Source: a virus. From it: DNA of 64,000 nucleotides. The DNA lies in the IMG/VR virus record IMGVR_UViG_3300013772_000002, positions 32,001 to 96,000 of that record. One strand, given 5' to 3'. Shown piece after piece: positions 1-64,000 of the stretch. A model generated the notes under the pieces. The model saw nothing but the letters and a program-made list of their open reading frames with translations. It ran no database searches and was not told the origin of the DNA. Each line of letters begins with the position of its first letter. Position 1 is the stretch's first letter. The translations under genes and the position numbers were made by a program.

Positions 1-150
1 TGCAGGATCGAGGCATTCCCGCCGTCTGTCGTGACCGCTATGAGGTCCTGCGCAACAGTGATGAGCGCGGGGTTGTCGTCGACTGGGAGCGTGTCTTTCT
101 CCTCGACTTTCTGATCGACATTCGTATTCACCCCGAGCCGGAGGAAACCG

Positions 151-423
151 ATGGCGAACCCGACGACGATTCCTGATAGTGCACGTATTGACGGTCTACT
201 CGCGAGTTGCGGTATCTCAGTGATGAACGTCGATGAGATTACCAACCGTGACGCGATTGGTTGGCGTTTCTCCTGTTTTGTCGGACCGAGTAGTGCCGAT
301 GTTGGGGCGGTTGCTCAGGCAGAAGCGGCGCTCATCAAGGCTGGGTATATTCCGGGATTTACCTGGGAAAACGACGAGGCCGCGAAAAATGGTTGGGGTC
401 GCTGTATTTTGAAGGTGTTGTGA
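151..423 (+). CDS. hypothetical phage protein
   Basis: ATG with GGAGG RBS; first of a run of tightly packed + strand ORFs. Confidence 0.6.
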   Translation: MANPTTIPDSARIDGLLASCGISVMNVDEITNRDAIGWRFSCFVGPSSADVGAVAQAEAALIKAGYIPGFTWENDEAAKNGWGRCILKVL

Positions 424-424
424 C

Positions 425-703
425 TTGCAGGCACATTATCTCGAGTGCATCGCGCGCGACGGTGTCATGTATGAATTTGAATATTGCACCGAAGCACTTG
501 CATCGGGATCAACGGTGCTCTTTTGCCTGATCACCGTTGAGGACCCTACCGCACAGAACCTGCGCTATTACAACAAGGTCTGGACTGATTCGACGAAATG
601 GGTAATGCCCGTCTTCTACAACTTTCAAGGTAAGTTCATTAACGACGTCGACTATCGTCGGCAATATCTGATAGAAGGAGTGACCGATGAGTGTCCCGGG
701 TGA
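425..703 (+). CDS. hypothetical phage protein
   Basis: Fills the gap between adjacent ORFs; TTG start uncertain. Confidence 0.5.
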   Translation: MQAHYLECIARDGVMYEFEYCTEALASGSTVLFCLITVEDPTAQNLRYYNKVWTDSTKWVMPVFYNFQGKFINDVDYRRQYLIEGVTDECPG

Positions 704-1370
704 CGGCCTCGATACGCCGGAGCGCAATCGCCGCCGTGAGGCGCGACAGAACGGCACATTGGCACAAGTGCCCCCACCGCCCCCACCACCGGAGGATGAT
801 GGACCGGAGGAGCACTGGGCGGTCCGACACCTGCGCGAGAAAGGCGTGCCCGTCACCAGCCAGTCGCTGGCCATTCAGCGAGCGGGGGGTGAGGTCGTCT
901 ATCCCGACATCGATGCGCTGGGTAATAAGGTAAAGCCGGAGGTAGCGGATGAATCGATGATTCCCGCCGTCCGCTCGGCGAAGATTGACGCATTCCTCGC
1001 TCACGAACGCGACGAGGACGTCCTCCCCGACGAGGGTGGAAGCGACGATCTGGATGCGGCGATGGCGTCGATGGCGGTACGTACACGGAAGACGGTCTCG
1101 CATCCTGAATACCAGCAGGACGTTGTGACCCATGCGCCGAAAGTTGGCTCCGTGGGGTTGCCGTCGCGTGCCGTCGATCTCGTTTCTCTTGCCGATTCCG
1201 AGGGCTTGACATTGACCATTGCGACACTCCCCTATCTCCAGGAGTGGGAACGCAAGATGGAGGCATGGCTTGCTGCCGAGCGCGCCAAGGATGCCGCACA
1301 CCAGAAGAAACAGGATCAGGCGATCGCCTCGGTGATGCGTACAGTCGGCGCACTGCTCGGTAAAGAATGA
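687..1370 (+). CDS. hypothetical protein (Pro-rich/acidic)
   Basis: AAGGAG RBS; ATGA overlap with next gene. Confidence 0.65.
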   Translation: MSVPGDGLDTPERNRRREARQNGTLAQVPPPPPPPEDDGPEEHWAVRHLREKGVPVTSQSLAIQRAGGEVVYPDIDALGNKVKPEVADESMIPAVRSAKIDAFLAHERDEDVLPDEGGSDDLDAAMASMAVRTRKTVSHPEYQQDVVTHAPKVGSVGLPSRAVDLVSLADSEGLTLTIATLPYLQEWERKMEAWLAAERAKDAAHQKKQDQAIASVMRTVGALLGKE

Positions 1371-1627
1371 TCCTCGAACAAGAGAATCTCATCGATCTGA
1401 TTGCGAAGATCAACGAGCAATGGGGATATTTCGAGAGCGACCAACAGCCGCCCCCTCATCTTCGGTCGAGCGCATGGGAAGTTCACTCTCTTGCTGAGAC
1501 AACGACCTTTTTACTCACGGTTCTTGATAAGGCGGGCGTTGCTTATAAGCGACCGGACTTCCCCTATGTGGGCGGTCTGCCCGTTATCCTCAAAGAGGTC
1601 TTCGGAGAGAAGAAAAAGAAGAAATGA
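1367..1627 (+). CDS. hypothetical protein
   Basis: ATGA coupling at both ends. Confidence 0.6.
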   Translation: MILEQENLIDLIAKINEQWGYFESDQQPPPHLRSSAWEVHSLAETTTFLLTVLDKAGVAYKRPDFPYVGGLPVILKEVFGEKKKKK

Positions 1628-2034
1628 AGCAACTCTTCACAGTGGCTCCGCCCGAGCCAACACGACAGGATCATACGCTGGTGATTGGTGAGGCGTGGGA
1701 ATGGACGGTCACCTTTCCTCCGGAAGTGTGTGATGGGCGACACGGCTTCGCCCTTGCCGTCTTTATTCATTCATTGGGCGTTGTACCATGGGCTCAGGCG
1801 GACGTCGCGGTAATCGATCATAACCAAGTTCGTTTGTCATTCTCCGCAGGAAAGACCGCGCTTCTCCCGCTACGGAATCGCCTTTGGTATGAGCTCCGTA
1901 CTATCGATCCCGATGGAGACGGTCACGTGTGGGCGCATGGTCGTATCGACCTCATGACGCCCAACGAGCACGCGAAGAGCATTCGCCGCGTCAGCTACAA
2001 GATCACTATCCCGGTGCCGTCTCGTGCTCGATGA
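1624..2034 (+). CDS. BppU-like/Ig-like beta-sandwich protein (possible virion accessory)
   Basis: Pattern LVIGEAW...VRLSFSAGKTALLP...WYEL..G.I resembles ORF 26795-27277. Confidence 0.45.
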   Translation: MKQLFTVAPPEPTRQDHTLVIGEAWEWTVTFPPEVCDGRHGFALAVFIHSLGVVPWAQADVAVIDHNQVRLSFSAGKTALLPLRNRLWYELRTIDPDGDGHVWAHGRIDLMTPNEHAKSIRRVSYKITIPVPSRAR

Positions 2035-2218
2035 ACTCTTGCCACTGATGAATGCGCTCGACGATGCTACCGAGCGTCTCGCGGAGTACCTCGCCGTCCA
2101 CCCCCGCACCGACGCTTCGACGATTGAGGAGGCGCGCGCTCTTACGACCGCCTGGCTCGCCGTTCGTGCCGTTAGGGTGGCGAAATGGTGGTACTGGGCC
2201 TGGCGTGTTGACACGTAG
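2024..2218 (+). CDS. small hypothetical protein
   Basis: Overlapping GTG start; ends just inside the next promoter. Confidence 0.4.
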   Translation: MLDELLPLMNALDDATERLAEYLAVHPRTDASTIEEARALTTAWLAVRAVRVAKWWYWAWRVDT

Positions 2219-2236
2219 CGAATGTCATGGTACAAC
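2208..2236 (+). promoter_or_regulatory. sigma70/sigmaA-type promoter for ssb
   Basis: TTGACA-17 nt-TACAAC with CATGG immediately before the -10; flanked by inverted repeat GTGTTGACA/TGTCAACAC. Confidence 0.65.
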
Positions 2237-2290
2237 TACTTTGTCAACACATGAATCCCCTGTTGGGGGGAAGGCGAGAAGGAGTAAACA

Positions 2291-2782
2291 TTGGCAGGCG
2301 ATTATCAGGGTCCCGCTCGGGCACGAGGCAAACAGCACGCGACGATTTTCGGTAAGATCGTCATGGACAAGAACACGGACCATCTGACGGTTTCCCACAC
2401 CGATGGTGGCTCCGCGTTCGTCGAGTTCACGGTCGTGGTGAGCGACCTCGTCAAGGGCGTCGAGGTTCCAACCTTCTACAAGTGCACCCTTTGGGGAGCC
2501 GGTGAGGGTGGGGAGAAATACCTCCAGTTCGTTTGTGGTAAATGGGAGAAGAACAAGCCGATCACCGTCATTGGTAAGCAGACGCATCGTGCATGGATCA
2601 ATCGGGATGGCATTGCGCAGCCGGGACCGGAAATACGGGTCGCGGACATCTTCTATGAGCCGAATTGGGACCAGGTTCCGGTAGGGGGCGCGCCCGATGA
2701 CTCGAACTACGGTCAGCTCGTCGGCGCCGCCGCCGCTAAAGCCCCCGCCATTGACGCGAACGCCGATCCGAACGCGTGGTAA
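2291..2782 (+). CDS. ssb: single-stranded DNA-binding protein
   Basis: OB-fold pattern ATIFGKI...VEFTVVV...TFYKCTLWG...ITVIGK..RAW..RDG...EIRV; low-complexity C-tail; AAGGAG RBS before TTG. Confidence 0.8.
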   Translation: MAGDYQGPARARGKQHATIFGKIVMDKNTDHLTVSHTDGGSAFVEFTVVVSDLVKGVEVPTFYKCTLWGAGEGGEKYLQFVCGKWEKNKPITVIGKQTHRAWINRDGIAQPGPEIRVADIFYEPNWDQVPVGGAPDDSNYGQLVGAAAAKAPAIDANADPNAW

Positions 2783-3357
2783 AGGTTCCCGCCACCGGAC
2801 ATCTCCGTCCGCGGACCTTCTCCTTTGCCCTTCCCAATCACGGGAAGGGCAAAGCGCAGGTCTTTGGTGAAGTATTCGCGAACTATATTGTCCATCATGA
2901 CGCGCATATTGCTTCCGGAATCTCCGCGAGTGACACTCGCCTCGGAGAAATCGACTGGACCGAATGGGATCGTGAACGCGCGATCATGACCGTTGGCGCG
3001 CGCGTTGACTACGCGATGAATCACGGCACTTGGTGCCTGATACGCATTTGGGCTGACGCACCCGAGTCGATCGCCACTGGTTACGGCGCCATGCCGGAGT
3101 ACGGCGCGACCCATGTCGGTCGTCACGTGTTCGCTGAATCACTTGACATTAGTCGAGGCGGCACGGCTCCACGACTCGATGCTCCCCTGGGCGATTGGGT
3201 TGAGACTAATCAACTCCTCGTTCCACGCGAGACCGGAACAATCATTACCCCCGGAACACAATTCTCCCATATTCTCAAGACCCTAGAAATCTTGCCCGCC
3301 GAACTGGTTGAGGAGACGGCAATTCGTATCGAATTTCTGCCGGAATCATTCGACTGA
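2776..3357 (+). CDS. hypothetical protein
   Basis: Overlaps ssb stop; coding-like composition. Confidence 0.55.
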   Translation: MVKVPATGHLRPRTFSFALPNHGKGKAQVFGEVFANYIVHHDAHIASGISASDTRLGEIDWTEWDRERAIMTVGARVDYAMNHGTWCLIRIWADAPESIATGYGAMPEYGATHVGRHVFAESLDISRGGTAPRLDAPLGDWVETNQLLVPRETGTIITPGTQFSHILKTLEILPAELVEETAIRIEFLPESFD

Positions 3358-3361
3358 CTTA

Positions 3362-3390
3362 TTGACAGCGTCCCCATAACATGACATTAT
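3362..3390 (+). promoter_or_regulatory. promoter
   Basis: TTGACA-17-CATTAT with CATGA before the -10. Confidence 0.6.
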
Positions 3391-3405
3391 CTATCGGGAG
3401 GTCGC

Positions 3406-3708
3406 GTGCGAACCCGCGAGATGGGCTACGATCCGCTCTTCTTTCCCATCAACTCAGTTGCCCGGATTGCCGCGGTGATCAAAATCGACGCGGGTTTCGT
3501 GCACGAGAAGGCACGAGACATTCTCGGTCGTTATCCGGGCATCCAGACGGCACTCGCCGACGCCGAGGTGCCGCGCGTCGTCAACGCTTGCCGACCATAT
3601 ATGCCACGCGACGACGAGGCGTGGGAGGCAGAGGAAGACGATTGTGAGTATCGCGATCTGATTGAGCGGTACGGCGGCGACCTCTTCGACGCGCCACGAG
3701 AGGAATGA
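3406..3708 (+). CDS. hypothetical protein
   Basis: GGGAGG RBS before GTG. Confidence 0.6.
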   Translation: MRTREMGYDPLFFPINSVARIAAVIKIDAGFVHEKARDILGRYPGIQTALADAEVPRVVNACRPYMPRDDEAWEAEEDDCEYRDLIERYGGDLFDAPREE

Positions 3709-3709
3709 A

Positions 3710-4054
3710 ATGGGGACACAGATTGCGCGGAAGTCAGGAGAGATGCCTCGCAATCATTTCGAGGAGCCACCGTCCGGATGGAAGCCGCGTCGTTTTCCGC
3801 CGATTGGCGCTTATGGTCAGGGGTCAGATCGCCTCGCGCATGCATTGGGAAGGGTTGTTGGTTCCGGGGTTCACGGTCATGTTGAGAGCATTCCCGTCGA
3901 TGGTGGTGAGCGCGTTCTTTTCATGGTTGGACTGATCGTTGGTGGTTTATCGTGGACATGGCAAGGCACCTATGAGGAATGGGAGGTCAGAGAGGCGATT
4001 GAAGATTTACTTGCCGCTTTCAATAATGGAGGGAGACATGATGGGTCTGACTGA
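3710..4054 (+). CDS. hypothetical protein
   Basis: ATG at 3710 after GAGG. Confidence 0.55.
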   Translation: MGTQIARKSGEMPRNHFEEPPSGWKPRRFPPIGAYGQGSDRLAHALGRVVGSGVHGHVESIPVDGGERVLFMVGLIVGGLSWTWQGTYEEWEVREAIEDLLAAFNNGGRHDGSD

Positions 4055-4066
4055 TGGGATTGACCT

Positions 4067-4336
4067 GTGGTAAGTGAGCGTACTGCCCAGATGGCGCGAC
4101 GACGAGAGGCTGAGATCGACTATTTGATCTTGACGGCTTTTCGTGCCGCGGAAGATCGGGGCTTCGATGTAAACGATTGCCATCCCGTCGTTGACGAGGA
4201 GGATGGCTCGTGCGTCCTGATGATAGGGGATCGTCCATTTGCGGTGATCGAAATGGATGAAGAGACCCTTCGTCTTACGTTGCGTTTCTTTCTACTTTTC
4301 GCGCCCGACACAAAGGAGCATAAAAATGACAACTGA
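4067..4336 (+). CDS. hypothetical protein
   Basis: Co-oriented ORF in operon. Confidence 0.5.
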   Translation: MVSERTAQMARRREAEIDYLILTAFRAAEDRGFDVNDCHPVVDEEDGSCVLMIGDRPFAVIEMDEETLRLTLRFFLLFAPDTKEHKNDN

Positions 4337-4628
4337 ACATCCCGATGCGCGACTGACGATGGCACGAGCATTCGAGGAGGGCGCGATCGCCATTACCGGA
4401 CGCGCCGCGCGTACCAATGCCGCGGGGACGATTGTTCCGGTGCGGGTACGCGTCACCGGGCTGGGAGAAAGTCCGTTCTTCGCTCTTTCCATTACCAGTG
4501 AGGCGGATGGCATGGACCTGCTCAATGAGCGCGTCTTCGCCCTCGATGGCGTTATTGCTCGCCTCATGGATGCTGGTGAGGGAGTGGGCACGGACGGGTT
4601 GCCAGCAGTGTGGGAAACGATCCGTTAA
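4326..4628 (+). CDS. hypothetical protein
   Basis: AAGGAG RBS, ATG at 4326. Confidence 0.6.
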   Translation: MTTEHPDARLTMARAFEEGAIAITGRAARTNAAGTIVPVRVRVTGLGESPFFALSITSEADGMDLLNERVFALDGVIARLMDAGEGVGTDGLPAVWETIR

Positions 4629-4644
4629 TACCGAAAGGAACATC

Positions 4645-5574
4645 ATGCGTAGCCAATCCCTCCTCTTCGATCGCCTGACAACTCATCCGCTCGTCATCGC
4701 CGAAGGCGCGATGAATGATGCCGAGATTCTCACGAAAGGCGCCCCGATCGAGGCGGTCGTTTTTGACATTACCGAGCTCGCCTTCGTTCAGCGCATGCTC
4801 GCACCGCTCGATCGGTGGGCACTCGACAGTTACCCCTGTGTCGTCCCTGTGATCGACACAGACCTCTGGTTCGAGTGGTTTTCCCCCGCTCACGGGACGA
4901 CCTTCGGTCTCTTTGTGCGTGCCGCTGATATGGGGGCGGCAATTGACGGCCAGCTCCGCGACGGCTATCTCATTTGCCACCATCTCGTCGGCGGTCATGC
5001 CTTTATGGAGCGGCCAGCGCAAAGGGACATTCTTCACCTCGGCACCTTTCGCTATGGCGTCGATCGTGAAGGACGCCTCTTCAGTGGTTGGGCTCCTTCC
5101 TTGACCAGTAACTGGGATCGTGAGTTTGGCGAGTTTGGTCCGGAGATGATTCGCGCCTTGCTCTCTCCTCACCTCTTTGCGATGTCTGTGCTGCATAACC
5201 CGACAACTACGGTCGCGCGACACGACCCGGACGATCTTTACGCGCGGCGCTGGGTGAAGAAGTATAAGCGCTCACTCGCCTCCTGGTATGCGATTGATAC
5301 CGAGCCGGAGTTTGACACGGTCAGTGCCGAGCAAACGGGTGCGGAACCCTTTCCGTCGGCTCTTCGTCGCATCCAGCGTGAACCACGCGCGGGTATCGTT
5401 GACTGTCTCAGTCGCTATAACTGGCGGATCGATGACATTCGTGTCGCGACACAGTCCTTTCAGGGATCAGAGAAGCCAATTGTTGCGCCGCCGAGCGGAA
5501 CGCTACTTCTCCCGCCGGCGCCCGCTCGCGTTGTGCCCATCTTCCTGGGTGGCGCACCGGGACACTCTCAATGA
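4645..5574 (+). CDS. hypothetical protein
   Basis: AAAGGA RBS, ATG at 4645 (in frame with track ORF 4417-5574). Confidence 0.65.
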   Translation: MRSQSLLFDRLTTHPLVIAEGAMNDAEILTKGAPIEAVVFDITELAFVQRMLAPLDRWALDSYPCVVPVIDTDLWFEWFSPAHGTTFGLFVRAADMGAAIDGQLRDGYLICHHLVGGHAFMERPAQRDILHLGTFRYGVDREGRLFSGWAPSLTSNWDREFGEFGPEMIRALLSPHLFAMSVLHNPTTTVARHDPDDLYARRWVKKYKRSLASWYAIDTEPEFDTVSAEQTGAEPFPSALRRIQREPRAGIVDCLSRYNWRIDDIRVATQSFQGSEKPIVAPPSGTLLLPPAPARVVPIFLGGAPGHSQ

Positions 5575-5795
5575 CCATCAATGTGCAGCCGGGAATACGC
5601 GTCGAATTGACGGGCGCTCCAACCGCCGTGACCCTTCGCGGTCGCACCGGGACGGTCGTGCGAGAAGACGAGGACGAGGGCTATGTGATTGTCAATCTTG
5701 ACACCCCCGCCCTGTATCGCCATTTCAACGGCGAAGTTGAAGAGCTGCCGGAAGTAAGGGTGATGACCGACAATCTGCGTATCCTCGGCTCCTAA
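5571..5795 (+). CDS. small SH3/KOW-like protein
   Basis: PGIRVELTG...GRTGTVV...YVIVNLD pattern; ATGA overlap. Confidence 0.55.
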   Translation: MTINVQPGIRVELTGAPTAVTLRGRTGTVVREDEDEGYVIVNLDTPALYRHFNGEVEELPEVRVMTDNLRILGS

Positions 5796-5811
5796 GCGTT
5801 TCTGATGCCAC

Positions 5812-5840
5812 TTGACACGATATATCTAACATGATATAGT
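5812..5840 (+). promoter_or_regulatory. promoter for dnaE
   Basis: TTGACA-17-TATAGT, extended -10 CATGA. Confidence 0.75.
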
Positions 5841-5861
5841 GGGGGTCATGAGGGAGCGATC

Positions 5862-8800
5862 GTGACAACTGATCCATATATTCATCTTCACCTACATACC
5901 AGCTTCAGCACCGCCGATGGCATTCCCTCGCCCGACCAGATTGCCGAGGCAATCGTTGAGCGCGGGCAGGACGGTTGCGCCATTACGGATCATGGCGCGC
6001 TCCACGGTCTTTTTCCCTTCGACGCGGCGATGCGGAAGGCGGGGAAACACCCCATCCTAGGGGGGGAGCTTTATTTGACGGTTGGACCGATCGTCAAGAA
6101 TAGTGATGGCGCAAAGCCGATTCGGGATAGTTTTCATCTCACCGCGCTTGCCAAGAATGAGATCGGCTATCGCAATCTTCTCGCCCTCAATGCCAAGGCG
6201 TCGATTGAGAATACCTACTATGATAAACCGCGCGTCACGCTGGATTGGCTTGCGGAACATCGCGAAGGTCTCGTTATCCTCTCTGGCTGTATATCCTCAC
6301 TGATTTCCGTCTGCATTCTCGCGGCAAAACTGGAAGGAGCGTGGGGAGACAGGGCACGCGCAAAATCAGGTGTTCGCTTCGGCTATCTCGATGTGGCGCT
6401 AAAACACTTCCTTTGGTTTCGCGAGACGTTTGGCGAAGACTTCTTCGTCGAATTAATGGATCACGGTCTTCCCGAGGAGGAAATAGTTGCCAAGCAACTC
6501 CTCGCCTGGGCAGATCAGTATGAAGTGCCGATTGTCGGCACCAACGACGTTCACTACCTAGAAAAGGATGATTTTCAGATACAGACCGTCATCACTGCCG
6601 CGACGCGGAAGAAGGACGATGATGGCGTCTGGACCGAGGGAATCGGTCACGAAGGACTGCATCTCATGACGGGTGCGGAGATGGCGGTATTACCGCTCTT
6701 TCTCGAACGCCCCGAAGCGCTGACCAATACGCGCGTTGTTTTTGAGCGCTGCGTATTCGATCTGCCCGCGCCACCATCGCTCCTGCCGTCTTTCCCCTTG
6801 CCAAAGGGCGCGAAGGGCATTGAATCGTACCTCTGGGACAAAGTAGTCGCCGGTTGCCACCGGCGCTATGGACATATGTCGGGTGAAGTGCTCGATCGTG
6901 CGACCTACGAGTTTGAGGTCATTCGTGACATGCGTTTCCTCGACTACTTTGCAGTCGTTGAGGAGTTGATCTCCTGGTCGAAAAATAAGGGCATTCGTGT
7001 TGGCCCCGGTCGTGGGAGCGCGGCAGGATCGCTCGTCGTTTATGCGCTCGGTATTACGGATGTCGATCCGCTCCACTTCGGTCTCTTTTTTGAGCGCTTC
7101 CTGAATCCGAATCGTATCTCGATGCCGGACATCGACATTGATTTCGCTGACACGCGACGCGATGAGGTCGTAGCGCATGTGCGAAAAGTCTATGGTGATG
7201 CCCATGTTGCCCAGATATCGACCTATGGCACATTAGCGTCGCGTTCTTCGGTGCGAGCTGTCGCGCGGGCGATGGGAGTCGGGTATCTCGCGAGCGATCT
7301 TCTTGCGAAGCAATTCCCGATGGGTCCGACGAGTCCGCCGATGGCAGAGAGTGCCGCCAGTCCGGCTATCCTCAACTATCTTGCCCAGCAGCCGGACGGT
7401 GAGCGAGAGGAGCTTGAGGAACTCGTCCGTACGGCGGTGACGATTAATGGGCGGATCAATAATGTTGGCCGTCATGCAGCAGGCATCGTGATTTCCGGTC
7501 CGCCGATCCTCGATTACATTCCCGTCGGGCAAATCAAGGGCGAGAAGGTCGTGCAATGCTCGATGCATGAAGTGGAAGACAAGGGACTCCTCAAGATGGA
7601 TTTCCTTGGTCTCACGACATTGACGCTGATCAATGTGGCCGAAGAGTTGATCAACGCCAATCGCGCATCGACACTCGAGCCATTCGCCGTAGCGGATCAG
7701 CCACTTGAAGGACCTGACGCCGACGCGGTCTACGCAATGATGGCGCGCGGTGATGTCTTTGGGTGCTTCCAGCTCGATCAGGCGACGGCATTGGGCATTA
7801 CACGACAGGTAAAACCCCGTCGCTTCGACGATGTTGTGACAATCACTGCGCTTGGTCGTCCTGGACCAATGGAACATGCTCCCCAATTTGTGTCGCGACG
7901 TGAGGGGCGGGAGGCGGTTGTCTACGCCCATCCCGATCTCGAGCCCGTCCTGGGAGATACTTACGGATTCCCCGTTTTTCAGGAGCAGGTGATGCAAATC
8001 GCTCGTGTCCTGGCGGGTTACTCGCTCGCCGAGGCGGATGAACTGCGCAAGGCAATGGGCAAGAAGCTGCCGGTTGAGATGGCAAAGCATCGCGATCGTT
8101 TCCTCGCGGGATGTCGGGGAAAGGGTATCGCCGATAACATCTCGAATCCACTTTTTGATGATATGGAGAAGTTCTCCGGTTACGGGTTCAATCGCTCGCA
8201 TTCGACTTGTTATGCGCTCATTGGCTTCTGGACGGGTTTCCTTTCTTGTCATTATCCGAATGAATTCCTGGCTGCCTTAATGACGAGTGAGTTCGGTAAT
8301 TCCGAGAAAGTTGCGCGTGTGATTGCCGAATCTCGTCATCGCGGAATCGGTATCCTTCCTCCGTCGGTTGATCGTAGTCAATGGGCGTGCACTATTGAAG
8401 GGAGCGCTCTTCGTCTCGGATTGGGCATGGTCAAAGGATTGGGCGCTGACATGGCTCGCCAGATCGCCGCTAGTGCTCCATATGATTCGATCGACGCACT
8501 TTTCTTGCGTATCCCAGCGATTAGTTCCGGAGCCGTCACGGCATTAGTTAAATCTGGGGCGTGCGACCACCTCATCCCCGATCGGTCGCCCAAGCAACGC
8601 GTCGGCGTCTCCGAGCAAGTATCAGCGATGGCAAGACGCGTGCGGGCAATGGTGAAGAAGAATCAGAACGGTCTTCAGACTTCACTCTTTGCGCCAACCG
8701 AGCACTTCGTTCCTCTTCCCCTTGCCGTCCATCCGGACAGCTCATTAAAGGAAACGCTCGAGAATGAGCTCGGGATACTCGGTTGCTATCTGACGCTCTC

Positions 8801-9512
8801 ACCACTTGCTGAGTTGGCAGAGCGTGAGGGACGCGGTGCATCCCTTGCCGATGTGCCGGAGGAAGTTCCGCCCGACGAGGAAATCACCTATGCATTCAAG
8901 GCGCCGCACGACTACGTTGTCGAAGTGCGCGAAATGAATGTCGTCTTGACGAAGGAGTCCCAAGAGTCAATGGCACTCCTAACCGTTGCTGACGCACAGG
9001 GCACGAAGCGTCGTATGGCAGTTTTCCCGCGACTCTATCGCGAGCTGGCGCCGGAGGGTCTCGCACAGGGCGCGCTGATGCGGGTCGTCGCGCGCGCGAA
9101 CATCTACAAAGGCGAGGTCGGTCTTGTCGCCAATGAAGCGCGTATCGTTGCCCTCGGCGACATCGAGCGGATGATGCGTGCGGATGATGCACGGATGCTC
9201 GAAGTCCTGCACGTTTCATTCTCACAGGCACAGTTGGCGACACCAGTCTACATGCGCTTTCTTACAAGCGCCATCAATCGTCCGGAGTTCTCCGGAGACC
9301 GCCCTGTGATCCTCCACACGCCCGATGGCAAGGCGGTACCACTCTCGACGGGCGTCAAGGCCCCACGCGCCATCTGCGAGCACCTGCGCACTCTCTTTGG
9401 GGGTCGCGTGTCCACCGGACCACCCGGACTCCGTTGGCGTGATGAGGCATGGAATTTGTACGACCCAAACGCGGCATTGAGTGAAGAAGACTTCGCCGAC
9501 GTGCCATTTTAG
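5862..9512 (+). CDS. dnaE: DNA polymerase III alpha subunit (PHP + C-family polymerase)
   Basis: HLHLHTSFS, AITDHG, GPGRGSAAGSLV, FERFLNP.R.SMPDIDIDF, HAAG, LLKMDFLGL, FSGYGFNRSH motifs; no intein. Confidence 0.97.
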   Translation: MTTDPYIHLHLHTSFSTADGIPSPDQIAEAIVERGQDGCAITDHGALHGLFPFDAAMRKAGKHPILGGELYLTVGPIVKNSDGAKPIRDSFHLTALAKNEIGYRNLLALNAKASIENTYYDKPRVTLDWLAEHREGLVILSGCISSLISVCILAAKLEGAWGDRARAKSGVRFGYLDVALKHFLWFRETFGEDFFVELMDHGLPEEEIVAKQLLAWADQYEVPIVGTNDVHYLEKDDFQIQTVITAATRKKDDDGVWTEGIGHEGLHLMTGAEMAVLPLFLERPEALTNTRVVFERCVFDLPAPPSLLPSFPLPKGAKGIESYLWDKVVAGCHRRYGHMSGEVLDRATYEFEVIRDMRFLDYFAVVEELISWSKNKGIRVGPGRGSAAGSLVVYALGITDVDPLHFGLFFERFLNPNRISMPDIDIDFADTRRDEVVAHVRKVYGDAHVAQISTYGTLASRSSVRAVARAMGVGYLASDLLAKQFPMGPTSPPMAESAASPAILNYLAQQPDGEREELEELVRTAVTINGRINNVGRHAAGIVISGPPILDYIPVGQIKGEKVVQCSMHEVEDKGLLKMDFLGLTTLTLINVAEELINANRASTLEPFAVADQPLEGPDADAVYAMMARGDVFGCFQLDQATALGITRQVKPRRFDDVVTITALGRPGPMEHAPQFVSRREGREAVVYAHPDLEPVLGDTYGFPVFQEQVMQIARVLAGYSLAEADELRKAMGKKLPVEMAKHRDRFLAGCRGKGIADNISNPLFDDMEKFSGYGFNRSHSTCYALIGFWTGFLSCHYPNEFLAALMTSEFGNSEKVARVIAESRHRGIGILPPSVDRSQWACTIEGSALRLGLGMVKGLGADMARQIAASAPYDSIDALFLRIPAISSGAVTALVKSGACDHLIPDRSPKQRVGVSEQVSAMARRVRAMVKKNQNGLQTSLFAPTEHFVPLPLAVHPDSSLKETLENELGILGCYLTLSPLAELAEREGRGASLADVPEEVPPDEEITYAFKAPHDYVVEVREMNVVLTKESQESMALLTVADAQGTKRRMAVFPRLYRELAPEGLAQGALMRVVARANIYKGEVGLVANEARIVALGDIERMMRADDARMLEVLHVSFSQAQLATPVYMRFLTSAINRPEFSGDRPVILHTPDGKAVPLSTGVKAPRAICEHLRTLFGGRVSTGPPGLRWRDEAWNLYDPNAALSEEDFADVPF

Positions 9513-9527
9513 ATTGAGGAGAATATT

Positions 9528-10394
9528 GTGACTAAGACAAAGACCATTCGCATTGAATTGACGCAGCGTCAGACCGCTCTTATTGACATCGCCAACAAAG
9601 AGCGTGTGCGTCCCTACGACTGGCATGCGACCTTCGATCGCAATTCCGAGCGCTGGTACGCACGCGCCGCGATGACATCTCCTGACGGAACGCGCACCGA
9701 GGTGATGCTGCACCGCTTTCTTCTCGACGAACCGTCCGGTACCGCCGTCCAGTTTATCGACGGTAACCCGCTCAATTGTACCGCCATCAACATGATTGGT
9801 GGTGTACGTAATCGTCTCGCACTGGGGCGCGGCACTTCTCGTTTCAAGGGCGTGTCGTTTGTCTCGAAGAAGAAGGTCAATCCCTGGCGGGCCGAGGTTC
9901 GTTTTGGTGGAATGAAGCATTATATCGGCGGCTTTCCCACCGAAGAAGAAGCCGCAAGCGCCTTTGACGATTTCTGGGAAACTCTTGGCGGTGACCCACG
10001 CCTGACGAACCGGGCAATGATGGCGAGGCGGATGTTGCCAGCGGTCGCGATGGAGGTCGGTGTCGAAATCATGCCTCGGAGGGTTTCGCACAACGCTTCT
10101 GGCTATCGTGGCGTGACACTCTTTAATAAGAAATGGCATCGCGCGACGATCTGGCTTGAAGATAAGACGAAATTGATTGGCTACTTCACGGAGATCACCG
10201 ATGCCGCCCGGGCGTATGACAGGGAGGCGTTTCTTCGCGACGGGGATCGGGCGCGCCTGAACTTCCCTAATGACGATCCGATGGTCTGGGTTGCTCCCCC
10301 TCCCGTCATTCGCGTCCCCCCGCCGCCAAAGCCGGTTTTCCCGCGTGATGCGAAGGATCGGCGGCGGCGCCCCGATCCGATGGCGGCGGCATAG
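9528..10394 (+). CDS. HNH-AP2-derived protein with two AP2 domains (HNH degenerate)
   Basis: SRFKGVS...WRAEV...YIGGF.TEEEAA and SGYRGV...W.A.I...IGYF....AARAYD...ARLNFP AP2 motifs; LHRF...VQFIDGNPLN HNH-like segment. Confidence 0.8.
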   Translation: MTKTKTIRIELTQRQTALIDIANKERVRPYDWHATFDRNSERWYARAAMTSPDGTRTEVMLHRFLLDEPSGTAVQFIDGNPLNCTAINMIGGVRNRLALGRGTSRFKGVSFVSKKKVNPWRAEVRFGGMKHYIGGFPTEEEAASAFDDFWETLGGDPRLTNRAMMARRMLPAVAMEVGVEIMPRRVSHNASGYRGVTLFNKKWHRATIWLEDKTKLIGYFTEITDAARAYDREAFLRDGDRARLNFPNDDPMVWVAPPPVIRVPPPPKPVFPRDAKDRRRRPDPMAAA

Positions 10395-10823
10395 ATGTAC
10401 GGATCGATCAATTCGTACATAGAGGAATCAACCCAACACGATCTGAACGCGGAGATCGATCGGATCGCTAGGAGGCAGGAGGATATTCTCGTACGCGGTC
10501 GGAAAGCGCTGGAAGTCGCGGCGTTGCTCGCCGTTTCATTCTTTGGTATCAAGATGCCGTCATCGCTCCTCGTGCTTTGCGATGGGCCGCTTCGTGCCAA
10601 TCATCGGCGGACAGACGGACTCATGACGGGTGACGGCATGTGGCAAGAAATACGGTTTGATGGCGATACGCTTGTGCGTGCCGAGCAACGGCATGTCCTC
10701 GAGGAATCGTCAGTGCGCATGGAAGTTTCCGTTCAATTCGGGGAGCGGTTTCGGAAGGCACTCGAAGCGCGCGGGATGCTTGAATACGCGAATGGGGAGA
10801 TTGAGCGATGCTTGAAGACATGA
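10395..10823 (+). CDS. hypothetical protein
   Basis: Abuts previous stop codon. Confidence 0.55.
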   Translation: MYGSINSYIEESTQHDLNAEIDRIARRQEDILVRGRKALEVAALLAVSFFGIKMPSSLLVLCDGPLRANHRRTDGLMTGDGMWQEIRFDGDTLVRAEQRHVLEESSVRMEVSVQFGERFRKALEARGMLEYANGEIERCLKT

Positions 10824-11644
10824 TGCCTTTTGTACTCCTAGACGTAAGTCGTCCCCGGAATGGCGGAAGGATGAGCGAGGACGATATTATTGATATTCAC
10901 GTCTCGTACGCGGCGGGAATATGCACGCGAAAGAACCTCGCGGATCGCTATCATGTTTCCCAAAGACAGATCGGTGCGATCTTGTGTGGGGAACAATATT
11001 TGTTGATCGGTCGAGATAATATGCCGGTCATTCAGAAACACCAAAATAAATTGACCGCTGATGATGCGCGGGCAATTTGTGCCGCGTCCGATATCGGTGA
11101 AACGCAAATGTCGATTGCTGGCCGCTTCGGCGTCTCGGGTGCCAGGGTCAATCAGGTTATCAACGGTTTTGCATGGAGGGAAGCGACGGGGCGTATATGC
11201 CAACGCCATAATCCCTACCATCCGTCTAAACTGACGGGTGAGAAGGTGCGGGCTATCCGTATCGCGTATGCGAAGGGCGATGTGACGCAAGGCGAGATTG
11301 CCATTCGTTATGGAGTTTCGCAATCACTGATATCCAATATTATCCTTGGCATTGCGCACCTAGAAAGCGATGACGAGACGAAGGATGATTACTTCTGGCG
11401 CAAAGTAGATCGCACGGGTGGTTCCAGTGCCTGTTGGGAATGGCAAGGGTCGATAAAGGCAGGGAAGGGTTACGGAATAGTAAAGCGGTCCGGTTCCATT
11501 ATCTCTGCCCATCGATGTGCGTACGAGATGATTAATGGCAAAATTGCCCCCGGAATCACCCTCCGACAAACCTGTCGGAACCCTCGTTGCGTCAATCCCG
11601 CACATATGCAAGAAAAGACAAGGAGGGTACAAGGTGTCGATTAG
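10808..11644 (+). CDS. three HTH repeats plus C-terminal HNH_3-type domain
   Basis: Repeated (K)LT...R.I......T...IA.R(Y/F)GVS...I..I HTH units; CWEWQG..GYG..AHRCAYE..C.NP.CVNP.H. Confidence 0.8.
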   Translation: MLEDMMPFVLLDVSRPRNGGRMSEDDIIDIHVSYAAGICTRKNLADRYHVSQRQIGAILCGEQYLLIGRDNMPVIQKHQNKLTADDARAICAASDIGETQMSIAGRFGVSGARVNQVINGFAWREATGRICQRHNPYHPSKLTGEKVRAIRIAYAKGDVTQGEIAIRYGVSQSLISNIILGIAHLESDDETKDDYFWRKVDRTGGSSACWEWQGSIKAGKGYGIVKRSGSIISAHRCAYEMINGKIAPGITLRQTCRNPRCVNPAHMQEKTRRVQGVD

Positions 11645-12071
11645 TTACATCAATGGCGATCTCCTCGCCTCAACAATGGAGACCCTCGTCTGTCCGACAA
11701 ACTGCGTTGGCATTATGGGCGCGGGACTGGCGGCAAAATTCGCGCGACGTTTTCCGGAGGTGGCAGATGCGTATAACCGGAGTAGTAAGGATGGTCAGGT
11801 CAGTCCCGGAGTTTTGGTGCTCTCTCGCGGACCCGGAGCACACAATATCCTGATGTTTCCGACCAAGCGTCACTGGCGTGATTTGTCGCGGCTGGAGGAC
11901 ATTGTTGCCGGGCTTGCCAACATTCGGGTTTTTGGAATTCAATCCATCGCCGTACCCGCGCTTGGCTGCGGTCTTGGCGGTCTTGACTGGGAGATTGTTC
12001 GCCCCCTAATGGAGCAGTATCTCGGCGCGCTCGATATTCCGGTGGAAATCTATCCGCCAAAGGAACGATGA
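11634..12071 (+). CDS. macrodomain protein (DarG/Poa1p-like ADP-ribose hydrolase)
   Basis: GDLL...NCVGIMGAGLA..F...FPTK.HW...SIAVPALGCGLGGLDW; AGGAGG RBS before GTG at 11634. Confidence 0.9.
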   Translation: MSISYINGDLLASTMETLVCPTNCVGIMGAGLAAKFARRFPEVADAYNRSSKDGQVSPGVLVLSRGPGAHNILMFPTKRHWRDLSRLEDIVAGLANIRVFGIQSIAVPALGCGLGGLDWEIVRPLMEQYLGALDIPVEIYPPKER

Positions 12072-12467
12072 ATGATGCCATTAATGGAAACCGCACTGAA
12101 GACGATGCAATTACCCGACATGGACCCCTTCGTTCGTCCCGATGAGACGACACATGTCGACCATCTTGACAAGCGCTGGTACATCCGCGAAGGAGATGAG
12201 GCGATCGGCGCACTTTGTGAAAACATCTCTGAGAAGTATCCCGATACCAAGACAATTAGCGTCGTTTCTTCATCCGGGGTCGAATATCGGGAGACCCCGG
12301 TTATCGGTGGCGGGTTCGTTTATCACCAATTCTATCACTGGGCGACGGCTATCTCCGTTTTTCGGCACGGTCCCTTCGGTATTATTCAAGGAACGTGGGA
12401 GCGGCGTTGCGGCTTCCTGCCGATTTTTACCAGCCCAAAACGACTCGATGGCATTCGTCTCGATTAA
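12072..12467 (+). CDS. hypothetical protein
   Basis: Last ORF before convergent terminator. Confidence 0.55.
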   Translation: MMPLMETALKTMQLPDMDPFVRPDETTHVDHLDKRWYIREGDEAIGALCENISEKYPDTKTISVVSSSGVEYRETPVIGGGFVYHQFYHWATAISVFRHGPFGIIQGTWERRCGFLPIFTSPKRLDGIRLD

Positions 12468-12496
12468 GGGCGTATCGCTTGACTCCGAGATAGCAC

Positions 12497-12531
12497 AATA
12501 CCCCCGCTCGATCGAGCGGGGGTATTCTTTT
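12497..12531. terminator. intrinsic terminator, probably bidirectional
   Basis: Perfect 30-nt palindrome AATACCCCCGCTCGA/TCGAGCGGGGGTATT followed by CTTTT, between convergent operons. Confidence 0.8.
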
Positions 12532-12539
12532 CGCCTTGC

Positions 12540-13046
12540 CTAATCAGGATCGATCAGCGATCCATCGAAGAGCGGTCGCGCCGCCTCCATCGTCCAGTGA
12601 CCACGTACCGCTCTCCACCTGCCATCATATTGGCAGGAGAAACGGAGGGAGCCAGAGAGTGCGAAGCGAGCGATCTCTACCCTGCCCTTGTGTTTCGCGC
12701 GCTGGAGCGACGGTGGGTTGCCGTAGGAGTGCACCATGCTCCGAGCCACAATCAGTTCGATCGATTGGCCGAAAGAGTTCTGCCAGGTACGCGTTGTCGT
12801 TTCAAGAACGATCAGTGGTCGTGCCGGGAACTGAGCCTCGTGCTCTTCAAATGCCGTCAGAAAGCCGCTCGCTCTTGCTTCGTGATCGAGACCACCAAGT
12901 GAGCCGGATGGTTCGGAGAAAATGAGGTAGTCGCGAATCGGGAAATCCGCGTAATCATCTTCGCGCCCAAGAAGCGGATAGTTGCCGCCGAGATCGATGG
13001 CAAAGCCCAGTTCCTGCATGCGTGGGTCGATATTCCAGATGCTCAA
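12540..13046 (-). CDS. possible RuvC/RNase H-fold nuclease
   Basis: FAIDLG ... IVLE ... HWTMEAA acidic residues at RuvC-like spacing; divergent. Confidence 0.4.
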   Translation of the reverse strand: MSIWNIDPRMQELGFAIDLGGNYPLLGREDDYADFPIRDYLIFSEPSGSLGGLDHEARASGFLTAFEEHEAQFPARPLIVLETTTRTWQNSFGQSIELIVARSMVHSYGNPPSLQRAKHKGRVEIARFALSGSLRFSCQYDGRWRAVRGHWTMEAARPLFDGSLIDPD

Positions 13047-13675
13047 GCGGCGCCTTCTTTCTTCAGCCAGAGGTCGCGAACGAAGGCGCCGATCGCGACG
13101 TGACCCCTCATGCGCTTGATTTGTGGAAGGGTTATTTTATTACGATTGTACGACGCATCTAGAAGGAGAAGATCGAGAGGGCGGTCAAAGGTGTAATTGA
13201 GCGCGATGTTCGTCAGTGTCTCCAGGTGATCGTCGATAAAGACGAGGCGTTCGGGTCCGTGGAGGGCGAGTGCCGACATCTTTGTTTCCGGACCGCAGGA
13301 GAGGGATTCCTTGGGACAATACGGCGTCAAGAAACCGTGCGCCTCGAGCCAGGTACGCGTTGTCGTCAGGAGGTGTTCGGGACGGCTGGAACGGAAGTAG
13401 ATTGCACATCCAAGCGTACGCAATGCGAGAACCATTGCCAGTGCACCGCCCATCACGGGCGCGGTCGCGTAGTAGTAGGGATTGTTGTATGCGCTCTCCC
13501 ACCAACGCAGACTCTCCGGGCTCATCCATGGATAGGCATCTGCCGTCCGGAAGGCGGTTGGCGCGGAGAGGGGCTTAGTGGGATGGAGCGTATTCCAGGC
13601 GTTCGTAATGTGACCGCTGACGTCACAAATGACGCCATCAATATCGCAAATGATGCCAATCGATTTGTTGAACAC
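13043..13675 (-). CDS. HAD-family 5'(3')-deoxyribonucleotidase-like protein
   Basis: CDIDGVICD, SSR, FIDDH, YN motifs. Confidence 0.85.
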   Translation of the reverse strand: MFNKSIGIICDIDGVICDVSGHITNAWNTLHPTKPLSAPTAFRTADAYPWMSPESLRWWESAYNNPYYYATAPVMGGALAMVLALRTLGCAIYFRSSRPEHLLTTTRTWLEAHGFLTPYCPKESLSCGPETKMSALALHGPERLVFIDDHLETLTNIALNYTFDRPLDLLLLDASYNRNKITLPQIKRMRGHVAIGAFVRDLWLKKEGAA

Positions 13676-14322
13676 TAAGCGCTCACTTTCCTGTCATGGG
13701 TCGATACGAAATCTGGATCGCGTGGGCGCGGATCGAAGGCGCCGAAGCCGGGACGACTAGCGAGATAATCGGCGGTCGCGACGGCGAGTTCGATCGGGAC
13801 GGTGGGTTCGCCCATACCATGACGACCCATGTGCGCTTCGCAAATTGCTACGAGTGGCTCATAGTACCGACCGAAAAGCGGGAGATCGGCAAGGTCGTCA
13901 GTCCGCATGCGCACCAGACTGTCATGAAAGCGGTCGATGTGCACCTCGTTATCCTGGTAGGAGGCGATATCGTGAACGAGCGCTCCCGCCATCGCGAGAT
14001 CGTGCTCGACCTGAGTGAAGTCCCAAGCGTCAGCCAAGAGGGCGACGATATAGGCGACGCGGCGGCAGTGGTGAACCATGCCGCCCGTCTCTCCGGGGCT
14101 CGCGGGCGCGTTCGTTGGGTCTCCCTCCCGGGCGGAGAAGAACTCATCCGGCGGGTGGTAGATGCCCGTCGAGCTCGACGGACCTGTCAGGAAGCGCGGA
14201 TGGGCACGACGGAGGAAGGCGACCGCCAGTTCACGAATCACCGCGTTCCTGATGCGTCCGAGCTCGGGCGCGAAGGCGGTGCGAACCGCCGTCTCATTAA
14301 GGAGACGCCCGGTCGTACGCAT
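13675..14322 (-). CDS. HD-domain phosphohydrolase (YhaM-like phage family)
   Basis: SSTGIYHPP, GGMVHH, ALVHDI, AHMG, ADYLAS. Confidence 0.85.
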   Translation of the reverse strand: MRTTGRLLNETAVRTAFAPELGRIRNAVIRELAVAFLRRAHPRFLTGPSSSTGIYHPPDEFFSAREGDPTNAPASPGETGGMVHHCRRVAYIVALLADAWDFTQVEHDLAMAGALVHDIASYQDNEVHIDRFHDSLVRMRTDDLADLPLFGRYYEPLVAICEAHMGRHGMGEPTVPIELAVATADYLASRPGFGAFDPRPRDPDFVSTHDRKVSA

Positions 14323-14601
14323 CTAGTCGGCCGGATCGCCGGGCGGTAGTGAGGTCGGCACGGTCTCGACGCCCGAAATTGGCGTGACGTTGGCGGGTAG
14401 TGCGGGTTCGTCCTGGATGTTAACGGCCTGCGGTTGGTTGACGCGATCGCAGAGGTCCAGGTATTTCCTTGCGATCGCCCTGGTGTCACCACTGACGTTG
14501 CCGAGGTTGGCGGCATAGAAGCACGCCGCGAAGGTTTGGTAATCAACGGCGGGGATGACGAGCGCCACAAACTCTGGCGCTGCTGGGGTGGTGGGTTCCA
14601 T
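14323..14601 (-). CDS. hypothetical protein
   Basis: AAAGGA RBS, ATG at 14601, own promoter upstream. Confidence 0.55.
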   Translation of the reverse strand: MEPTTPAAPEFVALVIPAVDYQTFAACFYAANLGNVSGDTRAIARKYLDLCDRVNQPQAVNIQDEPALPANVTPISGVETVPTSLPPGDPAD

Positions 14602-14657
14602 GGTCAGGAATTCCTTTCGGATGAGCGAGGACTTATCGCAGATCGACAAGTCCTCTT

Positions 14658-14686
14658 ATGATATCATGGTATTCGTGCGTTGTAAA
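14658..14686 (-). promoter_or_regulatory. promoter
   Basis: Reverse strand TTTACA-17-TATCAT with CATGA before the -10. Confidence 0.6.
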
Positions 14687-14688
14687 GC

Positions 14689-16812
14689 CTATGCCACAAC
14701 GAACACGGGAGTCCAGTCGCACTGGCTGTAGCCGCAGGATTGGCAGGTGACACAACCACCGTCGTCCGCCATCGCATCGATCCCGCAATTCGGACAGCAG
14801 ACGTCGTCATCGCCGGTCATTTCCGTCGATGCCTCCAGAAGAGCCTGTGGTGCCCCTCCACGCGCGAGAAGGCGGTCATCGGCAGTCTTGCCAATGTTAT
14901 AGACCTGAACCTCCTTGCAGCCGTCACGGTAGATCGTCGTGCCCATGCAACCCGATGTGTACGAGAGGATGTACGCGGCACCGATCTCTTCACGCGTTGT
15001 CGAGTTTGGAGCATTCCCGGTCTTGGAAATGCCCGAATCGTTGTGCTCCTGCCATGCCGCCTGCATGAGGATGTGGTCGGTGAGCGAAATATCTCCCGCG
15101 GTGCGGAAGACGCGCTGCCATCGCTCCGGTACCATTGCAACGCCTTGGACTGACCCAGTCGCGACAACGTGTGCCTCCAGATCGCCTGACCAGAACCCCT
15201 CGTGTTCGGCCACGGCCCGGAAGGCGGCGTTAGCGATCTTCAGGTTGCGCCATGAGCCGTCGGTCTGCTTGACCGAGTGGTAAGCGAAGAGGGCAAAGAC
15301 GGGCTCGATGCCGCTGGAACAATTGCCAAGAATTGAAATTGATCCGGTCGGCGCCACGGTCGTGAGGTTACTGTTGCGTCGCGGTGCGTCGTTTTTGTAG
15401 CGTGAGACGTTTTGTAGCGGGAAAGCCCCCCGATCGACCGCCAAGTTTTCCGAGGCAGAGATCGCCTCCTCATTAAGGACGCGCATGATATCGTTGCCCA
15501 GGGCACGAGCCTCGGGTGTGTGGTAGGCGATGCCCAGCAGAAAAAGGAGGTCAGCGAATCCCATCACGCCGAGACCGATCCGGCGCAAGTCTTGTGCGCG
15601 CTTGGTGATCTGTGGTAGTGGGAAGGGGTTGATCTCGATCACGTCGTCGAGGAAGCGGGTCGCGAGGCGGACGACGGACCGGAAGCGTGCCCAATCGAAG
15701 ATCGGAATACCAAGTCCATACCCGCCAAAGTAGTGCGTGACGCTCTCGATAACAAAACGTCCGAGATTAATAGAGCCTAGATTGCAAACATCATATGGCC
15801 CCAAAGGTTGCTCTCCGCACGGATTAGTTGCCTCAATGCTTTCTATCTCTGGGATCGGATTCGCACGAGAAGCATTAACGCGATCGAGGAAGATAAGCCC
15901 CGGATCGCCCGTCCGCCACGCACAGTCAACAATCTGGTCCCAGATGTCGCGTGCCCGGCGCCGACTCGTCACCGCCTTCGTGTCGGGATCGATGAGATCG
16001 TATTCGCCATCTTCGCGTACCGCGTCCATGAAGACGTCAGTAATGCCGATCGAGCAATTAAAGTTCGTAATCGGATACTGAACTTCGTTCGTGCCGTTTA
16101 GTTTTGCGAGGACGCCGATTGGCTCCTTGCAATGAATGAATGTTTCCACGTCGGTATGATCGCAGCGTAATACCGCCATATTCGCGCCACGGCGGGTGCC
16201 CCCTTGCTTGATTTGCTCCGTTGCTACGTCGAAGATTTTCAAAAAACTGACGGGTCCGGACGCAACTCCCATGCTCCTTTTCACGGTTGCGCCCGCGGGA
16301 CGGAGGCGCGAGAAAGAAAACCCGGTTCCGCCGCCGCTCTGATGCACAGTGGCAGCATCTCGTATTGTATTAAAGATTCCCTCTATTGAATCTTCGATAG
16401 GCAAAACAAAACATGCTGACAACTGAAGACCGTTCCCCTTCCCGGCGTTCATCAGACAGGGGCTATTGGGCAGGAAGTCTCCAGAGAGCAGCAGATCGGC
16501 GAATTGATCTCCGACGCGAGCGATCGCCGCATCTTCCTGGTGACCGCAAGCATCGAGATAGGTGGTGAATTCTTCGCGCGGCGTGAGGCCCGGCACGGAA
16601 CCCCATTCGCTTCCGGCGCGCTCTTGATCAATCTTGACAAATTCGCGCTCGCCCTCGGCGACGGCGTATGCGACGCGTTTGTAGAGTCCCTGGGGAGTTT
16701 CGGTAATAGTGACTGTACCATCTGGTTGTTTAACTTTTTGAAGATAGCGTTCTTCGAGGACGCGGAGCGCGGCGTCAGTAGTAAGGGGCGGTGAGTAAGG
16801 AGCGATGGTCAC
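14689..16812 (-). CDS. nrdJ: class II (adenosylcobalamin-dependent) ribonucleotide reductase
   Basis: FLPNSP.LMNAG, LSACFV, QGGTRRGANM, ATNPCGEQPL, CNLGSINL, APTGSIS, ISKT.N, YRDG, C-terminal Zn ribbon; no NrdB in window. Confidence 0.93.
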   Translation of the reverse strand: MTIAPYSPPLTTDAALRVLEERYLQKVKQPDGTVTITETPQGLYKRVAYAVAEGEREFVKIDQERAGSEWGSVPGLTPREEFTTYLDACGHQEDAAIARVGDQFADLLLSGDFLPNSPCLMNAGKGNGLQLSACFVLPIEDSIEGIFNTIRDAATVHQSGGGTGFSFSRLRPAGATVKRSMGVASGPVSFLKIFDVATEQIKQGGTRRGANMAVLRCDHTDVETFIHCKEPIGVLAKLNGTNEVQYPITNFNCSIGITDVFMDAVREDGEYDLIDPDTKAVTSRRRARDIWDQIVDCAWRTGDPGLIFLDRVNASRANPIPEIESIEATNPCGEQPLGPYDVCNLGSINLGRFVIESVTHYFGGYGLGIPIFDWARFRSVVRLATRFLDDVIEINPFPLPQITKRAQDLRRIGLGVMGFADLLFLLGIAYHTPEARALGNDIMRVLNEEAISASENLAVDRGAFPLQNVSRYKNDAPRRNSNLTTVAPTGSISILGNCSSGIEPVFALFAYHSVKQTDGSWRNLKIANAAFRAVAEHEGFWSGDLEAHVVATGSVQGVAMVPERWQRVFRTAGDISLTDHILMQAAWQEHNDSGISKTGNAPNSTTREEIGAAYILSYTSGCMGTTIYRDGCKEVQVYNIGKTADDRLLARGGAPQALLEASTEMTGDDDVCCPNCGIDAMADDGGCVTCQSCGYSQCDWTPVFVVA

Positions 16813-16815
16813 GGG

Positions 16816-18378
16816 CTAGACCTCCTGCGCGACAACACTGCCGCCAGACGAATGGAGTTGGGTTGAGAGCCTCGCCCACACATCGTGGGCGAGGGTACGG
16901 TGGAACCCCTCGCAGCCGCCAACGATCTCTGAGATCGCGACGGTGGCGTCGGAGCCGAGGATGATGCGCTCGACGCAAAGGCGATCGACTAGCGGCTTGA
17001 GTGCCTCAATGAGACCGATACCATGGAGTTTCTGGACGCGTTTGTCTGCTTCGATGACGATTTCCCAGGCGAGTGCGGCGACGGCCTCCATGACAAGTGT
17101 GGCGTCGTGATCGATGCGCGTAATGCGTGTCGCGGCGTTCTGTTTCATCTCATCCTTGAGGGCTGACCAGTCGAAGCGCGAGCCGTCAGCGCCACCACCC
17201 GCGACCGTTAGTTCGACGAATGATTCGACGATCGCCTGGTAATCGCCGCCTGCCGCGTGGAGCGCGACGCCGTCTTCACTATAGACGAAGCGCTCCATTG
17301 CCTTACCCATGGCGAGGGAAACAATTTCGCAGAATCCGTCGAGGTAGTTCATCATCCGCTCGTTCCGGAAGAAAACTGACGCCTCCTGATCCCAAACGTC
17401 AAAGAGGTTGATGTTGGAGATCGAAAGACCGAGCGCGAAACCCCCGAGCGCGTGTCCACACTCATGGTGGGCGACGTGGATTTCGATCTCCGGTTCGTCC
17501 TGATCGTCAGGAATCGGGAACCACTGCTCGACCAGGGCACGGGCAATCCAGGATGGCGTTATCTCTCCGGGTGGGCAGATTTCAGCGCGAAGGGCAGTCC
17601 GTTCTACCGCGTCGTCAATGTCCGCTCCCGTCTGCGCGCTGCCACCAATTAGGTCGCGAAGATGCGCCGCGCTCGGAACGGGTAGATTGCGTGTGGTGAG
17701 GCGTTCCCCCAGCATGCGCGATGCTTCGCGGTCGGGTAAGCGAGAGCACTCCGCCTCGATCGACAATCGACCCGCACGGAGCAGCGAGGGATCGATACCA
17801 TCCTTTTCATTGGCAGTCGCAAAAAGGAAAACGGGCACGCCACGATCCGCGAGCCCGTCCAGACATGTATTAAGAGCGGCGGTAATTGGGTCCTTGCCAA
17901 CCGTTCCCCGGTCGGTCGTGACGTGCGCGTCGAATTCGTCCCAGATCAAGCCAATCGGTGCGTCGAGCCGTCTTGCCTCGTGGCATGCCGCCTTCCATAG
18001 CGCAACGACGTCGTTCTCTCCCCACTCGCCATTTTCCAGCGGCCACGCTCGTGCGTCGAAACACCGCGCCCTGACTTCCGTAATCAAGTGGCGAAGCATC
18101 AGCGTCTTGCCATTGCCCTGCTCGCCAAGCAGGATGCCGCCGCGTGGTAGGCGCTGACCGTTTGCCTTCATCTCGGGCCAGCGGTTGATTGCGGCGATAA
18201 ATTCACCCATCGCGCGCTTGACATTCGAGAGTCCGTAGATGTCACCGGCATGAACGGTGTTCGCCCCAGTGCAGGAAAGAGGATGTTTCCAGTAGGCGAC
18301 ACGAGATTTTGTGAGGATGGTGCGGGTACGTGGGATGACCGATATCTCCCCATCATCGAGACGGGCATTTTCGTTCAT
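16816..18378 (-). CDS. soluble FtsH-like AAA+ ATPase / M41 zinc protease
   Basis: PRGGILLGEQGNGKT Walker A, IWDEFD Walker B, ATAN...IDPSLLRAGRL SRH, AHHECGHA HExxH, GGD; no transmembrane segment. Confidence 0.85.
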   Translation of the reverse strand: MNENARLDDGEISVIPRTRTILTKSRVAYWKHPLSCTGANTVHAGDIYGLSNVKRAMGEFIAAINRWPEMKANGQRLPRGGILLGEQGNGKTLMLRHLITEVRARCFDARAWPLENGEWGENDVVALWKAACHEARRLDAPIGLIWDEFDAHVTTDRGTVGKDPITAALNTCLDGLADRGVPVFLFATANEKDGIDPSLLRAGRLSIEAECSRLPDREASRMLGERLTTRNLPVPSAAHLRDLIGGSAQTGADIDDAVERTALRAEICPPGEITPSWIARALVEQWFPIPDDQDEPEIEIHVAHHECGHALGGFALGLSISNINLFDVWDQEASVFFRNERMMNYLDGFCEIVSLAMGKAMERFVYSEDGVALHAAGGDYQAIVESFVELTVAGGGADGSRFDWSALKDEMKQNAATRITRIDHDATLVMEAVAALAWEIVIEADKRVQKLHGIGLIEALKPLVDRLCVERIILGSDATVAISEIVGGCEGFHRTLAHDVWARLSTQLHSSGGSVVAQEV

Positions 18379-18425
18379 GTAAAACTCCCATGACGGCAAT
18401 GGTATGCCGTCCCGGAATAGATCGA

Positions 18426-19109
18426 TTAGAACGCGATAGGTTTCAAGCAGTTAACGATGTCGTTCACACGGCAGTGGAGATCATCGAGACTACCGCCATT
18501 GACGATCTCCTCGTCGGCGGAGAGTGTGGACCAAAATTGCTCGGAGGAGTGATTCGCCGCTTCGCCTGTCAGTTTAGTGGCGTCGGGACGAATGATGCGA
18601 ACGAAATGGAAGCCGTTGGCACGCAGTTGCTCGACTTCATGGGGGTAGCGAACATCGTCACAAACTATTGCTTTCCCAAAGAAACGAGATGTTTCCGCTT
18701 CCTGGAGTAGTAGTTTGACCCACGGTTCCTCGGGTGCGGCGAGACCCCGGATGACTTCCGTTCCCCACTGCTGGAGTGCGCCGCGGAAATGTGGCTTGTG
18801 TGCGTTGACGTAATTGACGAAGTGATCGCGGACAATAATATCGCGGTGGTATGTCTCGAGATTTGGAGAATTCGTTGCGTACAGATATCCCATCTTGCCG
18901 GCCATAATACGCCTGACGCTGCCGAACGTATCGGTAACGGACATGTGGAGTGGGAACGGCAGATCGAGTTGGACGTGGGCGAGAAAGCCAAGGCTTACCT
19001 TCATCGGATCAGCGAGTGCTGCCCGATGATAGTCATCTCGTACCTCGACCATCTGACTGACTGTCGTCTTTCCGCTACTGGCCATGCCGATAATGCCGAG
19101 ATTTTGCAC
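18426..19109 (-). CDS. deoxynucleoside monophosphate kinase
   Basis: GMASSGKTT, LADPMK, R.ALQQWGTE, DDVRYPHE, HSSE, NGGSLDDL. Confidence 0.9.
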   Translation of the reverse strand: MQNLGIIGMASSGKTTVSQMVEVRDDYHRAALADPMKVSLGFLAHVQLDLPFPLHMSVTDTFGSVRRIMAGKMGYLYATNSPNLETYHRDIIVRDHFVNYVNAHKPHFRGALQQWGTEVIRGLAAPEEPWVKLLLQEAETSRFFGKAIVCDDVRYPHEVEQLRANGFHFVRIIRPDATKLTGEAANHSSEQFWSTLSADEEIVNGGSLDDLHCRVNDIVNCLKPIAF

Positions 19110-19130
19110 GAGATATTCCTTCCGTCGTGA

Positions 19131-19991
19131 CTAAATTTGATCGCGGTATGCCGCAAAACGAGTACGATCACGCCCTATTCTTGGCCTGAGCAATAGCCCT
19201 CGAATGGCAACGTCGCTGTTCGGGTAATTGGGAGTGACCATTGCTGTGAGTGCCGCTTGCAGTGCGCCGGCATTGGTACGCGATACGAAGATTTCATCCT
19301 GGACGGGGATGCCTGTCGCTTTCAAATCACTCCATCCGAGCCAATAATCCCTGGCAACGCAGTAGACCTCCTTAACGAGAAAGGTTGTGCGTTGGGATGA
19401 GGACCCGAGGGTTACGCCGTCGTAGGGCTCACCGAGCATTGTGCCAATGACAACGAGTGGGTAGAGGGGAGCGTAGCGCAAAAGAACGTCTCCCCATGCC
19501 CGCAACCAACCAACCGCAGCATCCTTACGTGTATTCCGACGTGGATCATGACTGTGACCGATGCCCTTCGTTGGATTCGGCGGCGGTGACATAATCGGAT
19601 AGGGAGCGGGATCGTCCCAGTTATTCCAATCGCCGACACGAATACGAAACGTGCCTGTCGTCGTCTCTATCGCGAGTGGCAAGTGACCGATGCGCGGCAG
19701 GATGGCGACGCCAAAGGGCTCGGAGAAGTCAGTGGCGCTTGTCGTTACCGTCTTGCCGTCTCCGGAAAGCCAGATACGTAGTTGTTGACCGGGTGGCAGC
19801 GCCTGAAGAACGCCGATCTCCGGGTCCAAAAGCAAGCTGGACAAAACAGCCGGGGTGAAGGCGGGTGCGGCACGACGTGTCTTTGGATCGGTCGTAAAGA
19901 GCGGACCCTCTACCAATGGCGCCCATGGAACAGCACGGTCGCTCGAATGCGGAGACTCCAGTTCAAGGAGAATCGGTGGGACGGTAGACAT
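19131..19991 (-). CDS. hypothetical protein
   Basis: AGGAG RBS; operon position. Confidence 0.6.
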   Translation of the reverse strand: MSTVPPILLELESPHSSDRAVPWAPLVEGPLFTTDPKTRRAAPAFTPAVLSSLLLDPEIGVLQALPPGQQLRIWLSGDGKTVTTSATDFSEPFGVAILPRIGHLPLAIETTTGTFRIRVGDWNNWDDPAPYPIMSPPPNPTKGIGHSHDPRRNTRKDAAVGWLRAWGDVLLRYAPLYPLVVIGTMLGEPYDGVTLGSSSQRTTFLVKEVYCVARDYWLGWSDLKATGIPVQDEIFVSRTNAGALQAALTAMVTPNYPNSDVAIRGLLLRPRIGRDRTRFAAYRDQI

Positions 19992-20245
19992 TATGACTCC
20001 TGCCGGGCTTTCGCCAGGGGGGTTTCATCTTCGGTCGTGCGCCGTCCGGCAAGAGGCTCTTCGTCGTCCTCGCCACGGCGTTTTTGGAGGGGTTTCGAGT
20101 GATGAATCTTCCGCAGCGGCGTCTCGACCTCGTCGGCATCATCGTCGTCACTATCATCGCTTGGTGTAGGGGGTGTCTCGATCAATGGTGGTCTCCTTAT
20201 TCTACCGCACCGGGGCATTCCGGTGCAAGGGTCTTCAGGGTCCAA
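19991..20245 (-). CDS. small acidic hypothetical protein
   Basis: Stop overlaps next start; start position uncertain. Confidence 0.4.
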   Translation of the reverse strand: MDPEDPCTGMPRCGRIRRPPLIETPPTPSDDSDDDDADEVETPLRKIHHSKPLQKRRGEDDEEPLAGRRTTEDETPLAKARQES

Positions 20246-20883
20246 GAGTCGATTACCGTCGTCTCACCGGAAGAGATTGGCAATTTGCCGAAGTAGATCG
20301 TCTCATTCTCGGGACCGACGTTGACGACAGACATGGCGCGTCCATAACCGTATGGGCGCTCCCGATTTTTGCGCCGCTTGTGGTGAAGCGCGTCGACGAC
20401 GCGACGACCCCAAGCGCCGGCCAGATCAAGCCAGACGATACCGATATCAGCTACTTCCTCGACGTCAATCTCTCCCATCCGGTAGTCAGCGGCGCGTAGC
20501 GTGGCGAGCGATTCGCCGATCTCGGCGACGAGGTGCAGGAGTTGGCGCAGAACATGACCGTCAATTCCGTTTGTCGGAGTTGTCACGGTCTGCTCGCGCC
20601 TTCCAGAACCCCCAACGCGGGCGTAGGGAGGAAGGCGGGCGGAGAATGCAACACGACGCAATAGATTGGTTGCGTTCTCGATCTCTTCGAGATGGCTCGA
20701 CGGGATTCGACCTGTCTTGCGCTGACCGTCGATCGCCGCGCCAACCGCGCGGACGAGGTCGCCGAGAATAACGAGCTGTTCGGCGTCGGGTGGTGGCGAT
20801 GATGACTCCGCTTCATCCCAGAATCCCTGGCGAATCGCATCGATGCGGCAACTATCGACAATTGCTCCCAAACTCGTATCCAT
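20197..20883 (-). CDS. MazG-like NTP pyrophosphohydrolase
   Basis: LVAEIGE...EEVADIGI..LD...K..KN.ERPY; GAGGAG RBS before ATG at 20883. Confidence 0.75.
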   Translation of the reverse strand: MDTSLGAIVDSCRIDAIRQGFWDEAESSSPPPDAEQLVILGDLVRAVGAAIDGQRKTGRIPSSHLEEIENATNLLRRVAFSARLPPYARVGGSGRREQTVTTPTNGIDGHVLRQLLHLVAEIGESLATLRAADYRMGEIDVEEVADIGIVWLDLAGAWGRRVVDALHHKRRKNRERPYGYGRAMSVVNVGPENETIYFGKLPISSGETTVIDSWTLKTLAPECPGAVE

Positions 20884-20947
20884 AGGAAGCCCCTCCTCAA
20901 TAAAAATCGATTGCAGTCGAAGCATGAGCGGCATGCGTACTACGACT

Positions 20948-20976
20948 TTGCTAGTATACACGTGAAGTGGTACAAT
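20948..20976 (+). promoter_or_regulatory. promoter for packaging operon
   Basis: TTGCTA-17-TACAAT with TG extension. Confidence 0.6.
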
Positions 20977-21035
20977 GTAAAGCAGAGAAGACGACTTTCT
21001 ACATGAGTTTTTGACACCCCGGAAGGATCGCCCCT

Positions 21036-21782
21036 ATGCCCCGTCGTACGCTCAACGATCGCGACCTTAAGGCTGATCTTGATGAGGGGATGACGCCCGT
21101 CGAGATTGCCGTGCGGCGCAATGTCACCGATCGCACCGTCTCTCGTCGCATTCTCCGCCTCGGCGCGATGGGTGACGGCGCCGCCGTGCGTGCCGCCGAT
21201 GAGATTATGGCCGCCGGTATTAATCAGGCGCGTGCCTACTACATGATCCAGATGACGATGTTGGAGCAACTGGACGACCTCGCCGAGGACGCGGAGCATT
21301 ACCGCGAGGCGAAAGAGGAAGGGTTGGCGCTTGCCAATGAGTTTCTGGTTCGCTTTGCCGATGGTGAAGAGATTCTTACGCCACAGTTTGAGAAGACGCT
21401 CGATAGGCTTACCAATCCGTCCGACCCCTACCCGAACATGTTCAAGGCGGCATCGCTTGCCTCCGCGAACATGCAACTCTATGTCGATATCTACAAGACG
21501 CTAATCGACATGCGCGCGATGGCGATGCTCAAGCAGGCGCTCCTGGAACTGCTCGATCTCGGTGACCCGCGCATCGCGGCGATCATCGGCGCTTATCAGA
21601 CGCGCGCCGAGAGCGCCCGCAGTCTGCTTGGTATGGACTATCGCAACCCGGACCCCGACCCAAAGACATGGAGCGCGGCCGCTGAGCGTGATTTTCAGGC
21701 GCTCCCCCGCCCCGACAGCTTGCCTGACCCGAAGCGGATTATTGCCGGTCACGGGATCGTCATCGAGGGGAAGGCGCGATGA
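21036..21782 (+). CDS. HTH protein, probable terminase small subunit
   Basis: N-terminal HTH (GMTPVEIA...VTDRTVSR), helical body, located upstream of TerL. Confidence 0.5.
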   Translation: MPRRTLNDRDLKADLDEGMTPVEIAVRRNVTDRTVSRRILRLGAMGDGAAVRAADEIMAAGINQARAYYMIQMTMLEQLDDLAEDAEHYREAKEEGLALANEFLVRFADGEEILTPQFEKTLDRLTNPSDPYPNMFKAASLASANMQLYVDIYKTLIDMRAMAMLKQALLELLDLGDPRIAAIIGAYQTRAESARSLLGMDYRNPDPDPKTWSAAAERDFQALPRPDSLPDPKRIIAGHGIVIEGKAR

Positions 21783-21955
21783 CCAATATTTGGGATGAGC
21801 TCACGCTGGCGAAACGCCTGGCCGCTCGCGCTGCCGCCGAGGATCAACTGCGCGCCGCAGAGGAGCGCGCCTGGCACCGGGCGATCAACCGGCGTATCTG
21901 GGCGATCAACCACCCATTGCTTGCTGCGCTATGCGTCGAGCGAGCCAAACGATGA
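21779..21955 (+). CDS. 58-aa hypothetical protein (not in ORF track)
   Basis: ATGA overlaps at both ends. Confidence 0.5.
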   Translation: MTNIWDELTLAKRLAARAAAEDQLRAAEERAWHRAINRRIWAINHPLLAALCVERAKR

Positions 21956-22419
21956 TTGATTTTCTTCTCCGCCTGACGATTCCGATGCCGCCGACGGGCA
22001 CCAACCACGCCTACGTCCCGCGCGTCGTTCATCGTGGTGGCGGCAAGATGGGCGCCTCCCTGATGCATTCCAAGGAGCACGCCACTTGGGAGTCGGGCGC
22101 CCTCAAGGCGATGGTCGATGACGACATGGGCGTCGAGTGGTTTATCAACCCGACTGATTTTGATCCCAAGGAGGCTCTCGGTCTTGCTTTCTCCTGGTAT
22201 TTCAAGGATCGTCGCTCCGACCTCGACAGTCGCCACAAACTTGTCAAAGACCTCGTTTTCGATTACCTGACGGCACGGACGGGAATGAAATGCAATGATC
22301 GTGAGGTATCCGGCGACATCAACGATCGCCATTACTACAAGACGAATCCTCATGTTTTCGTTACCGTTCGTACGCTTGACGCGCACAACGCTCGCTACCA
22401 CACCGATGCCGAGCGATAA
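21952..22419 (+). CDS. RusA-like Holliday junction resolvase
   Basis: P.PPT.N..Y, RRSDLDS..K...D, ND.EV motifs. Confidence 0.7.
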   Translation: MIDFLLRLTIPMPPTGTNHAYVPRVVHRGGGKMGASLMHSKEHATWESGALKAMVDDDMGVEWFINPTDFDPKEALGLAFSWYFKDRRSDLDSRHKLVKDLVFDYLTARTGMKCNDREVSGDINDRHYYKTNPHVFVTVRTLDAHNARYHTDAER

Positions 22420-22427
22420 CCCGGTGG

Positions 22428-22457
22428 TTGAGTAAACACCATAAATCATGGTATACT
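22428..22457 (+). promoter_or_regulatory. promoter for terL
   Basis: TTGAGT-18-TATACT with CATGG. Confidence 0.6.
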
Positions 22458-22506
22458 GGTAGAGTATAGTATCGTTTCCCTCCCCATCCATAAAATCTGA
22501 GGCGCT

Positions 22507-24567
22507 ATGCCTGTCGCTACCTCCGCCGTTGACCCGCTCGACGATTTGTTTGGCGCGATCAAGGGCAAACTCAGCCAGCAAGTACAGCGCGACGAGCGCG
22601 CCCGGCTTCGCCTCGCAAGCGGCGGGGCGATTGGTGCTGGCGGCTCGGCTCTGCGCATGTACGAAGAAGGGACGATCTGGACGGATGGTATTGCGCCACC
22701 AACCTTCGTCGATTTCGTCACGAACGAGATGGAGGGCTTTCTTTATCCTCTGCAGGCCGAAGCAATCATGGCCGCGATTGGCAACGATCCTGCTTTGCTC
22801 TTTCATCCGCGAGTCGACGAGAACGAGTATTACAACGATTGGCCGAATGGTCCACCACTACGCAATATTATATCTACTATTATCTTGTTATGGGGTAAGG
22901 GAAGCGGAAAAGACCTCATCATTTCATATCTAGTATCATATATAGTGTTTGTAATCATGCACATGGCAGACCCCTATGCATACTTTCATCATGCCCCCGG
23001 TGAACCCTTCGACATCATTAACTGCGCCATTAATGCCCACCAAGCGCAGAACGTCTTCTTCCGTAAGCTCAAGAATTGTTTGTTGCGTGAGTGTTTTCAG
23101 AAGTTCGGCAGTAGGCCCGACATCCTCACTGATCGTGCCATCTTCTACCGCGTTGTTCCGGGCATCTCCGAGCCGGTCGAACTGATTCGTTGCTGGTCAC
23201 GCCACTCGAAATCTGAATCGATTGAGGGGATGAATATCATCGCCTTTATCCTCGACGAGGCATCGGGATTCGAGCTCAAGGGGAAGAAGGAACTGGCGGA
23301 AGACGACGAGGGCGAAGAGTACGCCCTCTCTCCCGCCGATGCGATCTTCGATGTTCTCGAAACATCCGCCGCAACGCGCTTCGAGGATCAGTACCTGGGA
23401 TTCGTGATTTCGTATCCACGCTTTGAAGATGACTTTACGATGCGGATGTATAACCGGACACTTCTGGATCATCCAATGAACTACTTCTCGTTGGACGACA
23501 TCGATGATCCGAATGACTCCGTCGGGCTATCGCGGATCGGCAAGTTGAAGTATCCCCACATCTTCGCGCATAAAGCGGCTACCTGGGAAGTCAACCTCAA
23601 GAAACCACGCAGTGCATTCGATAAGTTCTTTCGTGCCAATCCTGAGAAGTCGGCGATGCGCTTCGCTTGCGAACCGCCCCCCGCCAAGGGCGGCTACTTC
23701 TCGCAGCCACAAAAGATTGACGAGGCATTCAGTGAACGCCTTCGCCCCGCTGTCCAGTGGACCGTCGACCATATTCGCCGCGGCTCTCAGGAGTTGGTCG
23801 GCGTCAAGTTGACAGGGCACCGCTTCTCTCCCGCCAACCTCTATGTTGCCCACTGCGATCCCGGTCTGAGTTCTGACGCTTTCACGCTCGGTATCGCGCA
23901 CCCGAACTACGCGGTACAAGCGGAAATCTTCGACTCCAAAGGAAAGGCGTACACGGTTCCGCAGGTGGTGATCGACTCGCTTATCGTCTGGCGTCCCGAG
24001 CCGCGCGAGCATCGTGTCGTTGATTTCATTAATGCCTCGCAGGTGATTCTCGATCTGGCCGGACTTTGTGACATGCGTCGTTGGTCGGCGGATCGTTGGA
24101 ACAGCGCCCAGTTACAACAACAACTGACTGCCGCTGGCATTCGCTGTGAGTACGCCGCCTTCTCGAATGCACAGCAAATCCAGCAGTACGAGAATTTCAA
24201 GACACTCCTCTATGCCGGACTGATCAAGTTCAGTGGTTTCTGGGATGTCGAGCCCTGGCGGCGCGTACGAGACGAACTTCGCAAGTTGATCCTCATCAAT
24301 GGCACGCGCATCGATCACCAAACGGGCGGATCGAAAGACTGTGCGGATGTCGTTGTTGGTGCTACCTGGCTCGCTTGCCAAAAAGGTCTCTCGCAGCGGG
24401 CATTCGAGGGATACGCTCCCCCCGCTCCGGGTCATGCCACTCTCCACCAGCACAACCAGACAACATCGACCCTTGATACCTTGCGCCGCATGCACCGCGC
24501 TCCAAACGCGAAGGAAACGCTGCGGCTCCCCTACGCCAAGTCCCGCATTTCGGCAGGAGTTAGCTAA
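22507..24567 (+). CDS. terL: terminase large subunit
   Basis: WGKGSGKD Walker A, FILDEA Walker B, ISYP motif, HCDPG...D and IDH..GGSKD.AD nuclease motifs. Confidence 0.92.
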   Translation: MPVATSAVDPLDDLFGAIKGKLSQQVQRDERARLRLASGGAIGAGGSALRMYEEGTIWTDGIAPPTFVDFVTNEMEGFLYPLQAEAIMAAIGNDPALLFHPRVDENEYYNDWPNGPPLRNIISTIILLWGKGSGKDLIISYLVSYIVFVIMHMADPYAYFHHAPGEPFDIINCAINAHQAQNVFFRKLKNCLLRECFQKFGSRPDILTDRAIFYRVVPGISEPVELIRCWSRHSKSESIEGMNIIAFILDEASGFELKGKKELAEDDEGEEYALSPADAIFDVLETSAATRFEDQYLGFVISYPRFEDDFTMRMYNRTLLDHPMNYFSLDDIDDPNDSVGLSRIGKLKYPHIFAHKAATWEVNLKKPRSAFDKFFRANPEKSAMRFACEPPPAKGGYFSQPQKIDEAFSERLRPAVQWTVDHIRRGSQELVGVKLTGHRFSPANLYVAHCDPGLSSDAFTLGIAHPNYAVQAEIFDSKGKAYTVPQVVIDSLIVWRPEPREHRVVDFINASQVILDLAGLCDMRRWSADRWNSAQLQQQLTAAGIRCEYAAFSNAQQIQQYENFKTLLYAGLIKFSGFWDVEPWRRVRDELRKLILINGTRIDHQTGGSKDCADVVVGATWLACQKGLSQRAFEGYAPPAPGHATLHQHNQTTSTLDTLRRMHRAPNAKETLRLPYAKSRISAGVS

Positions 24568-26531
24568 TGCCCCGCGACCCGCGCATGCCAAACATCCCGG
24601 CGCCACCTGACTGGGACTACCACCAGGGGAAAATCTATCTTCCCCCGACGATTGCCAAGTCAATTAGGGAAGAGAAGAGTGCCGAAGAGAAGGCGATCAA
24701 GGGGAAGCTCTTCTCCAACTGGTCCCGGACAATTACGCGTACCGCCGGCGGCGCCGTTGACCGTTCGCCGAACCGCCCCTCACACGCCCTCCTGAAGTAC
24801 GTGGCACGTAACTGCACGCTGGATTCAGCGATTATCTCGACACTCAAGGCGAACATTTCCGCCTTTACACAAGTCGCCCACGTCGAGGGGAAGCAGATTG
24901 GCTTCCGCGTCGTGCACAAACGGTACAACGATCCCGCCTGGCAGCCGGACGAGGAGACGTTACACGATATCAATGATCGCTGCCGCCAGATGGAACGCTT
25001 GATCCTCAATACGACCAAGCCCGCCTGCCCTTCGTTCGCCACCTTTATGTCGGCGGCGACCGATGATGAGCTGACAATCGACCGCGCGAACATGGTGATC
25101 GTCCCTGACCGCCAGGGACGTCCCCTTAGTTATCACTATCTTCCCGGCGGGACGCTCTTGCCACGCTTCCTCTATCTCAAAGAGTTCATGGCTCGCTGGG
25201 GTAAAGAGGATTCGCTCTTCTATAATGACGACCGTGCCGCCCAACGTCTTTCCGAGGAGCTGAAACTTAACGGCGTGCGCACTCCCGAGGGGCACGAGAT
25301 CGACCTGACGCATGCCGCTTTCGTACAGGTCCTTGATGACAATACCGTCTGTGGCGCTTGGACTGAGAAGCAATTGGCGATTGACATTATCAACCCGATG
25401 GTGGAGATCGACCAGAGTTACTTTGGCACTTCGCCGGTCGAGCAGTCACTCGACGTGAGCTATCTGTGGAACAGTGCCTGGAACTACCAGAAGCAGCTAT
25501 TCCAAACGACCTGGCCCGAAGCGATCCTCCTGTTGCACGGCGACTACTCCCCCGAAGGGTTGCAGGGGTTCAAGGACGATGTCCTTGCCTCGCACGGTAA
25601 CTCTCAACGTCTGCCAGTGATTTCCGGTGGTCCGAAAGGGGAGACCGACGTCTCGCTCGTTACATTGCGCAATACGCCACAGGACATGCTCTTCGACCAG
25701 CTGTTGAAATTCATGCTCGCGCTGAAGTGCGCCTTTTTTCGCATCCATCCCAGTACGATCAACTTCGCTTCCGAGGGCGCCGCTTCCGATGGCGGTCTGC
25801 CCCAAGACCGAAACTACATCATCCAGCAGGCCAACGAAGAGGGCAACCGTTCGCGCCTGCGTCGTCGCTTCGGCTGGCTGACCCATCACCTGATCATCCC
25901 ATGGTACGACGATCTGATCGCCATTCCCGAAGGAATGGACATGGTTCCCTTCGAGCAGGTCATTCAACGTGAGATCGAGCTCTCCGGCGCGGGCATCAAG
26001 ACGAAGAACGAGACGCGCGCGCAGATCGGTCTTCCGCCCATGCCCGATGGTCTACCTGGCTCCAACCTTGGCGACTGGACTGGATCACAGGTCGATGTCG
26101 CGATCGTCGGCGCCATCCAGGCTCAGGAAGCGATGAAGCAGCAGCAACAGGCGCAGATGAACCCACAGAATGTCGCCGCACAACAGCCGGGCGCTAGCGG
26201 TGGCGACTATGGCGCCGACCAAGGGATGCCCCAGGGCGGTGCGACCACCCCACCTCCACAGGGTCAACCACCCCAACCCGGCGCCCCGCCGACGGGCGGA
26301 CCACCCGCGGCGCCGCCGCCTCCTCCGGCACAAAAGAGTCTCAATCCATTGACGGAAACGGAGGGACATCCCCACCATCGGAAGACACATTACAGTCTTC
26401 TCTGGTCGGGTGGCCCGGTCGTGCCGCGCGGCGGTCTCGGTTCTGCCTACATGGAGGATGACGAGGACGACACTGATGATGGTCCGAATGGTTCGGACGA
26501 TGATGGAGGCGAGGATGGCGACGACGTCTAG
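24567..26531 (+). CDS. portal protein with long low-complexity C-tail
   Basis: Follows TerL; YFGTSPVE, DMLF, FRIHPSTINF, TKNE.R...GLPP portal motifs. Confidence 0.88.
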   Translation: MPRDPRMPNIPAPPDWDYHQGKIYLPPTIAKSIREEKSAEEKAIKGKLFSNWSRTITRTAGGAVDRSPNRPSHALLKYVARNCTLDSAIISTLKANISAFTQVAHVEGKQIGFRVVHKRYNDPAWQPDEETLHDINDRCRQMERLILNTTKPACPSFATFMSAATDDELTIDRANMVIVPDRQGRPLSYHYLPGGTLLPRFLYLKEFMARWGKEDSLFYNDDRAAQRLSEELKLNGVRTPEGHEIDLTHAAFVQVLDDNTVCGAWTEKQLAIDIINPMVEIDQSYFGTSPVEQSLDVSYLWNSAWNYQKQLFQTTWPEAILLLHGDYSPEGLQGFKDDVLASHGNSQRLPVISGGPKGETDVSLVTLRNTPQDMLFDQLLKFMLALKCAFFRIHPSTINFASEGAASDGGLPQDRNYIIQQANEEGNRSRLRRRFGWLTHHLIIPWYDDLIAIPEGMDMVPFEQVIQREIELSGAGIKTKNETRAQIGLPPMPDGLPGSNLGDWTGSQVDVAIVGAIQAQEAMKQQQQAQMNPQNVAAQQPGASGGDYGADQGMPQGGATTPPPQGQPPQPGAPPTGGPPAAPPPPPAQKSLNPLTETEGHPHHRKTHYSLLWSGGPVVPRGGLGSAYMEDDEDDTDDGPNGSDDDGGEDGDDV

Positions 26532-26790
26532 CCCTAAGACCACCGTCGGCGACATCGTTATGTTTCATCGCGCGCATGGTGTCCACCGTGGTGTCGTACT
26601 CGCTTCTGGCAAGGATGGCGCGCGCGTTCTCGATGCTTTCACGGGCGATAAGTTGGAAGTACGTCACGAAGGTATCTATCGTCACATTACTATTGATGCC
26701 ACCGACCTCCGCGCCGCTGTTGCCGGATTGCACGGCATGGGCCTGCGCGTTCATTTGACCGACGCGCAACGCATCGCGCTGGAGGAGTAA
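26515..26790 (+). CDS. hypothetical protein
   Basis: GGAGG RBS, ATG at 26515. Confidence 0.55.
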   Translation: MATTSSPKTTVGDIVMFHRAHGVHRGVVLASGKDGARVLDAFTGDKLEVRHEGIYRHITIDATDLRAAVAGLHGMGLRVHLTDAQRIALEE

Positions 26791-26794
26791 TCCC

Positions 26795-27277
26795 ATGCCT
26801 ACGCATCGTGTTGCCTGGATTGGCGCCTATGAACCGCTCAAGCCATGGCGTTTCGATACCGGATATCCCTCGATCTCTCTCTTTATGGGGGACGACGTCG
26901 ATATCTATTTTCGGGCAACGATGCGTGCCGCCACGACGATCTATACTCCCGATGGGGGCTTTGAGAGTACCGTTGTCGATCTCACTTATGCCAAAATCAT
27001 CTTTACCCTGACCCCCGCCGACCCCGACCTGACAGACCCCCAGACGATCACGAAGACGAGCGCTACCGGCGGCGGCATTGTGATCGTTGACGGTCCAACC
27101 GGGCAGTTGACGATTTCGCTTGCCGCCGCGGATACCGCCGACCTGCCAACGACCGTTTACACCGCTGAGTGTCGTGCGTTGTTTACGGACACGGGCAAGA
27201 TCGGCATGATCGGCAAGAGTCCCGCCTTCTTCATCCCCACGAGCATTGGCGCGGACGCCTTCAACGCGATTCCATAA
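26795..27277 (+). CDS. BppU-like beta-sandwich virion accessory protein
   Basis: GDD...VDLT.A.I.F...IVDGPTGQLTISL...DTADL pattern. Confidence 0.55.
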   Translation: MPTHRVAWIGAYEPLKPWRFDTGYPSISLFMGDDVDIYFRATMRAATTIYTPDGGFESTVVDLTYAKIIFTLTPADPDLTDPQTITKTSATGGGIVIVDGPTGQLTISLAAADTADLPTTVYTAECRALFTDTGKIGMIGKSPAFFIPTSIGADAFNAIP

Positions 27278-27287
27278 TAGGAGCCAT

Positions 27288-28016
27288 ATGGCGACGCCCA
27301 CGCTGCCGGAACAGCACAAGTTCAGCTCGAAAATCTTCATCCCGGGTCACGGATGGAAATATAACTACGCGCCCGGCTTATCGTCGACACGCGTGCCGAC
27401 CTTCGCTGCTGCTGCCGCGCGTGCGCGATCTGCCGCCACTCCCCCGGGAGGCACGGCGCCACCAACCCTTCCTTCGACCCCATCTCCTCAAACTCCACCC
27501 CCGCCGCCCGGTGACGATGGCATGATTCGCGTCGGTGACCGGGTTGTTCCACGTGCTGAAGGTAAACGCGCCCGCCGCTCTTTTCGCCCCGATGGCGGAC
27601 CCGACCCGGACGACGAAGCCACGGCACAATTCGTTGCTCAGGCGCGTGGTTATATCCGCAAGGCGCTTTTTCTCTATGCCCATGAACGATGTGCACTTGG
27701 GCATTTGCCCAATGTTTGGAGTGCGTTAGAGCCCCACCTAGACGCCGCGCTCGAGGCGGGAGTCGATATGGTTGTCGCCGATAAAGATCGTCTCTCCGCG
27801 CTCTTCAAGGCCGCGAAGGGAAACGCGCATATCGCCGGGCATCTCGCCGCCGCCGACCGCTGGATACCTGCCGCGCATGCCATCTGCGCCGCCGCCAATG
27901 TGCCGCAATTTGGCGGTGAACTTGCTCGGATCGCTCGACCACGCTCAGGTTGGCCAGCGTTCGATGCCGCCATGAGGGAACTTTCTGAGATGCGTCGTGG
28001 TACCCCAAATGACTGA
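27288..28016 (+). CDS. putative head-internal protein
   Basis: AGGAG RBS; HKF...GWKYNY motif, Pro-rich linker, IRKA/LFKA motifs. Confidence 0.55.
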   Translation: MATPTLPEQHKFSSKIFIPGHGWKYNYAPGLSSTRVPTFAAAAARARSAATPPGGTAPPTLPSTPSPQTPPPPPGDDGMIRVGDRVVPRAEGKRARRSFRPDGGPDPDDEATAQFVAQARGYIRKALFLYAHERCALGHLPNVWSALEPHLDAALEAGVDMVVADKDRLSALFKAAKGNAHIAGHLAAADRWIPAAHAICAAANVPQFGGELARIARPRSGWPAFDAAMRELSEMRRGTPND

Positions 28017-29364
28017 TGCACTTGGTCCTGTCCCCACACTTCATCTTGACCACCACGGCTTACCCGTGGCGTTTGGAGACGTGCCAGCGGGGGCATATAG
28101 GATCATCACCCTTCTCGAGGGTCCCCTGACGGGAAAGGACATCCTCATCCGTAAACGCCCCGATAACGCCGTCGATCTCTTTCTCGTCCCCGAGAACAAG
28201 ATTGGCAAATCCCTGCGCCTCGATGGTATCGGTCACGAACCTGATCGGGAACCGCTAGAGAAGACCTTTATCGAGCATCTCGGTTCTCACCTTGCCGCCC
28301 AATCCGCCGCAAAGACCGTCGCTCCGACGCCGCCGCCACAGGCATCGTCAACATGGACGAGTACGAACAAGCCGACACATATAGCGCACGTCTCATTGCC
28401 ATCAGGACAGACAAAATACATCGGTATGCACGGCACTCCCATGCCTGATCTCGAGTCGTATAAGATTGGCAATCCCGCCGATCGTGCCGATGGTTCGATC
28501 GGTATCCGTAATGGGCAGAAGTTGGCGATGACGCCCGTTGAGCGCGCGACCAATCGTGCCTACGGCGTGACGAATCCGACTGCGGACCTCCCCTCCGCCC
28601 GGATCGGCACGAATGCGCAGGAGGCGGTCAGGCGGCGCGTCTCGCATCCTGACTTCCGGATGATCGACGAAACAGGTAAATCGAAGTCGGATCGTTGGGA
28701 CGACATGGAACGCAAGGTATTGGCGGGCGGTCTGGTACCGAGCGACCATCCCTATCTCTCACCGCGCGCCTACATGGGCATTGGCCCTGACGGTCATGTC
28801 ATTCATGTCGCCACCGCCGCGACGGAAAAGATGCGTCCCGAACTGCCGCAGTCTAGGGGCGAGAGCTATGCGTATGGCGAACATAGTCACAAGAGTACGG
28901 GCGACTACCCCGATCGCGGCCATGCCGACGATTTCCTCCATCATGCGATCTACAACCCCGCCTGGGTGACGATGCAGCGACGACATGGCAAGGACATCAT
29001 GTACCGTCACGTCTACCCGCGCGCGGACGGCAAGAACAGCCAGTTGGAACATGACGCGCCGGGCGGCCTCACGTACGTAATGGAGCGCATCCGTCACCCT
29101 AATGACCCAAACGGTAATCACTGGAACCTGCAGACCGTGATTACGAACCAGGGTTATAGTCGTCACCACCCAACCCACGATCAATACGTCGCGGAGTCAC
29201 ATCGTCTCGCTGACGATAATCGTGGCGCGCGCTATATCCGCAGTAGCGAGAATCCGAATGACCCGGGCGTCCAGGCTGCCGTTGCCGCCAGCGCCAAGCG
29301 GTATGAGTACCTCTCAAACAAGAACTCTCCCAAGATTGCCGATCCAGACACGGGAGGGCGCTAA
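28009..29364 (+). CDS. putative head-internal protein (His-rich)
   Basis: IGKS and LEKTFIEH motifs, Pro linker; coupled to giant ORF. Confidence 0.65.
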   Translation: MTDALGPVPTLHLDHHGLPVAFGDVPAGAYRIITLLEGPLTGKDILIRKRPDNAVDLFLVPENKIGKSLRLDGIGHEPDREPLEKTFIEHLGSHLAAQSAAKTVAPTPPPQASSTWTSTNKPTHIAHVSLPSGQTKYIGMHGTPMPDLESYKIGNPADRADGSIGIRNGQKLAMTPVERATNRAYGVTNPTADLPSARIGTNAQEAVRRRVSHPDFRMIDETGKSKSDRWDDMERKVLAGGLVPSDHPYLSPRAYMGIGPDGHVIHVATAATEKMRPELPQSRGESYAYGEHSHKSTGDYPDRGHADDFLHHAIYNPAWVTMQRRHGKDIMYRHVYPRADGKNSQLEHDAPGGLTYVMERIRHPNDPNGNHWNLQTVITNQGYSRHHPTHDQYVAESHRLADDNRGARYIRSSENPNDPGVQAAVAASAKRYEYLSNKNSPKIADPDTGGR

Positions 29365-32300
29365 TGCCCGTCACGCCGTCAACAATCCCACCGAACAATG
29401 TTCCCGTCCGCCTTGCCGCTAACGCGGCGCAGGGAACGGCGCCGACGATGGGGCAAATACACGGTATTAGTAATGACCTGAAATTGGTGCCATCTCCGAA
29501 CGCGGGAAAGACTGACCTCACTCCGGGCGTGCCTGGTGGCATGGTGCCGAAACTCGCCCTCAATCTTCCCCAACGTCCACGCATCACGGCTGATCCGGTC
29601 GAAGATCAGCCATCAGCCAATGCATTTCCGGTTGCCGGTGGTGGATCGCCTCCGCCTCCCGCCGGTTCCGCCGTGCATCGTGCGGTTCCCCGGCTCTTCG
29701 GCGGACTCAATAACGCCAATGACCTGCGTCTCGATTACGCCGCCGCCGTTCGTCATCCCGACGGCGACTGGTTCGCGGACGGCGGCTACGCCCCGCCCCG
29801 CGTCACCGACGACCCGCTCGCGAATCGCGCGTACGGCGCTCAGCGCGCCGCCGCCCACACAAGCGTTGCCCAGGGTGCGCCCGCCGCTTGGGTTGGTCCA
29901 GACGGCGCGGTCGGTCATGGCATCTCGCTCCACGATCGCGAAGGTAACTTGATTGGTCATACAATGCGCCACTATCATGACGACGGCGCCGGTGGTATCG
30001 CGACACGCATGCACCCGATGACCCTCGCTCCAGGGATTAATCCGGCGGTCGCGCACCAGCACGCCCATGCCGAGGATCAATGGCTCAGGGGGCATGGCGT
30101 GACACGCAAGGAGCGGTCGGTCGGCGCCGGGCAAGAAGCACACGACGCGGCGCGCGAGGGCTACGACTTTGCCTCGCCTGCCCAGGGCTACAATGCGACA
30201 CAGCGCTATCACCGCTATCTGATGGAGCGCGGCCATACGCGGGCGATGAACGAGTGGCAAGATCGGTTGGCCGCCGAGGGGCGAGACGCGATGACGCCCA
30301 ACGAAATCGTCACGCACGCTCCCTTCCAGACACAGGTAACACAGCGCGGTGAAAACGGTCATGCCGAGGACTTTCCGACGGTCGGTGCGGGCACTGCCTA
30401 CATGCTCGAACATCAGCAGCCCTATGAGGCGGTGCAAGATTTTGATTCGCCCGGCGATCGGATCGGCGTTGCCCAACGCGCCGTGGAAATGAGCAAGTCC
30501 CTTGCTCCTCCGCCGATGCCGAAGATCGATGTCCATGCGGAGCCGCCGCGTGGCGCTTACCGCATTCCGCCCGTACCGAAACCGGCGCCCGCCCAGCCGA
30601 AAGCGGCGGAACCGTGGCATGGCACCGCTGAACGGGCGGCCGCGACCTGGCGCTCACCGACGCCTGAACCAGAAGGATGGGGCAAACCGAAGCCGCCGCC
30701 CGAGTCGGTCACTGGTCCTGCCGTCCATGGCGCGACTCCCTACGCCAACGTGACGCCAACGCATATTCCCCACGAACCGGATGCCCCGCCGGTCCACCAG
30801 ATGACCCAGGCGGAATTCCTCAAGACTGGCCACCTCCTCTACCCGAGCAGCGAAGATAATGGCTACGGGAACACCGCCCGTATGCGTCTGACGCCGGAGA
30901 TTGGCGGCAACCTCAATCGCTACGCCGAAGAGGTCGGCGGCGCATCAGTACGCGGCAGGCATCGCAAGGCGGGCAACAGCGACCCGACCGGCGGCGGTCG
31001 TCCTCCGGAGCACGCGGCGATCCAGACGGAGCGGCGCGCTGACCTTCGGGCGGCGATGGAGAAGCATGGCGTCCTCTGGCATCACGACGAGCAAGGCAAT
31101 CCACAACGAATCGACAACCTCGACGCCCTGCCCGAGCATATCCACGACAATGGCAACATCTTTGCCTTCCCGCCTGATGCGCCCAAGCAGGACGCGAAGA
31201 CGGTCTGGGGCAGTGGCTTCCGCGCCGACCAGGGTCACTCCCCTTACAGCGACGAACCCGATACCAGCGAGGACATGACCGATAGTTATACCGCCGGTCA
31301 TCACGGTAAAGTCGTCGACCATAACTTCCTCTTCGACGCCGACGATGACTTCGAGGAGAACGAGCACGAAGGGACACCCAAGAAGCCCGCGCCAGACCCC
31401 AAGGTCGTCCTGGCACGTCGGGACATGATCGGCAACAATGGCAAGAAAGTCCATGCGAACCTCGTACGCGCGGCCCTCATGCACGGCGACGAGCATGTCC
31501 CCGACTCCGTGCTCGCCGACTATCCGGGGTTGCGCGAGAAAGTCGACGCGGAGCGGCTTGAGAAGTTCCGTCCGCAGATGGAATACAACGCCACCCTCCG
31601 CCCCCACCTCGACGATTTTGCCGTCAAGGCGCGCAAATTTATCCAGAACAGCGTCGACAAGAAGATGGAAGGGCATCTCGCGGCCGTCAAGCGGGACAAG
31701 CCGAATCACATCCCCGAGTACGGTGATTTCGATACCCATCCCTCTGCCAGTGACCGTCGGCTGGCGGCGTTGGACTATGAGACCGTCGCCCCCTTCGACG
31801 TTCCGGATGCCCATGCGGCGATGGAGTCTTGGCCCAAGGGCGCGCGGGAGCTCCCGAAAGTCGGTCAACTCGCCAAGCACTACGACGCCCATGCCGCGCT
31901 GACGCGCCACCATAGTGGCGCGGACCTCTATCACTACACCGTCTCCCCCGGTCATTTCTCTGACTTCCAGCCGGAGCGCAAGACCGAATACGAACCGGAG
32001 ACCTCCTCGCGCAACGCCACCTACCTCGCCGAGACCCCCTTCGGCGCGGCAACCGGCGGCCGGGGTGGCTCGGAGAACCCCGACCCCTACTGGGGGGACG
32101 TCCCCCCGGCGCACTCTAGTCCCCCACCCACACTGCCGCTCGTCGGTCACCCGGAACGCCGGGACTATTCGCATCCCGGCACACGCGTCTTTGCCGTCAA
32201 GCATCACGGTCTTCGCACCTTGGGCGAGGACATCCCCAAGCATCCGATCGCCAACGAGGCTGAGTGGCATAGCCATCGCGCCCTGATCCGCCGACTGGCA

Positions 32301-35300
32301 GAGAAGCGCGATGCGATCAAGGACCCGAAGGTACGCGAGCGCGCCAAAGAGCTGATCGAGCAGCATCGCTTGGGTCTGGACGGTCATGTCGATGCGACGC
32401 AATTCGCCATGCGCTGGCACGATGCGGAGAACCCCTTGACGCAGGCCGCGGCAAAGGCGCTCGGCTACAATAACCTGATCGTCGCCGATGAAACGGGTCA
32501 CTCCTCTGCCGTCATGGATCAGTCGAAGATCAAGGTTGGGCAGCCCGTCGCCTCGATCTTGCGTGCCTACGAACCCGGCGATCTCGCCAAGACGCTCGTT
32601 CATAGTCTCGCACCCAACGCCAAAAAGAATGATGAAACCTGGCGCGACCTCGTCACCCTCCGTGAGTTGGGCAAGGATGAACTCGACGAGCACATCGCAC
32701 GTCACCAGGGCATTACCAAGTCAGTGCCAGTCGCCCGACCCGGCACTGCCGCCCAGATACCAACGCCAACTTCACCGCCACATATACCGACACTTCCGAC
32801 ACAAACCGCAACGCCGATTCCCAAACACACGTCAACCATCAGTCCGCCCGATGCACCGGGGGAAACGCTAGGTAAGCCCCCGAAAGACGAGAGGTCGATG
32901 GCCCAATATCTGAATTTTAAAGACCTCTATCACGGCACGGGCATGCCTCATTTGGAGCCCTCGATTCTGGATAGTAAAAAAGTTTCAGCAGGCAGTCTCT
33001 TTGGTCCCGGTATCTATCTGACGGATAATCCGACAGTCGCCCAAGGATATGCGCGTGACTCAGAGGGAAAGACCGGATACGAGTATCCCACCGTCTATCA
33101 TGGCAAAACGAACCTGCGCCGCGTCCTCGACCTGGAACAGCCCGCACCCAGACGCGTACGCACGCTCTTTCGCCGTGCCGCTGCAAAAGTGCCAGCGGGA
33201 CATCACGCGTCATACCCCGAAGGGCAGATGGCCGATGCGCTGATCGACCCGGCGACAAAGACCGAAGATTTGTATAGGCATCTTTTGAACGCGCACTCAT
33301 ACGTTCCGCATAGCGATGCCGACCATCCCTATCGCCAAGTCAACGACGAACTGGCGCGGATGGGCTATGACGGTCTGACGCATATGGGGGGAGGACGGCG
33401 GGGCGGTGGTAACATGCACCGCGTCGCGATCGTCCTCGATCCGCAGGGCAGGAATCGAAAGCGAGTGGCGATCTCGGTGAAAAAACTGATCCCCCAGTTC
33501 CAGGGGAATGAAGCGTCCCCATATCCGAACCTGCAATACGGAGCGGACGCGGTGAAACGGAAGCGGGCATATATCGAAGACCTGCACGAAACCGCACGTG
33601 ATTTTCGCCAGAGCCCGGATGTCTGGAGTGTTCCCAGTGGTCAACCACGTTATTTGCGCGAAGCACTTGATGCCGTCAAAACGCGTCACGATCCACACGA
33701 TACGATGCCGGATGGGTATGATCCGCGAAGATTACTGGCCCAGCAGGGCGGGATGTACGATTGGGCGCGCAACACCCTTGCTGGCGGGAAGTTGACCGGC
33801 AACGACGCTCATTTTCCCCACGATCACGACCTTCTCTGGGGACATAGCATCGTTGCCGATAAGGGGAAGGGTGGTCCCGAGCAAGCAGAGAATTACGATG
33901 CCCATCGTGACGAAAGCCAAAATGCGCTTAGGCGCGAAGCGCATCCCTGGCTGGCGCAAAGAATCATGGAGGCGGCCAAGCGCGACAAGTGGTTCACGCC
34001 ACCGGATGAAGAAGCAACGAAGACGCTTTCGGGCGGTCTCGCTGATATGCTGCTGAAGGCGCTGGTGCATACACCGTCATCACCGACGCCGCCGTCAATC
34101 GACCAGGCGCCGCATTCCGCCCGCCTGACCGCGCAATATGCCGCTGACCCGACGCAGATGACGCGTGCCCAGTTCCGCGCGCCGCCCCCCGTGGCTCCCG
34201 AGGGACGGCGGATGCTCTACCATGCGGTTCGCGATCCCGCCGTCATTCCCAACATTATCAACGAAGGACTGGACCCGACCCGGGCGCGCAGCGACATGGA
34301 CGGAGGTAGCAATGTCATCTGGTCGGCGGCGTCGCGCACGGGCTACGGACCGGAAGCGCACAAGGTCGCCTTCCATGTTCCCGAAGACGATCGCTCCGTC
34401 GAGCGTGCTGGCGGACCTGGTGAGGATGCGCACTATCGTGTTACGCGTCCAATCCTCCCACATGAGATCGCACAGGTTGATCGTCCCTACCACACCGCCG
34501 TCTCAGGCGGCAATACCCTCGGTGCCCAACGCGCGAGTCACTACGCCGATGCCTATCACGAGCACATCATCCAGGAAGCACTCGATCGTGGCGACCCGGT
34601 ACCGGAGCATGTGCGCGCGGAGTACCCACACCTCTCTCCACCAGACAAAGAACCGACGACGTGGCGCGATAACGTCAACCTAACCCCTCTCGGTGACGAC
34701 GAACTCAACGAGCATATCGCTCGCCATGCCGAATTGAACAAGTCGATTCCACAAGCGCCACCTGGTACTGCGGCAACGCTGCCGCCTCCGAAGCCGCCCC
34801 CGACGACGACGCCCACTCCGACCACGCCAATGGTGCCGCGCAAGGTCTCGCCTGCGAAAACCGACTGGCGCTCACTGGAAACGCCGCAGTCCGAGGAGCG
34901 AGCGATGGCGCAGCGCCTCAACCGGACCGACTTCTACCACGGCACGGGGATGCCGCACCTCGAACCGACTAACCTCGACAGTGGCAAGACGAAAGCCTCC
35001 GGACTCTACGGACCGGGCGTCTATATGACCGACAACCCCACCGTCGCTCAGGGATACGCAAAGGACTCAAGGGGCAAGGCGGGCTCCGAGTTCCCGGTCG
35101 TCTACCACGGGAAGACAAATTTTCGGCGCGTCCTAGATGCCGATCGAGAAGCGCCGCGTCACGTCCGGGATATCTTTCGCAAGGTAGCGAAGCCGTTCAC
35201 TGACGATGTTGACACTGACGCCGAGAAGTACGAGACCTTCGACGGGCACCTCAACGATCCCACAACGCCGACGACGAAGCTCTATCGCGCCCTGCGACCG

Positions 35301-38300
35301 ATGATCGAAGACGTCGACGACTACTCCGAGGAAGACCATCCGTTCCGCCAGGTCAATCGCGCACTTGCGAGTCACGGTTACGACGCGATTACCCATCTCG
35401 GCGGCGGTATTCGCGGCAACGTGCGTCACCGGGTCGCGATCGCCCTCGATCCGCAGCGCGAGGATCGCCAACGTCCCGTTTCGCCGATCAAGAAGCTCGA
35501 GCCGAAGTTTCAGGAGGGAGACGCATCGCATTACCCGAATCTGAACTACAGCTCGACGTTACATCAGAAATACCTCGACGAGTTGCATGCGACCGCCCGC
35601 GACTTCCGCTACCCTGGCAGCGCGCCGGACGCGGGGGATGCCACCGATGTAACGGACGCCCTCAGTCGTGTCAAGTACAAACATGACCCCGGAAATACCG
35701 CACCAGAGTCGGTCGACGATCGCGGCGTGAGCATGACGACCAAGTTGCGGCGTCGTGCGCGACTCTACCATTGGGCGCGGGAGATAGAAGAGCAAGGACA
35801 CGACGCCGATCTCCCTTTCGACGATGCCCAGGTGCCGAACGAACACGGCATGCTCTCGGGTCACGGCGTCGTTTCCCACGACAATCCCGACGAAGAGCAA
35901 GTACGCGAATACGAGAACAAGCGGCAGGAGGGTGATCACTTCCGCGGACAACCGTCCTACCTTCGCATGGGCGCGCATCCTTGGCTTGCCAATCGGATCA
36001 TGGAGACCGCCAAGCGCGACAAGTGGTTCGAGCCGCCAAAAGTGGAAGCAACGAAATCCTTCGCCGAACTCTTGCTCAAGACGTTCGTTCATACCCCCTT
36101 GACAGCGCCGTCCGGCCTCAGTGGTCGCTCCTTTGCTACCGTCCTCGTCACGTCACTCGACGGTAACCATGAGATACGCAAGGCGAGCGTCCCCCCGCCC
36201 CCCGCGTCCGTGCCGGCATCGACGGTTGTTGCCCACAACACGAACTGGTTCCGACGACCGTCAGGCGAGACGGGGACGACGGCAACCAAGACCGCAGCAA
36301 TCAAGGCACAGGGCGGTCTGACACTCACCGGCAATAATAAGGCGCCGATGACGCAGGAATTCAACCGGCGGCTTGGGCGTGCCCCGGAATCGCTGTTTAC
36401 GACGCGCACCGGGGATAATACGCTCGACACGATGCGCGAGAATGGCATTCGTCCCGAAGCGTCGCTCGCTGAACATGCTGACGCGTTCCGCGATAAACTC
36501 TATCTGGGCATACCCCATGATACCTACGGTCGGTTGAAGGTCGATGATATGTGGAGCCTGCCGAGTACGCGAGGGGCGTCACAAAACCCCGAGGCGATCG
36601 CCTCGGACCGCAGGGTCTACGAACAGAACCGCCGTCCACTTGCCGCGCACGATGCCTTTCATCGCGGAGTCAACCCAAAACACGGCGGAATCCGTGAGTA
36701 CAACGAGATTCCAATCGACCGCACTGCACACCCAAGTGGTCATTTTCCCCTCGATCACCTCGCCTTCGGCCACGACATCGTTGAAGGCGCGCTCGCCGAG
36801 GACCCCCAAACGACCGTCCATGACTACCTTCATAAACATCTCGCGCCCCATCTCGCCGAGCGTTTTGGCTATCAACTCCCCGCCCACGATATCAGTGCTT
36901 TGGCCGGACTCGATGATTCAGATTTCAGTGGCGTCCAGTACGACTATAACGGGCGCTCTCCACTGCCGATCGATCACTGGGACGGCGAAGAATTGCCACA
37001 GGGTATCAAAGACCTGGGTTGGCATACGCCGCAGGTCGAGAAATCGTTCGCCAAATCTAATGCTGCTCAGACAGGCGTGATGATCGGTCTCTGGGTGCCA
37101 AAAGAGGCTGCGGAGAAGTTGGCGATGCCGGACGGTGAAGAATCTGACGAATTACACATCACGCTCGCCTACCTTGGCAAATTAGGAGAGGACGTCGATC
37201 AACAGACAGTCACGCGTATGACAAATGCCGTCCGTCGTTGGGCAGCAAACCAATCTCCCTTTGTCGGCCATGTCGAGGACGGCGGCCGCTTCCCTGCCTC
37301 CGAAGGAAGTGACGGCAAGGACGTCCTCTTTGCCGTGCCGGAGATCGATGGGTTGCGCGAGGCGCGAACCGATCTCTGTCGACAATTGAAGAAAGCGAAA
37401 ATAGAGTGGAAGCAGGATCACGGATTCACGCCACACATAACCCTCGCCTACGTCGACCAGGGCGGGAAATGGCCTGCGGATGGTCCCGCCGAGACGCAAC
37501 TGACATTCACACACGTTACGGTTTGCGCTGGACCTGACCGGACGGCGATCCCCTTCAAGGGTATCGCAAAGGTACATAAAGATGGGGCGATTGGCGAGGG
37601 TTGGGGAACCTATAAGAAAACGGGCGCGGTCAAAGCAGAGAAAATGGATGCCGCTTTCACAGTCGCAACGAAGGAAGGTAAGGCTTCCGGCAAAGCCGGG
37701 GATTATCGTGTTACCGGGATTGATGGCGAACAATGGCCGATCCCTGCCACTGACCTGTCGCGTTTCTATCGCCCAACGAAAGAGGCGGGCGTCTATCGTT
37801 CCGTCGGCACACCTGTGCGAGCAAAGAAGATGACCGAGACATTCACTGTCAAGATTGACAATGGAGAACAATTGCACGGTAAGATAGGCGATTATCTCAT
37901 CGAGGGTAAGGATGGTGCGCGCTGGGTTGTTGACTCCCATATCTTTGCGCGCACGTACGAAGCCGTCACGGGCGTGTCGCTGGCAAAGACGCTGATCCAC
38001 GCCATGTCTGGATCGTCCACCCCCGCCGTTCAAAGGTCACCAACCACACCGATCGCCGCACCCGCACCCGCAATGTCGCCGAAGGCGGAGAACGTTAACT
38101 ATGCATCTCTTCCCAAGGAACACCCTTTCTGGGAGGGGAGCGACGATCATCTCTACCACTCCACTCCCGCAGATAACCTGCCGAGTATTGCGCGCCACGG
38201 TCTGCATACGAACATCCCATTCAATGACTACGAGGACGACGAGAACCCGGACGCACCAGGTGCGTGGCCGGAGGGCGGGAGTGAGCCGCGAACCTACTTC

Positions 38301-40277
38301 GGTGATAGCCCCCGTAATGCGGACGAGTACGGAGGAGGGAATAACGCGATGCTGCGCGTACCATATGATCACGTCAGCGCGCGGGATCACGGGAGCGACT
38401 ATTCCGGAACCTACGCGCGCGAGGATATCCCGGCTAAGCACGTCGAGTATTACGGCGATGGCGCTTGGAAACCGATGGAACACCATCCCTCCCTCGCCGA
38501 AACGGAGAAATCACTCGCCAAGGCGACGACCTTCTCACTAAAGAATCTGCCGCCCGCCAAGCCGATTCATCACTACCGCCATCGCACCGATAGCGGGCAC
38601 GAGCATCTCGGCGTCGTACCGACCGGCACACCTCATGGCGCGGGCGAACGACCCGAGCACGCTTCACCTGCCTGGCGACTGGCGACGACCGGACATGTCG
38701 ATTTCTCTGGTACGAACCATCAGGATCATCCCCGTCACCACCACACGCTGCTGCCGATTTACCAGGGAGAGCAGGGGCGGCACGACCTTCTCACTCACCA
38801 TCGCTTCGCGGCGCATACCCGTCGCGCGCACGAACAGGGCGAGACGAAGGGATACTGGGATGAGTTGCCGGGACCCGAGGATGTGCCGACCTATGGTGAC
38901 CGCGAGCACGCGGAACATGCCCTGGCGCATTACCGTCAAGCACGCGATACCGCCAAGCACGTGCATCATGCCGCCGATGGTGACGCGCGCCATGCCGACG
39001 CTGCCGGAAAATGGCAACACTACGTCAGCGACCTCTCTGCCCTCCACCACAAACTGACGGGCAAGCATCCTGAACTGGACCTTCTCGAAGGCGATGTCAA
39101 GCGGATGCAGCGCGTTCACCAAATGCTGACATCAATGACCCCTGCCGATCTGGCGCGTGACGCGACAGCGGGCGTCCTTCCCCAGCCGGGCACGACTTTT
39201 CACCTGCACGCCGATCGGTCCGCTTTCGACGACGGTGACGTGGAAGCGCTCGACATGGCTGATAGCGCGATGGCCGGACTCGCTGATGAGATTGGGCGCG
39301 CCATCCCAACGGGAATGCCGCTCGATGCTCGCAAGGGAGAGCGCGTCCGTACCGCGCGTCGCGCCTGGTTGCAACTGGCGCGAGATTTGAAGCGCCAGAG
39401 CGCGCTTCGTCACCATGTCGCGGATACCGGACGCGCGCCACACGAGTCACTTTGGCACGATCTCGAAACGCCAGGTTCAGGAACGCCCTTTTACCGCCTT
39501 TCCCAAGGAGCGCTCAATCGCAACGTCGATCGCCTCTTGCCCCAGCGTCGCCAACAGGATGCCGAACGCGCCTTGGGCATGACGTTCGCGCAGTTCGTCG
39601 CGGAGAAAATGCGCGATACCGGAACGCAGGCGCCGCCCGAATTGGCGTCGATGAAACTGATTCAGTACTGCGACAAGATGCGCCCTGTCCATGGTGGCTC
39701 GCTCGATCAGTTGCGACAAATACTCGCCCAGGGCGCTTTCGATATTCTTGGCACACAAGATCGCTCGGGCATCTCACACGCGACGCTCTCCGGCGATGAG
39801 GAAGCGTCCGGATTGGAGAACGCGGTTTTCCTCCAGGACGGTCCGCCCCATGGCGACCCGGAGTATATTGCCGTCTTTCACCCGCGCGTTCTCAGCCTCC
39901 ACGGCGCGGTTGCGATCCCGATCAATCATGTCTCGCTCGATTCCGGAAAGACTCTTCCACTCGATAACTTGCTCGTTTCTTGCGCCGACCGAGCCATTCG
40001 TGGTAAGATTATGATAGCCCTTGGCATTATGCCTGCTATTCTCGCCGGGCGCTGGGACGACCTCACCTCCGGCGCTTGGGCCGATCACGCGGGTTTGTGG
40101 TATGCCTTCCCCTTCGGCATCGCCCTCTCTGACATCACCCACTTGATTCTCGCACCCGGCACGGACGCTGACCGGGTTGCCGATATTACGCGACACGCTC
40201 ATGCCGCCTCCCACACCATTGAAGTAACGACGGGTCGCTACGCGGACGTCGTGACGCTGACCGCGGAGCGCAAGTGA
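29364..40277 (+). CDS. 3637-aa polyvalent protein: multiple ART-like domains, 2H phosphoesterase, PGDYG pair, GNAT-like domain
   Basis: 10.9-kb ORF with GGGAGG RBS; YHGT..GPG.Y.TD....A.GYA...GYD x2, HITL x2, GDY x2, LYH.T...L.SI..HGL. Confidence 0.85.
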   Translation: MPVTPSTIPPNNVPVRLAANAAQGTAPTMGQIHGISNDLKLVPSPNAGKTDLTPGVPGGMVPKLALNLPQRPRITADPVEDQPSANAFPVAGGGSPPPPAGSAVHRAVPRLFGGLNNANDLRLDYAAAVRHPDGDWFADGGYAPPRVTDDPLANRAYGAQRAAAHTSVAQGAPAAWVGPDGAVGHGISLHDREGNLIGHTMRHYHDDGAGGIATRMHPMTLAPGINPAVAHQHAHAEDQWLRGHGVTRKERSVGAGQEAHDAAREGYDFASPAQGYNATQRYHRYLMERGHTRAMNEWQDRLAAEGRDAMTPNEIVTHAPFQTQVTQRGENGHAEDFPTVGAGTAYMLEHQQPYEAVQDFDSPGDRIGVAQRAVEMSKSLAPPPMPKIDVHAEPPRGAYRIPPVPKPAPAQPKAAEPWHGTAERAAATWRSPTPEPEGWGKPKPPPESVTGPAVHGATPYANVTPTHIPHEPDAPPVHQMTQAEFLKTGHLLYPSSEDNGYGNTARMRLTPEIGGNLNRYAEEVGGASVRGRHRKAGNSDPTGGGRPPEHAAIQTERRADLRAAMEKHGVLWHHDEQGNPQRIDNLDALPEHIHDNGNIFAFPPDAPKQDAKTVWGSGFRADQGHSPYSDEPDTSEDMTDSYTAGHHGKVVDHNFLFDADDDFEENEHEGTPKKPAPDPKVVLARRDMIGNNGKKVHANLVRAALMHGDEHVPDSVLADYPGLREKVDAERLEKFRPQMEYNATLRPHLDDFAVKARKFIQNSVDKKMEGHLAAVKRDKPNHIPEYGDFDTHPSASDRRLAALDYETVAPFDVPDAHAAMESWPKGARELPKVGQLAKHYDAHAALTRHHSGADLYHYTVSPGHFSDFQPERKTEYEPETSSRNATYLAETPFGAATGGRGGSENPDPYWGDVPPAHSSPPPTLPLVGHPERRDYSHPGTRVFAVKHHGLRTLGEDIPKHPIANEAEWHSHRALIRRLAEKRDAIKDPKVRERAKELIEQHRLGLDGHVDATQFAMRWHDAENPLTQAAAKALGYNNLIVADETGHSSAVMDQSKIKVGQPVASILRAYEPGDLAKTLVHSLAPNAKKNDETWRDLVTLRELGKDELDEHIARHQGITKSVPVARPGTAAQIPTPTSPPHIPTLPTQTATPIPKHTSTISPPDAPGETLGKPPKDERSMAQYLNFKDLYHGTGMPHLEPSILDSKKVSAGSLFGPGIYLTDNPTVAQGYARDSEGKTGYEYPTVYHGKTNLRRVLDLEQPAPRRVRTLFRRAAAKVPAGHHASYPEGQMADALIDPATKTEDLYRHLLNAHSYVPHSDADHPYRQVNDELARMGYDGLTHMGGGRRGGGNMHRVAIVLDPQGRNRKRVAISVKKLIPQFQGNEASPYPNLQYGADAVKRKRAYIEDLHETARDFRQSPDVWSVPSGQPRYLREALDAVKTRHDPHDTMPDGYDPRRLLAQQGGMYDWARNTLAGGKLTGNDAHFPHDHDLLWGHSIVADKGKGGPEQAENYDAHRDESQNALRREAHPWLAQRIMEAAKRDKWFTPPDEEATKTLSGGLADMLLKALVHTPSSPTPPSIDQAPHSARLTAQYAADPTQMTRAQFRAPPPVAPEGRRMLYHAVRDPAVIPNIINEGLDPTRARSDMDGGSNVIWSAASRTGYGPEAHKVAFHVPEDDRSVERAGGPGEDAHYRVTRPILPHEIAQVDRPYHTAVSGGNTLGAQRASHYADAYHEHIIQEALDRGDPVPEHVRAEYPHLSPPDKEPTTWRDNVNLTPLGDDELNEHIARHAELNKSIPQAPPGTAATLPPPKPPPTTTPTPTTPMVPRKVSPAKTDWRSLETPQSEERAMAQRLNRTDFYHGTGMPHLEPTNLDSGKTKASGLYGPGVYMTDNPTVAQGYAKDSRGKAGSEFPVVYHGKTNFRRVLDADREAPRHVRDIFRKVAKPFTDDVDTDAEKYETFDGHLNDPTTPTTKLYRALRPMIEDVDDYSEEDHPFRQVNRALASHGYDAITHLGGGIRGNVRHRVAIALDPQREDRQRPVSPIKKLEPKFQEGDASHYPNLNYSSTLHQKYLDELHATARDFRYPGSAPDAGDATDVTDALSRVKYKHDPGNTAPESVDDRGVSMTTKLRRRARLYHWAREIEEQGHDADLPFDDAQVPNEHGMLSGHGVVSHDNPDEEQVREYENKRQEGDHFRGQPSYLRMGAHPWLANRIMETAKRDKWFEPPKVEATKSFAELLLKTFVHTPLTAPSGLSGRSFATVLVTSLDGNHEIRKASVPPPPASVPASTVVAHNTNWFRRPSGETGTTATKTAAIKAQGGLTLTGNNKAPMTQEFNRRLGRAPESLFTTRTGDNTLDTMRENGIRPEASLAEHADAFRDKLYLGIPHDTYGRLKVDDMWSLPSTRGASQNPEAIASDRRVYEQNRRPLAAHDAFHRGVNPKHGGIREYNEIPIDRTAHPSGHFPLDHLAFGHDIVEGALAEDPQTTVHDYLHKHLAPHLAERFGYQLPAHDISALAGLDDSDFSGVQYDYNGRSPLPIDHWDGEELPQGIKDLGWHTPQVEKSFAKSNAAQTGVMIGLWVPKEAAEKLAMPDGEESDELHITLAYLGKLGEDVDQQTVTRMTNAVRRWAANQSPFVGHVEDGGRFPASEGSDGKDVLFAVPEIDGLREARTDLCRQLKKAKIEWKQDHGFTPHITLAYVDQGGKWPADGPAETQLTFTHVTVCAGPDRTAIPFKGIAKVHKDGAIGEGWGTYKKTGAVKAEKMDAAFTVATKEGKASGKAGDYRVTGIDGEQWPIPATDLSRFYRPTKEAGVYRSVGTPVRAKKMTETFTVKIDNGEQLHGKIGDYLIEGKDGARWVVDSHIFARTYEAVTGVSLAKTLIHAMSGSSTPAVQRSPTTPIAAPAPAMSPKAENVNYASLPKEHPFWEGSDDHLYHSTPADNLPSIARHGLHTNIPFNDYEDDENPDAPGAWPEGGSEPRTYFGDSPRNADEYGGGNNAMLRVPYDHVSARDHGSDYSGTYAREDIPAKHVEYYGDGAWKPMEHHPSLAETEKSLAKATTFSLKNLPPAKPIHHYRHRTDSGHEHLGVVPTGTPHGAGERPEHASPAWRLATTGHVDFSGTNHQDHPRHHHTLLPIYQGEQGRHDLLTHHRFAAHTRRAHEQGETKGYWDELPGPEDVPTYGDREHAEHALAHYRQARDTAKHVHHAADGDARHADAAGKWQHYVSDLSALHHKLTGKHPELDLLEGDVKRMQRVHQMLTSMTPADLARDATAGVLPQPGTTFHLHADRSAFDDGDVEALDMADSAMAGLADEIGRAIPTGMPLDARKGERVRTARRAWLQLARDLKRQSALRHHVADTGRAPHESLWHDLETPGSGTPFYRLSQGALNRNVDRLLPQRRQQDAERALGMTFAQFVAEKMRDTGTQAPPELASMKLIQYCDKMRPVHGGSLDQLRQILAQGAFDILGTQDRSGISHATLSGDEEASGLENAVFLQDGPPHGDPEYIAVFHPRVLSLHGAVAIPINHVSLDSGKTLPLDNLLVSCADRAIRGKIMIALGIMPAILAGRWDDLTSGAWADHAGLWYAFPFGIALSDITHLILAPGTDADRVADITRHAHAASHTIEVTTGRYADVVTLTAERK
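32634..34076 (+). repeat. intragenic duplication copy 1 (~480 aa)
   Basis: TWRD...EHIARH...KS through AHPWLA.RIME.AKRDKWF...LLK..VHTP; collinear with copy 2. Confidence 0.9.
34656..36098 (+). repeat. intragenic duplication copy 2
   Basis: Same ordered motifs as 32634-34076, e.g. YHGTGMPHLEP and TDNPTVAQGYA identical. Confidence 0.9.
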
Positions 40278-40597
40278 TCCCGTTTGACGAGAAAACATCA
40301 TTGACTGATTTGAGGGAGCTTTACCCGGACCCCCCTCATAATTTGGTGGTATCTTCGCCGCCCTTAATACATCATGGCTACTTTCTCGGTCACGCGACGG
40401 TTTGTGTTCCCGCTCTCAAAGAATGCCTGGAGATCGCGAAGAAACGCGGCGACCAGGCCGCCGTCGCGCACCTACGCGCCCATGCTCAGGCATATGCCAA
40501 GTGGAAGAAAGAGCGCACCGATGCGCGCTCAGTCCAGGAGTCGGCAACGCGCCGCTCCACCGGACCACGCCCCCAAACGATGCCGTCTGGCATCTAG
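40274..40597 (+). CDS. hypothetical protein
   Basis: GTGA overlap with giant ORF, GGAG RBS. Confidence 0.5.
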   Translation: MIPFDEKTSLTDLRELYPDPPHNLVVSSPPLIHHGYFLGHATVCVPALKECLEIAKKRGDQAAVAHLRAHAQAYAKWKKERTDARSVQESATRRSTGPRPQTMPSGI

Positions 40598-40623
40598 TCC
40601 CGCATTCCCGCAGCGAGGTTTGA

Positions 40624-43600
40624 ATGGTAACGAAACGATCGCCTGTGGACGATCTTGGAAAAAATCCAGATACGTCCCCCGACTACAGCGCGTACGGTCG
40701 CTGGGGGAAACAGCTCACTGACGAGCCGTTTCAAATAAGCCGTCATGGCAAAGGCGGTGTTCCCCATTTCGATCCGGACAACAATGTCTCTTATGACAAA
40801 CCTGCCCAGGGACATAAGCCCAAACCAATTGTGGACCCAGCCGGCAAGACCGTCAAACTCGGCAACGACCAGCATGGCTTTCTGCAGGTCTTTCAGCAGG
40901 CGGCACTGAAAACGGGCGTGACCGTGCCCACTCACGTGCTCGTCCTGATGAGTGATGCCGCGAACGCCGCCGCCAAGACGAGCGTTGACGATTTGCGCGC
41001 CCACATGGAGCGCGGCACCAAGGGCGCCCATCGGGAACATGCTCGGACGCGGATGTATAACGAGCCCTTCCTAGCGGCGTTGAAGGTCGGCGAACAGCAC
41101 CTGCAAGGTCAGGACTTGCGCAAATTGATGACGCGTGCCGCCGGTGGGTTTCGTGATGGGGCATCACATAGTCTCTCCGACGGTACCGAGTCGCCGATTC
41201 CCCTTCCCCTCGCTTCGGTTGCTCGTCATCACCTGACAGGTGGTGAACGGCGGGATGGTCTGGACGTCAAGGACATCCTCGATGAGCGCGACAAACCCTT
41301 CCATGACGGTCTGAAGAAGTACCAGAAGGCGAGCGAGGCGGCGGCCAAGAATCCCGCCTCCACCGCGCATATGCAAGCGGCTGCCGCGCATCGCTCTTCG
41401 CTCGGTGAACTGGGTAAGCACCACACCGATCATCTCAATCAATTGCGTCAGCGTACCAAGGATGAGGACGCGAAGCGACCCGCCGCCGAAAAGGAGCAGC
41501 GCTCTCGCGAGGTCGCCGGGCAATGGGATCAGGAAGCGGACGCGAACCTGCAACCAATGAGCGACCAGGAATTGGCTTCATTAAAAGAAGTTGTCCAGCG
41601 TCTCGTCGCTGATCCGTCGCAGTTCGCCGAGGTGAACGCACTACCGAACGCGGCACAGGGCGGTAAGGCGCACGACTCGGGACGCGCTTCCATCGTCCGC
41701 GCCCTCGAAGAGGCGGTTAAGTCGGAATCGGCTCGCCCACCCGATCAGCGTACTCCTGCCGAGACCCTGATCGCGCGCACGCTCGTTCGTGCCATGGCAC
41801 CGCGTGCGAATGCACATATCAGTCGTGCCGAGAAGACGGGTGAGGCGAAGAACTACCACGTGCTTGCTCACCGAGACATTCATACCGATCGGCATGCGAT
41901 CGCGCGCGCGATCGTCGAGTCCGCGCACAATACGCCGGATCAATCAATATGCGCGATCATGCATCTCGACGCTTATAGGGTCGCTCGCTATATCACTGCC
42001 AGCCTCCCCGGACCCGACGATATGCTCCGCCATCTGACCGAGCAAGGGCGCGTGAAGCCGAAACCACCCGACGCCAAGGACCCAAAATTGATGCCCGGCG
42101 GTAAAAAGCCAGGCGCGAGTGGTGATCCGAAAACTGCCGGAGCAGGCGTACCTCCACTCATCCTCAAGGCGAACAACGTCCCTTTTCTAAAAGCCTCCGG
42201 GTGGGAGGGTGCCGACCAATGGTCGCGTTCACGCCCCCGCTCCGGAGGCGGTAAGCCGACCCTCTATCGCGATCAGCGTCCCGCCAACCTTGGCGCCGTC
42301 CAAGTTGACGCATCAAACTCAACGCCGGTCCGCAATGCGCTCGGACGTGGATTCGATGATGACCAGGCAATGCGCGACGCACGCGACACTTTCAACACGA
42401 TGCGGGACAAACATCTTTCCCAGCCATTGAGCGCGCGTGACGATTCGCACATTCCCGAGATGGTTGCACACGGTACCGACCTCCTCCATGGCCCGATGGC
42501 GCCGATGCGCCGCCAGATGAACAAGATCGGCGGTCCTGAACTCGTCCACCGCTTCCTGACCCACTATGGAGCACATCCACGCGACAGTTACGACGAGACG
42601 ATGCCGCACAAACACTTCGATGACCACGTCGGTCGCGCGGCGGGCAATGCAATCGCCGATCATCTCTATGATGAGGAGTATGGCAAGGCACGGCAGGGCG
42701 CGGAGGACGATTATACCGCGCGACGAGACTCGCACAAAATATCTCCTGATACCCAGAAGGAAATTGATGATGTCCATCGCCGCTACTCCAATCCTGGCAG
42801 CAGCACCGACTGGACGCGCAAGGTTCGCTTGCATGAGAAAGAGGCTCATATCAACAACATTATTCGTAACCAGTCAGCGACAGAACCTGGCGTTAATGAG
42901 ACTGGGGGACAAAAGTTTCTGCGCGAACTTCGTGACTCGACGCGCGGTCAGATGGACGTGATGACGCGTTCGGCCCGTAATCCCGCTACCGCGATTTTTG
43001 GTGATCTTGGCGGTCGTGCAATGGATGCCGTTCAACGCGGCATTGACTTGCGTCGCGCACACAAAACCGCGCTCGATGCCGTCAAGAAACGGATGAATGG
43101 ACTCTATTCGCGCGCTGAGGCCGAGCAATCAGCGCCTGCGTTTACGCCGACCGCCCCGTCGGGTGGTGGACCCGTCGGTGGTAAGACGTCCAATTATAGC
43201 CGGACTGGACCGATGGTGCCGACGACGCGGCGGTATGGCGGACAAAAACGCGCGGAACCCGTGGTCGAACAACCGCCTGCGCGCATTCTCCGTGACCCGC
43301 GCGCCATGACTCGAGCGGGCATGAACGGGTCTAATGCGCCGACGCTTTCCCCCGAACGTGTCGTACGCGATCCGCGTGCAATGACGCGCCAGGGTGAATC
43401 AGATACCCCATCGATCGCCAGCAACGGTGCGACGCCAATGGTGCCTGCCGCGCGCGCGCACGTAGAATCACCGACCGAGTCCGTTACGAACGTCGATCCA
43501 GCGAAGACGCAGATGCGTTCCCTGGATGACGGCACCAACGCGCGCCCAGAGGCACAGCCCGTTCGTCGCGCATTGCCCGTCGGCGGCGGCGGGCACGGCG

Positions 43601-44841
43601 GCTCCGACGGGCGGTTCATCGCTGACACCCTCGCTACCCTCTCCCGATACGCCAACGCGACCGGAAATCCTGCGAGGCATCGGACACCCGGCGGCGCCGA
43701 CGCGCGCCTAGCCGCCAACGCGCGCGAGAACGCCAACGCGCGCCTAGAGGAACAGCCTGTTCGTCGCGCTAACCCGCACGTCGCCGCACCGCCCGACGTA
43801 GGGCGTGGTGACGATCCAACTGGGGAGATCACCGAGGGCGTTCCTCCAACGAATGCCCCTTCCCCAGGCGGGTCGCCACCAATGGACGCGACACCAACAT
43901 TGGCCGCCGATCCGCCCGCCGCGACTCCCAATCGCGCGCGGGAGTGGGCAGACTCGATGCTTTCCGGCAAGGGGCGGCGCGTTACGGTCCCACAACACGT
44001 GCGTCAGGCTGCCAACGATCTGGGCGTCCCGTACGATCCGAACTTGACTGCACGAGAGTTTGCGAAACTCATTCGTGACGGCGAAGGTGGTGCGGTGACG
44101 TCGGGCGCAACGCCAACACTGACCACCACCCCGCCACCTTCGCCTCTCGCCGCGCCGTCATCTACCGCCGACAGTGGATCGACCGTCCAGGGAAAACGCG
44201 CACGAGATATTGCGACCGGAGTAGTCCCTGTTCCCACTCCACCCGTCATCAGTGGCGCGAACTTGACTGGCAGGGATGCAAGGGATGCATACGGCCAAAG
44301 CCAGGAAGTCGCCACTCACAAGAAACTTGGTACCTATGTCCTTCACCCCCACGAGGACGGCTATCGGATCAGTCGAGATGATGGCAGTGAGCCGATGAGT
44401 CTCAAAGCCATCAAGGGGCACGACGTCTTCCCGACCAAGGAAGAAGCACTCGATCACTTCCAGTCAGCCAAGGGACACATCCCCGGTTACAATCTCTCGC
44501 ATTCTTACTTCGGCGATACCGCTGCACCGGAGGACGATGAAGAGCCTACATCACCACCGCCTGCTCCCGCCACACCACCGCCCCCGCCATCTGCACCGAC
44601 ACCTACCCAAGAGCCGACCATTCCGCCTCCCGCGCCACCATCCAGTTTCGACTATAGCGACGTTAACGTTCCACGACGCTCGTTGCGCGCCGGTACTCCG
44701 ATTACAACGTCATCGACCCCGGAACCACCTGAATCAAAAGCCCCGAAAGTAGTAAAGCCAAAGAGCTACAGTGTTGCAGATTTGCTCGCCGCTAAGAGCA
44801 TGACCCCGATGCTCACCTACGACCGTATGCCTCACGCATAG
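40624..44841 (+). CDS. 1405-aa putative head-internal/ejected protein, largely low complexity
   Basis: Long ORF; ILKA/FLKA/AAKS motifs; internal repeats RDPRAMTR x2 and NAR.E.QPVRRA x2. Confidence 0.75.
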   Translation: MVTKRSPVDDLGKNPDTSPDYSAYGRWGKQLTDEPFQISRHGKGGVPHFDPDNNVSYDKPAQGHKPKPIVDPAGKTVKLGNDQHGFLQVFQQAALKTGVTVPTHVLVLMSDAANAAAKTSVDDLRAHMERGTKGAHREHARTRMYNEPFLAALKVGEQHLQGQDLRKLMTRAAGGFRDGASHSLSDGTESPIPLPLASVARHHLTGGERRDGLDVKDILDERDKPFHDGLKKYQKASEAAAKNPASTAHMQAAAAHRSSLGELGKHHTDHLNQLRQRTKDEDAKRPAAEKEQRSREVAGQWDQEADANLQPMSDQELASLKEVVQRLVADPSQFAEVNALPNAAQGGKAHDSGRASIVRALEEAVKSESARPPDQRTPAETLIARTLVRAMAPRANAHISRAEKTGEAKNYHVLAHRDIHTDRHAIARAIVESAHNTPDQSICAIMHLDAYRVARYITASLPGPDDMLRHLTEQGRVKPKPPDAKDPKLMPGGKKPGASGDPKTAGAGVPPLILKANNVPFLKASGWEGADQWSRSRPRSGGGKPTLYRDQRPANLGAVQVDASNSTPVRNALGRGFDDDQAMRDARDTFNTMRDKHLSQPLSARDDSHIPEMVAHGTDLLHGPMAPMRRQMNKIGGPELVHRFLTHYGAHPRDSYDETMPHKHFDDHVGRAAGNAIADHLYDEEYGKARQGAEDDYTARRDSHKISPDTQKEIDDVHRRYSNPGSSTDWTRKVRLHEKEAHINNIIRNQSATEPGVNETGGQKFLRELRDSTRGQMDVMTRSARNPATAIFGDLGGRAMDAVQRGIDLRRAHKTALDAVKKRMNGLYSRAEAEQSAPAFTPTAPSGGGPVGGKTSNYSRTGPMVPTTRRYGGQKRAEPVVEQPPARILRDPRAMTRAGMNGSNAPTLSPERVVRDPRAMTRQGESDTPSIASNGATPMVPAARAHVESPTESVTNVDPAKTQMRSLDDGTNARPEAQPVRRALPVGGGGHGGSDGRFIADTLATLSRYANATGNPARHRTPGGADARLAANARENANARLEEQPVRRANPHVAAPPDVGRGDDPTGEITEGVPPTNAPSPGGSPPMDATPTLAADPPAATPNRAREWADSMLSGKGRRVTVPQHVRQAANDLGVPYDPNLTAREFAKLIRDGEGGAVTSGATPTLTTTPPPSPLAAPSSTADSGSTVQGKRARDIATGVVPVPTPPVISGANLTGRDARDAYGQSQEVATHKKLGTYVLHPHEDGYRISRDDGSEPMSLKAIKGHDVFPTKEEALDHFQSAKGHIPGYNLSHSYFGDTAAPEDDEEPTSPPPAPATPPPPPSAPTPTQEPTIPPPAPPSSFDYSDVNVPRRSLRAGTPITTSSTPEPPESKAPKVVKPKSYSVADLLAAKSMTPMLTYDRMPHA

Positions 44842-44851
44842 GAGAAGACCC

Positions 44852-47800
44852 ATGGCGATGTCGCCGCTCGAACACTACTTGCACGAACGCGACCTCAAGC
44901 GCGGCGAACGGTCGCTTCTCCGCATGGAGTCATACGATCGCGGCACTTCGCTTATCAAGGCAGCGGAACCACAGCCCGACGATGAGGATCGCGCGCGCCA
45001 GACGAACATGCGTGCGGACTTCGCGGCGAAAATGTATCACCGCCTGCGCAATAGTCGTGTTCCCGAGGAGGAGATCGTCACTCAGATCGCCGCCAAGATC
45101 GGCGTCCGTCCCGAGCGCGTCGATGCCTATGTCAAGCATGGCCGCCAGCGCGACGTTCAGCGTGCCGAGTCACAGAGCGCCGACCTACGCACTTCGACAA
45201 CTAAGATCGCCGGTGGTCAGCGTGCCGATGCGCGGAGCGCGGCGAATGCCCAACTCGCCCCGATGTCTGTTATGGAAGCCAAGCAGATGAAGATGCTGAT
45301 GGCGAAGGACGACAGGGGAGAGGCAACTGACGAGGAGATTGAAGACCTCAATGGCCTGATGCATATCAAGGCAGGTCGCAACTCGAAGGACGCACAGGCA
45401 TATCGCGCCAAAAATGGCGAACCCGACGCCGCCGTCACACAACCGGAAAAGCCGAAACCACAAGCTGTCGTGCCCGCCGATCCCAATGCTCCCGAAGACG
45501 CCGCTTCCTCTGAGGCATCCGCGTCCGCCCCCGCCAGCAGCCAGGCTGCCGCGCCACCGCCCGCCGAGTCTGCACCGCCAACCGAAGAGGAGATGGCGCC
45601 GTCGGCAGGCAGCGCCGATCCGAATGGCCCCCAGGAGGAGGAAGCGCCTCAGGGCGGGGGAGACTCGCAACTCAACCTCGACGCGATGATGGCCGATGAG
45701 GGCGAGGAGGAGAAGCCGAAACCGAAACGCAAGAAGAAGGTCAAGAACCCGAACGAAGTGCCCGAAGGCGCGGTCGAGGTTCCCGAGGAGCCCCAAGCCG
45801 CTCCCCAGCCCGAAGAAGCGCCCGCGCCCGAGGAGGCAGGTCCTTCGGAATCAGAAACGCCACCGGACGATCAAGCAAATCCCATGATGGCCGACGAGCC
45901 CGAACAGGTCGCGCCGCCACAGCAGCAAGAGGCAGCCGCGCCGAAACCAAAGCGCGTCCGTCGTCAACGAGCCGCCGCGCCTCAAGAAGGGATGGAAGAA
46001 GGACCGAAAGCCGCGCATGGTGGTCCGGTAACCGAAACCGGGGAAGTGATGGGGGGCGGCGGTACCCAGCGTAAGCAGGGCCTTGGTGTCGATACCGTCC
46101 GTGGACCGAACGGTGGCTTCTATCAGGTGACGCAGAACGGCAACTATCGCCGCATCAGCCAGCGCGAGTACTCCGAACGACAGGGCAAGGGAAACCAGCC
46201 CCGCCACGCAAGCAAACTCGGTCCCGAGGACGATCGCAACGGTCCTATGGACGCCTATCATCGCTGGAACGAGATGGAGGGAATGGGGCACAAGCCCTTC
46301 CATAGCTCCAACGTCACCGCGACGACGCATCACAAGACGGGCGAATCGATCGACGAACTTTCCGGTCCCGAGGCGATGCATGGAACCGATGCCGCGCGCG
46401 AAGAGTACCAGGAACACATGTCCCAACAGGCAGAGGAGCGCAAGGCCAGTCGCGAAGCCGACCATTCCCTGACAAACCACGCACACAAATATGAGCGTCC
46501 CGAGACGCCGGGCGGTCATTTCCAAGGGAAGAAAAACCTCACCACCGATGACGTGCGCGCCCATATCCGCGCCCTCTCCGAATTCACGGGGCTCGGCGGC
46601 AAGGCGGGTCACCGGATGAGCTGGGTCGTCGAGCCCGAATATCACACCATCTACCGTGACGGTAAGAAGTACCGCGTTCGTAAGAATGAGGGCGGTGGCC
46701 GGGCGATCGACTTCGATGTCAAGGAGAACGAGGACGGCTCGATGACGGTGCAGGGCAAACTGCTCAGTTACGCGCCGACACACAAGAAACTCTCCGCCAA
46801 GCAGATCGCCTACTTGATTGCTACCGGACAGATTCATCCTGCTAATAACAAGCATAACCCCGAGTCCGTCAAGGACTTCGGTCAGGAAGTGACTCTCTCC
46901 GCCGAAGACCTCAAGAACGGCAATATGTTGCAACTCAACAACCTGATGTCACACTGCGCTGAGACATCACACAACATGCGTGGCGCGCGCGTCAATCGCC
47001 GAATGCACGATCTTTACGAAGCGCACGGCGCCGGTCACCACAACTGGAGGTATGACCAGATGTTCAATACCGCGGGTCGTGGTGGCACCGGGGCGCATGC
47101 CCAAGGACGCGCGGGCGGCGGATCGTACGAAGCGCACGGCGGTAAAGAGCAGCCTCTCGCCGCGTCGATGACCAGTCTACGCGAAAGCCAGATGGCCACC
47201 TATCTCGGTCCTGACTGGCGCGCGAAGCTGGCAACGGCGGTCGCGCTACGTAAGGCGGGCGTTCCCATTGAGGCGACCGAGGTAGATGGCGAGCGTTATC
47301 TGCATACGCCTGTCCTCGTTTCGCTTACGAAAGCGGATACGATGATGTCGCAACAGGCAATGATGCGCGCCGCGTATGCGATGATCGCCGCCTCGGGTGG
47401 TTCACAGCCACCTCGAATCGCCGGAGACCCACTTGGCACGGTCGAGCGCCTGCCGCCCCCACCTGCCACCCATACGCCGACACGCCAGCCGCGCGAGGCA
47501 GCCGCGCCCAGCATGCGTCCGCCACGGACACCTAGCAAGTTCTTTGAGACCGTCAATGGTGGTCCGGCGAGCTGGCGACCCGCGATCGGAACGTACGACG
47601 GGCGTGGCAATCGCCAAGGTCTTGCTTCGGCAGTACTCGCTGCTCTCAAGGGAGGCAATCCCGATGGTGACTGGGAGTCAACTGTCTCTTCGCATACTTG
47701 GCGATACGGTCCCATTCGCATGGATAAGGTTCATGCCGTAGGGGTGAAGGAGCGAAGCTTCAGTCCTGAGAAGGCTGACATGTACCGCCAAAACTATCTC

Positions 47801-47995
47801 GATGGCATTGCGCTACCGCCGATTGTCTGCATCGCGCATGGCGCGTCCAATCATATTCTGGATGGTCGTCATCGGTATGTTGGGGCCTTCGATGCGGGCA
47901 TGCGCTCACTTTTCGGTTTCATTGGCACCCCCAAGCGCAATGCCGCGGGTTACCAAACTTCGGACGGTCCGACGGCGACTCGTCAGAATGGCTGA
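44852..47995 (+). CDS. 1047-aa putative head-internal protein with C-terminal ParB/Srx-like domain
   Basis: LIKA, LTKA motifs; PPIV.....ILDGRHR...A..AG at C-terminus. Confidence 0.75.
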   Translation: MAMSPLEHYLHERDLKRGERSLLRMESYDRGTSLIKAAEPQPDDEDRARQTNMRADFAAKMYHRLRNSRVPEEEIVTQIAAKIGVRPERVDAYVKHGRQRDVQRAESQSADLRTSTTKIAGGQRADARSAANAQLAPMSVMEAKQMKMLMAKDDRGEATDEEIEDLNGLMHIKAGRNSKDAQAYRAKNGEPDAAVTQPEKPKPQAVVPADPNAPEDAASSEASASAPASSQAAAPPPAESAPPTEEEMAPSAGSADPNGPQEEEAPQGGGDSQLNLDAMMADEGEEEKPKPKRKKKVKNPNEVPEGAVEVPEEPQAAPQPEEAPAPEEAGPSESETPPDDQANPMMADEPEQVAPPQQQEAAAPKPKRVRRQRAAAPQEGMEEGPKAAHGGPVTETGEVMGGGGTQRKQGLGVDTVRGPNGGFYQVTQNGNYRRISQREYSERQGKGNQPRHASKLGPEDDRNGPMDAYHRWNEMEGMGHKPFHSSNVTATTHHKTGESIDELSGPEAMHGTDAAREEYQEHMSQQAEERKASREADHSLTNHAHKYERPETPGGHFQGKKNLTTDDVRAHIRALSEFTGLGGKAGHRMSWVVEPEYHTIYRDGKKYRVRKNEGGGRAIDFDVKENEDGSMTVQGKLLSYAPTHKKLSAKQIAYLIATGQIHPANNKHNPESVKDFGQEVTLSAEDLKNGNMLQLNNLMSHCAETSHNMRGARVNRRMHDLYEAHGAGHHNWRYDQMFNTAGRGGTGAHAQGRAGGGSYEAHGGKEQPLAASMTSLRESQMATYLGPDWRAKLATAVALRKAGVPIEATEVDGERYLHTPVLVSLTKADTMMSQQAMMRAAYAMIAASGGSQPPRIAGDPLGTVERLPPPPATHTPTRQPREAAAPSMRPPRTPSKFFETVNGGPASWRPAIGTYDGRGNRQGLASAVLAALKGGNPDGDWESTVSSHTWRYGPIRMDKVHAVGVKERSFSPEKADMYRQNYLDGIALPPIVCIAHGASNHILDGRHRYVGAFDAGMRSLFGFIGTPKRNAAGYQTSDGPTATRQNG

Positions 47996-48275
47996 ACGAC
48001 GCCGCGGTGCGCTCTGCCCCCACTGTGGGGGCGAGACGTACCTGCTTGAGGCGAAAGAGAACCCCGGCGCCTATCAGTATATCGGTAAGGGCGTACGCTA
48101 CCACCCGGAGGACGGAAGCACACGCTGGAACTGTCCGAAGTGTGGCGCCGAGCACCGACATACACATGAAGTCACCTTGACGAAAGGGGGTGGTACTAGC
48201 ACCCGCTCACGTCTCTCAACATTGCCACCACCGATTCCTGTTTTGCCGCTTTCGAAGCGGATCGCACCTAAGTAA
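47988..48275 (+). CDS. zinc-ribbon protein
   Basis: CPHCG and CPKCG. Confidence 0.6.
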   Translation: MAERRRGALCPHCGGETYLLEAKENPGAYQYIGKGVRYHPEDGSTRWNCPKCGAEHRHTHEVTLTKGGGTSTRSRLSTLPPPIPVLPLSKRIAPK

Positions 48276-48304
48276 TTGCGGGTATTACCCCGCGGAGGTT
48301 CCCC

Positions 48305-48406
48305 GTGCTCCAGACACTCGCTGCCATCGATGCCAGTAGCCCGCTCGTTATCGTCGTTCTCGTGCTCCTAGCAATCGCACTCCTGATCTTCATCATCCGC
48401 CGCTGA
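48305..48406 (+). CDS. 33-aa single-TM peptide (not in ORF track)
   Basis: GGAGG RBS, GTG; MLQTLAAIDASSPLVIVVLVLLAIALLIFIIRR. Confidence 0.6.
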   Translation: MLQTLAAIDASSPLVIVVLVLLAIALLIFIIRR

Positions 48407-48427
48407 TCGCGCTAAGGAGAGAATCCT

Positions 48428-49873
48428 ATGACTGCCACCGCCTTCGCGCGTTTTCGGATGCGCGACACCGAGTTTTCCCGCAATGTCGCCGCCCAGTCGG
48501 TCGTCGGCTGCCGCGTCGAACTCGATGACGTCCCCGGGGCGGTGACGGTCAGCTATGCGCTCGTTCAAGAAGATTCACAGACGACGATCGCGACCAAGAT
48601 TGTTGTGCCAACCGAGAAGCGTTTCGATGTTGGCATCGACCTGACCCGTGATTGCTTTGATCCCCTCTATCTTGGTCGTGCCGGACATCCTGACGTCAAT
48701 GTTTATCAGGGTCGGTACGGTCTTTATCACTGCGTCCTAACCCTGATGGATGGCATGAGCATGCCGATCGCCGTCGTCACGACGCCAAGTTTTGCGATTA
48801 TGCCAGTCACGGTCAAAGAACTCAGAGGGGGATATGCGTATGGTTTGTCCGGACTTGCCTCCGATGTGATTGCCCCGGTCAAACAGCCAGTCAATATTAC
48901 GGGCGTCACCATTGAGACAATTTCTCCGACGATGTACAAGGCAAATTACACCCTTCGATGGAATGTTGGCGACGCGACACTGACGCTCGTGCCGAAGGTC
49001 CGCGTCCCGGGATTTCCGCCCCCGTCGGTCGCGATCGACCCCAATAGTGCCGGAACCGCCATCATGCATGTGAGTCCGCTCGGTGGCGACTACGCCACGA
49101 TCGTTTATGACGGCTGGGACTTGCCGAATACCGATGCCGAGGACGTGATGGAGTTCGATAATGCTCGCATCAAGGACGAGGTCTGGCGTAAGCATATCTT
49201 CGACGCGATCCGCTATGTTGAAAGCAAACTCTTTTGTTACGTCGAGCCTGTCCGCATCGCAACTGATGCCGATCTTGACCCAAGAGCAGTCGACAACGAT
49301 CGGATGCCAGTTGGTTACGAGAGGCCACCATCGCAAAACAACTGGCTCACCGTTCCCCTCCCCGTCCGCCCCTTGCTCGTCGTCAATCAGTTAATTGGCA
49401 AAATGAACGATGGCAAGGTACTCGATATTCCGCCGGAGTGGCGCAAAGTAGGCCGCCAGAACGGGCGCGTCTCACTCGTACCAAGCGCGGGTTCTCCGAT
49501 TAACTGGTTGCTCTATGGTCCACAATTCATCGGCTTCCTTTGGTACGGCTTTCCCAATATCCCCGACTTCTGGCATTATGCCGCGATCGCCGGTATCCCT
49601 GATTTCGACGGCGAAATCTATTCTGACGTGCGCGAGTTGATCGCCAAACGAGCGATGGTCAACATCTTGCAGGTAATGGGACGAGCGTTGGCAGGTGGAC
49701 GAAGTTCGGAAAGTTATTCAAAAGACGGTATAAATACTTCATCTAGTTACACAAGTGGATCGGGTTCTCCAATGTATGGCGCCGAGATCGCCGAGTACAG
49801 TAAGCAGGTCGAGGACGGTCTGAAACGAGCGCGCCAGCGGGTCCTTGGTATTATCAGTACTACCTTTTCCTGA
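48428..49873 (+). CDS. head-tail adaptor/neck protein
   Basis: C-terminal S.S.DG..SS...S...MYGA.I pattern recalled from Herelleviridae-like adaptors; AAGGAG RBS. Confidence 0.65.
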   Translation: MTATAFARFRMRDTEFSRNVAAQSVVGCRVELDDVPGAVTVSYALVQEDSQTTIATKIVVPTEKRFDVGIDLTRDCFDPLYLGRAGHPDVNVYQGRYGLYHCVLTLMDGMSMPIAVVTTPSFAIMPVTVKELRGGYAYGLSGLASDVIAPVKQPVNITGVTIETISPTMYKANYTLRWNVGDATLTLVPKVRVPGFPPPSVAIDPNSAGTAIMHVSPLGGDYATIVYDGWDLPNTDAEDVMEFDNARIKDEVWRKHIFDAIRYVESKLFCYVEPVRIATDADLDPRAVDNDRMPVGYERPPSQNNWLTVPLPVRPLLVVNQLIGKMNDGKVLDIPPEWRKVGRQNGRVSLVPSAGSPINWLLYGPQFIGFLWYGFPNIPDFWHYAAIAGIPDFDGEIYSDVRELIAKRAMVNILQVMGRALAGGRSSESYSKDGINTSSSYTSGSGSPMYGAEIAEYSKQVEDGLKRARQRVLGIISTTFS

Positions 49874-49876
49874 TCC

Positions 49877-49905
49877 TTGACGAGACAAGAGAAACATGAG
49901 ATAGT
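49877..49905 (+). promoter_or_regulatory. promoter for MTase
   Basis: TTGACG-17-GATAGT with CATGA. Confidence 0.6.
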
Positions 49906-49949
49906 GACGGTGGCGATTGAGCCACCGTCACTTATGTTTGGGAGCGATC

Positions 49950-50780
49950 ATGCCCTTAGAACCTGCGGCTCGCGCGACGATTATTACCGGCGACGCGGTA
50001 CGCACGTTGGCATCGATCGACGATGCAACATGTGCCTTGACGCTCTTTAGTCCGCCTTACGATAAGGTCCGTGACTATGAAGACCATCCCACTTACGACA
50101 GTAGGACGCTCGGTGATGAATTGCTACGTGTGACGATGGACGGCGGTATTTGCGCCGTCGTGATTGGCGACGGTACGGAAAAATTCGCCAAGTCGCTGAC
50201 TTCATTTCGTCTCGCCGTCGATTGGTGCGATCGGGTGGGGTGGCGTCTCTTCGAGTGTTGTATCTACCAGCGCGACGGTCGACCCGGCGCTTGGTGGAGC
50301 AAACGTTTTCGTGTCGACCATGAGTATCTCCTCTTTTTCCTCAAGGGCGCTCGTCCACGTTACTTCGACAAGACGCACCTCACGATTCCAACGAAACACG
50401 CCGGGGCCGTCTGGCACGGAACGCAGCGCCATACGGACGGCACGCTGACAAAGATTGGCCCGAAGGCGGTCTCCGCGACGAAGTGTCGTGGCACAATCTG
50501 GCCTTACGCGACGAGCAATAGCGAAGGGAACAAGGAGAAAATGCGTCATCCGGCCACCTTCCCCGACAAACTGGCCGACGACGTGATTCGCTGTTTCTCG
50601 CGCCCCGGAGACCTCGTGCTTGACCCGATGTGCGGGAGTGGCACGACATTAGCGATGGCGCTACGGGCAGGACGCTCGGCGATCGGGATCGAAATCGCCG
50701 AGGACTATGCGACACTTGCACGCGAGCGTATTGCACGGGAACAGGGTGGGTCTGTACTTGACAATACACTCGTAGCATGA
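49950..50780 (+). CDS. beta-class DNA methyltransferase (N4-C/N6-A)
   Basis: FSPPY, HPATFP, VLDPMCGSGTT, GIE motifs. Confidence 0.92.
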   Translation: MPLEPAARATIITGDAVRTLASIDDATCALTLFSPPYDKVRDYEDHPTYDSRTLGDELLRVTMDGGICAVVIGDGTEKFAKSLTSFRLAVDWCDRVGWRLFECCIYQRDGRPGAWWSKRFRVDHEYLLFFLKGARPRYFDKTHLTIPTKHAGAVWHGTQRHTDGTLTKIGPKAVSATKCRGTIWPYATSNSEGNKEKMRHPATFPDKLADDVIRCFSRPGDLVLDPMCGSGTTLAMALRAGRSAIGIEIAEDYATLARERIAREQGGSVLDNTLVA

Positions 50781-50786
50781 GATAGT
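50758..50786 (+). promoter_or_regulatory. promoter for recA
   Basis: TTGACA-17-GATAGT with CATGA. Confidence 0.65.
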
Positions 50787-50834
50787 GGGGGCGATCCATC
50801 AGGATCGTCTTTCTCATTTCAAAGGAGTTCACGC

Positions 50835-51917
50835 TTGGCTAAAACCCCAGCACCCACGGCAGCATCGCGCGACGAACAAAAACAAGCCGCACTCGCCATG
50901 GCGATCGGTCAGATCGAAAAAGCGTATGGCAAGGGTTCGGTGATGTATCGCGACAATATCGCGCGCCTTCCGGTCTCGGTGATTTCCACGGGAGCGATCG
51001 CTCTCGACCTTGCGCTTGGCGTCGGCGGTCTGCCGCGCGGACGAATCACGGAGATTTACGGCGCTGAGGGTTCAGGAAAAAGCTCGTTGTGTTTTCATGT
51101 GATCGCCGAGGCGCAGAAAGCGGGCGGTCTCGCTGCTTTTATTGATATGGAGCACGCGGTCGATCCTGTTTTCGCGGCCAAATGTGGTATGGACATGCAC
51201 AACCTCGTTTTCTTGCAGCCCGACACGGGAGAGCAAGCGCTAGAGGATGCGGAAACGCTGATTCGCTCGGGAGCGATCGATGTGGTGGTGATCGACTCTG
51301 TGGCGGCGCTTGTACCGAAAGCAGAGATCGATGGCGACATGGGCGACTCCCACATGGGTCTCCAGGCACGCCTGATGTCCCAAGGGCTGCGGAAGATCGC
51401 GGCGGCGATTAATCACACAAACACCTGCGTCATCTTCACGAACCAACTCCGGATGAAGATTGGGGTCGTTTGGGGCAATCCCGAGGTTCAGCCAGGCGGT
51501 CGGGCACTGAAGTTCTGGGCAGGCGTCCGCCTCGAAGTCAAGCGAGGCGACTCGATCAAGCGCGGCGATCTTGTCATTGGTCACCGCATGCGGGTAAATG
51601 TCGTCAAGAACAAGGTCGCGCCCCCATTCCGTCATGCAGAATTCGATATTATGTATTACGCCAACGGTATTTCTAAGTCGGGTGGCGTCCTGGATGTTGG
51701 TGAAGGGTTGGCCATCATCGCGAAGACCGGATCGCACTACGCGTTCGGTGAAGAAAAACTTGGTCACGGGCACGAGGCGGCCAAGGCGTATCTAGATGCC
51801 AATCCGGAGACCATGGCGAAGATCGCTACTGCCATCTATGCGAAGGTAGAACAACACGGTTCCCCCGCACCGGGGATGACTGATACCTTGTTCTCAGAAG
51901 AGGAGGAGTTGGGATGA
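50835..51917 (+). CDS. recA: RecA recombinase
   Basis: [55 protein letters not shown]. Confidence 0.97.
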
Positions 51918-52336
51918 CATTCACACGACGGGGATTCTTTCGGACTGCAGGCGGCGCGGTAGCGACCCTCGCTGCGGCGGCGACCAGCGGAGCGCTTCTG
52001 GCGAAGGCAATCGCGCCACCGCAGGACAATCCCGTGACATTTGATAAGCGCGGCCATCTCTCGATTACTACACCACCCGATCTTGATCTGGATCGGTTTC
52101 CCCTTGTGGTGACGGGCAATCTTGTGACGAATGACATCGACATGAAGAGCGAAAACCTTGTGCAGTGGAACGTTGTGCCCCCCGGTGGCTCTCTCGTAAT
52201 TCATGGCAATTACAGCTCCGAAGGTCTGGAAGCATTCAAGCGTTCTGTCCTCGCGATGAACACCGACATGCACCGCCTCCCGATCGTCGCGAGCGATTCA
52301 GAGATGGACGAGAAGTTTACGTTCATCTCGAAATAG
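51914..52336 (+). CDS. protein with twin-arginine (Tat) signal peptide
   Basis: MTFTRRGFF plus Ala-rich h-region and AKA cleavage-like site. Confidence 0.7.
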
Positions 52337-52358
52337 ATTTGTGACCGATGGCAATGAT

Positions 52359-52390
52359 GGGGCGGCGAATTGCGTCGCCCCTTTCTTTCT
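52359..52390 (+). terminator. intrinsic terminator
   Basis: GGGGCGGCG-loop-CGTCGCCCC then TTTCTTT. Confidence 0.7.
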
Positions 52391-52429
52391 GTTACAATTG
52401 ACGTATCGCTATAAAAACAGGAGACCCCT

Positions 52430-52531
52430 ATGGTCGTCATTACCGTCGTCTTTTTGCTCTTGCTTGTGGCATTCCTAAGCACCGGCGTTTATTACACCAC
52501 GCGAGCACCGGAGCGCCATGACCTTCAATAA
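52430..52531 (+). CDS. 33-aa single-TM peptide (not in ORF track)
   Basis: AGGAG RBS; MVVITVVFLLLLVAFLSTGVYYTTRAPERHDLQ; promoter TTGCGT-17-TACAAT at 52370-52398. Confidence 0.55.
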   Translation: MVVITVVFLLLLVAFLSTGVYYTTRAPERHDLQ

Positions 52532-53312
52532 CACTCGCATGCGCACCCAGGGACTGGGCGATCTTACCCGTTCCCAGGGCGAGCAGGTTGTCTTTACCCC
52601 GGCGGTGGCCTGTCCATGCAGCCTCAACCGCAATCGCCCCAACCCCGACTGCAAAATCTGTGGTGGTTTCGGCGCCTTCTGGGACGACGATTCCGAGCGC
52701 AAACAGATGCTCTGGGCGTCGGTCGCCAGCGTCCATCTGACACGCAGCCTCCAGGTCTTTGGCGAAGTCGAGTCAGGCGATCTTGTGCTCGGGCAAGAGT
52801 TGATGCCTTACCCGATGCTGACGGTCTACGACCGTATCGAATTCACCAATGTTCTTGGTGAGCCCTTCGAGCCCGAAACGGTGGAGCGCGCGGGCGACCG
52901 CTGTGTTCTTTCCTACGCCCCAATGGTCGTCGAGGAAGTGCTGATCGGCAACCCGGACGTCGGTCCCGCGTCAGTCGTTCGCTATAATTGTTACTGGCTC
53001 GAGGAAGGATCGTTACCTGCTTCTCTTCCCCCGGACGCTGACTGCTACTTCCGTTGGGGGGTTCGTCGCATTACCTGGATGCCGGGACGCGGACCCAAAG
53101 AGGGGGAATATGTCTCGATTCGCTATCGCGCGCGAATGGAATGGATTGTTTACAAGACCCCCGATCCGCGCTTCGTACGTGGCACCAACCTCTCTGAGGC
53201 AGTCGCCCTCCAACTCAAACATCGCTTGCTGGCGCGGATGCGTGACCTGGATGCGGGACGCGAGGAACCGAAGCCACCAGACAGGAAGCGCATCCAGCGC
53301 AATGCTTGGTAG
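52518..53312 (+). CDS. head completion/neck protein
   Basis: ACPC...P.CKICGG.G Cys motif recalled from Herelleviridae-like neck proteins. Confidence 0.6.
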   Translation: MTFNNTRMRTQGLGDLTRSQGEQVVFTPAVACPCSLNRNRPNPDCKICGGFGAFWDDDSERKQMLWASVASVHLTRSLQVFGEVESGDLVLGQELMPYPMLTVYDRIEFTNVLGEPFEPETVERAGDRCVLSYAPMVVEEVLIGNPDVGPASVVRYNCYWLEEGSLPASLPPDADCYFRWGVRRITWMPGRGPKEGEYVSIRYRARMEWIVYKTPDPRFVRGTNLSEAVALQLKHRLLARMRDLDAGREEPKPPDRKRIQRNAW

Positions 53313-53319
53313 TAGACCC

Positions 53320-53416
53320 TTGACAAGACATTCAAAGAATGATATTCTGAAATTGTACCCCAGAAACACCCACCCGCACGATCACTATTGACGTGACACA
53401 CATAACGTGTTATTCT
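53320..53416 (+). promoter_or_regulatory. tandem promoters of the head operon
   Basis: TTGACA-17-TATTCT (53320-53348) and TTGACG-17-TATTCT (53388-53416), both with TG extension. Confidence 0.75.
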
Positions 53417-53423
53417 GAGGATA

Positions 53424-53580
53424 CACCCCGATCGACCGAGGTAGAAAACCGGGCACTATTACACCCACCGCGTAGCGGTCGGTGATTGATGCGGGAACTG
53501 CTCGACCCGCCGGAACGATCCCCCTTCGTACAACCTACGTGCCCATTACGGGGCCAGAAGCACCTCCGGGGTGTTTTTTG
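53424..53580 (+). ncRNA. candidate structured leader RNA ending in a terminator-like hairpin
   Basis: Nested stems CCCCG/CGGGG, GGGCAC/GTGCCC, ACCGC/GCGGT, GCGGG/CCCGC; hairpin plus T-tract at 53558-53579. Confidence 0.4.
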
Positions 53581-53600
53581 GCTTGCGTTCCCGGAGACCC

Positions 53601-54497
53601 ATGCCCGAGACGGTCTACTACAAAGATTTCCGTCCCGACGAACTCGAAGAGAGCTTCTCCTTCGGGATGCCAATCTCGAAGAGCGAGATGTGCGAGCACA
53701 CGGGGTTGCGCTATATCGAGGGGATTGCCTCTACCGAGGATTGGGACCAGCAGGACGAGCAGATGCTCGCTTCCGGCATGGACCTCGATTACCTCATCAA
53801 TAAGGGTACGATCAACTGGAACCACTCGCACGCCGCCGCCGATCTGATCGGCATCCCCGAGAAGGTTCAGATCAAGATTTGGGAAGGCAAGCCCGCCCTC
53901 TGGGTACGCGCCGCCCTCCTCCCCAATGTCGCGAATGCCGATTACGCCTGGACTCTGATGAATGCCTACGACTCGGTCAAATCGATGGGTGGTCCCATCC
54001 GCACCGTCGGTTGGTCAGTCGAGGGAGGCGTCCTCCGCAAGGAGAACGGACGCATCACCAAGAGCGTAATTCGCAACCTCGCCCTCACCCAGGAGCCGGT
54101 CAACGACAAGACCTTCGCCGACTTCGCCAAGTCGCTCAATCACAACGCGATCGCGAAGACCTTCTCCTCCGGCGGTTCGGTCAATCCAACCTTCGCTGGC
54201 GCGGATGACGCGGGTGCGGCTCTCCGGTTGGAGAACCTTTCCGCCGGTCGTCGCGACGAAGAGGACGAGGACGAGGAACGTAAGAACGGTACCTATAACG
54301 CCTCTCTGGTTGGTATCGGCGAACTGCGCCGCTCCCTCGCCGCCAGCGGCTCTCCCCACTACGACGCGCGCACCGGGCGCTTCGTGAACGGATTTGACGG
54401 GATGTTCAAGCATCTCACCCAGATCGATCTAATGCCGTTCGGTGCAGCGGCGGAATTGGTCAGTTGGCTGCGGGCGCAAAGCCTGCCCGCCGCGTAA
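53601..54497 (+). CDS. prohead protease
   Basis: IEGIAST...D.Q.E, INWNH, GWSVEG, ALT..PVN..T motifs; upstream of scaffold and MCP. Confidence 0.9.
   Translation: MPETVYYKDFRPDELEESFSFGMPISKSEMCEHTGLRYIEGIASTEDWDQQDEQMLASGMDLDYLINKGTINWNHSHAAADLIGIPEKVQIKIWEGKPALWVRAALLPNVANADYAWTLMNAYDSVKSMGGPIRTVGWSVEGGVLRKENGRITKSVIRNLALTQEPVNDKTFADFAKSLNHNAIAKTFSSGGSVNPTFAGADDAGAALRLENLSAGRRDEEDEDEERKNGTYNASLVGIGELRRSLAASGSPHYDARTGRFVNGFDGMFKHLTQIDLMPFGAAAELVSWLRAQSLPAA
54153..54239 (+). repeat. copy of MCP N-arm inside protease gene
   Basis: 27/29 aa identical to 55710-55796. Confidence 0.95.
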
Positions 54498-54514
54498 TCG
54501 GAGGCGACACTTCC

Positions 54515-55468
54515 ATGGACTACACTGAGTACAACAAGCTCAACGAAGAGGCAAAGCCCTACTTCCTCAAGGCGTATGGTTTCACCGACGAGGAAATTCC
54601 CGGCGCGATGGCACTACTCGCGAAGGGTCTTCAGGTGACGGCACAGCCGACCGCGGCCGCTGCCGCGACAGGCTTCAACGAGCACCCTGACAAAGCAAGC
54701 GTTGAGAAAGTCAAGGGGCGCGAAGGCGCCGAGACCGTTCCCGCGAGCAAGTACAACAAGAGCGATGCCGCGATGCTGGACGATGAGGAGCGGGAAGACG
54801 ACGACGAAGATGGCGACGGCATTCCTGATGACGAGGAGTACCCGCCCAAGGGCGCGATGAAGGCCAAGAAGAGCCAGACGCCCGACTTCGGTACCGAGGA
54901 CTTTGCCGACGACTGGATGGACACACTCGCCAAGAGCGCGGGTCCGCAGGTCGCGCCGCAGTTCGACGCCTCGGTTGTTCTCCAGTCGCTGCGCGACACA
55001 ATCGCCGACATGTACGGTGAACTCGCCTTCGGCCTCCAGGAGATGCGCAAGTCGCTCGACACGGTCGATGCTCGCACGAAGAACATCTCCAAGCGGCAGA
55101 CGGTCTCCAACAACAAGCTGGTTGACCACATCACGAAGACGATCGGCGAGATTCCCGGTCAGATCGAGACCTTGCAAAAGAGCATGGCCGCAGTCGCCGA
55201 ATCCCCCGTCGCCCCGGTTTCCACGGGCGTCGTCCATCGCATCGAGAGCCATAACGGCGATGCGTCGAAGGGTGTCTACGTTCGGACGGGCAACTTCGAC
55301 GCCGACCATGCAAAGATCAGCGCCTCGCTCGAGAAGAGTCTTCAGATGACGACCGGCCCCGACGAGGTCGAAATCCAGAACGTGATGATCAAGATGCCGC
55401 GCGTCAAGAATTACGACGAACTTGACTGGCTGACGGCGAGCGTCAAGCCCGAGTATCTCAGCCGCTAA
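54515..55468 (+). CDS. scaffold protein
   Basis: Acidic/coiled-coil, between protease and MCP; many xxKS/KT/KA sites. Confidence 0.7.
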   Translation: MDYTEYNKLNEEAKPYFLKAYGFTDEEIPGAMALLAKGLQVTAQPTAAAAATGFNEHPDKASVEKVKGREGAETVPASKYNKSDAAMLDDEEREDDDEDGDGIPDDEEYPPKGAMKAKKSQTPDFGTEDFADDWMDTLAKSAGPQVAPQFDASVVLQSLRDTIADMYGELAFGLQEMRKSLDTVDARTKNISKRQTVSNNKLVDHITKTIGEIPGQIETLQKSMAAVAESPVAPVSTGVVHRIESHNGDASKGVYVRTGNFDADHAKISASLEKSLQMTTGPDEVEIQNVMIKMPRVKNYDELDWLTASVKPEYLSR

Positions 55469-55607
55469 TCCCCCCGCCCCTACCGCGGACTCCCCATCCG
55501 CTTCCCCTTCCGGCGGGTGCCCCTCACCCGCCCCCCTCGATCCCCCTTGACGGCGCCTCGCGCCCCTCGATGACCCCACAGGCATGTTTCCCAGGAGGAC
55601 CCCTTCC

Positions 55608-57116
55608 ATGCTGACTCAGGAACGCAAGCAACTCGTCAAGAGCTTTTATCAGCTCGGGCGCGAGGCGATCGGCCAAGACTTCCGACCCAATGAGATGGTG
55701 AATGAGTTCGCCAAGACGTTCTCGTCCGGCGGCTCGGTTAATCCGACGCTTGCGGGCGCCGGTGACGCGGGTGCGGCTCTCCGTTTGGAGAACCTCGACC
55801 CGATTATGACGACCGTCCTCTATGACGAGTCGGACATCAAGATTTTCCCTTGGATCGAGCGCGAAGTCTCGACGCAAGCGATGTTCATGTATAACAAGCG
55901 ACTCAGTTACGGCGGCGGCGGTCGCGGTAAGGCCGGTTTCGCCGAAGGCAACACGCCTGTCGGTGGAACCGCGACGTACGAGCGCGATATCGCCCAGATT
56001 CGCTACATGGGCACCCGGCGCGGAACGACCCACCAGTTCACCACGATGAGTGAGGCGGGCGGCACACAGCTCGACATCATCGACGAGGAGAACCGGAACG
56101 GCACGATGGCACTGATGGAGATGATCGAGCGCGCGACCCTCTGGGGCGACGCCCGCATTCTCGATGACAGCGGCACCGTCGTGCATTACGACGGCGTGAT
56201 TCGCCAGCTTTTGGCCAGTCCGTTCGCGGTCTCAAACGTCCTCGACTTGCGCGACTCGATCAACCCGGACGTCTTCAACTTCATCGGTACGCAACTCCGC
56301 CAGGAAGGCAAGCTGCATTCGAGCGGCTTCGCCAAGATGTGCGCGTTCATGCCGCCAACCAGCAAGGCAACGCTCTCGCAGGAGCTCTACTCGACGCAGC
56401 GCGTCGTTGTGCAGCAAACCAGCGGAACGGCGAATCCGAACCCCTACAGCCAGCTCGGCACGATGATCGACGGGATGACGACCAACTTCGGCTACCTGCG
56501 CTTCGAGGACTCCATCCTCATGGAGCGGGTCGATACGTCCCTGCCGGTCAATAGCTTCTCCGCTTCCGGTGACGCGGGCGCTCCGGTCGCACCAGCATCG
56601 GCGACAGCAACGGCGGCGGCTGTTGCCGGCGGACGCGTCTCCAAGTTTGCCAAGGCGCTTACCGCCACCTACTGGGTCTCGGCCTTCAATAACTACGGCG
56701 AGTCTTTGTCGGTTGCCAGCGCGGCGACGGTGATCGCGGGCGCCAACGCCCAAGAAGTCAACATCGTCATGCCCGCGACGGTCGGCGCGTGGGGCTATCG
56801 CATCTATCGTTCCGACACGGACGGGTTGGCGACAAGTGCCGGGATCATCGACGAGATTCCCGCCGCGCTTTCCGGTAACACGACCTTCCACGACGATAAC
56901 GTGTGGCTGCCGAATACGGATACAATCGTCATGATCGAGCGCGACAAGCGCGACCTCTCGATCGTCCAGCTGATGCCGCTGATCAAGTTCCCCCTCGCCG
57001 TGGTCTCGACCAAGCAGGAATTCCTCCTGATGCTCTACCACACGGTCCTTCTCAAGGCGGCGCAGCGCATGTTCATGATCAAAAACGTCACCCGACCGAC
57101 GTTGACCACGTACTAA
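55608..57116 (+). CDS. major capsid protein
   Basis: AK|TF...GAALRLENLD, IE..L.GD, YDG, QL.PL.K.PLA Herelleviridae/SPO1-like pattern; strong C/G codon bias. Confidence 0.92.
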   Translation: MLTQERKQLVKSFYQLGREAIGQDFRPNEMVNEFAKTFSSGGSVNPTLAGAGDAGAALRLENLDPIMTTVLYDESDIKIFPWIEREVSTQAMFMYNKRLSYGGGGRGKAGFAEGNTPVGGTATYERDIAQIRYMGTRRGTTHQFTTMSEAGGTQLDIIDEENRNGTMALMEMIERATLWGDARILDDSGTVVHYDGVIRQLLASPFAVSNVLDLRDSINPDVFNFIGTQLRQEGKLHSSGFAKMCAFMPPTSKATLSQELYSTQRVVVQQTSGTANPNPYSQLGTMIDGMTTNFGYLRFEDSILMERVDTSLPVNSFSASGDAGAPVAPASATATAAAVAGGRVSKFAKALTATYWVSAFNNYGESLSVASAATVIAGANAQEVNIVMPATVGAWGYRIYRSDTDGLATSAGIIDEIPAALSGNTTFHDDNVWLPNTDTIVMIERDKRDLSIVQLMPLIKFPLAVVSTKQEFLLMLYHTVLLKAAQRMFMIKNVTRPTLTTY

Positions 57117-57144
57117 CCCGCGCTCCCCTTATTGTGACATGTCG

Positions 57145-57175
57145 GGGGAGCTCCGGCTCCCCCATTTCTTTTCTC
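57145..57175 (+). terminator. intrinsic terminator after MCP
   Basis: GGGGGAGC-TCCG-GCTCCCCC then ATTTCTTTT. Confidence 0.75.
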
Positions 57176-57192
57176 TCGGAGGACACACACCA

Positions 57193-58191
57193 ATGAATGA
57201 GTACGTGAACGAACCGATGGGCAACCCCGTAGATGCGCATGTGAACGAACCCCTCCATGCTCCCGTTGCTTCGCACGCGGACGGGCGAGTCGTCAATGGG
57301 CACGTCGCGGACGGCGACCCGTACGAGCGGATGAACGGCCCGATGCCGGTGCGCGTCAATGCGGCGAGCATCCCTCATCCTCATGACCCAGCAGACCATC
57401 GCGAAGATCGCGTGGACGTCGATCACGACGGTCTGGGGCCGATCGTTGTCGAACGATTTACCGTTCGTGCCGCCGAAGCCGCTCTCTTCGGACGCACGGT
57501 CACCTTCGTTGCTCTCGACAACAAGGAAGACACCTTCGTCGTTGAATTCGACGCGACGGGGAATGGCACGATTGATGGCGATGCGACGATCTGCGCCGCC
57601 GATGCTGCGGTGATTGTCGGGAACGATCCCACACACACCATGTACGTCGCCACGGCGCTCGTCAGCACGCCATTCATGGCAAGCCTGCCCACGGCACTCG
57701 CCAGTCTAGTCAACAACCCGACCGACTACTCTCACGTTGGCACGTCCGACCACCCGACCGATGACCCGACCGGAGACAATCACGTCGATCCAACCCACTA
57801 TCTGAAGGTGGATACGACGAATCATGCAACGGCTTACGTCGGGCAAGATGCAGTTGACGACCCGAACCGCGAAGTGATGGATGACTCAGACGACCATCCG
57901 TACCGCGAAGGAATTGATGACCCGGACAACCGTCCAAATCATTTCCCGCTCCTCGGCAAGCACGAAGATCGCGCAGACCATGTAACGGATCGTCACGCGG
58001 ATTACTCTGCGGATCGTCGTCCAGATTACCCGGCGGATCGTTCAACGGCTCGTCTTGCAGACTACCCGGTAAATCACTCAGCGGACGACTCGACTGACGA
58101 TTCGCTCTTTGACCAAATCGACGAACCAGTCGATGCCCCGGCTCCCATGCCGGTACGTGCGAATCGCGCGCCCAGGTTGGAACAGGAATAA
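57193..58191 (+). CDS. Asp/His-rich protein with domain paralogous to the next gene
   Basis: GGAGG RBS; ERFTV...EDTFVVEFD.TG.G.IDGD domain. Confidence 0.7.
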   Translation: MNEYVNEPMGNPVDAHVNEPLHAPVASHADGRVVNGHVADGDPYERMNGPMPVRVNAASIPHPHDPADHREDRVDVDHDGLGPIVVERFTVRAAEAALFGRTVTFVALDNKEDTFVVEFDATGNGTIDGDATICAADAAVIVGNDPTHTMYVATALVSTPFMASLPTALASLVNNPTDYSHVGTSDHPTDDPTGDNHVDPTHYLKVDTTNHATAYVGQDAVDDPNREVMDDSDDHPYREGIDDPDNRPNHFPLLGKHEDRADHVTDRHADYSADRRPDYPADRSTARLADYPVNHSADDSTDDSLFDQIDEPVDAPAPMPVRANRAPRLEQE

Positions 58192-58244
58192 CTTCCTAAT
58201 CTCAGCCGACATCGCACATCTTCAATCATCAAAGGATAAGTTCG

Positions 58245-58598
58245 ATGACTGAACGTTTCACCGTTCATACCCACCAGTCCAATCTCTATGGTCGGGCGCT
58301 CAATTTCGTGGCGCTCGGTGACGACGAAGATACCTTCGTCGTCGAGTTTGACTGGACGGGAGTCGGTTCGATCGACGGTGACACGGAGATCACGGACGGT
58401 GACGCTCGGGTGATCGCCGCAAACGACCCCGGACGCACCATGTTCATCACTACGCCGATCTCCGATCCAATCCCCGATCCGGTCGTTGTGGAAGGGGAAC
58501 CTGCGGAAACCCTAGAACCCACACCGCCCCCAACAATCGTACCGCCACCCGCTCCACGCGGAAAGCCAGGACCGAAGCCCAAAGTAAAGGGAGCGTAA
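58245..58598 (+). CDS. hypothetical virion-region protein
   Basis: Shares a ~70-aa domain with the previous gene. Confidence 0.7.
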   Translation: MTERFTVHTHQSNLYGRALNFVALGDDEDTFVVEFDWTGVGSIDGDTEITDGDARVIAANDPGRTMFITTPISDPIPDPVVVEGEPAETLEPTPPPTIVPPPAPRGKPGPKPKVKGA

Positions 58599-58601
58599 CC
58601 G

Positions 58602-58985
58602 ATGAGCGTCCCCGGCTATCCACACGTCTTTAGCAAGAAAGAGCATCGCGGCACCCTGCATGGTCAGAACCGCTTCTACACGGCGGTTGAAACCGAGAAG
58701 TCCGTGATCGTTGCCACCGAGCTTACCGATCCCGGCGAGCGTGTCGATATCTTTGGCCTGACAACGGTGACGATCGTCGTGAACAAGGTCACCGGCGGTG
58801 GAACCCTCAGCCTTGCCGTCAAGGGGTCGATCGATCCAAACGCCAGTAGCGCGCTTGCTTTCTCCACCCCCCTCGCCTTTACGGCGAGCGGCATCTATAC
58901 CTTTACCGTCAATGTCCCCTATCTCTGGATCGGCGGCACGAATACCGGCACCGCCGTCGAATATCAACTCTACGCGACCCGATAG
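58602..58985 (+). CDS. beta-rich structural protein
   Basis: GGGAG RBS; composition and position. Confidence 0.6.
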   Translation: MSVPGYPHVFSKKEHRGTLHGQNRFYTAVETEKSVIVATELTDPGERVDIFGLTTVTIVVNKVTGGGTLSLAVKGSIDPNASSALAFSTPLAFTASGIYTFTVNVPYLWIGGTNTGTAVEYQLYATR

Positions 58986-58996
58986 GCGGTAACGCC

Positions 58997-59635
58997 ATGC
59001 TGATCGATCCGAGCTACTACGTCGAGGACGCGATTCGGGGCACGTTGGCACTGATTCGCGCTGACCAGAACTATCTCCTAGAAATCTTCAGCGGTAATCC
59101 ACCCCGCGTGATCGAGCAGATCACCCGCTTCATTCCCACATGGAATCCCTCCGACATCGGTCCGACCTATGCTCGAGAGGAAAGAGAACTTCCCTGCATC
59201 TCCATCCTGTCGGGCGATGGCGGCAATGTTGACCACTACGTCGGTAACTCGCTCGGGTACTGGTACGACGAAAACAATCTGACCATTGCCGAAGAGGTTG
59301 GACCACGCGACCGGGCGAGTTGCGAGATTGTGATCTTTGCCGGCTCCGACAGCCACTTACGCATTCTCCTCGCACTCGTTCGTGGCGCACTGGAATACCA
59401 CCGTGCCGACTTTGACGAACTGGGTCTCAACGAGATGGAAGTGAACTATACCCACGCGGAACCCGACGAGCAGTCGCTTGCGTGGCCGGCGATGCGGGTG
59501 ACCGTCAATGTTGAGTGGACGTGTTTCGCTTCCGTTGCTCTCCGTTACGGCAATGCCCCCAATGAGTTTCTCGTCTCCCTGAACGAGACCGGAGCATTCC
59601 CGACTACCACCGAACCACACTTCCGCTATCCATAA
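58997..59635 (+). CDS. probable tail terminator/completion protein
   Basis: Position before sheath; Y.R....P.ISI...G pattern. Confidence 0.5.
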   Translation: MLIDPSYYVEDAIRGTLALIRADQNYLLEIFSGNPPRVIEQITRFIPTWNPSDIGPTYAREERELPCISILSGDGGNVDHYVGNSLGYWYDENNLTIAEEVGPRDRASCEIVIFAGSDSHLRILLALVRGALEYHRADFDELGLNEMEVNYTHAEPDEQSLAWPAMRVTVNVEWTCFASVALRYGNAPNEFLVSLNETGAFPTTTEPHFRYP

Positions 59636-59651
59636 GAAAGGGGCGCCTCAC

Positions 59652-60152
59652 GTGCCTGAACCCGAAACCAAAACGCGCACAACCACACGCAAGGGTCAGA
59701 CGAAAATTCGTTTCGAGGCGCTCGAAGCGATGGACGATTACGAAGAGGTGCGTCAAAAACTCGGTTTTGATCTTCCGATTTTGCCGATAAATGGAGACGT
59801 TCGCCGTTGTCGCCACCCGGACCCCGAGGAATGGGATGCCAAACGCCTTGAGGCAACAGAACGCGGCAAAGAAGAAACGGCACTAATGCGCTATTTCTCC
59901 CCCGATACGACTAAGGAGCAAGACGTGTCCGACTCGAAAGACGATGAAAAAGATGACGAGGAAGCACCCTTCGACCCTGTTGAGTCGCTCGGTATTTTCT
60001 GTGCCAATCTCGACATTACCAAACAGCATAACCCCCATACGGTCATGCAGTTCTACTCGCGCATGCTCAACCGGGCAAAGTTGACCGTTGGGCGGCGTAG
60101 CGAATTCCAGTCCCACTGGGAACAATTCAACCATGTAGATCGACCCGCCTAA
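59652..60152 (+). CDS. hypothetical protein
   Basis: GTG start with AAGGGG; precedes sheath. Confidence 0.5.
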   Translation: MPEPETKTRTTTRKGQTKIRFEALEAMDDYEEVRQKLGFDLPILPINGDVRRCRHPDPEEWDAKRLEATERGKEETALMRYFSPDTTKEQDVSDSKDDEKDDEEAPFDPVESLGIFCANLDITKQHNPHTVMQFYSRMLNRAKLTVGRRSEFQSHWEQFNHVDRPA

Positions 60153-60176
60153 TAGGCGCGTCGGGAGGACCCCCTA

Positions 60177-62300
60177 ATGCCTGGATTCTTCGATAAGCAG
60201 TTCTACGGGCAGACGCTCGTCAACCCGGGCGTTTACATTAAGCGCAACGAGCAGGGCGGCCTCCTCCCGCCGGACCCGAACGAGCTGATCCCGCTGATTA
60301 TTGGTGACTCTCTCGGTGGCGCGCCCGGCATTATCCATGAGTTCAGGAGTGCCTCTCAGGCATCAGCAGTCCTGCGGGGTGGCGACCTCTTGACCGCCGT
60401 TCTTGCCGCCTTCCAACCACGCACCACCGGACCCGGTCCGGATACCATTCTGGCGATCCGCATCGGTGATGGTGTCGATGCGCCTACCCAAGCAGCACAC
60501 ACCTTCAACGACAGTGGAACCAATCCGGTCCTGATCGTGAAGAGCATTGACTATGGCCAATACACGAATGGCATGGCGTTGGCGATCGAGTCCTCTGCTG
60601 TTGCGAACGCCGGTTATAAGATCATCCTTTCCCAGGACGGTACGGCGGCAGGCAAGCGCTTCGCGAACCCGAAAGACCCGGTTGGGCGACAGGGCATCAA
60701 GGTACGCTATCTCGGCTCCGGCACTACCTGTGCCGTGACGATCACGCGCACTCACCTGACGACCACCTGCACGGGCGCATCGGGAGACAACCTCAATATC
60801 GATCTGACGGCGACGGCAACAAATACGCTCGACAAACTCGTCAGCATCATCAATGGAACAGGCGGTGGTACGAAGTACGCTGCGGACGTCGTTGATGTCG
60901 CACCAAACCGTCCGTCGAATCAGCAAGACCTCCTCTCCGCTATCGACATCTTCTCGTCGATGACGGTCAGTTACACGGGCGCGGGACTCTCTTCGACTCT
61001 CTCGGTAACGATCGGCGCGTCGGATACGACGTTGACGACAACCGCCGGCACCGTCACTGCCGATCAACTTTCGATTGCCTTCTCGGGTTTGCGCACGATC
61101 CAAGACCTCGCCGCGGCAATCGCCGGGACGGCGACCAATGTCGTGGGATCGGGCATCCTCACCTATACCGGCGCGAAATACACTGTCGTGCTTCAGACGT
61201 CCTTCAAGGACCTGCCGGTCGCGAACGTTCCCGCAACGACAACGCCGATCAACATCCTCACTGGCGGCAAGTTGCCCGCCTTCTTCCAGACCACCCAGCA
61301 CCTCCAGGCAGTCGTTGACTTCCTCAACGTCCAGCTCTCGGCCTACGTGACGGCATCGCTCGTCGCTGACGCCGGTGGCGTGACGGTCGGCGCTCTCCGC
61401 CTCGCCACGGTTCCCACTACATACCTGACGGGTGGGGCAAACGCGACAGTCAATGGTCCCTCATGGGCCGCGGGGCTAACACTGGCCGAGGTTGCCCATT
61501 GCCAGATCGTAGTGCTCCTTTCTCCCGATATCGACGACCATATGGCCCTCAAGGCGCACTGCGCGCTGATGAGTTCACCAAAGAGACGTCGCGAGCGCGT
61601 CGGTATCTGCGGAGGGGCGGCGGGCGAGTCCTTGCAAGAAGCTATCGACCGGGCATATGCTCTCGGAATCAACTTCGACGGTGACTATATCCAGCTCGTC
61701 TGGCCGGGCGTTATCCGCGTCGACCCGATCACCGAGACGAAGGTTTCTTACGCGCCGTGGATGTTCGCGGCGATGAAGGCGGGTCTTTCCGCCGCCCTTG
61801 GCGCGGGTCGCAGCTCAACGAACAAAATTCTTGACATCATCGGTCTGGAGACCGACGTCAGCCAGGACGACCTGGAGCTGTTGATTGATGGCGGCGTTTG
61901 CGCGGTCGTTAAACTCGACAGTGGCGTGCGCAAGGGATTCATCGTTGCCAAGGATATCATGACCTATCAGGAGGATGCGAACTTCATCAAGTCCTTCTTT
62001 ATGACACGAATGAATGCCCTCATCTCCGCGCGACGAGTACGCGAATCACTGGAACCATTGGTTGGCGAGCCAAATAACAAGAGTCTCGAGCAACGCGCCG
62101 CAGTGATCGTCAGGACCGAACTCAATCACCAGGTGGACGACGAGATTCTCGTCGCTTCCGGTAGTGATGGCGGTTGGGCAAACCTTATCGTCAACCAGAC
62201 AGCCGATACGATCACAATTGAGTACAACGCTCGATTGACGACTGAGGCGGACTTCTTCCTCATCACCGCGAACTTCACGGTCATCGGCGGCGCCGTCTAA
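60177..62300 (+). CDS. contractile tail sheath protein
   Basis: PG.YI, IG.S.GG.P, LRGGDL, S.DYG, STNK, L...GV motifs. Confidence 0.9.
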   Translation: MPGFFDKQFYGQTLVNPGVYIKRNEQGGLLPPDPNELIPLIIGDSLGGAPGIIHEFRSASQASAVLRGGDLLTAVLAAFQPRTTGPGPDTILAIRIGDGVDAPTQAAHTFNDSGTNPVLIVKSIDYGQYTNGMALAIESSAVANAGYKIILSQDGTAAGKRFANPKDPVGRQGIKVRYLGSGTTCAVTITRTHLTTTCTGASGDNLNIDLTATATNTLDKLVSIINGTGGGTKYAADVVDVAPNRPSNQQDLLSAIDIFSSMTVSYTGAGLSSTLSVTIGASDTTLTTTAGTVTADQLSIAFSGLRTIQDLAAAIAGTATNVVGSGILTYTGAKYTVVLQTSFKDLPVANVPATTTPINILTGGKLPAFFQTTQHLQAVVDFLNVQLSAYVTASLVADAGGVTVGALRLATVPTTYLTGGANATVNGPSWAAGLTLAEVAHCQIVVLLSPDIDDHMALKAHCALMSSPKRRRERVGICGGAAGESLQEAIDRAYALGINFDGDYIQLVWPGVIRVDPITETKVSYAPWMFAAMKAGLSAALGAGRSSTNKILDIIGLETDVSQDDLELLIDGGVCAVVKLDSGVRKGFIVAKDIMTYQEDANFIKSFFMTRMNALISARRVRESLEPLVGEPNNKSLEQRAAVIVRTELNHQVDDEILVASGSDGGWANLIVNQTADTITIEYNARLTTEADFFLITANFTVIGGAV

Positions 62301-62354
62301 GTGTCGCTTCGACCGCCCCTCGCTTCCCCGCGTACCGGGGAGGAGTAGACCCTC

Positions 62355-62864
62355 ATGGCAAATGTACGACAAAACCGCCAGACCTATGTGGCCAACCGGA
62401 TGGACGTCCAGTTCGCGGACTCTCAAGGCGGTGCCGTCGGCGCCGTTCAGAACGCGAACGTTTCGATGTCCTTCGGTCTGGATGGCGTTTCCGGCATCGG
62501 CGCGGTAACGATGATCGAATATGTCCCGACCGTCGCGCGTATCAGCGTTTCGACCGATCAGGTCTATCTCTTCGGACGGGAACTCGATCGCGTCAGCGCC
62601 GGAGGCTTTGGCGGTCAAACGGGCATTCTGCCGCACCAAGCGGAAGAGAGCCTCAATGGCGTGGTCTTCAATATCTCCGCCGCGGTCCTCAAAACAGACA
62701 AGGACACGAATGGGCAAGCATACACGACTCTCTGGCAAGCCGTTGATTGCTTCCTCGACTCAGGAGACTTCTCCACGGCGAAGCATGGCACGGTCGGTCG
62801 GCGCTGCCAATTCATGGCACTCAACTATGCGGTCGGTTCCGCGTTCTCTAAGGGCGCTGCGTAG
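62355..62864 (+). CDS. tail tube protein
   Basis: Follows sheath; QT..AN...VG.VQ.....FG...V.GIG.....E.V Herelleviridae-like tube pattern. Confidence 0.8.
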   Translation: MANVRQNRQTYVANRMDVQFADSQGGAVGAVQNANVSMSFGLDGVSGIGAVTMIEYVPTVARISVSTDQVYLFGRELDRVSAGGFGGQTGILPHQAEESLNGVVFNISAAVLKTDKDTNGQAYTTLWQAVDCFLDSGDFSTAKHGTVGRRCQFMALNYAVGSAFSKGAA

Positions 62865-62918
62865 GCTTCGCTCTTTCTTGCTCACGCCGCCCAGTAGGCG
62901 GGAAAGGTAGGCCATCAC

Positions 62919-63392
62919 GTGGCCGAAGTAAACGAACCGAAGAAGGAAGGCGGCAAGCCCGACATCAGGGCTGGCGCGAAGATAGATACCAAAGTCGATG
63001 TCGCCGTCGCCGCAGTAAATCCCTTCCTCCCCACCGTCGATCCCGCCGAAAAGAACTGGGAGTTCATCACGCTCCGTACGCCGCTCGTCCCGGGCGGCGT
63101 GCTTCGTATCGAACGTCCCGGATTCGCGGCGGAAACAACCCTGCGTTACGACCTCCGACAGATCGCGCGCCGTCAGAATGTCAATCCCGAGGACATGGAC
63201 GGCAATACCTACGATACCTATTACGTCGCCGCGCTCTGTGCGAAACACGCGACCGAGCCTGCAGAATTCGACTATCTCTCCCTGAACCCGAAGAGTCGTA
63301 AGCAAATGGAAGGCTTACAGCGCGTCCAGTTGGAGGTACTCCTATGGATGTCCTTCTTTCGGGACGACGAGGTTGACGAAGGAGTCTCCTGA
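62919..63392 (+). CDS. tail assembly chaperone
   Basis: Follows tube; W.SFFR near C-terminus. Confidence 0.6.
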   Translation: MAEVNEPKKEGGKPDIRAGAKIDTKVDVAVAAVNPFLPTVDPAEKNWEFITLRTPLVPGGVLRIERPGFAAETTLRYDLRQIARRQNVNPEDMDGNTYDTYYVAALCAKHATEPAEFDYLSLNPKSRKQMEGLQRVQLEVLLWMSFFRDDEVDEGVS

Positions 63393-63816
63393 GTCCTTCG
63401 TCACCCTGCGAGAGATCGTCAATACCGAACCGAGTTGGGCACGCCGCTATCGCGAACTCTTCGGCTACGGACCCGATGACCCCCTGTATCGAAATGCCAA
63501 GACCCCACGAATGCTCGCCGAACTCCATGCCGACGACATTCGTCACGGACGTCGCAATCTCGACGGCACATTGGTAACCGATGACGAAGACGACGACGAG
63601 AATGTCCCTGACTGGGACGAGGATACGGACTACCTGGGCGAAGGTAGCGAGCCGGTCCAGATGGATCGCTACGAGTTGGAGCGCTTCCTCAAACGAGGTG
63701 GTGCGGATACCGCGGCTACTCTGGAAGAGCGCGACCAGCTGATGCGCGAACTCGAAGACGAAGCATTAACTGAAATGCTTGGCGAAGTTGGTGGAGGGTA
63801 TTACGATGGCCGTTGA
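63358..63816 (+). CDS. frameshifted extension of tail chaperone (+1 frame)
   Basis: Overlapping +1 frame is open through TTT CGG at 63357; its own TTG has no well-spaced RBS. Confidence 0.55.
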   Translation, partial: FGTTRLTKESPESFVTLREIVNTEPSWARRYRELFGYGPDDPLYRNAKTPRMLAELHADDIRHGRRNLDGTLVTDDEDDDENVPDWDEDTDYLGEGSEPVQMDRYELERFLKRGGADTAATLEERDQLMRELEDEALTEMLGEVGGGYYDGR

Positions 63817-64000
63817 TCGCTATGTCCTCCGAATCTCTCCCGACGGCACGCCGACCGCGTTGCCGTCACCGCTCGTCATTACTCCCGGCGTCGACACGAT
63901 CTGGGAATGCGAAGCAACCGCCGCCAATGGCGCTGACATTGGCCCGGTCGATCTGACCGCCGCTCGACTTGTCTGGGAATTAACCGCCCTGAGCTTTAGT
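63806..64000 (+). CDS. BppU-like protein, truncated by window end
   Basis: GGAGG RBS; ITPG.D..W....PVDLTAA.L.W pattern like 26795-27277. Confidence 0.5.
   Translation, partial: MAVDRYVLRISPDGTPTALPSPLVITPGVDTIWECEATAANGADIGPVDLTAARLVWELTALSFS

Follow-up and report, generated by a model that had tools for sequence, protein, structure and literature searches.

In T4, the ADP-ribosyltransferase Alt is delivered after processing by the head protease. Processing of ejected proteins by the prohead protease is established in SPN3US and has also been reported for phiKZ and T4 (PMC10052503), while HK97, the prototype of the S78 proteases, makes its maturation cut at K103/S104 of gp5 (PMC10275583). 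The pre-ejectosome protein 9k3a_B of cyanopodophage A4 lies inside the capsid, as seen by cryo-EM, and its ejection has been proposed (PMC12002296). Polyvalent proteins carry two to fifteen distinct effector domains per polypeptide, embedded peptidases being the commonest domain type, and were predicted to enter the capsid, to be injected and to be set free by proteolysis (Iyer et al. 2017, PMC5512222). The first-pass annotation of the locus analysed here, which described a giant polyprotein cut into effector modules by the prohead protease, took this architecture to be undescribed; that was incorrect, since such proteins, with their predicted packaging, injection and release, are those of Iyer et al. 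(2017, PMC5512222). Neither polyvalent proteins nor the trimming of ejected proteins by a protease is new; cutting in trans at every joint would be. Our analysis confirms the observation behind that annotation and partly supports its interpretation.

Genomic setting and module architecture

The window, that is, the whole stretch of 64,000 nucleotides of viral DNA that was analysed (IMG/VR record IMGVR_UViG_3300013772_000002), encodes a portal protein, a prohead protease, a capsid protein and a sheath, together with a weak terminase match. The phage is uncultured and its source is a soil metagenome. The genes on which the argument turns are listed below, with a slash after each candidate lysine; the coordinates and length first given for the giant ORF are exact.

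24567-26531, plus strand: portal protein, matching PHROG portal families at 4.5e-13; N-terminus IAK/SIREEK/SAEEK/A.
29364-40277, plus strand: 3,637-aa polyvalent protein (P0001), a stop-free ORF with Pfam matches to ART-PolyVal, DUF3990/PARP, LigT and PGDYG.
53571-54497, plus strand: prohead protease, phrog_1028 at 5.4e-26, SPO1 gp3.2-like, HK97/S78 type.
54464-55468, plus strand: scaffolding protein candidate, its gene lying between those of the protease and the capsid protein, an order shared with SPO1; 334 aa with 10 K[STA] sites.
55584-57116, plus strand: major capsid protein, phrog_752 at 3.8e-61, with conserved LVK/SF (K19) and FAK/TF (K44).

The giant gene lies within a 27-kb island that runs from the portal gene to the prohead protease and also holds genes for RecA and an N6/N4 DNA methylase. 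A single late operon spans this island and the giant gene is translationally coupled to its neighbours, with a GGGAGGG ribosome-binding site upstream and an ATG that overlaps the stop codon of the preceding gene by one base (TAATG). The ORF is identical, with no indel, in the contigs of four soil samples, all from one study. The capsid protein is 23-26% identical to those of Herelleviridae members and the protease 32-38%; we treat the phage as a soil myovirus with a distantly SPO1/Herelleviridae-like capsid module, a distant relative of the family rather than a member. In SPO1 the portal and protease genes are adjacent, whereas here they are 27 kb apart.

Judged from its domains, the giant ORF is best described as a phage polyvalent protein predicted to carry about nine effector or unknown-function modules in one chain:

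29364-30497, plus strand: module 1, aa 1-378, 40 kDa, no family matched; ends MSK/S (K378, nt 30495), after which comes a Pro-rich linker (aa 379-476).
30792-32591, plus strand: module 2, aa ~477-1076, no family matched; ends LAK/TLVH (K1076, nt 32589).
32592-32720, plus strand: helical element of 43 aa, aa 1077-1119; ends ITK/S (K1119, nt 32718).
32883-33509, plus strand: ART-PolyVal/PARP-like ADP-ribosyltransferase-fold module, copy 1, folded core aa 1174-1382, pLDDT mostly >85; the unit ends ATK/T (K1553, nt 34020) and LLK/ALVH (K1565, nt 34056).
34113-34652, plus strand: middle module, aa ~1584-1763, high pLDDT; its ART-like fold resembles Tpt1/KptA.
34899-35543, plus strand: ART-PolyVal copy 2, aa ~1846-2060, Pfam PF18760 at E 1.6e-8 (35.8 bits against a cut-off of 31.2); the unit ends ATK/S (K2231, nt 36054) and LLK/TFVH (K2239, nt 36078).
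36081-37043, plus strand: 34-aa spacer to IRK/A (K2273, nt 36180), Pro-rich linker and module aa 2286-2560, no family matched; ends VEK/SFAK/S (K2560, nt 37041; K2564, nt 37053).
37071-37958, plus strand: 2H phosphoesterase (aa 2570-2734) and PGDYG (aa 2777-2865); the unit ends LAK/TLIH (K2875, nt 37986).
38073-38510, plus strand: module aa 2904-3049, with an LYHST... motif and a weak Pfam DUF7002 match; ends TEK/SLAK/A (K3049, nt 38508; K3053, nt 38520).
38523-40274, plus strand: C-terminal module, aa 3054-3637, 64 kDa, no family matched; hydrophobic stretches near its end.

Residues 1053-1571 and 1737-2245 form a tandem duplication at 41-57% identity, and a paralogue of the 43-aa helical element ends LNK/S (K1793, nt 34740). 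In the AlphaFold model the helix of the 43-aa element stops at aa 1115 and gives way to a disordered linker. The first ART-PolyVal copy matches PARP, tankyrase and diphtheria toxin with VIA Z-scores of about 7, and the middle module matches Tpt1, CC0527, the Rhs toxin TreTu and PltA at 6.2-6.6. In Pfam the 2H/PGDYG unit reaches 2_5_RNA_ligase2 (1.7e-11), LigT (7.7e-9) and PGDYG (1.5e-9), and the 2H fold is confident in the AlphaFold model. At least three to four modules have the ADP-ribosyltransferase fold, and one further unit is a 2H phosphoesterase with PGDYG. The module at aa 2904-3049 is probably ART-like too, as its motif resembles that of the middle module. About 1,900 aa (modules 1, 2, 2286-2560 and 3054-3637) are without an assigned fold, and the N- and C-terminal parts gave chance-level scores in the protein atlas (at most 0.80). 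No peptidase, MuF, portal-binding or capsid-targeting element reached threshold in the chain with Pfam or PHROGs.

An exhaustive search returned 543 homologues, largely multi-domain proteins of 1,000-3,100 aa, with the middle module also covered (query positions 543-712). Proteins homologous to the 2H module occur as fusions with MuF, portal and S78_2 protease domains. A megablast of the giant ORF against 50,697 phage records gave no match, and tblastn of aa 641-3637 against cultured phages matched through the 2H domain only. The word-indexed search for full-length relatives (2,000-6,365 aa) returned none; it missed the 2,000-3,100-aa homologues found exhaustively, so that its null result is not evidence of uniqueness. 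A search for related loci with a single capsid protein was likewise empty, an alignment query being needed, and a search of five related viral records gave no ART-PolyVal, the control genomes being equally silent.

The prohead protease and the lysine motif of the head proteins

With 34% identity to SPO1 gp3.2, the protease bears out the SPO1-like capsid module first proposed. SPO1 gp3.2 passes Pfam Peptidase_S78 (23.7 bits against 21), and it is by transitivity through this protein that the window protease, which itself reached no Pfam model and found no match in a PDB sequence search, is placed in the HK97 gp4 family (Peptidase S78). H85 and S149, the candidate catalytic residues, do not vary in an alignment of 13 proteases, nor do K37 and the K187-S188 junction. 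The C-terminal tail of the protease copies the N-arm of the capsid protein, with 71% identity to capsid-protein aa 31-72, and no copy of this arm (LRLENL) was found outside these two proteins.

The same motif had been reported beyond the giant protein and is indeed present in the capsid protein (FAK/TF, K44), the scaffold (10 K[STA] sites), the protease (FAK/S at 187, IAK/T at 196) and the portal (IAK/S at 31). Across an otherwise variable N-terminus, K19-S20-F21 and K44 stay constant in capsid proteins of 35-69% identity. K[ST]-hydrophobic sites number 9, 7 and 4 in the scaffolds of SPO1, YungSlug and Revolver, respectively, where ~1 is expected (4-9-fold). These sequences point to a predicted cutting rule for the window protease, after Lys and before Ser/Thr/Ala. 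That Herelleviridae/SPO1-type capsids mature by such cleavage, which the first annotation had given as known, rests here on the comparative alignments; our literature search found no experiment that explicitly reports maturation cleavage after Lys for SPO1-like phages.

Motif frequency and position in the giant protein

All 14 lysines originally listed occur at the positions and in the contexts given. The loose motif [ILMVF]xK[STA] appears 13 times in the giant protein against 6.5 expected, a count reached in 3 of 200 shuffles. It is unspecific: per 1000 aa it occurs 3.6 times in the giant protein, 2.5 in DnaE, 2.8 in NrdJ and 13.9 in RecA, a density in RecA four times that of the giant protein, and the enrichment over replication proteins proposed as a check fails as written. 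The same check passes with the sharpened motif K[ST][LIFVM], which was set after inspection of this phage and SPO1: 12 sites are observed against 3.4 expected (0 of 200 shuffles) and DnaE, NrdJ and RecA each have 0. The protease, scaffold and capsid protein together have 11 against 1.85 expected (6-fold), and 17.4 kaa of non-virion proteins have 22 against 17.6. Corrected significance is modest. The excess has a Poisson p of ~0.001, or ~0.004 with one duplicate copy removed, and the per-Lys enrichment of the giant protein over non-virion proteins is 2-fold (Fisher p = 0.04). Because of the tandem duplication, 1119/1793, 1553/2231 and 1565/2239 are three paralogous pairs and not six independent sites. 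Two neighbouring giant proteins (1,405 aa and 1,047 aa) show no motif enrichment.

Trained site models did not recover the signal. A PSSM built from conserved capsid-protein and protease sites, which generalises poorly (leave-one-out median 4.4 bits), passes 1.3% of giant-protein lysines, equal to non-virion proteins; a naive-Bayes model from the scaffolds of 15 relatives, dominated by scaffold composition, does not single out the giant protein (p = 0.17). A longer pattern of seven positions, hydrophobic-[AL]-K-[STA]-[LF]-x-H (a heptad), is seen 5 times across the proteome of 31.8 kaa, where shuffles give 0.04: at four joints of the giant protein and at the K187 site of the protease. Synonymous codon positions vary among these joints, so that the motif appears to be kept by protein-level selection.

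The sites also have a characteristic location. The sharp motif lies at most 25 aa upstream of a Pro-rich segment in 5 of 12 cases, as opposed to 7% of all lysines; the Pro-rich linker said to follow the motif accompanies roughly half of the sites and is missing from the rest. In the first AlphaFold model (aa 1040-1800), K1076, K1119, K1553, K1565 and K1793 all fall in inter-domain segments with pLDDT<50, whereas the non-motif K[ST] sites at 1236, 1248, 1299 and 1439 are inside folded domains. The second model (aa 2240-3060, from a 5-row alignment) is confident for the 2H domain only and leaves out 2273, 2875, 3049 and 3053; it puts K2560 and K2564 6-10 residues ahead of the first strand of this domain. 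Half of the listed sites (7/14) could thus be assessed on structure models, and all seven lie in disordered joints. The models support a head-protease signal carried by the joints within disordered linkers, and the placement of the motif at domain boundaries stands to this extent, with the reservation that three pairs of sites are paralogous.

A relative, G001, whose capsid protein is 35% identical to that of this phage, encodes in the same island a 1,772-aa polyvalent protein with an InPase domain (PF18823) that is unrelated to the giant protein. It contains 10 sharp-motif sites against 2.5 expected (0 of 500 shuffles), some of them double, such as FEK/SLAVVLAK/A. Among 150 polyvalent homologues the sharp motif averages only 1.37x expectation.

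Proposed mechanism, alternatives and known systems

We propose a mechanism, to which we give a probability of about 0.45, in which the giant chain is packaged, cut at its joints by the prohead protease and injected in pieces that act as enzymes. The chain would be built into the prohead, where the HK97/S78-type serine protease would cut after Lys at hydrophobic-x-K/(S/T/A)-hydrophobic sequences in the disordered joints, some of which appear to copy the protease's own autoprocessing junction (FAK/SLNH). The products would be some nine pieces (19-77 kDa) and small peptides; the pieces may then leave the head alongside the DNA, to act on the host ahead of phage transcription. What the analysis shows directly is which domains are present, where the gene lies, how often the motif occurs, that the sites fall in linkers and that K/S sites are conserved in head proteins; we infer the packaging, the cutting, the ejection and the enzyme targets alike. 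More tentatively, the scheme might extend across the clade: a separate HK97/S78-type prohead protease would double as the polyprotein processor of portal-proximal polyvalent proteins that bear a cleavage code, often tandem, at every joint, turning one packaged chain into independent injected enzymes whose modules would be freely swappable.

A less likely possibility is that the protein is packaged and injected intact, or trimmed at one end, the Lys motifs being a feature of the linker cassette, passed on as modules were duplicated and shuffled, rather than cleavage sites. Three site pairs do stem from the tandem duplication, the independently trained models miss the sites, and the Pro-rich linkers that precede the ART domain in homologous polyvalent proteins are without a conserved Lys; giant proteins known to be packaged, N4 vRNAP among them, are delivered uncut, and the SPN3US cuts take off N-terminal propeptides only. 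A mere cassette is harder to reconcile with the protein-level selection suggested by the synonymous differences among joints, with a heptad otherwise confined to the conserved junction of the protease, and with an unrelated protein in G001 that is equally enriched where the 150 homologues are not. We consider it improbable that the giant protein is a cytoplasmic multi-enzyme, made late and left unpackaged, with only an incidental position among the head genes. The non-structural RecA and methylase genes of the island and the lack of a detected capsid-targeting or portal-binding domain would fit such a role; the ART module, however, closely matches the structure of a capsid-internal ejection protein, relatives of the 2H module occur as fusions with head proteins, members of the polyvalent class are predicted to travel with the DNA, and a counter-defence enzyme made late would come too late for the incoming genome.

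The remaining explanations concern which protease acts, and to what end. Cleavage by a host protease, or by an unrecognised peptidase within the chain comparable to the metallopeptidases of Iyer et al., has little likelihood in our view: embedded peptidases are the commonest domain type in polyvalent proteins and the ~1,900 aa without an assigned fold could accommodate one, but searches of the chain detected no peptidase family and the joint motif fits the head-protease signature common to capsid protein, scaffold and protease. It is very improbable that the chain belongs to the internal core or scaffold, to be destroyed by the protease and cleared from the head. Sites are densest in the scaffolds of this family, yet the sharp motif reaches 12 sites per 1000 aa in the scaffold and 3.3 in the giant protein, where the sites are restricted to joints and spare folded enzyme domains, and the modules come from enzyme families, their folds being intact.

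Cutting of the joints by the head protease, if it occurs, would give phages a polyprotein strategy like that of RNA viruses for the delivery of ready-made enzymes. A single gene, packaged once and processed by a protease already present, would supply ~nine effectors before any phage gene is read. This would explain the release of polyvalent proteins without an embedded peptidase and would provide a simple sequence rule for spotting packaged cargo in metagenomic phages. The modules without an assigned family (~1,900 aa) would then be candidate anti-defence or host-takeover enzymes.

The proposed processing resembles that of T4 (gp21, acting on Alt and the internal proteins), phiKZ, 201phi2-1 and SPN3US (gp175/gp245), in which the head protease cuts the capsid protein, the portal, itself and co-ejected proteins, and one short motif is shared across substrates, as we propose here. 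Those proteases cut after Glu (L/I-x-E, A-x-E; PMC10052503), whereas the motif here follows Lys. The SPN3US cuts remove N-terminal propeptides of single-function proteins, whereas the candidate sites here lie between the modules of a nine-module chain; T4 Alt and IPI-III bear a short N-terminal capsid-targeting sequence that is taken off at the first protease site. In the giant protein the first motif-type site is at K378, not close to the N-terminus, and a targeting signal of another kind may be present. In the chemistry of the site the likeness is to HK97 gp4/gp5, with P1 Lys, P1' Ser, a hydrophobic residue next and a location in an unstructured stretch (PMC10275583); HK97 differs in that cargo substrates are not known for it and in that the delta domain of its capsid protein serves as scaffold.

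As to the cargo, ART-PolyVal (aa 1181-1390) superimposes on residues 1419-1611 of the A4 protein 9k3a_B with a VIA Z of 14.2, the next best match being 7.3, at an rmsd of 4.0 Å over 178 residues and 17% sequence identity. A4 is a podovirus with a different head type, and its description contains neither an ART annotation nor a cleavage report for this protein (PMC12002296). The cultured Bacillus phage YungSlug (Herelleviridae), which has the same protease type, encodes a PARP polymerase (QKE56383.1) directly upstream of its portal gene; this 869-aa protein has one recognised domain and marginal similarity to the giant protein (E 0.007), and it carries DAK/SFLK/S ~10 residues before the PARP domain, like VEK/SFAK/S and TEK/SLAK/A here. 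With the polyvalent class itself the giant protein shares many unrelated effector domains, the signature ART-PolyVal and 2H domains (InPase in the relative) and the head-gene context (PMC5512222). Release in that class is attributed to embedded zincin-like metallopeptidases or a C-terminal assemblin-like protease, and its phage members are described as anchored via MuF or portal domains (PMC5512222); such anchors and peptidases are frequent in the class but do not occur in every member. None of these was detected in the giant protein, whose joints, unlike those systems, instead bear the signature of a separately encoded prohead protease.

Domain composition of the giant protein

The ORF at 29364-40277 (+) runs for 3,637 codons without a stop; a GGGAGGG ribosome-binding site precedes it, its ATG shares one base with the preceding gene's stop (TAATG) and its own stop is overlapped by the start of the following ORF (GTGA). 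The source record, an IMG/VR virus of 104.8 kb (estimated completeness 67%) whose bases 32001-96000 make up the window, comes from soil metagenomes of a single study. Because contigs from four samples show zero differences and zero indels across the ORF, it is not an assembly artefact.

Pfam detects an ART-PolyVal domain in the giant protein (PF18760, 35.8 bits; cut-off 31.2), together with DUF3990/PARP, LigT/2H and PGDYG matches. When aa 1050-2249 served as query, an exhaustive profile search returned 543 homologues, mostly multi-domain proteins of 1,000-3,100 aa, aligning to three separate regions (aa ~1147-1367, ~1592-1761 and ~1846-2033). These domains and homologues therefore make it very likely that we are dealing with a polyvalent effector protein as defined by Iyer et al. 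2017 (PMC5512222), who predicted that such proteins are packaged, co-delivered with the DNA and proteolytically released, and who ascribed the release to peptidase domains within the chain itself. AlphaFold modelling of aa 1040-1800 (mean pLDDT 70.9) gave two folded units. The best structural match of the ART-fold domain (aa 1174-1382) is to residues 1419-1611 of a cyanophage A4 pre-ejectosome chain (Z 14.2, rmsd 4.0 Å, 178 residues), far ahead of the next match at 7.3. That A4 protein is intracapsid by cryo-EM, and its ejection has been proposed. The modelled domain at aa ~1584-1763 resembles Tpt1/KptA and toxin ART folds (Z about 6.5), and MuF, portal and S78 protease domains are found as fusion partners in relatives of the 2H module.

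Module 1 (aa 1-378), module 2 (aa ~477-1076) and the segments 2286-2560 and 3054-3637, about 1,900 aa, received no assignment from Pfam or protein-atlas searches, the 584-aa C-terminal module having no family match. Its last ~100 residues include the hydrophobic stretches GKIMIALGIMPAILAG and GLWYAFPFGIALSDITHLILAPG (39950-40150, aa ~3530-3600), which could be membrane-inserting segments.

Head genes and protease specificity

Head genes were identified by PHROGs and Pfam. The capsid protein and protease share 23-26% and 32-38% identity, respectively, with Herelleviridae proteins. In SPO1 the portal, protease, scaffold and capsid protein genes are contiguous, whereas here 27 kb separates portal from protease, with the following content.

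Head genes and the portal-protease island
24567-26531, portal (PHROGs)
29364-40277 (+), giant protein
40624-44841, 1,405-aa ORF, no Pfam or PHROG family
44852-47995, 1,047-aa ORF, no Pfam or PHROG family
48428-49873, 481-aa protein (phrog_772, 'tail fiber')
49917-51917, full-length RecA (Pfam 1.9e-118) and N6/N4 DNA methylase
52518-53312, 264-aa virion structural protein (phrog_1004)
53571-54497, prohead protease (PHROGs)
54128-54260, protease-tail repeat (protease aa ~187-230), 71% identical to 55674-55799 (capsid protein aa 31-72)
54464-55468, scaffold candidate
55584-57116, major capsid protein (PHROGs)
same window, sheath (PHROGs/Pfam)

Many relatives conserve the 481-aa and 264-aa proteins in the portal-to-protease interval; the two seem to be its ancestral genes, with the giant genes inserted upstream of them. 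RecA and the methylase lie amid structural genes.

A non-packaged cytoplasmic enzyme must be weighed here: domain searches found neither a MuF nor a portal domain in the giant protein, which also holds no copy of the capsid N-arm. On the other side stand the A4 match and the position among head genes, and we consider head association likely.

Our literature search found no paper giving the specificity of an SPO1-type protease, and it was therefore derived by comparison. SPO1 gp3.2 passes Pfam Peptidase_S78, the family whose prototype, HK97, has the cut in its capsid protein at K103/S104, within an unstructured segment (PMC10275583). The capsid protein's N-terminal region varies among the window phage and six relatives (35-69% identity), except for the invariant K19-S20-F21 and K44, the latter followed by [TA][FLM]. 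Aligned proteases (n = 13: window phage, SPO1, YungSlug, Revolver and nine metagenomic relatives) have among their invariant columns K37, H85 and S149, the last two likely the catalytic pair, and K187-S188 at the boundary of catalytic domain and C-terminal tail. Scaffolds carry nine (SPO1), seven (YungSlug) and four (Revolver) K-[ST]-hydrophobic sites where about one is expected. In the window phage and these three phages the protease tail holds a second version of the N-arm and putative cut site of the capsid protein, as in the window pair AIAK|TFSSGGSVN...AALRLENL and EFAK|TFSSGGSVN...AALRLENL (| marking the candidate cut); such a tail may let the protease co-assemble into the shell and then release itself. 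Conserved sites, scaffold enrichment, the HK97 precedent and the tail repeats together provide good support for a predicted cut on the C-terminal side of Lys where Ser, Thr or Ala follows, the residue after that usually being hydrophobic.

The portal N-terminus (aa 31-42, 24657-24692) has three close Lys-Ser/Ala sites, IAK|SIREEK|SAEEK|A, and K|S sites of the SPO1 portal, at aa 33 and 41, are similarly placed, which hints that portals of this family are processed at the N-terminus.

Frequency and position of the lysine motif

The first-pass annotation proposed 14 lysines as cut sites, all of which we found at their coordinates and in their contexts. Its expectation that [ILMVF]xK[STA] would be enriched over replication proteins, on which it had staked the idea, was not borne out: the giant protein has 13 against 6.5 expected (3.6 per 1000 aa; DnaE 2.5, NrdJ 2.8), and RecA is denser, at 13.9. 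A narrower motif, chosen partly after the fact, gives the counts below.

K-[ST]-[LIFVM], observed and expected
Giant protein: 12 observed, 3.4 expected (matched by 0/200 shuffles)
Protease, scaffold and capsid protein: 11 observed, 1.85 expected
Non-virion proteins (17.4 kaa): 22 observed, 17.6 expected
DnaE, NrdJ, RecA: 0 each
Neighbouring 1,405-aa and 1,047-aa giants: 2 observed, 2.5 expected
150 polyvalent homologues: overall 1.37 times expectation

Corrected for the natural 1.25-fold baseline, the excess in the giant protein has a Poisson p of 0.0014, or 0.004 once one duplication copy is also dropped; per Lys, a Fisher test that compares it with non-virion proteins reaches only p = 0.04. 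The giant protein was singled out neither by a PSSM built on conserved capsid-protein and protease sites nor by a naive-Bayes model built on scaffolds of 15 relatives, both trained without it and both poor on held-out true sites too. Because the corrected p values are modest and these independent models do not discriminate, the frequency evidence is real but moderate.

Position is the stronger argument. Five of the 12 K-[ST]-[LIFVM] sites, against 7% of all Lys, have a Pro-rich segment within the 25 aa that follow. Structural placement was obtained for seven of the 14 listed sites. In the aa 1040-1800 model pLDDT is below 50 for 27% of residues, and the five listed sites that it covers (1076, 1119, 1553, 1565 and 1793) all fall in inter-domain segments of that class, while the four K-[ST] dipeptides lacking a hydrophobic P2' residue lie within confident folds; K2560 and K2564 sit 6-10 residues ahead of the first strand of the modelled 2H domain. 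Three site pairs are not independent, owing to a tandem duplication (aa 1053-1571 and 1737-2245, 41-57% identity), and each Lys is retained in both copies.

Four joints share a heptad (LAKTLVH, LLKALVH, LLKTFVH, LAKTLIH). Across the 31.8-kaa proteome, hydrophobic-[AL]-K-[STA]-[LF]-x-H is matched five times (0.04 in shuffles), the fifth match being FAKSLNH at the protease's invariant K187 junction. Since synonymous codons differ among the four joints, the heptad is kept at the protein level and does not reflect recent DNA exchange. Tandem sites (VEK|SFAK|S, TEK|SLAK|A, ATK|T..LLK|A) resemble those of protease tails.

Proposed processing and comparison with other phages

We put the probability that the prohead protease cuts the giant protein at several of these joints at about even, 0.45-0.5. 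Cleavage at all listed sites would yield products of 40, 77, 48, 25, 49, 32, 34, 19 and 64 kDa, along with some small peptides. In the main rival reading the chain is delivered intact and the Lys motif is a linker feature; the likeness of joint heptads to the protease's own junction speaks for cutting. Another peptidase might instead cut the chain, as in the embedded-peptidase scheme of Iyer et al., or the whole might be a disposable core protein; against the former stands the capsid- and protease-like character of the sites, against the latter the ART, PARP and 2H domains.

The pattern recurs in some related phages but not in all. Record G001 (IMGVR_UViG_3300021560_000014; capsid protein 35% identical) also has a portal-to-protease island, holding a 1,772-aa protein (L028:4841-10159) without BLAST similarity to the giant protein. 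It carries InPase PF18823 (a polyvalent-protein domain), DUF7178 and an ART-like LYHAT start, and its K-[ST]-hydrophobic sites number 10 where 2.5 are expected (0/500 shuffles), including FEK|SLAVVLAK|A, TLGK|SLLIVLEK|S and, immediately ahead of the ART-like start, MIK|SFLYHAT. Among 232 ORFs of 17 related loci, enrichment is strongest in the C-terminal part of the giant protein, proteases and scaffolds. The giant ORFs of record G003 show no such enrichment, and ART-PolyVal was not found in five related records, in a search in which the control genomes were silent too. In the cultured Bacillus phage YungSlug (Herelleviridae), the gene directly upstream of the portal encodes an 869-aa PARP-domain protein (L006:9345-11954; MT416612.2 49344-51953) with a tandem DAK|SFLK|S about 10 residues ahead of that domain, a ready experimental test case.

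Polyvalent proteins are a known class, and their proteolytic release has already been proposed. In SPN3US the prohead protease is established to cut ejected head proteins at the capsid protein's own motif, and the same processing is given there for phiKZ and T4 (PMC10052503). SPN3US cuts fall after Glu and remove N-terminal propeptides, whereas the candidate sites here are Lys-type and lie at module joints. What would be new, if true, is the combination of an HK97/S78-type protease, encoded by a gene of its own and working in trans, with a nine-module chain that has Lys-type sites at each joint, some of them copying the protease's own junction.
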